A stretch of DNA of 64,000 nucleotides, taken from assembly GCA_965112155.1 (NCBI GenBank), contig OZ218113.1. One strand, written 5' to 3'. This DNA comes from Podarcis liolepis (Eukaryota). The translations under genes and the position numbers were made by a program. How positions within the stretch are numbered: the stretch's first letter is position 1; every line of letters starts with the position of its first letter. The notes beneath the pieces were generated by a model. That model was not told where the DNA came from and searched no databases. It saw nothing but the letters and a program-made list of their open reading frames with translations. This document shows positions 1-64,000 of this stretch, piece by piece.

Positions 1-380
1 CTGGGTGGGCTCAAACCTCCAACCTTCTGGTTAGTTGCCAGGCGCATTGCACCACAGGAGAAGCCATTACTTGTTTATCCTCTGCATCTGTCAATAAGAT
101 TTATCACGGATTGTGTGATCTTCATGATGTGCTCTGGAATGTCAAGATTCATATTCCCCCGTCTGTGGAATGCGCTCCCCAGAGAGGCTCCTCTGGCATG
201 TGCGATACATACCTTTTCGCACCAGGTGAACCTTGCATACACGTGCTTGGGTTTATTAGTACAGTATTTTGCTTCCTTGCAGCAAATTTTAAAACTTTAC
301 ATTCTTAATAAACGCCTGTTAGCACTTTCCAAGAATAAAATCCTCAAATGTGCGGTTGCACAAATGTAACATTTGAAATA

Positions 381-734
381 GGTAAAGGTAAAGGGACCCC
401 TGACCATTAAGTCCAGTCGTGGCCGACTCTGGGGTTGCGGCACTCATCTCGCTTTATTGGCCGAGGGAGCCGGCGTACAGCTTCCGGGTGATTGTGGCCA
501 GCATGACTAAGCCGCTTCTGGTGAACCAGAGCAGCGCATGGAAACGCCGTTTACCTTCCCGCCAGAGCAGTACCTATTTATCTACTTGCACTTTGAGGTG
601 CTTTCAAACTGCTAGGTTGGCAGGAGCAGGGACCGAGCAACGGGAGCTCACCCCGTCACGGGGATTCGAACCGCCGACCTTCTGATCGGCAAGTCCTAGG
701 CTCTGTGGTTTAACCCACAGCACCACCCGCATCC
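381..734 (-). mobile_element. Sauria SINE, full length
   Basis: tRNA-like head and (ACCTTT)n tail on the minus strand; 13-bp TSD AACATTTGAAATA (368-380 and 735-747). Confidence 0.9.
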
Positions 735-1235
735 AACATTTGAAATAACCTCAAATAAAACGCATCTCATTATTTCATAAAAGTTATACACCGCTTGATA
801 GTAAAAACAACTCAAAAGTGGTTTACGAAAAAGAAACGTAAGAATTAGCAGTAATTTAAAGACTTGAAAAGGTAAAAAAAAAAAAAAAAAAACAGAAACT
901 TGCATCTACTTTATGGGTTATTAAACATGATTAAAACCAGCATGACAGGCCCAGACCCTTCACTTTCTTTCTCATCCCGTTCTAGGTGGGGGGGGGGAGG
1001 TTTAGCTTCAGGCATTTTTTTCCATTTCAAAAAAAAATTAAATGAACCGACCCAGTGCAAAGTGCTAAAAAGTGTTTTTTAAAAAAAGCTTTCCCAAAAA
1101 ATAAATCTTCCAATGGTTAAAAAAAAGAAAAGTTGGGGGAGGGGCTGGGAGCCTATTAATGCTAATGAGGAGGCGGAGCTTAATGAGGCAGGCAGGAAGG
1201 GCAGCAAAAGAGGGCGGTCTATTCCTGGGCTCGGC

Positions 1236-17527
<16,292 letters not shown>

Positions 17528-17812
17528 GGGGGAGAAGATCTGTGTTTCAGCGCCTCCTACTTTATTGCAGAGATGCACGTGCGATTAGAGATGGTAGACC
17601 CTGGGTCTGGTTACAAACCAACACAGAGCCCCATTTGCCAGAGTCTGGGCAGAGTAGGAGACTTGGGCCGCCAGTCACTGCATGCCACAGCATTCACTGT
17701 GAGAGTTGAACAGTAAGCCAGAGCGGAGAGTCTCAAGACAGCAAGATAAAAGTGTCCTCTGCCTTTAAGGTGCCTTAGTTAAAGATATATATATATATAC
17801 ATACACAAAATG

Positions 17813-17818
17813 AATAAA
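17813..17818 (+). terminator. Candidate ACADS polyadenylation signal AATAAA
   Basis: First AATAAA after the stop codon (about 285 nt downstream); further copies near 18085-18100. Confidence 0.5.
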
Positions 17819-18429
17819 TTGCACTACCAAGGGTTTGATTTCTCTCTCCTCACCCCACTTTGCACTACAACCTCAGGTTGCATTTAATGGACATTCATTT
17901 GTTTCTTTAAACTACTTCTGTCTGCAGCAGAGATCAGGAGTGCAGAACTGTTATGTGGATAAAAGGCTAAATGAAAACTCTTCTCCAGCATCAGATACTG
18001 CCCTGAATGTTAGTCGGGTGCAAGGGTGGGCACCCACTAAGAATACCCATTGAGACCTGTGGGTATAGGGTAGTATACAAATTTAATAAATAATAATAAA
18101 TAATAATCTGGAAGCATAGTAATTATTGCCATGGACCACTGGCAATAAATGGAAGATTATGTTCATGTTTTTTAGTAGTGGCAACAGATAAAAGTCACAG
18201 CTGCTCTGGGTACTTAGGCAATGTCCTGCTGGTTGGTGAAAGGCATCCTCCTTATCCTCTCTGTGATGTGAAGTGTCTGGGAAAGAAACTGAGATGCCTG
18301 TGCATTTTTTTCTCGCATACAATACGGACTCTTGCCAGCATTCCTTCTGCTGGGGTCTCCGCTATGTGGGTTCTCACTTGCAGGGGGAGAAAGAGACCAA
18401 CCTTGGACTCTGCAAAGCTTTCCACATCT

Positions 18430-18558
18430 CAGCCTGGATGTTGGGTAGAGTACAGCGCTGGTAATGCCAAGGTTGCAGGTTCAATCCCCGTTTGGGACAG
18501 CTGCATATTCCTCCATTGCGAGGGGCTGGATCCTCAGACTCTACAACTCTATGATTCG
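18430..18558 (+). mobile_element. tRNA-derived SINE with CR1-type 3' end
   Basis: B-box GGTTCAATCCC; ends ACAACTCTATGATTC. Confidence 0.6.
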
Positions 18559-18591
18559 ATCAAAGCAGTTAAGGCCTTTGACAGTGTAAAG

Positions 18592-18823
18592 CAGGGGTCG
18601 GCAAAGTTTTTGTGGCTTGGGCCGGTTCACGGTCCCGCAGACGCCGCGGTGGACCGGAGTGCATATGCATGCATGCGCAAACACTATTTCCAGCATGGAG
18701 CAGGCGTGCGCAGCTTCCCACTGGCTGCAGGAACTCCCCAAGTGGGCGGTGGGGGTCCATGGGCCGGTTAAACGACCCCCGTGGGGCACTTGTGACCCAT
18801 GGGCCGTAGGTTGCTGACCCCTG
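18592..18823. mobile_element. hAT (Charlie-type) non-autonomous element
   Basis: TIR CAGGGGTCGGCAA / TTGCTGACCCCTG; perfect 8-bp TSD GTGTAAAG. Confidence 0.88.
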
Positions 18824-19137
18824 GTGTAAAGAGCAATTAAGAGTAACTGCTATAGCAAATGCTCTCACAGCTAATGGCTCCTCTTCAGTTGGGCAAGGAG
18901 ATTTAAGATGCAGGCCACTTACTCCACTCTAAAAATACAACCAAACCCCACCTCCTTGCCGAATTTCTAAAATCAATGTTTAGAATTACACACAGCCATC
19001 TGTGGCTGATTTCCACCTTACCTACCATGGATAACAATTATTACAATACAACATTGTACATACAGGATGAGGTGTGGTGGCTATTCAGTATGACAACTAA
19101 ATAGAACAAACTTCAAGCAGCAGTGGCACTCTAAACA

Positions 19138-19280
19138 ATCACCTGACATTCAGAAGACATCTTAAGGCAGCCCTGTTCAGGGAAGTTTTTAATATGTAAC
19201 GCTGTACTGTTTTTAACACTTGATTGGGAGCCGCCCAGAGTGGCTGGGCAAACTCAGCCAGATGGGCGGGGTATAAATAA

Positions 19281-19336
<56 letters not shown>
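19138..19336 (+). mobile_element. L2-type LINE 3' end with a long (ATT)n tail
   Basis: GGGAGCCGCCCAGAGTGGCTGG...CAGATGGGCGGGGTATAAAT, then (ATT)n at 19281-19336. Confidence 0.75.
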
Positions 19337-19994
19337 CATCATCACCATCATCTACATTTTACTATAGGATTTTAGCACTAGACAACTGATGAGAGAAGTC
19401 AGCTTTCTAACCTGTTTTATGAATGTGTCGAAAATAACTTGCTGGTTACAACGGAAACTGTTCTGGACTTGGTGGCCCTTTGGTCTGAAGCAGCAGAACG
19501 AGCTCCTAGTGGGAACATAACACTCTCAGCACCACTTGCAGTAAGAAGCCAGGGTAGACGTGGCCATCCCTGTTCTGTATGCAAATCCTACTTCCTCCAC
19601 ACCAGAAACACTTCTCTGGGGACACTCACACCCCACGATAACCTAGAAAGGCCATAAACATGTTTAATTTGATGCCTGAGAAAAATCCCAAAGCTGCTTT
19701 CTTGTTTACTTGGGGAATTAGTCTGCCTGGCCTCATCTAAAGCATGAATGAAAGATGTGGCTTCCGGCAGAGTGCATTGTGCTCACAAGCCAACTTGGGC
19801 TCCCAGTTTCAATTAAAAAAACAAACCAAACTTAACCCAACAAGTTTTTCTTAATTTAAAGAGGGCAATTGGCAACCAGCGTAACTTATTCAGCATTTTA
19901 TCAAGCTTGCCGGATCTGCAGTTCGGTTTGTGGTAAGTGAAGGTCAGTGAATTCCCTTGCCTCTTTCCTGGGAACTATGCAGCAAGCAACCTGT

Positions 19995-20368
19995 CCATTT
20001 ACTATTTTTTATACCACCCTTCATCAAAACACAAGTAAAAGCACAAATAAATAGAACAAAAACAACACCCTCAACACACACACACCAAACATTTAAAAGG
20101 CTGTAGAATGTTAATCATCCAAAGACCTGGTTGAAGAACCTTTTCACAAGGCACCTAAAGATATATAAGGTGCCAGGCAAACCTCTTTAGGGAGAGCATT
20201 TCATAAACGGGGAGCCACTGCAGAAAAGGCCCGTTCTCATGTTGCCACCCTCCAGACCTCGTGTGGAGGCACACAAAGAAGGGCTTCAGAGGAAGAACAC
20301 AGGGCTGGGATCGGTTCATATGAAAAGAGGCAGTCTTTGAGGTATGGTGGTCCTGAGCAATTTACAGC
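19995..20368 (-). mobile_element. L2-type LINE 3' fragment
   Basis: Reverse complement of the family seen on + at 15810-16050, 21490-21930 and 50710-50875. Confidence 0.6.
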
Positions 20369-20385
20369 TACTGCTTTGCTAATAT

Positions 20386-21037
20386 CTTCTTCTTTGGAGA
20401 TCCACTCATAGCAGAGTAAGATTGTCTTCCATTAACAATGAGTCCAAGTGACTGTGAAGGCCAATTCTGGATCCACATGTCTTTCCACAGTGGGGACATT
20501 GGTTTCTGGGCAGGAGTTGATCACGGTGTGGATTTGCCAAGCGTGCCTTCCTCCTAGCACATTTCTCCCTTGCATCCTGAATTTGAGTGTCTTCAAACCC
20601 ATGACACCTTTGGTAAGGGCTGTTCTCCAACTGGAGCGCTTGCAGGCCAGTGTTTCCCAGTTGTCAGTGTTTATACTACATTTTTAAAGATTTGCCTTGA
20701 GACAGTCTTTAAACCTCTTTTGTTGACCACCAGCATTACGCTTTCCATTTTTAAGTTCGGAATAGAGTAGTTGCTTTGGAAGACGATCATCAGGCATCCA
20801 CACAACATGACCAGTCCAACAAAGTTGATGTTGAAGAATCATCGCTTCCACAGTGGTGATCTTTGCTTCTTCCAGTACACTGATATTAGTTTGCCTGTCT
20901 TCCCAAGTGATGTGTAAAATTTTTCAGAGACACGGTTGATGGAATCTTTCGAGGAGTTGGAGATGGCGTTTATAAGTGGTCCATGTTTCACAAGCATATA
21001 GTAAGGTTGGTAGTACAATAGCTTTGTAAACAAGCAT
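20386..21037 (-). mobile_element. RTE-clade LINE 3' fragment, frameshifted
   Basis: C-terminal CPHCGKTCGSRIGLHSHL zinc finger; (GAA)n tail; TSD TTTGC(T/A)AATAT (20375-20385 and 21038-21048). Confidence 0.85.
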
Positions 21038-21289
21038 TTTGCAAATATAACCCTTGTGGGGCACGTCAAGTGATTTATGACAGTTTTTGCTCCTCAAAAA
21101 CTGTTGGGAGACATTTCTCCCCCAAATAGTTTACCGCCAGCTCTCAGTGCTCTTCAACTGCACGGTTTTACTTTCAAACACCAGCCTCTGCAAGCTCCAA
21201 GCCCATAGGGAGAATGGAAAGATAATCATGACAGAATCAGGATTCACGATTACATTAACTGAAGCCCTTGGGAAAACTGGACCCAAACG

Positions 21290-21480
21290 AACAAGATTAA
21301 TTTAAATGGGGACAAGGCTCTACACCTAGGCAGGAATAATCAGCAGCCCCAATATTAGATGGGGGACACCTGGTTTGCCATTATTACATGTGAAAAGGAT
21401 CTAGGGGTTCTTGGTAGACCACAAGCTTAACATGAGTCAACAGTGTGATGCAGCAGCAAATAAAGCTAATACTATTCTGC
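21290..21480 (+). mobile_element. CR1 LINE RT fragment
   Basis: LHLGRNN...CEKDLGV / VDHKLNMSQQCDAAANKAN motif. Confidence 0.8.
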
Positions 21481-21489
21481 GCTATTCTA

Positions 21490-21930
21490 TGGTTTTGACC
21501 TATAAAGCTTTAGACAGCTCAGGACCTCAATACCTCAAAAACCACCTCTCCCCATATGAACTGATCCAGACTCTGCAACCATCATCTGAGGCCCTTCTTC
21601 ATGTTTCCTCCCCCCCCCCCCTGGAGGTTTGAAGGGTTTAAACACGAGAACAGGCCTCTCTTTTTTTGCACTAGCTTATTTTGGGGGATGCTCTCCCCAA
21701 GGAGGCTCACCTGGTGCCTTCATTACATATCATTAGGCACCAGGCAAAACCTTTCTCTTCACCCAGGTGTTCGGCTGATTAACATTCCACGACCTTTTAA
21801 ATGTGTCTGTGGGAAGGGTGTTATTATTTTGTTTTGCTTTGCTTTTGTTTTATTAGGTATCTTGCATTTTTGTTGTGAACCGCCCTATAATCTTCAGATG
21901 AAGGGCGGCATACAAATTTAATTAATAAAT
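21490..21930 (+). mobile_element. L2-type LINE 3' fragment
   Basis: Encodes VLTYKALDSSGPQYLKNHL (L2 ORF2 end), then GTGAACCGCCC...GAAGGGCGG 3' end. Confidence 0.7.
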
Positions 21931-23324
21931 AATGATGAGGATGGACAAGCATCCTCATCAGTTCAAGAATTTAACTTCCAGATGCTGTGCCCCCCCAACA
22001 TGCTGCAGACAAAGGAAGCACAAAAAAAATCCAAAGCCATTTTTTGTCCACTGAAGACTGAACACTTCACCACCCCTTCCAATTCAATACAATGCGGCTG
22101 CAGCCACTGTAGAATTCATGGCACTTGCTAGGGGTAGAATCCAACTTGGTGCCACTACTCTCAACCTAACCACGTAAAGATTTCTTGTTGAGCAATTGAA
22201 TGTTTCCCCCTCCATGTGAACACCCACTAAATGTGGTCTGTTCCTCCGACCTCCTGGAAGGGTTCTGCGGAGAGCACAAGGGAGGCGACGCAGCAGTTGA
22301 ATAGGTTTTCAGCAAAAGACATTTCAACAGCACTGTGTGCCCTTAATTCCCCAAGGCGGTGCCAGTGAAGCAAGCAAAGGGCTTCAGGAACTGCACAGGA
22401 CTGCTGAGTAAAGCCCTAGACTTGTCAACACAATACAATGAGGTTGGGCAGGCACTACCCTGGCCAACGCCTCCTGGCCCAATCCCAAATTACACAACAG
22501 TGGGATTAACAGCTGCTGCTTCCACAGGAAAACCTGCTTTGTAAAGAGAGCCAGGATACTGGACAAATTGATTACGGTGAAGTTGGCATCGTGATAGCTC
22601 GTGTGGCAAAATGGCTCCAAAGACTGCTGCGAATCAGGGAGCCTCCTGCTTCAGTTCCACCAGCAATGAGCACACAACAGACCACTGTCCCCCTCAGCAG
22701 GAGGGCACATAACAGGGTGATATTATGGCTGTTCAGGACAGAAACACAATACAAAGGAATATACTTAAGCCCTATTTGAAGTATCACTAGTAGTGGAATA
22801 AATGAATCCGTTTCTTACAGAACTAGCATAAACCCAGTTAAACCAGATGAGAGTTTTAAGTGATCATAAATGCACAGCAGGTACGTAATGTTGAAGGTTG
22901 TGGAACATCAACTATAAAATCACACCTTCCTCCTGCAGTGGAAAGTCAAAGCAGAAAATGCTACCTGTCTTAAGGGCTGTTATTTAACCCACTATTGTAC
23001 AGTGTTTCGCCTCCTTATGTGCTGAGAGAGCTGGTTATTACAAAAGGTTTTTTAAAAAGAATTCTGAGTAAACAGGGCCTTGAGAGTCAATGCCTCAATT
23101 ATGTATAATTTCCACACAGTTGGTTTTAGGAAATCTTAGAGAACTACAGGCAGCAAATTAATGGGCACTCTGGATGATGGTGGGGCATTAATTACTGCAC
23201 CATGACAGAGTCAGATTCCACTGCTATATAATCCAATTTGAAACTGCTGAGTTTTAAAGTAAGATTTACATGGCATGGAGAGCCTTTCCACCAGTTTGTA
23301 CTACATGTAATCTGGGTTTATCAT

Positions 23325-23592
23325 GAAGGCCACCAACCTTGATGTCTTTGAAAGATTAGACAAATTCATGGAGGAGAGGGCTATCAATGGCAACTAGCCA
23401 TGAAGGCTATGTTCTGCTTCCACAGTTGGAATGCTTCTGAATACCAGTTGCTGGAAACCAGAAGAAGGGAGAGTGTTTTTGTGCAGAAATCCTGCCGGGA
23501 GGTTTCCTGCAGACATCCGGTTGGTCACAGTGAGACCAGGATGCTGCACTAGATGGGTCCCCTTTGGCCTGACGCAGCAGGCTTGTCTTAGG
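23325..23592 (+). mobile_element. CR1 LINE 3' end
   Basis: Same family as 8855-9142. Confidence 0.7.
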
Positions 23593-25249
23593 TACTGAAG
23601 GCTGCTTCTAGCGAAGGTGGCCAGACCGGCTTCCTGCATGTTTCGAAGTGTGCTTGCCACATGCAGCTAGTGGAGGAACCGGGCAGGAGGGCCACAGCAA
23701 ATTACTATCCTCTTGGGTTGGCCCCACTGGTGCCTTTGCTACTTGACTCAAAACACAGGCATCTTGCACCAATTCTAAATTCACTAGAAAAGCCCATCCT
23801 CACAGGAACACTGATCGTTTGGTATATATATATTTAAGCAACAAATAGTTAATTCATACTGACAACTAGGCTGCTAAGCTGAGGATGAACAATGCTATGA
23901 TGCTGTCTGAAAAAGTTAATGACCAGGTGCTTTTCATTTTAAAAATTACAAATATATCCTTCACAACTGCAAGTAACAATTTGTAATTATTAGGACAGCA
24001 AATCAATAAAAGTTCTGCCATTTGGAGGGGGTATGTTGGCTGTTTGGCCGTATTAATAAAACATTCATATTCATTTAGAGGGGGCTTCAATGGTCCTTTG
24101 TCCTGCCCCCCATCCCACTGCCAGACCTCCAACCTAGTATTGTCTTTCACATACCCAAATCTGAGAACAGCTGGCTCATGGCTCACACTTCCAAAGTCTA
24201 GGTACTTTGGCTTAGGGGTGCGCAAGTTATGCAAAGCAAGCACATGTTAGAATAAATTAAATGGAATGTTTAGGATACAGAACTCCCAGCAGAATGTAGG
24301 AAATGGGTGCTCTTCATACACAACTCTTCTGTTCCTTTAATAAAAATCTTACCTCTCCGCAGGTGACCAAACAGAATGAGTCTTCAGTATTGTAGCATAT
24401 AAGTGGACCTTGCCAATCCCCACAAATGAAACTTTTGAACACAGCCCTCCTTTTTTGCAAGCCAAGTCTCCTGCTCTGCCGGCTGAACAAACCAACATGA
24501 ACATTATTTTCAATATTTGCGGCTTTGCAAAAGAACTTTACACTGTGATCTGTTCAAATGAGGTTCCTGAGCATGTCTCCTGAAACAATGCATCTTAAAA
24601 AATAATAATAATCCTAGTGTCCACAAGGATGGTTAAGAACTGTTCTTGGCAAAAGAACTTTAGGATAAAGCAGGGCTTAGTTAATTCTGTGTGGAGTCGT
24701 ATGCAAGAATTGTATGCAGCTGTTCCCTAAATCATTTAGGAACGACCCAACCAATCCCAACTTTTCAGCTCATAACCTCTGACACGTAAAAAAAAGGCAG
24801 CGGTAGATGGGGGTGAAATAGCATTTCCTTTAAGCATTTTCTTCCAAGATTTTGCTTGTCCTCAGCATGGTATGAGGGCAAATGAAGAGAACTCAGCAGG
24901 TCTCAGTCAATGCGTGGGTGGAGCAAGGAGAAGACCACCTCAGGATCCCACATTTGCTGCCCTGAGCTCCACGATAGAAGAAAGGGTACAATATAAATGT
25001 GGTAAATAAACAAATAAAAATATGTGGTTTCCATAATTATTTATTATCTTCTGGTCCTGTTTCCTCCCTCAAGGCAGCTTCTAATTCATAAAGCATAAGA
25101 CCAGCCCTGCTGGATCAGGCCAGAAGTGCACCCAGTATCCTGTTTCCCAAGGTAGTCAAGCCAGATGCTCCTGGAAAGCTCTCACAGGACATGAAGACAC
25201 AGCCCTCCCCAGAAAGAATTGAGGAAGCAGCAAGAAAAGGGGGGAAGGG

Positions 25250-26851
25250 GAGAAAATATTCAGTAAAATGATTCCCTAATCTGGTCTAGGACAAGAAGGG
25301 TCTTAAAACCACCACCTAATGCCAGGAATTCCCAGAATCTGGGCTAAGCTAATACACACCCCAATACAGGGGCAGGTCTTTTAAACCAGTGGGCAGAAAG
25401 GAAACTTTCATTTTTGACAGGAAAGATAAGTTCATCTTAGGAACCTTTGAAACAGTTAAAAATAACATAGCCAGGACAATTTGTTTAGAAAAGTCCACGT
25501 TTTAAGAGACTCCCAGGTACAAAGCAGTCATCACAAACTTTGACCAATCACAACAGCAGAGGACAGGATTCTCTCTTTCTCTTTCTCTCTCCCTTTTTTT
25601 TTTAAACGTAAGGGAATGGGGGGAAATACAGCACACTAATCAAACAATGCAAAAAAAAATACAAAAAATAGAAAATAGAAAAAATGTATTTACAAGTCAT
25701 ACATTACTATGATCAGAACGCACAGAGACAACAGCTGCTATAATACATGCACAGGGTCAAGAGGGGAGCTACTAAAAACCTGTAATGGATTAAGTTGTAA
25801 AAAACAAACCCACAAACAAAAATAGGGGTTCGGCCGGGGGGGGGGGTCAAGGGCTTCAGCTTTCTCCCTCCCCTAAGTCTGCTACATTGATTGAAAAATC
25901 AAAGAATCCCCTAAAATCCAGGAGCACACTAAGTACAAAATACTACACTGGTTGTTGTTTTTTTTAACTGAAGCTTCACTCATGGAGGGAAATGGGAAAG
26001 ACAGCAGCATATTTGCAGATCCATATACAAGAAAGCCCAGAGTAAACTGCTCTACATGCTAAAAATTACAGCAAGCCCCTGTCAGCTACAAAGCATGATC
26101 CTAGCAGGTTTTCCCATTGCATGTGTGTGTGTGTTTCTGTGTATGCATTTGTGTGTGTATAAAAGTCGTGCCCTTGTTCACTGCAACATGACATCTGGGT
26201 GGAAATGTAACTTGTTTACAACAAAGTCTTTATATCGTGTACTGCAAGAAGTCACTCAAATGTCTGTGGATTTAATAAGTCACCTCACACCACAGAACAT
26301 ATTTAATAAATTTGAATGGGGGAAAAAAAGATTATAGCGACAGAAAAACCTCTGTCTCAGTTCTCTCTGAAACCGGAGTCCAACAGAAAACTGGTCTCAA
26401 AGTACTTGTAGGGTTTCCCAAGAAACTCCAAGCGCAGTGACCATTTGTCTCCTCTTAGTGTTCACAAGTTCCTCAATGACTCTATGCCGTTTTCACCAGA
26501 AAGTGTCTGTCAGTCTGCCTCCTCCTCCTTCTCCCCTGAGGAACACCGGATGGCCTAGCACTAATCCGTAAGGAGGAGGAGGAGGAGGGGAAGGAAGAAG
26601 AGGGAGGCGGCTGCCATGGCAAACTGTCTCCAGTTCCAAGAAGGGAGGGGAAAAGCCCCACTCCCTTGACCACCACCACCAAAATGCCTTTGCTCTTTCC
26701 TCCTTTTCCCAGAAAGCAAGTCCATTTGTACAAGTTCCACAAACTGGTAATTCTCTCCTGAGTACCAGCCCAGCCACAGGGACGGACAACCAAGCTGTGA
26801 GCCACAAAAAAAGGACCAGGCAGAAGTTCCGGTCACTTTCCATCCGTTCCA
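25250..26851 (-). other. SPPL3: Probable long SPPL3 3' UTR; 3' end uncertain
   Basis: TE-free, U-rich on the minus strand; Pumilio element UGUAAAUA at 25687-25694; nearest minus-strand AATAAA at 25040-25045. Confidence 0.5.
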
Positions 26852-26923
26852 TCATACCTCCAGGAAACGTGAGCTGCTGGTCTTGGAGTGGAATGGTTCA
26901 GACCACATGCGACGCAGATCTCC
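26852..26923 (-). CDS. SPPL3: SPPL3 exon 11 coding part ([23 protein letters not shown])
   Basis: ccttag acceptor; TGA at 26852-26854. Confidence 0.96.
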   Translation of the reverse strand, partial: GDLRRMWSEPFHSKTSSSRFLEV

Positions 26924-29900
26924 CTAAGGAAAGGGACAGAAGAGTGAGCAACTGAGAGTGCACAGACTCACAGAGTTCAAAGGGGCTGCTCCTGCACCCA
27001 GATTATAACAGGCTGCTAAAGCTCCCTTTTGGGGCAAGGGGCTCAAAGATGGCAAAATTCAGAAAGTGAAGCTGGACGATGAATATTTTGCTCTGTAACA
27101 TTTACGCCAGGGGGATCCAACATGGCGCCCTCCGGATGTTTGGGGCTACAACTCCCATCAGCCCCAGCCCACAAGGAAGGGCCAGGCCTGCAGTGCTTCC
27201 ATGGTATCAAGTGCCCTCTGGCAGCTCAGGCTGATATAGCAGAGACCTCTTTGGATGCACCAGCTGGAGGTACGACAGGCAGCGACAGGTAGTGGCATCA
27301 CCCAAATCAGGGAATGCTCCCCTAGCACCCATCTTGACATCATTTCATTACCAGACAACTGTGAACTTTAATACCTGCTAAGTGGGCTTTTCTGCTGACT
27401 TTCAGGTATTTATTTTATTGTATTTGTTTAGAGGAGTTGTTGTTGTTGTTCTTGTTGTTGTACAGGCAACTCCCCACTTACGCAGGGATTACATTCCAGA
27501 CCCCCGTGAGCATAAGTGAAAGGTAAGTGGGGAACCTTGTCAGGGCAGGGAACTAGGGTGATTTCTTCTTCTTTTACAACAAAAAAGTTCAGAGCTCTTT
27601 GGAACCCTACATAACAAAAAGCAACCTATACTGTATCTTTGCCTCCAGATCGCCAGAACGGACAGGGAACAGGACTGAGCCCGCCGCATTACAGCTTCCT
27701 GCCCAACAGCTGTTGAGCGGGATAGCCTGGCAGCAGCGAAGGCTCCCGTGCACTATTTTGAAGCCCACAAGTTTTTTTCTGCCTTTAAAACCTCTTCAGG
27801 CTCTGGGGAGTGTCTCCTTGCGAGTCACAAGGACTTTCCAGCTCTCTCCCACCATTTCCAGGTTTGAACTGATTTATATTTATTTATTTCGTGGAGTTGC
27901 CCTATATGCGGTTGCGCCCAAGTAAAGCACGTGTAAGTGGGGAGGTATATAGTATATACTGTATAGTATATACAGTATATAGTGGTAGTATGTTGTAGGA
28001 TGCATATATCCTAACAAAAATAACTTCTCTTTTTTGCTGCTTTCAGTGGCTGTGCACAGCAATTCAAAAGGATGGGCCTTGCAATAGCACAGCAGATGCT
28101 AGGGAGGGGAGGGGGTTAGACAGTACATCACTGATGTGCCCAAGGAGATTCCCACAGACATGACTCCCAACACTCCTCTCACCTTTAAATAGGCCATAGT
28201 GAGGAGTGGCAATAAGGTGAAGGGTACCAAGTAGAGGAGGGCGGGCTGAGCTGCCCGGTGGATGCGAGAAGCGACCGTCGCAGTTAAGAGGCCTGCAATA
28301 TAAGAAAAGACAAGATGACATGACAGCACCCAAATGGGCGCCTTTCTCTCTTAGATGATGTATTTGCTGTTTTGTTTTCTCTTGAGAGAGAGACACTGTG
28401 TATCATGGCAGGATAATTCCACAATGCAAACTGCACCAAGGTCAAGTGAACGGCTTCCTGAACTAAAGTTCTGTTAACAGCTTTTAAATAATAAGCCTCT
28501 GCTTTAACTTTCCAGAGCAAATGGCTTCTAATCTCATGGTAGTGAGGAAAAACTTCAAAGCACAGAAATGATCTTTGTGGCAGAGAGACAGAAGGCAAAG
28601 GCAAAGAGACAGAAGGCAAGTTTGCCCCTGAGCTCTTTTGCTCCTTCCTTTAATTGCCCTCTGCCCTCCAAAACCAATTTCCTCTTTGCAAATCCCCTAA
28701 ACACACATGTTTTGTACACATACTTTGCAAGCAGTCAACACATCAAACATGCATGGCTATTCTTGGTATTGTGCTTTCAGTATCTAGATTTAAGATACCC
28801 TTTGTTGGAAAGTTTTTTTAAAAACATCAAAATCCTGCTTGTAACAAAGACAATTTCTCAAAATAAAAACAAGTTTGCTTTAATTCCTGTTCCAGAAGCC
28901 TATAAATGGAGCTCACGTGTTTACAAAATAGTTCCCAATGAAATTTTAAGTCTTGCAATTTAACCATTCCAATTCTTTAACAGTCACTGCCAATGGAAGA
29001 CTTCTGTCCTCTTGTTTTTTCAATATCAGCCTGATGCCAAGTGATTGAATTCCATTCACTATTTGGAAAGACAACGTTAGCACACCCCAAAGTGCAACCG
29101 TTGCTCTGTCTCTCAATCCCAGAAACTTATCCTACAGCACACTTTTAAAGCTTCCTCTTCTATCACTCTTCAGTTCAGGTTTACAAACAGCAACTTTGTC
29201 TACTCGCTTTTGGCAAATAAAACCAACGTGCTCCAAACCAAGATGTCTGCATGAGCACCTTCTAACCTTTAAGAAAAACATTACAGTTAAAAGCATCTTG
29301 CACACAATTGCAAGATACATCAAACTTTAAAGGTGTGTGGGGGGGGGAGATTCATCCAGACTGCACTCACCACATCAACTTCTGCACACATCCCTCCCCC
29401 TTACCTACGAAGTATCCAATGAGTGTGCAGTGAAAATAGGAGACTTTCTGCATGCGGCCAGAGATGTTCCCTGGTCCTGGAGCACCACAGGAATCGCTGT
29501 TGGCTTGCTTCTTGTAGTTATCATAACGCAGGACAAAGCAGAGAAGGAGGCCAGGCATCACAATGTCTCCAATTCCCAGCATGGAGAAGTGGCTGCCTGT
29601 GGAACTGGAAAACAAGGAGCTAGGTTAACCTTTCTTCTCTGACCAACCATCAGCACACAGACCCTCGGGTTAGGGTGCAAGCAAAAAGGAAACCACTTTC
29701 CTAATTGTGGCCCCAACGCTTCTTGGGTTCTTCTTAAAACAGCATATCTACCACAAAACAATTTCCCAAGAGCAAAATGTAAAGAAGCCTCAGTAAAGGA
29801 TGGGAGGCAAAAAGGTGACTCCTACCTTGGAAATACAAGTTTGCCAGGCAGCGACAAGCGGGGGACATCTCGACCTACATTTGGTCCAAGGTGGAGCTTC

Positions 29901-32900
29901 CGTGATAAAACATCAAGCGGATTATCAGCTGGTTGTGTGGCCACTTTCACCATAACATTGCTATTGAAGATGTAGGCAGAAAAGAAGACCTGGGGGGGGG
30001 GGCAGGGGAAACACAAAAGCTATTTTTGATCACCTCAAAAGCTATGCATCTCTCTCATTATCCAGCCTAGGATCAAGAGAACCTGTGAGCCAGGAGACCA
30101 TTAAGTGAAGCAAGTAGATGAAACGATACAGGATTTGCAGATTTGCCAGTTCCTAGTGACATGGCACTAACCCTTTTGCTTAGTCTCAAGAGGGGCTGAT
30201 ATACATGATAGCCTTATGTTCCTTAAGAGACAGAAGCCCACCTGCATCTATAGGAGATGCAAGATGGCAGCAGTGGACACACCCACAAGGACACTCATGT
30301 TTTCTGGCTCAAAAGGGACCTGTTGATACCACCCACACAGGCGAGAAACAACCCCTGCCCTTTGGGGGCACCAACCAATTGTGCCATTTATTTATTTTTA
30401 ATATGCTTTTTATTAGTTTTCTTACTTAATAAACACACACAAGAAATTAACAAAAATGATAAAAAAATCCATCCATCCATAAATCCATATGTTCTTACAA
30501 AAGAACTTATGCTACCATGTTCTTAATTCCCAATTCCTTACCTTCCCCAATAGACTTCTGTATTCCTCAAAGCAGGTCTCTCTTATCTGTTTACTAAACT
30601 GCTTCTTTAATCATTTTGTCACTTCTTGTTATCTGAATACTATACTTATAATCCATATTGTGGTTTGCGAAAATTAATCAAAGCATGTCCAGGTTTTAAC
30701 TTGAGGGCACTGTTTTTTAAAATATTCTTTATAAATTTCTCACTCCTTTTTGAACTTTTGGTTTGGCTGTCTCCTAATGGTTTCTGCCATTTTTGCCAGT
30801 TTGAGATATTGAAATAATTTATCCTGCCATTCCTCTTTTGTTGGTACTAATTCTCCTTTCCAATTTCTGGCAATTAATATTCTTGCTGCTGTTGTAGCAT
30901 ATAAGAATATTATATTTTTTCATTTGGAATATCTGAATCTAAAATGCCTAAGAGTAAGGCTTCTGGTTTCTTTATGAAAGTTTGCTTAAACATTTTTTTA
31001 AAATTCCTCATATATAATATCCCAAAAATTCTTAATTTTTTTGCAACCCCACCACAGATGAAACAGTGTCCCTTCTGCCTGTTTACACCTCCAGCACGTA
31101 TAAGATCTCGTTTTATACATTTTGGATATTTTGCTGGGAGTTATATACAACCTGTAAAACATCTTCAAAAGATGTTCCTTTAGTGTATATTGTGCCATCT
31201 AGACCTGGTGGTCAATAACACATTGCCAGGACGATTGGGTGGGGGGCACTGCGGCCACTGCAAGCCTCACAAAGATGTAATCAACAAGAGGACAGGGTGG
31301 GAAGTTTTCATACCAGTTCCCCCAGAAGCTCCAACAGCTTCCTCCACAAGAGTGTTCAGGAAAAAAAGAGGTGTTGATACCATCTGACCAATGTGGCCTT
31401 CAAGATGCAATGAAACATGAAAATCAAAAAGTGGAGCTATATGGTTGCCATGTTGCATTTTTTAATTGAAAAGCCACATATAAATTTTCTAAAGAGGCAA
31501 ATTTCTCTGACTGCCTGGGGGTGGCTGCTGGGTGAGACCAAGGTGGTACCCTCTAAGGTGTGCCAAAGTCTGTAATCAGCCTCTTCCGGACAATGGGGGG
31601 ATCTTCAACACCTATTTCCTACACAAAGTTGAATTCGTTAATTAATTAAACTTATAGGCTGCTAGATTGTAAACAAACAAACCTCAAAGAAGTTTATGAA
31701 AAAGATAAAATTGAGTTGGGGAAGGTCCCGGGAGTGATATGGAAAAAATACAATGTAAGTGAAGGGGAAAGCCTTTTAGAAAGTTATGACTGAAATGCAG
31801 CAACAAAATGGGGTGTGCCTATAGATGCCCCCTGGTACCCAGTGACAGTATTTCAAGATGTCCAAGGTGATGGGTGCTGTAAGCCTGCCATCAAGGTCAG
31901 AAGAACTCTTTGTCTGGTTATAGGGATGCATAAGAAACTAGAAGAAACTCACCCAGAAGACATCATAAATTAATAGCCCCGAGAGCAGCAGACAGGAAAC
32001 CTTGAGGCTGGGCAATCGGACAAAGGCGATCATTGCAACGCACAGGCCCATGGCCAGAGCTACAAAACAGAAATGCAACAAAACAGTTGGATCACTATGC
32101 AAGGTGACAGTTGCTGGTAAATAAGCCTAAGACTACAGACAAAACATCTACTGTACCCACACCAGAGTAGGGATACTTCTTGGAAATGAAGTGGCAGCTT
32201 GAAAATGGAGGAAAGTTGCCAGTGTAGACTACGGACATATATGGTTATGTGTATTTGGCCAAAAAAAAAATAAAATCTAATTTCTGCAAGGCAGACATCC
32301 TGTTTCGTCCTCTGAATATGTTGTGTAAATTTGTATATCCAAGCAATTAATCTGCTTTCATAGTTTAACATGCTTCTCTAGATCAACCTCTCAAAAATCC
32401 TAAATTGCTTTGGGCAGGGAACAAAATGGGCGAACGCAAGGGAATGGTTTATCTCTCTGAATCTTAAGGCCTAGAAACTTGCTCTTTCAGTATCTGTGTA
32501 AGCCAACTATGTCAGTAATATTAACACAATGTAACATTTTCAAATGTTAGAGATTAAGAACGATTAAAAGCAAAGAGAGTAGAGGACGAAAAGCATTCAG
32601 TAAACCTGCAGCAGCACGGAATGTACACAACACTCCACGATTCATTAGCCAAAATTTACTGACATGCTCCATATAGGCAATAATATTTTGGTAATTTTGA
32701 CATGAGACACACTGTTCAAGACAAGAGACAGCAATGCAAAAGTGCCTTTGCCAATTCTTTATACAGGTTGGGAAAGGTAAGACTCATCTGGAATAATTAT
32801 CCACATGTGGGAAAGGCAATCAACCAAATGGTAATGTTAATGGTTTGATCACAACCATGAGAAGGGCTGCCTGAAGAGAAACATGTGTGACTTTAATAAT

Positions 32901-33957
32901 TAATTTTCAGAACAATAAGAAGAACACTCTCCCCAAGCTACTTGTAAAACTGAAATCCTCCCCCACAACAGACAGGCTTGAGCTATCATTAGCATAGACT
33001 TGAACTAAAGTTTCTGCAGAGAGAGAACTTTCTTGTCTGTTTGCTGTTCCGCCCCTTGGAAAAGCGGCTGAGGCCTGTGTGACAAGTGATGGAGGCTGCA
33101 CCCTTTCTGCGTCAGATGCTACATGTAAAAGTACTGGAGACACCAGCACTTCAAAAATGTTTCACTTTGCTAAGCTTGTTGTTGTATTTGAGCCATGACT
33201 CATTATGTGTGTGAATGTGTTCTGTCTCTGAAAATCAGTCACTAGTCTGCACAACTGTCTACTCCTCCATGAGGGCACCAGTGAAGCTGTTGCCACTCCT
33301 AAGAACCTGGAAGTTCTGCACTTCTCCTTCTCTGCAGTCTATTACATAATGACAAGTGTTAGATTGACTAATTCTAAACCCACACCCCACTTTGGACAGA
33401 AAAGAGCGCTTTTCTTTGGCTCACAGTAATTGTGTGAGCTTTTTCTGAGCTTCTGATAGCTTGGACACCCCCTTTTTTTCTAAATTAAAAGTGGAAGAAC
33501 TTCATTCCTCCTTATATATTTGCTTTATATGAAAGTCACTAAAATTATGTCATAGTACAGATCTCCATGTTTCTGCCTGCTTCTTTCTAAACCCTGAACA
33601 GTTTCTGCTGCTGACATACAACAGGCAGTCTCCTCTAAGGGTGGACCATTCTGCTGCCTGCCTGCATCAGGAGCAATTGAATGATCAAGATTCTATGATT
33701 ACTCATAAGATTCTCTTATTCTATATGGATGTTTCAGCAGAGATTCCTGCACTGAAGGAGGTTGGATTAGATGACCTTTGGGTGCCTTCCAAGATTTTAG
33801 GATTCATCACATTCCATGCAGTCAAATGAAAAAGCAGTGAATCAGGCAGAGGCACAACAGCAGCATACTCTCTGGATGGGGACTTTGTGTTCATAGGGAC
33901 CTTCAGTTTATTAATCTCTCTTGCCACACTACTTGGAAAAAACTGCCTTACACAATG

Positions 33958-33989
<32 letters not shown>

Positions 33990-36900
33990 GACTTCCATGG
34001 CAAGCATAGAGTTCATTTTGAGTAAAGAATGCAAGAAAAGTTTCCACTAACAATTTTTCAACCTGTCACTATTATACGCAAGTAACCAGATCCACATATT
34101 CAGCAGCACTTACCGTCCATGAGGAGCCAGTGACCAGTTAGGACCCAGATAAGGACAAGCATCACAGAGAGGGAGAAAGAGAGCAGCTCAGCAGCTGTAA
34201 AACGCCCACAGCAGCCAAAAGAAATCCTGGAAAACACCACCAGAAACACAAAAACAATGAAGGCTCTTCTCTGGTATGTAGCGAGGAGGAGGTGGGAGGG
34301 GGGATCTCTTGCAGCTCTTATTTGGACTGGGTTCAAGAGCACCAGAAATGCCCTAGTGACAAGGCTTTTGTCTAAGGAAAGGTGCTGAAGGCATGATCTC
34401 AAGGATCTGCCCCACAAACCTGACTCATTTGCCAAGATCCTAAAATTAGATGAAAGGGTTATTTTGGCTACTCTATTCTTGGGCTTTCTGCTGAGAGGGT
34501 GTCAGAAGTGTTCTACCCCTTCATGCCAATTTGGGGGTGGAGGGTGTAGTTTTAGGATACAGCTTTCAGAAGACATTATTCCAAAGCTGTCATAAAAGCT
34601 GGACTTTTTTTTAAACGTTGCCTATGATCTCTAGAGCCAGTGCTTGTGACCAGAATTCTTCCCTCCCCCTGCAAAAAAATGAATTTCAACTGTGTTTCTG
34701 TCCCCCAGCTAGAAAAGTACCACCACTATGAACCAACCCTACCGGCGTCAATCCAAACAGGTCATTATTTCTGCCTATAACCATATACTTCAGTTTTGGC
34801 ACGGTGAAGTGGTGATTCCTGAGAAGCGGCCGAAAAAAGAGAAGTAGTGTGTGTGTGACGCTTTTGCCCCCACCCCTTCTGCTGTAAGATCAAAAGCAGG
34901 AGCCTTGCAGGGGTGGGAGCAGCACATTGTCCTCAAGACCTGGGGGAAGCAGCTGTCTCAAGCCACCGTGAGCAGGCGAGTGGGAATTAGGCAGCTGTGA
35001 CTCCCAAGGCAAAGTCTGCTTGGATGCTCTTCTGAATATGAAAGCCTTGAGATGAAGGAAAGTTGTGCAAGCTCCTCTTCGTTCCTGTGCTATTTGTGCA
35101 GGAGAACTTCCCAAGAGAGCGTGCCTCACATTAACTGTGGGGAGGTATCAAATGTGGGTCGGCTCTGTTTAGAGCTCACCGCAGAAGAACTCTGCAATAC
35201 CCTCTTTGTGCATTATAAACACAGGCGTGGAAAGCAGGGGCAGGACTGTATTTGAACTTCTTCTCAGAGCCGAAAGCTCTACCAACAACAGAGAGGCCCA
35301 TCTTGTTGAATCAACAACAGGTTCTTTGCACTGCACAGAACAAAAAAATAACAACCTTCCTTACTTGTTTTGAGGTGAACAAGGTCGTGTTAAATACTGG
35401 CACATTGGGAGCAGAAGGAAAGCAAAGGCTATTGTTGCGAGAACTGGAGAAATGGAGAGAGAGAGAGAAAAGGCAATGTTAATACAGACCAATGTTGCAA
35501 AAACTCCAAGACAAGCACAGAAAACTAACACATGTCAACATCTGTGGCCAAGGATGTGAAGGGAAAAAAAAAATCTGTGGCCAAAACACAAGTTGAACTT
35601 TAATTAAAACGTCTGTGAAGGGCTTTTTGCATTTTGCTGGAAAACATCTGAAGTCCAAGCAATTTATCAGTAAATTATAATCATGAAACTAGTATGTTCC
35701 TAAGGTGGGGAGAGCCCACACAGAATGCTTTGGTCAAAAGACTGACCCAAAACATTTAAGTCTGGCTAGGAAACTCTTCTGAAATGCCACATTTTTGTCA
35801 GTGGGCCAAAGATGTGGAACGCAGAGACTAATTTCCATGGGTAATATTTAACTGTTGCAAACATCTAAATGCATCACCACATATTGAGCACAATCCTGCA
35901 GGAAGTCCTCCCATGCAAATCCCACTGAAACAAACAGGGCTCTGGCCCCTTGCATGGCATTTATTTAAATGGGTATTCTACAGGAGAACTTCTCAGAAGA
36001 ATGTGCCCATTGGCTTTGGAGAATTCTGCAGTTCTCTTTTTAATTAACCTTCTCATGAATTTATACCGCACCTCTCAACAGGTTCTCAGGGTGACTTGCA
36101 AATAATTCAAATTACAGAGGTGGAGGCAAATGTAAAGACAAAAACATTAACACGATAGCAGAAATAAAACAAATACAAAAGAGTGTAAAAGCAATCAGCA
36201 GAGATAAAAGAGGCAAGATAAAAAGCATGGGAAAATAAAACTCTCTTTGTCTGGTGCAAAAATGAGTTGGAATCATTAAGCTGGAAGTGGCTTCAACATC
36301 CTCTAGTCCAGGGGTGGCCAACTCCCAAGAGACTGTGATCTACTCACAGAGTTAAAAACTAGCAGTGATCTACCCACTTTTGAGGGGTTCAGGTCAAAGT
36401 TGTTGAGCTTTTTTAAGGGATTTTTGGAGCTTCTTTGCAGGGGGCAGTGATCTACCGCAGAAGTCCAGTGATCTCCTGGTAGATCACGGTCTACCTTTTC
36501 TACCTGTTGGACATGCCTGCTGTAGTCCAACCATTTGCCAAAGTGCAAAAAAAACCCCACTCCTGCAAACCCCTAAATTAACATCCAGTTTCTGCTTAAA
36601 ATCCTCTAATAGAGGAGGTACTGGGGTGAGCCTCCCTAGGCAGAGGATTCTACTGGGAGGGCACCAGCACTGAGAAGGCTCCTCTCCAGGTAACTACCTA
36701 CCAAATCTGATAGCTTGACAGATCACATCAAGAGAAATATAAGTTAAAGTTTATTACAGACACTGACATTTGAATCAGCAACTTGAGTTTATTAAATACA
36801 GTGGTACCTCGGGTTACATATGCTTCAGGCTACATACGCTTCAGGTTACAGACTCCGCTAACCCAGAAATAGCACCTCAGGTTAAGAACTTTGCTTCAGG

Positions 36901-39900
36901 ATGAGAACAGAAATCATGCTCCGGCAGCGCGGCAGCTGCAGGAGGCCCCATTAGATAAAGTGGTCTTCAGGTTAAGAACAGTTTCAGGTTAAGAACAGAC
37001 CTCTGGAACGAATTAAGTACTTAACCCGAGGTACCACTGTAAATCCTCCAAGAATTTGTTTAATCCATTTTTAAAACCATTCAAGCTGGTGGCCCTTACT
37101 AAACCCCGTGGTAGAGAATTCAATCATTTCTTAGAATGAATTGCTGTTAAAGATGTTAGTCAATCATCTCTTATCAATATGCCCATTTCTATTTGTATTT
37201 CCTGTGAAGGAAGTTCAACCAATCTTAATGGAATTTCTATGCAAATGTGCATGGGACTGCCAGTTTATTTATTTAAAATATTTTTAGCCACTGCTCATCA
37301 CAAAAGCCATTGTAGGGCAGGAAGCTGACCAATGAAACCTGCATTATGAACAAACACAATAGTTCTGGAGAAAACCCCACACCATACTCTGTTTATAGGA
37401 TGCACCAAAAGGCACCATCTTGGAAGATTTATGCCCCTGTGAGAAAAAGGAGGAAGTGCCTCTAAGAGGATCCAAGATGCCTGTGATTTTGCAAGTACAT
37501 TTAACAAGACTTGTTTTTAAAAATCTGCTGCTCAGCTAAAGTGGAGAAAGTTGTAACAGAGAAAAAAAATATTAAAGCAAGTAATGGACAAAACACTGCA
37601 GCCTCTATGTGCTTGACTTTATATACATTGATAGGTAGTTTCTAGCTGTTATATACAAAAATAGAAGGAAACCACCAGTATTTCTACAAGCAGTTTCTTC
37701 ATATGACATCCTCAAAACTGTGTCAATTTCCAGCAACAATGAGTCCCTATGTAAGATGGGGGAAAGTGAAGAGAAGGCAGTTACCTGCTGTACATATTGT
37801 AAAGACAACTTGAACCGAGTCGAAGAAGAAGAACATGACTAAGAGAGACACAGATGCCCCAATGGGAAGGAACAACGCCTGTGTTGAATCAATGGTCTGG
37901 ATACCTGCAGGAATTTTATTTTATTAGTTTTTAAAGGAAAGGAAACATTTGTTATTTGGCATCACATGGCACACATTTAACGTTCAGGTGCATTCCTACC
38001 TGATGTTCACCCCTCCCCCTTTACAACCAAAGCTTAGGCATGATGTTATATATACTTTTGCAGTTGGTGTGCCCGTGCTTTGTGAGGAGGGGAGCTGATA
38101 ATAATCAGAGATTGCAACAGGCAGTGGAGTTAAACCATTTCCTTTCTTGCTGCAGTCCCAAAGCTGCTATTTGCACTGGGAGAAAATTGCCTCAGGGTGC
38201 CAAGGGGAGCTCTCCTCTCAATGCAAACTGCAGCTGCAAAGGAGAATTTTTTGTCAGGATTGTGGCAGGAGAGGAAAGGAAAAAATTCTGCCCCCTTCCT
38301 TCTGCGATCCCAATAATACTCTCCACCATGCCACCCAAAGAGAGATGGGGGGGAGCGCGCGCTGATGTGCACCCCACCCACCCTCAAAACATACTGTCAG
38401 TGTTCATCAAATACACAGATTGGGTCTTGCCTGCATCAGATGCGCTTACATGTACCTCCCAGACATGTTTAAATTGGGCATAAGCTCCACAGTGAGTCTT
38501 GCTTCAGAGTAAAGTTGCATAGGATTGCACTATTGGTCTCTACTCTAAAGAAAAGGCAATGGAAATTGGAGAAGCAGAAAAAGGACACAGTGTATCTTGC
38601 ATGGAAAACTAGATATAATATTGTATACTGTACTGAAGTGGAAAAAATGTGTGTGCTTGTGAAGGGGGAAAATCTGTGACTCATCAGATGACTGATTACT
38701 GGAGTAGAACAGCAGGTAAAGAAAGACAAATGTGCCTCAGAACTAAAGGAGGTAGCTTTGCCCATCTCTACCAGTTTAGCATTACCTGTCTCAAACAAAA
38801 CTTTATACTACAGGCACCAATGACAGAACCACTCATCTACAGCACATACACAGTGCAATGTTGAACTTCAAGTCAACAATGCAAAACAAAATGAATTATT
38901 ACAAGACTTTGTAATCAATTATCCACCCTTCAATTTGGCAGGGCTTGTACAGGACAGCCATATTATGTGGTTCACACCCAGGAGGGGTAGCCCTGTTCCA
39001 ACAGCGGATAGGATGGCCTCAATCACAAGCCTGCAAGACCAAGGTCGGTCCAAGTTCTGCATCCTCAGCTTATGGAGCAAGAAGTTCTTACTGTTATTTG
39101 TGCTGTTGCCATTGAAGGGCCCAGATGAGCTGCTGCTGTCCTTTTCTTTGTCTTGATTCTCAAAGTCCATGTTAAGGGACCTACAGACAAAAGAATACAT
39201 GTAAACCTTCTACTTTATATTTGCAGTGGTTACTGAAATTTAATACATAGCTTTGATATAATTTAACACAAAATTTAATGAGTGTTACTAAGAGGCTGCC
39301 CAAAAGTTATACTCCCCCTACTTTTCTGGAGACCATTCAGAACAGCTTACAAACATGAAACAGTAAGCAGAAAAAATTACAAAGGCAATGTATAAACAGC
39401 TGCAACAAAACCTTAAAAGCAGCAAACGTAAGAACAAGCTTAGAAGCAGAAGAAGAAGAGAGTTTGGATTTGATATCCCGCCTTTCACTCCCTTTAAGGA
39501 GTCTCAAAGCAGCTAACATTCTCCTTTCCCTTCCTCCCCCACAACAAACACTCTGTGAGGTGAGTGGGGCTGAGAGACTTCAAAGAAGTGTGACTGGCCT
39601 AAGGTCACCCAGCAGCTGTATGTGGAGGAGCGGAGACGCGAACCCGGTTTCCCAGATTATGAGAGTACCGCTCTTAACCACTACACCACACTGCGCGCAG
39701 CTTCGCCATCGCTCTCGGACCCGTTCTGGGGGCTGGGGTCGGGGGAAGCTCGGGCTTCCCCTGCCCCCAACCCCGCAAGCTCCGGGAGCAATGGCGAGGT
39801 TGCGCAACCTCGCCTTCGCTCCCGGCCCCCCAGTCCCGAGGCTAAAAATGAAGCCAGGACAGCGAGCGGGATCCATCCCGCTGGCTGTCATGGCTTCTTT

Positions 39901-42900
39901 GCTCTTTGGGGCTTCGGGGGGGGATATTTTTTCCCCTTTATTTCCCCCCCTCCCAAAAAAAGTGCGACCTATGAGCCGGTGCGCCCTATAGGGCGAAAAA
40001 TACGGTACATAGAATATACCTAATATATTATGGTTCTACAAGATTACCTTTAAGGAACAATGCATCAACATATGGCCAGCAATTCCTGACTTTTCTTTTG
40101 GGGGCGGGGTTGTTATATATACCAAAGAAAATAATCATACCTGAAGCTACCATAAACTATGAGGAGAATAGAAATTAGGAACGTAGATACTTGACTGGAA
40201 TCCACAAGGGAGTAAGCCCTGGAAAGGAAGACAGAGAGGCACAGTATATTATTATAGAACCAAACTGATAAACATTTGTTCAGTTTTTAAATTATCACAA
40301 ACCCAAAGAGGTGTCTAAACACAACAGTAAGTTAAACAAGCCAGGAATTTACTCATTTTCTCATTGTTCACCCACTCACATGACTGGATTATCACCAAAG
40401 ACAGATAACCCAGAGGCACTTTGTTTTAATTCCAGAGAAGCAAACTCAAATAAAAGGTGGGGGCAGGATTTACAGAAGCCTTGTGGCCCGAGGCCAGGAC
40501 ATAGCCATGTGAACTATTCTGGTCCACCTTCAGGCACAGAAGGGAAGAAGAACAAGCAACAGCAGCTCCTGCAACTAACAAGCAAGATTTCAATTAGTCT
40601 AAGTCTGAGTAGGACTAGCTTTGGATACAACCCACAAACCTGAAGCTGGGGGAAGAGGGAACGATGCCAAGTTACAATTTATGACCAGAAATCTGAACGG
40701 TTTTTGGATAAGATTAATTGTTCCCACCTACATAAAAAGGACCACCAGTCATCAATACCATCTCCGTATCACTTGGTACAAGACCCAAGCACAGGAATTT
40801 CTAAGTCACATCAGCACACATTCCACTCTAGGCAGGAGGCTGCTGACAGAATGCCTGCCTGCTTGTTAAATCTAGGTATCTAGTACTTAGGTTATAGGGA
40901 TCAGTTCTCTCACATGCATAATACAGCAAGGTAACCCGTTTGACCAGAGGAGCTCCACATTAAGCCTAAGCTTCTCTTGCTCAATACAATGCCCATGTGA
41001 ACACGTGTGTTTCGGTTCTAAGCACCCAAACATCTGACAGCTGAGCCAACAACATCAGGGCTGCCGGAGTGACACATTAATTCCAAAGAAATGAACAGCA
41101 ATAAAATAAATTCTAATACACAGCAGTAATGCAAGTGCAGCATGTTTATTACATACTGTTGATTCAAAATATACAGTAGACATAATGCCAAGCTTCAGAA
41201 GTATGTGCTAAGCTACTTGATTGGAAACCACTGTGGTGAAATTACATCATGGGTTCTCAGCAGGGTGACCTGATAACCTTCTTTTCTCTGTAACTACATG
41301 GGAAAGAAGCCTGATTAAGCCTCACCTGTCAGCAGAAGGGAGTTATCAGGAAGAGGCTGAGCCCCTGGAAACACACAGCCTTCTGTGAGCTGGAAAAGAA
41401 CTAGCTTAGCAGGAGATAATGACTGAGGCAACCTGGGCTACTGATGAATTGATGGGTTGCCTAAGTGAATGCAGGAGCAGGCACAGCAAGGAATGACAAA
41501 GTATGCTTGCTTGTTTATTTCTCTTAGGCAGACACTCAGAGAAAGCATAGGATGGTTGCAATCACTCTGCAAGAGCCACAATAGTAAGGATTACTGTGTT
41601 TACAATAAAAAATGTATATCACAGATTGATGAGCAACGACAAGGAAAACAAACACATTGGTTAAGCAACTTCTGTTCAGCAGACATGCAACATTCTTTAG
41701 AACAAACCGCTTTCTACCTGCATACCTGTTGTTTTTATTTATTGAGTTATTTTAAAAACTTTTGATTACGCAGATCAATAACAGGGAGCGTTAACTACCC
41801 TGCCTCTTCCACATGTTGCTGAACTTGCACAGGTGCCTTACTTGCTTATTACCAAGACACTTTGTCACTTAAGCTGACACAGTGCTTCAGCTGGGACTCT
41901 CCACACAAATGAAGAATGAGGTCTCTTTGTACTTGCATGGTTGGCTCTCTTCCTACCCTACCCTAAACATATAGCCGTGGGCTAGCTTTTTCCCAACTAG
42001 TACTGCAGTAAGATTGAGGGGCTCATATACGGAAATGAAATGAGTATAAATTCAGAAGAGGCAATTAGGTCAGTTCAGTCAATGTGAATGTAAAGTTTTG
42101 TCAGAAGCGGACAGTGGGTGGTGATTTAGTGGGGATTAAGGTGAGAATGTGGGCAGTTAAGGCCCTTTCTGGGAATGTTATGATCCAAATCCCTCTAAAA
42201 CATGCCTCAATGCAAATTTTTGTAAGTTACACTCTAGGTAGTTTTTTAAAACAGGGAAAAAAACTGAACTAAAAGTTGAACGTTTAACTTGGACTGAGGC
42301 CTGCACTCAAGTTTACATGCTGCACTTAATAACCCAAACAGAGCCAACACTGAGCTTGAACAGTAAACTAAACCTACATGTTTTTATTATAAACTGGCTT
42401 TTCCTCTAGCTAGGTTTGCACTGTAGAATTATACACTGTTTTTACCCTAATCTTCAAAATTAAATTTAATCTAGATTTTTGGAAGGTGCAGGCACTCAAG
42501 ACTGCAATTATGGAACTATCTACAACAATTTTGCAACTAAAATTCAGCTCCCTAGTTGTAATTTTTTATGGAATTATCCACACACACACACACGGGATTT
42601 ACCTGCTGGAACAACACCTTCCCTGTGGAATTGCTTCAGTTTCAGCTAATGTTTTAATAAATAAATATATAATATTTACCTTCTCACAGGATGCCTAACT
42701 CACTTGTTACACCTTGATGTTTTGTCATATTACCAAGATTCTGCTTTTGCTGGGGCTCCCCATGTGCTTGAAGAACATTCTTTTCTTAAGCAAGAGGGCA
42801 ATCTCGGGGTCTTTTACAATTAAGGCATAGCTAGTGTATGTTCAGTGATCATGAGTATTTATGTTTCCTTTGCATATGAACACACAGATTGGTAAACAAC

Positions 42901-45900
42901 AGGATTCTAAATATATATAAAAATTGTCCAGTAGCACCTTAGAGACCAACGAAGTTTGCTCTTGGTATAAGCTTTCGTGTGCATGCACATGAAAGCTTAT
43001 ACCAAGAACAAACTTAGTTGGTCTCTAAGGGCTACTGGACAATTTCTTTATTTTTATATATATTTTGACTACGTCAGACCAACACGGCTACCTATCTGAA
43101 ACAGGATTCTAGTTAAGAGTAGAGAAGACTAAAGTCTAAAATCTGCCCACCTCTGGTGTTACAGACTCTGTTAGCTACTTTGTAAAAAAATGTGACCTTA
43201 TAAGAGCTTTAATGTATTCCTCTCCTCCCACCCTAAATAGTACTCCCACCCTAAATATTAAGTGTTTCTCCATAAAAGGTGCCACCAATGGCTGTCTGGG
43301 CAAAGAATAGCTGAACAGTGAAAAGAGAAGTTTACAATGTGCTGCTCTATCCCAGGGAAGACCCCCTGGATGATGGTGGCTTGCTAATGACAGAAGGGGG
43401 GAGAGTGCTACACAGCCCCCGCAAAGGGCAAGCCCAGAGGCACACAACAAGCACTGTTCTGCAACAGCTCCGGGTGTCAGCCTCCCATGTTTTACAATGA
43501 CCTCATTCTTGTCTACACAACAACAAACCAAGCAGTTAGCTCTCTAGCCTGTCACAGACAGCTCCACAGATCTTTACCTACAGAACAATTCCAAGAATGA
43601 CTCGGCTTCTCACATTGCACAGCTACATGGCTCCAAAGTTTTCCAACGTGAAAAATATGTCCTTTCAGACATTCCAACTCCACCTTTCTAGCAGTGCACA
43701 ATGAAAATGGACAATGTCAGAATGAATGGTAAGCAGAGAAAGAGCAGCTGCTAGGGTCAAATAGCTAGCCAGTTAGCTAGTTTGGGGGGTGGGGGTGGGA
43801 GAGAGCTTCCAGAACAAATTAAACCATGTTACAGCCTTACAAATAAGTTCACTGAAGTTTCTGGCCCACAACCATTTTTACTGATGGCCTGAATTATAGG
43901 GGGAAACAAAACAAACACTTCTCTCATTTACAAATGTTTCCATGCCTACTCAACTAGAGGTAAAACAGCCAACTGAGCAAGTGGTTACTTACTTGTTTGC
44001 CACATTGGTAAATATCAATTTCCAAATTCCCTCTTGGACACACAGAACTATCAGTGCTCATCCTGGCCCTTACTAGCACAAAACATCCAAACCACCACAC
44101 AGGGGATAGTAACCGGCAGCCCTGCATCAAATCTGTTGAAATCTGTGTCTGAGTGTCACAAGTGGTTTTCTATTACAAATAAATAAACTGGGGGAGGGGG
44201 GAAATCCTATGCAAATAAGGGCAATTTGAGGGGGAAAGGTTTTGCAGCCCATTGTGATAGCAGCCTGAGAGGTTAAGTGGACCAACTGCATCAAAGGGGT
44301 TAAGAAGTTCCACCACTTCTCTAAAAATTAACTATTTTGCAGATATTGTTCATTTGTTTCCAAGCATCTCTCTGAAATCATGAAACATTTTGTTTTGGTT
44401 TTTTTTAATGAAAACAGTTTCCAGGTTTTGGTAACAGTTGTCAAACTCTGCAGATCTGCTATATTCTGAAAAGCATAGTTTGGGGACTAGGGAGAAGATC
44501 CCACAAACTTTTTCATCTCAAAGCAAACAAAACTGAATGAGGAGGCAAGTCTCAGAATGTCTTACATTTTCGATATCCATTAGCAGCTCTATCCTGCTAT
44601 CCAGGCAAGTTGGTCCTTTCAAAGAAGTCCTGGAGTATCCCATTTGCTATTCTCCCTCTCCACACCCCTCCACCCCACATTTTTGTCCCACATTTTGGCC
44701 ACAAGGATGATCCCACAAGGCGGCTATAAAATTCAAAAATTACAATAAAATAAAACAAAACAAGTTAAAACCAGACAAACCAGAAGTTTCGTCATGCTGT
44801 GGCTCATGCACCCAAGGCCATATTCTAAGAATAGCAAAGTAATTAATCCTACAAACGCACATGGGGCGGGGGGAGCCCCATGTAGCAAAAATTAAATAAA
44901 TTAGAATTATATATTTGCAGGTTTCCCACAGGCATCTGGTTGGCCACTGTGAGAACAAGAGTGCCAGCTGGGTTGGACAGGCCCCCTTTGGCTGGATCCA
45001 GCTGAAGGACTCTTATGTACGTCTTTGTATATACAACCCATCTCTATTGGTACTTGCATTGAAAGTCATTTGTGCAGAACATTCTCACTTAAATGATTAC
45101 TATGGGTTATCTTGAGACATGGGAAATTATTGTACAGGCAACGACCAATTAACGTTCATCCAAAAGACACATGATTGCGCACACACGCACAGTGCTGTAG
45201 TAACCCAAAAACATCACTCAACATTTCACAAAAAGGGTGGAATGGGGGCATGGCAGGGGGAAAGGGGGCAGGGCTGAATGTAGCTGAATACACTTATACA
45301 TGCTCCTCCAATGCACACAGGGGCCAGGAACAGAACTCCTGCACAAAATAGTTGTTGACTGTATTAGTGTAGTGGTGGACTTGTAGCCTTCTCCTTGCTG
45401 CTTGACTCCACTCCACTCCTATCACCCGACCACTCACCATGCAGGCTGGGGCTGATAGAAGTTGGAGTCCCAATTAATATCTGGAGACCAGACACAGGTC
45501 CCCCCACCCCTGATGATTTCCCATACAGCATTTACTTCATCACCTTAGAACTGTTTCTATATACCCAGCATCATTAATGTGTGTTGTGCTTTACAAGTAT
45601 AACAGCAAAACAGCAGGTGCCCATCTATGCTTTGACAGTGAGAAGGACAACAAAGAAGGGAGAGAGATGCACAGCAAGAAGCAACTGTAAGAAAATCCAG
45701 TTACACACACACTTACACACTAGGAATATGTGGAAACTACTGTGAGAGTAAATCCAATGTGCAAGCATAAATGAAGGCTTTGGGCTTTGTTACAAGTGAG
45801 CTGCCAAAAGTGGGAAATAAATATTATAAATACTTAAATCAGGGCAGTCCAACTTTTCATACCAAGTGGACCTCAAGAGTACTTCGACACGGGACCTTTG

Positions 45901-48900
45901 GGCCACACACTGCCTTGTCACAGGGAGAGGAAAGGCCAACATTTGATATACAACCCAGCCTTCATGCTGCCTTCCCAAAGTCAGCTATGCGAGGTGCTGG
46001 GCTTTTGGAAGGAGGTGTGAGGCTCTGGCAGAGTCCTGGAGTCTTCCCATCTCCTTCCCAAAGCTGGGAAAGCACTTTGGGAAGGAGGCAGAAGGACTCT
46101 AGAACCCTGTAAGAGTCCTTACACCTCCTTCAAGGGCTATGCAGGGCAAGGTTCAAATGTTGTTCACTATGCCCCAGAAGACTCTCATCCCTTCCTTTCC
46201 CTTACCTCACCTGGCACAATAATCCAACCACTACAGCAAAGGAAAAACTGCAAACAGGCAGGCAGGCAGACACCAAGCCCAACAGCTAGAATGTCCTTCA
46301 GAAAGATGCTATAGTCACCATGATCTATGGTCAGGTCTTCAAGCTCCCTGTCTTTTTCCTGCTCTCCTTCAATGGCTAGGTTGCTGTAGTCCAGATGAGA
46401 CTCCAACCACCACCCTGCTAGGAAAATGAGAGAGCAGAGCCAAGACAGTTGCCACATCAGGCACCCCTGTTGCTGCTTCTACACACCCATCAGCCTCAAC
46501 CACAACCCTCAATCAGCTAGATCACAATCTCAATTTCACTTAAATATCTGTCACATCAGGCAAATGATGCAAATACAACTCAGTGCTCTGTCTCATCCTG
46601 CACTTTTTGTACTCATGGAAGGAGTGGGGCCAGAAGACAAAAAAGTTTCAGAAAATGCAGCAGGAGCATATCCATTTGTCAAGTGCTTGGGTCACCAGGC
46701 TCTACTCCTGGGCTATCAGCCATCTGAGTACAGTGGTACCTCAGGTTAAGTACTTAATACGTTCCGGAGGCCTGTACTTAACCTGAAACTGTTCTTAAGC
46801 TGAAGCACCACTTTAGCTAATGGGGCCTCCTGCTGCTGCTGCGCCGCCGGAGCACGATTTCTATTCTCACCCTGAAGCAAAGTTCTTAACCTGAAGCATT
46901 ATTTCTGGGTTAGCAGAGTCTGTAACCTGAAGCGTATGTAACCTGAAGCGTATGTAACCTGAAGCGTATGTAACCTGAGGTACCACTGTATTTTTTCCAT
47001 GTGGTGCACAGTCCCTTTTTTCTATCTGTAGAAGGGGAAAGGATAGCAATGGAGCACACAAGAAGGTGCTCATGCAGCTACAAGCCTTTGAGTTCCCCCT
47101 TACCCATTCCACTGTCATAGAGGGAGAGGGGCTGACTTTTTAAATCTTTGAGCTGTAGCTGGAAGTAGTGAACTCCAACGTGAAGGGGCCCAGGGGTATT
47201 TCCAGAGAGACATGATCTACCTAAGATGCAGACTTTTAGTCTTAAAGAGCCAGTAGCTTTTTAGAACTAGAATGGGGACTCATCGGGTTGCCAAAGACAA
47301 GTGGCTACTTACAAGTCTGCGTTAGCCTAACGTACCACCCTTTGCCATAACTATTCCTATTGCTTAGGGTGAAATGAACAATGTAGCCAGCCTATGTTTT
47401 AAAATGAATTACTGGGAGAAGAAAGTACAAACACACAAACTTTCTCCAGTGGCTTTTCACTTTAAGGATACAATTACAATATGTTTTCACAAAGCTCTGG
47501 TTACCATATGCACACACCAAAACCTAGCATTTGTGCTAAGCCCATCCTGTCAGTACAGTTAAAAATATTTTGGTGGTTTTTACTGTCTATTCTTGCAACT
47601 GACTTCTTCAGGACAGAGTTCTTTTCAGTGGAAGTCAGACACTGGCAATCTGATATAGCTAGAATGGGAGCGAAGGAGGCAAAATCTTAAAGGCCACAAA
47701 AAACTTTTTAGGAGGGGCAAATGCAAGCCACAGGTTAGGCACCTGATTAACAGTAACTGCATTTTGAAATAATGACAACTGCATCTATTTTCATGGGGAA
47801 ATAGTATTTGTTAGCTGATTGGCGACATTATAGAGAAATAGCGTGTACAAAGCTAGTGAACAAATATAGCACATAACACAGGCTTACAGATCATGCTGTA
47901 CTTTCTCAACAGATGTTTTAATTTCTAACAAAATAGGAACGGACAAAAACATGAAGGGACAGCTAATTATCTAAGGCAATTACCATGGCATCCTAAAAAT
48001 AGATATCTGTTAGTTATGAAGTTCAATGAAAACTCTCTGATCATTTTATTGCATTCTGTCATTATCTATTACAGGAATTCTTATCTCGCCCTTCCAATAG
48101 ATCCCAATGATGGCTTAAAATACCACTGGGGCATCCAGTAGTCTTTCCTCCAATGACTGATCATGTCTATTGTTTCAGCTTTAGCAACCCTTCCAGCTGT
48201 TCTCAGTCTAGCCAAGATAACACTGCCCATCTCTGCTCTTAACTCAAATCATCATACTACAGTCAGTCTCATCACATATCTCTATGAATTCTGTGATTCT
48301 CTGTTTTCTGTCAAAGGTTCTCACACATCTCTATTTATATAACTCATGGCAAAAATGCCCAACAGCAGGACATTTCAATGCTTGATTAGTCATTTGCTTG
48401 AGGCTACAGTACACACTGCCTTTGGTACACTGTCAGTCGCTGGACATCTAGTCAACCAGGTGAATAGCAAATATGTCTTCCCTTAAATGTCAGCCCTGGC
48501 TAAGGTGGGAAGAAGCACACATGTGCTTCATTCTAACCTGCAAAGCAATTTGTTCTTCTGTGGTAATGGTACAGAGCATCATTTTGCTGGCATGGTTTTC
48601 TAAAGAAATGAAGATGTTGTAAGACAGACACCCCATAGTTATTAGAGTCAAGTCACATTTTCATTCTGCATCTTTATGGCACATTTGTTCAATAGCTTGA
48701 TCACATGCAATTGAAGATGTTATACGCCTTCGATGACTCTGAAATGCTATCTCCAGAAAATGGAGTTCTTCACAGTCAGGTTTACATTTCCAGACAATGT
48801 GATGGAATACACCTGACAGTTAAAAAAAATATCAATCAATAATCATATTATAGCATTGTAAAGGTATTCATTCATACAATTTATATTCCATCCTCCATCA

Positions 48901-51900
48901 ATACCATTGTTCCCATCAGAATGCTACATGACACTATCATGAATAGGAGAAAAATGCAAAATGCAAGTGGAAAAACACAAAAGGGAAAATGATTTCAACT
49001 GCTATGTTAAAAAACACAAAAAGTTTGGTTCTCTCACCAGATGATGGTATTTCAGAGGTTAAAACTAGCACTTTAAATTAGGCCCAGAAAAGGACAGACA
49101 TAATGTGATCATAAAGTCTAGCCTCAGTTAGTAATCTAAAAGACACACGGCACTAACTGGTTTCTAAACAGTCTTTAAAGGCAGTCCCATGTTAAGCACA
49201 TTACAGCCTCTATTCCAGAGACTACCACAGCATGGACAACTGAAGCCAGGCGTCCTCCGTCCATGTACAGTTGCAACTGGTATACTTGCCCAAGTCTGAA
49301 ACGCTATGTACTTACTTGGGAGCAAATCCAATTGAACTCAATGTGGCTTACCTCTGAGTTAACATGTATGCAAAGGGTTTATTATATGTGTTTTTACATG
49401 ATACTTCTACTAAGTAGCATACTGTGGGATTTCTTTTAATCATATCAAGCCTTTGGAACTTCCCAAACTAAGTAAAAAGTGTAGACCAGACATCCCCAAA
49501 CTCAGCTCTCCAGATGTTTTGGGACTACAATTCCCATCATGCCCGACCACTGGTCCTGTTAGCTAGGGATGATGGGATTTGTAGTCCCAAAACATCTGGA
49601 GGGCCGAGTTTGGGGGTGCCTGGTGTAGATGCTACAGCCACAGTCTCTCAATCCATCAGAATGCAAACATTTGTGTTAGGTCTGTGCTTTAATGAATATA
49701 GACAAAAAACTGAAGGAAATTTTGTGAAGAACTTCAGTGGTCAGCAGGGTTATTCATTACCTAAGTACACTGAGGAGCAAGTAGTTTCCAGCTGATGGAA
49801 CAAACTCAAAAACAAGTCTCATCCAATGTCCTAGTAGACTCTGTAGCCAATACTAGCATGAGATTCCATATGAGCAAACACAAGAATGACTGCAAGGCAA
49901 TTAAGATTTAATACATTTGTTCTAACATGAAACTTTACTCAACTTTTAAGTACACTGATTTCTTGTTTTATTATTTTCCCCCACCCAATGAAGTTGCACA
50001 ACATATTCAAGTTATTATAAAAGTCAACCATGAGATTCTGTCAACAACCAGAGTTCTAATCTTGAAACAATAACCAAGCAGGTGAGCAATTATTAAGTTT
50101 TGCTGTAGGAAAGACAACCATTTTCCTTTGCTTGTTCTTTGCCAATCATGCTTTAAGTTGCAGCCAACATGTGGGAGGCTGTCTGGAAAATGTCTGAGTT
50201 CAAACACAATTCTTTCTCACTTCCAACGCCACAGCACCAAATGCTTCATCATAGACACAATTGTAAGGAGATTCAACAATTATTCTCTTGTTTTCAGAAC
50301 AGTTGCATCAAAATATAGGAAAAGATTTCTTTTTTATTCACAACTGTTACTCTAGAAAAGTCCTCCAGCATTTTAATCAGTTGTTTTAATATGAACATTG
50401 TGAAAGAGCAAATCAAAAACACCCTGATAGTTACTGCAATCTTATCTATGCAAATCAGTCTATCCATGAACACCTTCACTATTTTCACACAATAGAATCC
50501 TCCCTAACCTATATAGTGTACACTGCCCTTGCAAGCCCAGTGATTAATATTCATACCAATCAAGGCAGAGCAACAGGTCTATTATTTGCAAGCTAGGTAA
50601 GGACTGCGGCCTGAAATCTCCAGCATCCTAGTAACCCTGAGCTACAGAGGCTGGAAGCCTTCTAGATAGAAGGATGCTGCTCAAGATGGCTGATTTACAG
50701 GCTGTTGGCTGATTTACATCTTACACACCTTTTAAATGTGTTTGTGGGATGGGGGGGGTTATTGCTTTGTGGGTTTCTTTTGTTCTTTTGCTTTTATTAT
50801 GTATTTCATGATTCAATATTGTATTTTTATGTTGTGAACCACCTCCCTGAGATCTATGGATGAAGGGCAGTATACAGTGTTAGAAACTCAGATATATAAG
50901 CTAGGCGCCAAATGGCTCCTGAAACCAAGGTTACAGTAACAAAAATATGCCCAAGCATCTTCACTTGGTTGCAAGTGGCCAATAGCCAGTTGCAAAATGC
51001 ACCTGGCTAATTTCAAACACGGGTGCTACACTAAATAAATAAATAAATGTAGATTCATGACTCCCTCATCAAATATATTTATACATATAATTTTTAAAAA
51101 ACAGTATTTGATTCGCAGAACAAAGAAGTGGCCAGTACCTTTTGCAATCAAGTATTAACATTTCCCCATGGTGCTATGATTCTCTATGTGGGATGTGTGT
51201 ACAAAACAACACATAAACTAATAAATAATACCACTTTTTATTTGCCATGTTTGCCATGGCAACTGTGCTACCACTTTATGCCAAACAAGACAAGCAACCA
51301 GATTTCCTCCCTTCCCAGCATCATCCCAGCAGTTACATGGCAATTCCATCTCCCTTCCAAATGCAAATGCTGGGAAGAAGGATGGGGAGTTGTTTGGTTG
51401 TTTAGTTGCTGAGGTACCCAGCACACATTGCAGCAGTCAAACCAGGGTTCAAAATTAGCAGGGCACCATGCACATTTTGCACCTAAAGATTCTCCATTTG
51501 TGAGCACCTCAAAAAGACTGGGTGCGATTTTTTGCACTGGCTGACACTCAAGCATTATTGAAATGTACAGTCATACCTCAGGTTAAAGTTGCTTCAGGTT
51601 GAGCGTTTTCGGGTTGCGCTCCGCGGCGACCAGGAAGTATCGGAATGTGTTACTTCTGGGTTTCGCCACTTGCGCATGCGCAGACGCTCAAAATGACATC
51701 ATGCACATGCGCAGAAGCGACGAATCGTGCCCCACGTACACGCGGGTAGCGTTCTCTTCAGGATGCGAACGGGGCTCCGGAATGGATCCCGTTCGCATCC
51801 AGAGGTACCACTGTATGTGCTTTGAAGCCTCAAAGTATATGTTAAGGACAGACAATATGTTAAGGAGTTTAACACTAAAGAGTGTTTTGAAAACTAAAGT

Positions 51901-54900
51901 ACGGTACCAACTATTTTTATTATAAACACCATTTTAGACATGTATTAACAATTTCTGCTACAAATGTCATATTAACAATGTTTCGCTTATGTGAATTACA
52001 TATTAGTTCCTGCTTATCAAAATAATAAATAAAAAGTGTCACTGACACACACACACCCCGGCAACTAGACATTCTGTTTTGGCACCCACAACCCAGGTCC
52101 CTTCTATCCGAGTTTCTAACACTGAGCCAAACAGGCATAAACTTTCCTGGTTGGTCCCTATGCAGGACCAACTCAGTTCCTGGTGACTACAATGTTGGAC
52201 ATGCCTAGCACAGGTAGACAAAAATTGTCGATCCCTATACATCAGGTCATATAATGTATTTAGTATTAAATATTCACAATATTAATATCAAACACCATGC
52301 ATCGCACTGAAGACACTGAATACCAGTTTTCTCAATTAAGAATTTTCTAGAAACACACCCACGCTAACATACACATGGAGCATCTTTTTAACAACATGAC
52401 GTGAGGGAGACCATTTCTCAGAGGACCAGAGAATGACATTTCTTGCACCTCATGTTTAGCAATGGAAGACAAGCATAACAACAAACTCAAAGCTATTTTC
52501 TGGCCCTTTATAGGGCTTCACAAATGGGATGGGGTACCATGAAGTTTCATCACAAGCTACGTAACTAGCATTCCCAACAAAGGCAAATAACTTTGTTAAA
52601 TTAATGAAAATATTTGCTGCAGTAAATCTCAACACCGAAGTCAAAGCCTATTAGCAAACCCTTATGCCCCACTGCATCCCATGTATAATAATTTGAATGC
52701 AGAAAATAAATGTTTCACTGAGCTTTCCCCTCTCTTAAAATGTTGCTTAGGCTGTAACACAGAAGCCTCAACCCACAAAAGCTCCAATGCACAGGGTAGG
52801 AAAGTAATTTATTTCCACTACAAACTAATGGAACTAGGTCTAATAATTAGAAAGAACAGGGGTTAACAGCAGCAAAAGAGGAACTATTCATCTTTGTGAA
52901 ATCCCAGCATAAGGTAATTTGTATCAGAAATTTTTCTGATGCCCTAGAAAGTGATCTAATCTTGTAAAAGAAGATGAAAACTTTAATAAGCTCACCTAAT
53001 ATTGTATTTGCAATTGGTATCCACTCATTTTTACTAAAGAATTCATGAAATGGAAAAATTTTCATGGAAAAATAAAGGATTGGTATATGTACATATCATT
53101 GTACACATCTGTATCTTAAAAAATGCAGGGTTTCGTAGGTTAAGAGGAGAAATAAAACAAGAGAACAAAGTATTCCACTTTTAAATTAGGTTGCTGCATG
53201 TGTGTGTGTTTTATTTCATTTGGCCCTGCATACAGGAATTGAGGTCCAGCAAGCCCTGCATCACAGAACAAAGGAGAGGCAATCAAGTACAAGACAAGTA
53301 CTGTACAGGTGAAAGTCAAATACAGATTTTCCCATGGCATTTTTGACTACTGTCTCATCAATACAAAAGGAATTTAAGCTTTAGTAATCTACTGAGTATT
53401 TAGAAACAATGTAAATCCAAGCTGACCGTTATCTTCCTTTGCTCCGTGCATAGACGATTGAAGAGCTTATCCTCAAGAGATTATAAATTTAGAACTATTA
53501 CATTAAAAACAGAACCTGAAGAACCCATTAACCTTATTTTAAAAAATTCAAAATGAAGAGAAAATGTTTTAAGATATCCAGAAACACTTGGCCCATCAGC
53601 TGATGATGAGTTAATTCTACTTGGCCACTATCTCCATGGTGCGCCAACTTTGGAAGGTGGGCAGGGCAACCAACATGTCAATCACCTGATATTATTACAT
53701 CAGATTATTCATAGGTGTGTTCCAGCCCAACTGTCAAATACTGGTCCACAGGTGGCAGGAGAGCTAGATGAAAGTCTGGCCCAGAAGGCCAAAAAGGTTT
53801 CCCGCCCTTGATCTAGTGAGTTACTTCACACGACAGATGTCAAAAGTTAGCTAAGAATATTATAAATAATAAAAAAAATTAAAAATGCAGTTGGGAACAT
53901 TATATTGGTCTTTTGTTTGAGGCCTAAAGCAGGAGCTCAGCTTCAACTGCAAAAGTAGAGTGAGACTAAGGATTACTATTAGCCCTCTTATACACATCTT
54001 AACTTTTAAATATTAATTCTCCAACCCTTAAATAACATTTCTCCCTTTCCCCACTAAACTGCACATGGTGCCATCATACTTTAGACATACCTTTAGATTT
54101 GTCAAATTTTCAAAGGCAAGGAAAACTCTACAACTGCTCCACAGAGCACTGTAGTGATTTAGTATTTTAAAATTGTATAGCACTTTCAAGTGGTCTAAAC
54201 ACTTCACATGCATTATCTAACTGTAATAATCCTTACTATAACTCTGTAAGCAAGTCAGTATGATTTTACATAGTAACATAATGATTAACTCTTTTCTACA
54301 TATTGACACTTTATAATTTCAACAACAAGCAATTCTCTGAAACTAGTACTATATTTGTTCTGTGAAAAACTATACATGTCAGGTGTGCTGCCACAGTTTA
54401 AAAGAAAATCTGGAGTGCTATATTAGGCTGTGATACTCTGGAATTAGTGTTTTCACTTCCAAAGTCACAACTTACTGGCTAACCCTGGTCTGTAAAATAC
54501 TGCTAATCAGCATTCTGAGCAAAAACAAAAATATAAGACACAAAAGATAATTAAGTATTTGGAGAAACCTGAAATCAGGAACATCCGTTCTTTTCTAGTT
54601 CTAGCCATCCTGTTACATTTTATCCAGTGTTCGAAACTAGCCAGGCACCAGGCACATTTTGCACCTGGCTGTCATCTACTTGTGACCAAGTGAAGACGTC
54701 TGGGCGCCAGGATGACATCTGACATCTCCACCATCTGGAGATGCATGCCTGAAGATCATTGTATCTTGACTGTTTTCAAACACTAATACCACATCCCGTA
54801 GAATTCTATCAGTTATTTTTTATCTTCACAATCAGAATGAATTTCAGGAACCAAAATGTTTTTTTTTCCTATGCAGCCTGAGCAGGAGCAGTGAACATTA

Positions 54901-57900
54901 TAGTTACTTGTTGTAGCTTGTTTTCACTTACCCCACCCCAGTGCTTGTACTCACTCAAAGGATGGTAGGAATAGGCCAATATATAACTGGACTGCCCCTG
55001 GATCAAGTGCCTGTTTTCTTTATATTCTCCAAGTTCTTAATCTAGCTGTTATCAGGTACTTAACTGACAATCAATCACAGTCAGTCCATCATTTAAAAAA
55101 TAAACTTTAGAGCTGTCTTACCCAAAAATGGCAACTAGACATTCTGTTTTAGCAACTGTAACCTTGGTTTAAGGAGCCATTTGATGCCTATCTTATAATA
55201 TATGAGTTTTTAACACTGATTTTATCTGCCTCAAAGCAGAGTTTCAGCATAATAATTCTACAAAGTATTTTAGGCTGAGATTTAGATATCAAGAAAAAAC
55301 CAGTTTGCCCAGCAGGGTTAGGCCTCAGATTTATGCATTCCCTCCTCTCCAGTTCATGAAAATGATAATTGCCATCTGATAAAAGTGGATTCTGGTCCAC
55401 AAAAGCTTATACCATTATATATGATAGTTTTTGAGGAGCTACACGAGTCTTTGTTGTTTTTTTGCTGCAACAGACTTAACACTGTTACCTCTCTCAGTAT
55501 TAATTTGCTGAGACATCCAAATCATGGCTACTGCAAACCGTAAGTCCTTTTCAGATGACAAGCTGAGGATAATGAATGCACACTTGAATGGAGGGAAGTG
55601 GGATCATAGCAACAGCTCCCACCCACTACTTACATTCAGGTTATAAATAGATCCTGCACGTGTAAGAGGTGTATGTGCATAAGGACCAGTGATTTAAGGG
55701 GGGGCTCTTTTTTTAGAAGAAAATTCATTGCTATATTTTTGGCAAAACAATATCCATGTCTATTTCAGGAAGTCAGTTAGTAATATAACAAATCAGACTG
55801 GGCAACTGAAATGCCTACAATATTATTTAGATCTAAAACTACAATTTTAATTAATGCTTTCCCCTAGAAATCATATATATTTCTGTGAAGAGCTATTCAT
55901 GCTTTCTAATATTATTATTTCCCCAGTTTATATACCACTTAACACTTCAGTCTCTAAGTCGTGTACAGTAAACAGATACAAGAAAAATAAAACAAGTTAA
56001 AACTAACCTTAAATCAAAATACCTCCTTAAACTGCCTACTCCATGTCTCCTTTAAGCTGAGAGAGCAGCCAAAGGGCGCCTTCATAGGTAAAAAACTGCA
56101 CTCAAAAGTAAGGGTGCTTCATGCACAAGCTCCTTGCAAAATAAAAAAAAAACTCTGACCTGCGGTTTTTGGACTGGTGTCTGGACTGGAACATAGTTAA
56201 TTTTAGTACGCTAACAGTTTTCAGTGTCTTCAATTTTTGATTTAAAATCTAAACTATGTAAGGGATGTATAAGCTATTACATCTTAGTATTCCAATAAAA
56301 AAAATCACATAAGCCTCTGAATTTGTTTGATTATCATATTTAAATCACACATGCCTATAGGACTGCAGCACAAGTGAACATTACTGAGGGAGGGGAAGCC
56401 TAATATTTCAATTCAACTACTTTTGGCTATTTGTGGGGGAAGCTTTTCATGTGTTTATTAAGGATGCAAAATTAGCATGACCTTATTTCTTACCTTGGTT
56501 TATAACTTTGCCTCTTTTCCATTCCTCCTCAAAACTCAACCTTCCTGGTAAACCTTTTCATCACCCCACTAGCACATGTCATTAAACAATCCTGTGCCTT
56601 CCATTTCCAACCCCCTTCCTTTGTTGTTTCCTTGTGTCTATTTTAGACTGTAAGCCCCTTTGGGCTTGAGACCTGTCATACCTGTTCTTTGTAAAACAGC
56701 ATGTACAGTAATAGTGCTGTAAATAAATATATAAATGCAAGTCAACTAAACATGCTCAACAAGGCCCACTTAGCTCTGTGTAAAATTGCCTTGAAGGCTT
56801 TCTAGAAAAATTTCTAGAAAACCCACTAAGTTTATTCTTGGTATGAGCTTTCATTTGCATGCACACGTATTCAGACACCTGAAGAAGTATCTGAAGAAGT
56901 GTGCATGCACACGAAAGCTCATACCAAGAACAAACCTACTTGGTCTCTAAGGTGCTACTGGACAATTTTTTTTATTTTATATTTCTACTGCATCAGACCA
57001 ACATGGCTACCTACCTGAATCTAGAAAACCCACATTACTGGCTTTTCCATACCATCAGGAAACCTGCTTCTTCAGCACCCCCAGTACACTGAAAAAGCTG
57101 TGCACACATATCCTTCCTTCTACATTTTATTTAATACCAGGATGCACATAAGAGCTATTTGGACACTATTCAGAATATACATCAGTCAAGGGTAGACACT
57201 TTCAATGAAATATCACATCTCCCCATCAATTATCCCTGGTTTGTTACAGCTATTGGTTTGCTTCCACACCAAAACAGAAACTATAGTTAGAAATCTGATT
57301 TGGAAGCAAACTTTGGTTTGCAATAATCATAGCTTACCTCAAGGTTGGCTCACCTTTAGACCTCTAGATGTTGGTCAACTACACCTGTCACCATCCCTGG
57401 CCATTGGCCATGTTGACTGGAGCTGATGAGAGTTGGCATCCAGCAACTTCTGGAGGGCCACAGGTTCCCCATCCCAGTTTACCTGATTTGGGCATCACAG
57501 CAAACTATAGTTATAGCAAAGCAAAGTGAAGGAAGAAGTCCAAGACACGAGCCTAACCATCAAACATGGATTGGCGGCTATCTGTAACATGTGAACCAGG
57601 TCACTGCCATGTGCCCAAGACCAACCAATAAAGTCCATAGTTAAAAGCTGATTTGAACCATTATCTTCCCCATCTAAGTCATCATCCAGAATTCACACAC
57701 CATTTCTTGGACAATCACATCACTTTAAAACCTAGCTCCCTGCAATTTTATTATGAAACACTATATTTAGAAGAAGTGTGCTTGTGGGTACCAGATACTA
57801 GGAGGAAGAGAAGATGGTACTCCCATCAAACCCTCTTGTGCAATTTCAGAGGCATCTGGCTGGCAACTGTTACAAACTGAAAGTAAGTCTAGCTAGCCCT

Positions 57901-59814
57901 TTAGTTTAGCAAAGGGACTAAGAATATGAACCACCAAGACCCTAGTTCAAATTTTACTTCAGCCAGAAGTCCCTAGACAGTCCAACTCAGGTCATTCACT
58001 TAATCTCCTACTGTGGGATAACAACAATGTCTGATAAGAAACATAGGTTGAGAACTTTCAGTCAGTGCTCATCTCAACCTAACACGACTTAGTAGGTTGT
58101 TGCAATGATCACAAAGATAATGTATAATAGAAGGCACTAAGTAGAAAACACTTATTTAGCCAACAACAGTTTTTTTTCCCCTTAAGCACTTTGTGTGACA
58201 TTACCTCCAATGTTATCCATCCACATTGCATTCAAGCCTATGGGACTTACATCCCAAGCAAATCTGCTTCGGGTCAGGCTGCAACTATGCATAGCTGCTC
58301 AAGAATAAGTGATATTTACTTTTCAGTAAATATGCAAAGAAATAGGAATGCTTTTTTTCAAACACAATCTCTTCTATTACAGCAGGGAGACATCAGAACA
58401 TTACCACATCTGCAAAGTGTGTGACAAACTATAGAATATTTCACAACCCGCCCTTCACCAAAAGCTGATATTGGAGTTGTCCCCATGACCAAGCAAATTA
58501 TAACCACCACATCATCAAGACAACGTAAGCTTACAGTATTTGTCTTCTTCCTTTAATCCAGGTACACTGCACCTGAACCCTGAGAAAGATGCTTCTACAC
58601 TTCCGCATTTTTAATGTAAGAAATTATCTTCTCAGAGACACATTTGTGCTCTTTCACGACCAGGCTTCTAAATAACAACTGGTTGATGGCAAAATAGATT
58701 GCACCATACAGACAGGTGTCTCTAATTCAGCCTAGCAAGTGGTGAAATACATCACCACCCCAACGTTGTGCACCTGGGATTTTGTGGTGCCTTAAAACCC
58801 AAGTAGTTTATTATAACAGGATCTTCTGTAGCAAGCACCGCGGGGAGGAGTGAAACTAGTGTATATATACACTTGTAAATTTTTTCATGGTATGAGAGTC
58901 AGATTTTGCAAGATGCATAAACACATACTGAATACACACCAGCCAAACACCACTGCCCACTTACTTCATGCATCTGAATCAGGAGGCTCTTCACAGTAAT
59001 TTGTAAAATGTTCAAGTTATCAAAAGATCATTATTACATGGCTACTTTTCAAGAACTTGGGAATTAGGAGACAACTATGCATGAATCCAACCCCCATAGT
59101 ATGCTTTGATACTTCCAAAACACAAACAGCCCAAAAAGGAGGCAAGTGAGGTTGCCAAGCCACTCACAGGAACCAGCAAGGGCAGCTTTGCCAGGAGCCT
59201 ACAGATCCCACTGCTCGCTCTCTCTCTCTGACAGTGTCAAGTTTGGACGAAAAAGACTTGGGGTGGGGGGTGCGCAAGGCTGCCAACCTCTCAACAGGTT
59301 GCTGCAGCTCGGCCTTTCCCCTGGGCAGATCTTTCCTGCTTGTTTACGTCCTATCGCCTCATGCACAGCAGTGAACGTCCATTGTAGGAGGCATCCTTCG
59401 GGTCCAGCTGGTGGGTTTAAAGCGGGGTAGGTCAGGAAAAGGAGGGGGGAGAAAGAGAAAGGAGGGGTGGCGGCTGCTAGATGCCAACTTCCCCACGGGC
59501 CTTTTCTCCTGTGCCTTTAACAGCAGCAGTAGTAGAATATAGAGCCGCCTCGCTCAGGGGGGTGTGGGGAGAAAACTATTCCTATGGGGGAAAGACCTGC
59601 CCCGCTCGCTCTTCTTCCCTTCAGCCAAGGGCCGGAGCCTGCTTTTGAGGCCGAGAGCTCTCGCTCCCATGGCGGGAGGGAAGAGGCCGAGGCGGCGGGG
59701 ATGGCCATTCCATGGAAGCCCCTCCATAGGCAGGCAGAGAGATGCTCCCCCACTCGGGAGAGGCCTAGCAGCAGCAGCGGCGCCTCCTCACCAGGAGTAG
59801 GTCTGCTCCGCCAT
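26852..59814 (-). CDS. SPPL3: Signal peptide peptidase-like 3, GxGD intramembrane aspartyl protease; spliced CDS span, 11 exons, 384 aa
   Basis: Minus-strand exons 59792-59814, 40141-40218, 39092-39180, 37785-37904, 35365-35443, 34114-34226, 31953-32059, 29826-29989, 29405-29604, 28183-28292 and 26852-26923 sum to 1155 nt in frame. The YD, LGIGD and QPALLY motifs are intact; the protein runs from MAEQTYSW to SRFLEV. Confidence 0.98.
27463..27944. mobile_element. Degenerate Tigger-like element in SPPL3 intron 10
   Basis: TA-CAGGCAACTCCCCACTTAC start; GTAAGTGGGGAG at the right end. Confidence 0.5.
28183..28292 (-). CDS. SPPL3: SPPL3 exon 10 ([37 protein letters not shown]; PAL motif)
   Basis: ttgcag acceptor, gtgaga donor, 110 nt. 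Confidence 0.96.
29405..29604 (-). CDS. SPPL3: SPPL3 exon 9 ([29 protein letters not shown]...HCTLIGYFV; catalytic GxGD)
   Basis: ttccag acceptor, gtaagg donor, 200 nt. Confidence 0.96.
29826..29989 (-). CDS. SPPL3: SPPL3 exon 8 ([54 protein letters not shown])
   Basis: Poly-C tract followed by cag acceptor, gtagga donor, 164 nt. Confidence 0.96.
30388..31188 (-). mobile_element. L1/Tx1-type LINE 3' fragment
   Basis: Zinc knuckle [19 protein letters not shown]; AATAAA and A-rich tail; 10-bp TSD ATTGTGCCAT (30378-30387 and 31189-31198). Confidence 0.85.
31953..32059 (-). CDS. SPPL3: SPPL3 exon 7 ([36 protein letters not shown]; catalytic YD)
   Basis: ttgtag acceptor, gtgagt donor, 107 nt. 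Confidence 0.96.
33957..33990. repeat. (CG)n(CA)n microsatellite
   Basis: Read directly from the sequence. Confidence 0.9.
34114..34226 (-). CDS. SPPL3: SPPL3 exon 6 ([37 protein letters not shown])
   Basis: ttccag acceptor, gtaagt donor, 113 nt. Confidence 0.96.
35365..35443 (-). CDS. SPPL3: SPPL3 exon 5 ([27 protein letters not shown])
   Basis: ctccag acceptor, gtaagg donor, 79 nt. Confidence 0.96.
36309..36519. mobile_element. hAT MITE with GATCTAC subterminal repeats
   Basis: CAGGGGTGGCCAAC...GTTGGACATGCCTG; TSD CTCTAGTC / CTGTAGTC. Confidence 0.8.
36799..37039. mobile_element. Tigger-like MITE
   Basis: TA TSD; perfect 18-bp TIR CAGTGGTACCTCGGGTTA. Confidence 0.9.
37785..37904 (-). 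CDS. SPPL3: SPPL3 exon 4 ([40 protein letters not shown])
   Basis: ctgcag acceptor, gtaact donor, 120 nt. Confidence 0.96.
39092..39180 (-). CDS. SPPL3: SPPL3 exon 3 ([29 protein letters not shown])
   Basis: ctgtag acceptor, gtaaga donor, 89 nt. Confidence 0.96.
39442..39693 (-). mobile_element. Squam3-type SINE
   Basis: Same family as 12719-12960; the head is clipped and abuts a DNA transposon half. Confidence 0.8.
39694..40005. mobile_element. One half of a Tc2/pogo-like non-autonomous transposon
   Basis: Ends GGGCGAAAAATACGG-TA (CCGTATTTTTCGC-type TIR); GC-rich hairpin interior; the other end is missing. Confidence 0.7.
40141..40218 (-). CDS. SPPL3: SPPL3 exon 2 ([26 protein letters not shown])
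   Basis: ttccag acceptor, gtatga donor, 78 nt. Confidence 0.96.
42910..43099 (+). mobile_element. Penelope-like fold-back element, palindrome centred at 42983/42984
   Basis: 12-bp TSD AACAGGATTCTA (42898-42909 and 43100-43111); about 63-bp near-perfect arms; same family as 56827-57019. Confidence 0.75.
46731..46988. mobile_element. Tigger-like MITE with a 16-bp tandem expansion
   Basis: TA TSD and TIRs; (TGTAACCTGAAGCGTA)3 at 46921-46968. Confidence 0.9.
49487..49622. mobile_element. Palindromic hAT MITE
   Basis: TSD GTGTAGAC / GTGTAGAT; CCAGATGTTTTGGGACTACAA...TTGTAGTCCCAAAACATCTGG arms. Confidence 0.85.
50875..51021. mobile_element. Old hAT-like MITE; family repeated in SPPL3 intron 1
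   Basis: CAGTGTTAGAAACT...ATTTCAAACACGG; relatives near 51442, 52060-52124, 54625-54784 and 55130-55218, two of which share GGCAACTAGACATTCTGTTTT. Confidence 0.55.
51568..51813. mobile_element. Tigger-like MITE, another subfamily
   Basis: TA-CAGTCATACCTC...GAGGTACCACTG-TA; CpG-rich interior. Confidence 0.8.
55373..55493 (+). mobile_element. Older Penelope-like fragment with a decayed hammerhead
   Basis: CATCTGATAAAAGTGGATTCTGGTCCACAAAAGCTTATACC followed by a CAGACTTAACACTGTTAC end; same layout as the younger copies. Confidence 0.5.
56827..57019 (+). mobile_element. Penelope-like element pLTR fragment with an inverted 5' arm
   Basis: 14-bp TSD TCTAGAAAACCCAC (56813-56826 and 57020-57033); inverted arms; contains GAAAGCTCATACC...GGTCTCTAAGGTGCTAC...CCAACATGGCTAC, which I recognise as a reptile Penelope end. 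Confidence 0.75.
56887..56924 (+). ncRNA. Minimal type I hammerhead ribozyme motif, Penelope-associated
   Basis: Stem I GTAT/ATAC; core CTGAAGA plus one extra A; helix II GTGTG-CATG-CACAC; GAAA; self-complementary AGCT in place of helix III; predicted cleavage after C56920. Confidence 0.7.
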
Positions 59815-60660
59815 GGCGCCGGCGCCGGCCGCTCCTCTCCCTCCTCGTCCTTCCCGTCGTCGTCTTCGTCGTGTCCTCCTGGCTCCCTCTCCCCTTCTCA
59901 GAGGGCTCAGCGGCGGTCCCGCTGCGGCTCCCGGCCCAACATGGCGGCCTCGGCGGCGGCGGCTGAGAGGCGAAGAAGGGAACCCCCTCCGCCCGGGCGG
60001 AGACGCCTCAGCGGCAGCCGCGCCACACGAACCGCAGCGGCAGCAGCTGGGCCGCGCTCCAGCGACGGCGGGCGGGCCTCATGACCGACGGCTACCACGA
60101 CGAGGAGGCGGCGGCGGCGGCGCTGGCCGAGGTGTGTGAGGGGGAACGGGCGGCCAACGAACAACTCCGAAGGCGAGACCGCGCTTGCTCGCTCGCGCGT
60201 CCTCGGGCGGCGGGGGGGGGGGGGAGAGGAGGAGAGAGCGCGAGGGGGCGGGGCTTGATAGGTAGCGCGCGCGCACCACGCCAGGCTAGCGACGCTGGCG
60301 GGTCACGTGCTCACAACAGGCTCACGTGTTTCGACGCAGCAGCCTTTGAGGAAGGAGTCAGAGAGAGAGGGGAGAGAGACGGGTTTTTTGTCGTCTTTAT
60401 GTGTTTGTTTGGAGGCCCGGCGCGCAGCACGCTGTGGGATATGGTTGGGATGAAGGTGAACCGGCAGATGGAGGCGAGTTTAAGGAGAAGAGGGGGCGGG
60501 GATGATGAAGATGATCTCATTGCGCCTGCGCGGCATCCACCCGCGGTGGATAGAAGGGATTCTTTTTTGTTTCCCCCGCCGGGAATCGACGAAGCTTCCT
60601 CGGAAAATGCAGGCGGGCGGGCTGTTTCTCTCACTCGCACCAGCGAAAATTATTAGTATT
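59530..60660 (-). promoter_or_regulatory. SPPL3 CpG island, promoter and 5' leader
   Basis: About 1.1 kb CpG-dense region. GC box GGGGCGGGGC at 60245-60254, GCGC repeat at 60265-60274, CACGTG E-boxes at 60304-60309 and 60323-60328, YY1-type AACATGGCGGC at 59938-59948. Confidence 0.85.
59792..59814 (-). CDS. SPPL3: SPPL3 coding exon 1 (MAEQTYSW)
   Basis: Strong Kozak GGCGCCATGG; donor TG|gtgag; 23 nt. Confidence 0.95.
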
Positions 60661-61246
60661 GCTTTGTTATTAGCACGTGCTGTTTACAAATTGTTCTGTT
60701 TATATATGAGCTGGCAATATACATTATATAGCATTGTTACTATTATTTATTAAATTTATTAGGCGGTGTTTTTCTGCCATAGCAACTTAAAATATGTTAA
60801 GCGAAAAACCACACATATATATACATTGAAACCAGCGTTTTAAAAAATCAATTGTTTTTTGTAAAGATTGTTTTATATTATTTCTTTATTATTTTTCTTT
60901 TTAGGGATAATCGTTTTTTGCTATTTTCTTGTAAATGAGTTTGAATTTTTGTCTTTTAAAATGCTAAAAGAACTTTCAATAAAATTGCTATATATATAAA
61001 AAAGAAACCAGAATTTTTAAAAAATCTAGGAGGATCTAAAACAATTACAATAATTTTATAGCATAGTGCAGTATTGTATTATATTTGTTACCTTTGCATC
61101 CTGCTTTTTCCTCAAAGGCAGCATACATGGTTCTTTCCATTTAATCCCTACAACAAGCCTGTGAGCTAGGTTGGGCTGAGAGTTCACAACTGGCCCCTAA
61201 GGTCGTCTAGTGAGCACGTGGTGCTACGGAACTTACCACCAACCTA

Positions 61247-61579
61247 AAGGGACCCCTGACCATTAGGTCCAGTCATGACCGACTCTGGGGTTGCAGCACT
61301 CATCTCGCTTTATTGGCCGAGGGAGCCGGCATACAACTTCCAGGTCATGTGGCCGGCATGACTAAGCCACTTCTGGCGAACCAGAGCAGTGCATGGAAAC
61401 GCCGTTACCTTCCTGCCAGAGTGGTACCTATTTATCTACTTGCACTTTGATGTGCTTTCGAGCTGCTACGTTGGCAGGAGCTGGGACCAAGCAACGGGAG
61501 CTCACCCTGTCCAACCGCCGACCTTCTGATCGGCAAGTCCTAGGCTCTGTGGTTTAACCCACAGCACCACCTGCGTCCC
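61247..61579 (-). mobile_element. Sauria SINE, full length
   Basis: Highly similar to 381-734; 12-bp TSD ACCACCAACCTA (61235-61246 and 61580-61591). Confidence 0.9.
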
Positions 61580-61850
61580 ACCACCAACCTAGATGGCTTT
61601 TAAAGTGGGTTAGACAAATTCATGGAGGAGAGGGCTATCCATGGGAACTAGCTATGATGGCTATCATCTGCCTCCGGCAGCAGCAGCAATGCTTCCAAAT
61701 ACCAGCTGCTGGAAATCGCAGGAGGGGAAAATGCTCTTGTACTGGGCTCCTGCTTTGTGGGATTCTCCATGGGGCATCTGGTTGGCCACTGTGAGAAAAG
61801 GATGCTGGACTAGATGGGCCATTGGGCCTGATCCAGTAAGCTCTTCTTAT
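61580..61850 (+). mobile_element. CR1 LINE 3' end
   Basis: Same family as 8855-9142; ends CTCTTCTTAT. Confidence 0.72.
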
Positions 61851-62506
61851 CGGCATCCACAGCAGCTGAAACATCTGATTGTAGGCTTTGGAGATGGACA
61901 TATGTGTGATTTTGTTTTTAAGCTTCAATTTGGGTTTTTATTTAAATTCTGTTCTAAGAGATGGTGGATGAACAGTGGAGGCTGGTCCATTAGGGCAAAT
62001 GGGGTACTGCCCCACCAACCATATTCCTCTCTCAGCCAGCTCCCACCTGCCTGCCTTCTCTTTTGGAACTGGCTGTCAGTTTCCTCCTCCTCAGTTTCAG
62101 CATTGCTCTTGTTGAACTCAGCAGGAAAGAGGATTGGAAGAAACCTATTATTTGTTGGCTCTCCTACTTGCTTGCGTTCCTTTCGTTCCACAGCCATCAG
62201 TGAAGACCAGTGAACTGTGTTGTCCTTCCCCCCTACTTGTGCTTCCCGAATATTTTTCACATTTACTGGAAGCGCAGAACTATATCCAAAGATGCTGCTG
62301 GCATACAAAGTGGACGAGCTGTTCCTTCAGCCTATGTATATTATACATAGGCCTTCTAGGTGTAGATTCAATGCAATGGTGTAGTTCAAACGATGGGAAC
62401 ATAGGAAGCTGCATTATACAGTGGGAAAGAGTATTTTGGAAATATGTAAACCTTTGGTCCTGATCCCCCTAAAGCCCTCTAGAGTCTGTGACAAGGACTC
62501 TCCAAT

Positions 62507-62507
<1 letters not shown>

Positions 62508-62537
<30 letters not shown>

Positions 62538-62797
62538 AAGAAGAAGAAGAAGAAGAAGAATTTGGACTTGATATCCCACCTTTTACTCCCCTTAAGGAGT
62601 CTCAAAGCACCTAACAATCTCCTTTCCCTTCCTCCCCCACAACAAACACTCTGGGAGGTGAGTGGGGCTGAGAGACTTCAGAGAAGTGTGACTGGCCCAA
62701 GGTCACCCAGCAGCTGCAGGTGGAGGAGCGGGGAATCAAACCCAGTTCACCAGATTACGAGTCCACTGCTCTTAACCACTATACCACGTTGGCTCTC
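62508..62797 (-). mobile_element. Squam3-type SINE with an expanded (CTT)17 tail
   Basis: (AAG)17 at 62508-62558 followed by the SINE body and head. Confidence 0.82.
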
Positions 62798-62805
62798 TTT
62801 TGGAA

Positions 62806-63352
62806 GACAAGAAGAGCCTGCTGGATCAGACCAATGGCCCGTGTAGTTCAGCATCCTATTCTCACAGTGGCAAGCCAAATACATGTGGGAACCCTGCAAG
62901 CAGGACCCAGGCACAAGAGCCCTCTCCCCTCCTAAGATTTCCAGCAACTGGCATTCCGAAATATTATTGCCTCCTAGAGCATAGCCATTGTGACTAATAG
63001 CCATTGATAGCCTTATTGAATTTGTCCAGTCTTCCTTTAAAGCCATCCAAGTTGGTGGTCATCCCAGCCTCCGGTAGGAGCAAGTTCCATAATGTGCTTT
63101 CCTCTGTCCTAAATATTAACAACATTCAGTTTCATTTGATGTCCATAAGTTCTAGTGTTATGAGAGAAGGAGAAAAACCTTTCTCTATCAACTTTCCCGA
63201 TCCCATGCATAATTTTATAAACTTCTATCATGTTCCAACCACTGATAGGGGAGTTGCTCCATCCCCTTTATCATTTTGATTGCTCTTTTCTTAACCTTTT
63301 CCAATTCTGCAATAACCTTTTTCAGGTGAAGCGACCAGAAGTATACACAGCC
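62806..63352 (-). mobile_element. CR1 LINE 3' fragment
   Basis: Reverse complement of the CR1 3' UTR plus degenerate ORF2 sequence. Confidence 0.72.
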
Positions 63353-64000
63353 TTGTTCTGGATCTCTGGACACCCACTTAGTTTAAGAGGAACAATTGCA
63401 ATGACTGCTTAAAACATGATTATTTATTACTGCATTTATATTCTACCTTTCCTCCAAGGAGTTCAAGGTGGCACACATAGTTCTCCACCTCCTCATTTTT
63501 TCCTCACAACAACCCTGTGAAGTAGGTAAGGTTAAGAGGCAGTGGCTGGCCCAACGTCACCCTTTGTACTCTTATAATGGTGGGCATATTCTACATTGCC
63601 ATTAAAGTCAGTCACCAAGTCTGTAGTCATATTCTGCCAATAAGCAGAAGCATCATCACTCTTAACCATTTTTACAGAGAAAGAAGTGTTTTCTTTAAAC
63701 GATTGCACTGTTATTTGACAGGTGTCAGGTGGTTTAAATTTCTAAATGACGCATTTGATGGTACAAAAGATGCCAATGCAGATGACATACAGCCAAATAC
63801 AATTGGAATTCAGGCTACAGAAGGCAGCACCTGCAAGACACCAGAAGGAAGATCAGTTTTGACAGCTGTTAAGACTTCCCCAAAAAGTTATATGGCTTTA
63901 GCCGTGGGTTTAGTTTCAGGGATAGTGAATTCATTTGCAGTTTTGACTCAGGTTTTGTCTCTTTAATTTCAAAAGATGCCAAGAGGTATCCCCCTTTGTT

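Follow-up and report, generated by a model that had tools for sequence, protein, structure and literature searches.

An inverted pair of hammerhead motifs in an intron of a signal-peptide-peptidase gene

We analyzed a stretch of 64,000 nucleotides from Podarcis liolepis (the window). The host gene encodes a signal peptide peptidase, to judge from a Pfam profile search in which the exon at 29403-29621 (minus strand) matches Peptidase_A22B (PF04258; E = 2.4e-18), and it lies on the minus strand. Its intron of about 19.6 kb (40219-59791, minus strand) runs from a GT donor at 59791 to an AG acceptor at 40219. From short peptide motifs at 59814 (minus strand) and in later exons, we take the gene to be SPPL3, and the same motifs presumably place its first coding exon at 59814-59792 (minus strand) and exon 2 from 40218. 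The splice signals thus agree with an earlier note on this DNA, which had assigned the motifs described here to SPPL3 intron 1.

In this intron, 2.8 kb from the donor, a 193-nt insert (56827-57019) lies between two copies of a 14-nt target-site duplication (56813-56826 and 57020-57033, plus strand), which form a 100% direct repeat; the extent of the insert and the duplication (56813-57033) are additions to the earlier note. The insert consists of an inverted arm (56827-56878, minus strand), which covers pLTR nucleotides +1 to about +52 and is sense in the SPPL3 pre-mRNA; an 8-nt junction or filler (56879-56886, plus strand); and a direct arm (56887-57019, plus strand; pLTR +1 to +133), which runs from the first base of a hammerhead to the end of a tail of about 37 nt. 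Only the plus-strand arm carries the tail, whose sequence is that of the opening codons of the element's open reading frame (ORF). The filler is identical to 56891-56898, so that hammerhead nucleotides 5-12 appear to have been copied again, and near-identical junctions are found in other copies of the family (L158/L159 and L173/L174). As an inverted repeat, the insert has 58-nt arms that are 84% complementary, far beyond chance.

The plus-strand motif (56887-56924, antisense to SPPL3) retains every core base of a minimal type I hammerhead. Its anatomy is as previously described: stem I, a CUGANGA box, an extra A, helix II, GAAA, AGCU, and a CUC triplet. It matches the conserved core (C3 U4 G5 A6 G8 A9 / G12 A13 A14 A15.1 / U16.1 H17), and with C17 at 56920, cleavage is predicted after C56920. 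Helix III can form only between two copies; the palindromic positions 15.2-16.2 allow this in a dimer, and the AGCU duplex has a predicted energy of -3.9 kcal/mol. In the minimum-energy fold of the isolated 38-mer, helices I and II both form (-6.8 kcal/mol, z = -0.44), and neither arm's 38-mer is more stable than its shuffles. Helix II (56899-56912) is itself a perfect 14-nt palindrome, and two copies of it are predicted to pair between molecules at -30.6 kcal/mol, a possible competitor of the helix III dimer.

The minus-strand motif (56841-56878) is a damaged minimal hammerhead that fails the core at G8. Our recount gave the same 5 of 38 differences from the plus arm, at motif nucleotides 3, 10, 12, 24, and 26 (window positions 56876, 56869, 56867, 56855, and 56853): a wobble in stem I (56876), G8>U (56869), a bulge (56867), and two changes in helix II (56855 and 56853), of which the one at 56853 is a common CpG transition of the family. 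Since the gene is on the minus strand, as is the damaged motif, the disabled arm is indeed the one that is sense in the pre-mRNA. Note that the plus arm is intact within the 38-mer and has substitutions of its own beyond it (56936 and 56939).

We also searched positions 50000-64000 with the Rfam covariance models, a check that the earlier note had proposed. No hammerhead family was among the 22 matches at E ≤ 10; the form of the motif is the minimal one, without helix III. Matches to miRNA-precursor models were rejected, as the best scored 45.6 bits against a cut-off of 90 and they reflect the hairpin only.

The insert derives from a high-copy Penelope-like element

We identified a young, complete unit of the parent element (L141; G000:C8:51195000-51204500). 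It has an open frame of 921 amino acids with matches above the Pfam cut-offs to RVT_1 (residues 449-597, E = 3e-12) and GIY-YIG (residues 819-866, E = 3e-5), and two direct pLTRs, 3,019 nt apart, with a hammerhead in each. A truncated copy in tandem and an inverted copy of the 5' part accompany it, and its target-site duplication is 12 nt long. The focal insert matches the pLTR of L141 at 80-81%, and upstream extensions of longer copies of the family enter a GIY-YIG remnant. On these matches, the focal insert is a pLTR-derived piece of an EN+ Penelope-like element (PLE), and the finding of a matching parent with RT and GIY-YIG supports the earlier assignment of this minimal type I hammerhead to such an element.

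The family is abundant. A genome search with the direct arm gave 2,033 first-look candidates, and the 40 that were scored had 89-93% identity. The first 24 nt of the hammerhead have 12,987 exact matches in the genome (2,932 + 10,055). Arms of the family end near +96 or +133. Of 137 arms, 105 have U and 29 have C at the cleavage site (H17, +34), and both focal arms have C; with U at this position, a perfect palindrome of 6 nt results, through which A14 could be paired in a dimer.

Between the young L141 and the older copies L004 and L005, the hammerhead differs at just 1 and 0 of 38 positions. In contrast, 8 of the 45 upstream flanking positions differ, as do 6 and 5 of the 40 downstream. That the hammerhead is nearly invariant while its flanks diverged suggests that it was kept under selection while the element was mobile. 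A search for patterns of compensatory change in helix II gave 58 matches, nearly all of them point mutants of the same family, with no clearly compensatory sister family among them.

Head-to-head pairs are a common product of the family

Among 90 loci that were picked by a pattern 3' of the core, tight head-to-head pairs make up 39 of 103 clusters, and five of the 39 keep the full span of both cores. By hand count, 8 pairs have exact 24-mers in both arms among the 122 matches listed for C1:1-5.53 Mb, which extrapolates to about 850 such pairs genome-wide. Exact flanking repeats of at least 9 nt were found for 36 of 59 inverted clusters (a raw count, with no shuffle control). On this evidence, the back-to-back arrangement is a common product of this PLE family and nothing special.

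A second insert of the same family lies in SPPL3 intron 1 (42898-43111), with a 12-nt duplication (42898-42909 and 43100-43111). Its arms meet inside the helix II palindrome (about 42977-42990), and therefore neither has a CUGANGA box. The predicted fold of its minus strand is -109.9 kcal/mol over 210 nt.

How might such pairs arise? The two arms appear to share a template: by hand count, the base at +34 agrees in 31 of 35 pairs and the base at +40 in 27 of 33. Where arms end on their 5' side is also informative, with 18 of 151 ends at +1 and 19 of 151 at +13/+14, in the helix II palindrome. We propose that the element's endonuclease makes a staggered cut with 14 nt between the nicks, and that both target ends would then prime reverse transcription, with uncleaved RNA of the element as the template: one end at the tail (+133), the other internally near +52 and aided by microhomology with the target end. 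Both cDNAs would extend to the likely 5' end of the RNA, hammerhead nucleotide +1, and would be joined head to head, here with the 8-nt re-copied filler between them and in general via the helix II palindrome or by end joining with filler.

This model of two primers is inferred, and fold-back self-priming of a single cDNA yields an identical layout. We consider it possible, at rather less than even odds, that one cDNA folded back and primed itself or that a DNA hairpin was replicated. In that case, the cluster of changes in the inverted arm would come from error-prone repair acting on the palindrome, and a single event would have produced both G8>U and the substitution two bases from it. Arm junctions do cluster at the self-complementary helix II (the 19 ends at +13/+14), and fold-back self-priming at palindromes was proposed for rotifer PLEs in the part of PMC3846280 available to us. 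Also, contig X11 (record 1) drops out of alignment at 56867 and leaves three letters unaligned, in contrast to the full match of X12 (record 9), which hints that the double change is recent. On the other hand, the focal junction has 8 nt of re-copied filler and no pairing across it. Either way, the verdict on function given below is unchanged.

Five arms that end at +36, next to the cleavage site, were rejected as a record of cleavage. Each of them follows one and the same short foreign end (CTG before a TA), and in four cases (L054, L058, L062, and L116) the missing 5' piece is a few hundred bases away. We take L054, L058, L062, L089, and L116 to be copies split by later Tc1/mariner-like insertions at a TA by the cleavage site. 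A true cluster of ends at the cleavage site was not found among the 151 arm ends, and the raw reads of X19, which cover repeats only and no unique flanks, list no pile-up of read starts or ends.

The two arms are predicted to mask each other

The earlier note had cautioned that the arms may pair and mask each other, and folding bears this out. The 106-nt region with both arms has a predicted energy of -59.8 kcal/mol on the plus strand (z = -12.1) and -71.7 kcal/mol on the minus strand (z = -16.1). With both arms present, forcing the ribozyme fold would cost 34.9 kcal/mol on the plus strand and 53.0 kcal/mol on the minus strand, that is, in the pre-mRNA. The cost is similarly high in natural intact pairs (53.6-62.5 kcal/mol in L011 and L021) and is just 1.7-4.7 kcal/mol in three solo copies. 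These values are equilibrium predictions, and by them the ribozyme fold is not readily accessible in its own two-arm context.

Transcription of SPPL3 follows the minus strand and so reaches the complementary arm first, and the sense hammerhead is predicted to be zipped up on emergence. The sense arm has likely been masked since insertion. For helix III, the sense hammerhead would further depend on a second copy, and given both the masking and this need, it probably never cut the SPPL3 pre-mRNA; both arms have presumably drifted since they were inserted. Studies of related ribozymes bear on this point. In PMC4209133, monomers of minimal hammerheads showed no activity and dimers showed little. 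An Anolis PLE hammerhead needed the element's protein for cleavage (PMC11167929). According to PMC2995048, which cites Dye 2006 and Fong 2009 for this, splicing was not disrupted by slow hammerheads in introns.

Core decay in the family argues against selection on the SPPL3 arm

The earlier note suggested that the disabled sense copy could reflect selection against self-cleavage of the intron. If so, the core should decay differently from other positions, or differently in the two orientations. Neither was found. Substitutions affect 37 of 979 non-CpG core positions and 169 of 4,453 non-core positions (p = 1.0), so the core decays at the non-core rate. The CpG at C11.1-G12 decays symmetrically (G12>A in 29 and C11.1>T in 34 of 135 arms). 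The core is broken in 35 of the 74 arms that span it: 13 of 30 arms in pairs (within an intron, a pair always puts one of its arms in sense) and 22 of 44 arms outside pairs. As about half of the old arms are broken, a pair with the sense arm broken and the antisense arm intact is expected about one time in four. In the inverted pair L113, G12 was lost in both arms; this pair adjoins long exons that we take to be spectrin-like.

To compare the orientations genome-wide, as the earlier note had proposed, we used base skew, a noisy proxy for transcription direction that could dilute real differences between sense and antisense; its only check is that it has the right sign over the window's two genes. 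By this proxy, broken cores are equally frequent in sense (15/70) and antisense (16/80) arms across 120 loci, and also at a skew of at least 0.04 (7/32 versus 9/37; 51 loci). Equal decay in the two orientations is the outcome that the earlier note had named as refuting its selection idea. These thresholds remove many loci (69 of 120 at 0.04 and 100 of 120 at 0.07), and the second set, of 60 loci, was picked for having an exact 5' half and bears on the 3' core and on orientation only. Two pairs, L237 and L253, have both cores intact in strongly skewed DNA.

At the focal locus, the inverted arm has 6 substitutions relative to the family majority over 50 shared positions (counting one deletion and leaving out three subfamily-variable sites), as compared with 2 in the direct arm. 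The inverted arm is the more changed of the two, and the asymmetry is not significant (p = 0.29). In the chosen 38-mer, it is 5 (sense) versus 0 (p = 0.06).

We estimate at about 0.88 the probability that this locus is a fold-back insert of a high-copy PLE, with a 14-nt duplication and arms that are predicted to pair, in which the damage to the sense arm is likely neutral decay. The opposing view, that the sense hammerhead cut the SPPL3 pre-mRNA and that G8>U and the helix II changes were favored for disabling it, could appeal to the broken arm being the sense one, with 5 changes versus 0, and to the depletion of tandem hammerhead retrozymes in Xenopus introns (10.64898/2026.07.22.740005, in the part available to us, where strand was not analyzed). 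We consider it very improbable. The sense motif is masked by about 53 kcal/mol and depends on dimerization, core changes are not in excess across the family, and by the skew proxy sense and antisense cores decay equally. Other pairs are just as uneven, in either direction (5 versus 0 in L110, 6 versus 2 in L091, and 1 versus 5 in L041). Furthermore, a single disabling change would have been enough, but non-core bases were altered as well.

Purging of solo sense copies at insertion is a distinct claim from selection on the SPPL3 arm. Solo, unmasked, and intact sense hammerheads might be removed from introns, with the survivors being antisense or self-masked fold-backs. The counts of intact solo arms lean this way: 22 sense versus 28 antisense overall, 7 versus 14 at a skew of at least 0.04 (p = 0.19), and 3 versus 6 at a skew of at least 0.07. 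Both fold-back inserts of SPPL3 intron 1 also have their tail-bearing arm in antisense. However, no count is significant (p = 0.19-0.5), and in an unmasked first pass, tail-bearing arms leaned the opposite way (28 sense versus 18 antisense). A bias towards antisense is also general for intronic retroelements and not specific to ribozymes, according to the available part of PMC3517506. We therefore regard purging as improbable, while giving it a better chance than selection on the SPPL3 arm. In the neutral reading that we prefer, the locus is one of hundreds of similar fold-back scraps and gives no evidence for selection on SPPL3. Caution is needed in PLE-rich reptile genomes, where pairs of an intact and a disabled hammerhead arise by default.

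The junctions of the insert are present in contigs of organisms B, C, and D. For organism D, the differences from the window over 56700-56864 are confined to the flank; D matches the window inside the insert up to 56864, and therefore three of the changes in the inverted arm are shared. The contigs of B, C, and D break at the palindrome, and positions 56867-56869 are covered only in X12, which is perhaps the window's own source; X14 has no cover at 56777-56811. The end of the X11 alignment at 56867 is a weak hint that G8>U is recent.

A possible transcript start at the first base of the hammerhead

Copies of the 24-mer that lack the upstream T are more frequent than decay would explain: 2,932 of 12,987 (23%), versus about 4% expected from ordinary decay. 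In 29 of the 30 such loci that we examined, the element simply ends at +1. A G precedes +1 in 62 of the first 100 T-less rows listed, versus 30% expected, and L004 and L005 have a TATA box at -31. For comparison, an extra G marks the cap at full-length 5' ends of L1 (PMC11702581, available part).

We tentatively suggest, at somewhat below even odds, that a capped Pol II transcript starts on the first base of helix I, that tail priming yields 5' copies of about 135 nt, that helix II joins the cDNAs, and that the hammerhead acts as a 5'-terminal de-capping switch. If this is true, priming internally at the tail would account for the large number of minimal hammerheads that stand alone, and insertion would be limited to uncleaved RNA. 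Against the cap, the G before +1 is often preceded by filler or lies within a duplication or palindrome. We treat the extra G as a lead and not as proof of a cap: 9 of 20 solo tailed ends had it, in 3 of these 9 it is the last base of the flanking repeat, and some of the 20 "solo" rows are short inverted copies. A 3' splice site at +1 is not favored either, since splicing would retain the T at position 0, which is absent from these copies, and since the stretch from the TATA box to +1 is too short for an intron. Among titles and the starts of abstracts, with few subscription papers covered, we found no published +1 or capped start for a PLE. The sharp stop at +1 and the junctions in helix II yield specific predictions on the start of the RNA and on the function of the hammerhead.

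Comparison with known elements

The focal motif resembles the minimal hammerheads of PMC4209133, which are likewise type I with a short helix I, a long helix II, an extra base before helix II, G10.1-C11.1, a palindromic 15.2-16.2, no helix III loop, and thousands of dispersed copies. That study also reports pairs of minimal hammerheads that lie close to each other on the two strands, and it notes that turtle and snakes have similar motifs. The spacing of its pairs is about 100-700 nt, as compared with 8 nt here; its supplementary alignments may include this reptile family.

As far as the available parts of PMC3846280, PMC8557442, and PMC2377424 describe them, insertions of EN+ PLEs share with our family a head-to-head inverted 5'-truncated copy, a tail of 30-40 nt at a single end, duplications of 8-14 nt, palindromes at the junctions, and partial tandems (as in L141). 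Unlike those insertions, the focal insert has no ORF body and consists only of the stretch from hammerhead to tail. In the text available on it, Penelope of D. virilis has a TATA-less internal promoter, whereas our family has the TATA box at -31. For PLE integration, of which the cited literature leaves the inverted-repeat step unexplained, this family as a whole offers a large natural data set.

A reptile parallel is Poseidon PAc from Anolis carolinensis (PMC11167929). Going by the accessible part of that paper, PAc is also a PLE with RT and GIY-YIG, a hammerhead in the pLTR, and a tail inside the start of the ORF. Its ORF begins within stem II, whereas the ATG in L141 is at +98, 60 nt beyond the hammerhead. 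The same part reports that a change of G8 abolishes cleavage, that uncleaved RNA is the main template, that the protein cuts and extends both strands, and that reverse transcription starts at two sites that bound the tail.

Non-LTR retrozymes, in the portion of 10.64898/2026.07.22.740005 available to us, are also short, non-coding, pLTR-derived hammerhead repeats of vertebrates. They are head-to-tail tandems that are able to dimerize, whereas the focal pair is inverted and cannot; retrozymes comprise at least two head-to-tail hammerhead units, and the focal insert has no such array. Another parallel is the 5' inversions that arise by twin priming of L1, for which the available part of PMC11702581 describes an inverted 5' part, microhomology at the second site, an extra cap-derived G, and discrete duplications of 12-18 nt. 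The parts of an L1 inversion cover adjacent segments of the RNA, whereas here the segment from +1 to +52 is present in both arms, which takes two passes or two RNAs.

Other repeats and genes in and near the window

Several other features lie near the focal insert. About 370 nt from it, the window carries another high-copy short repeat (57392-57475), which in contigs is frequently found next to inverted copies and joined to them. Two short minus-strand copies of the young subfamily with intact cores (L144:1222-1350 and L144:5451-5579) lie 5.5 and 9.8 kb upstream of the start codon of SPPL3, and still further upstream is a truncated fold-back copy (L145:7598-7733). Elsewhere in the window, we take a 295-amino-acid frame at 11472-12359 (minus strand) to be a C-terminal remnant of a non-LTR retroelement, and 12840-13244 (plus strand) is presumably an exon of a gene resembling short-chain acyl-CoA dehydrogenase.
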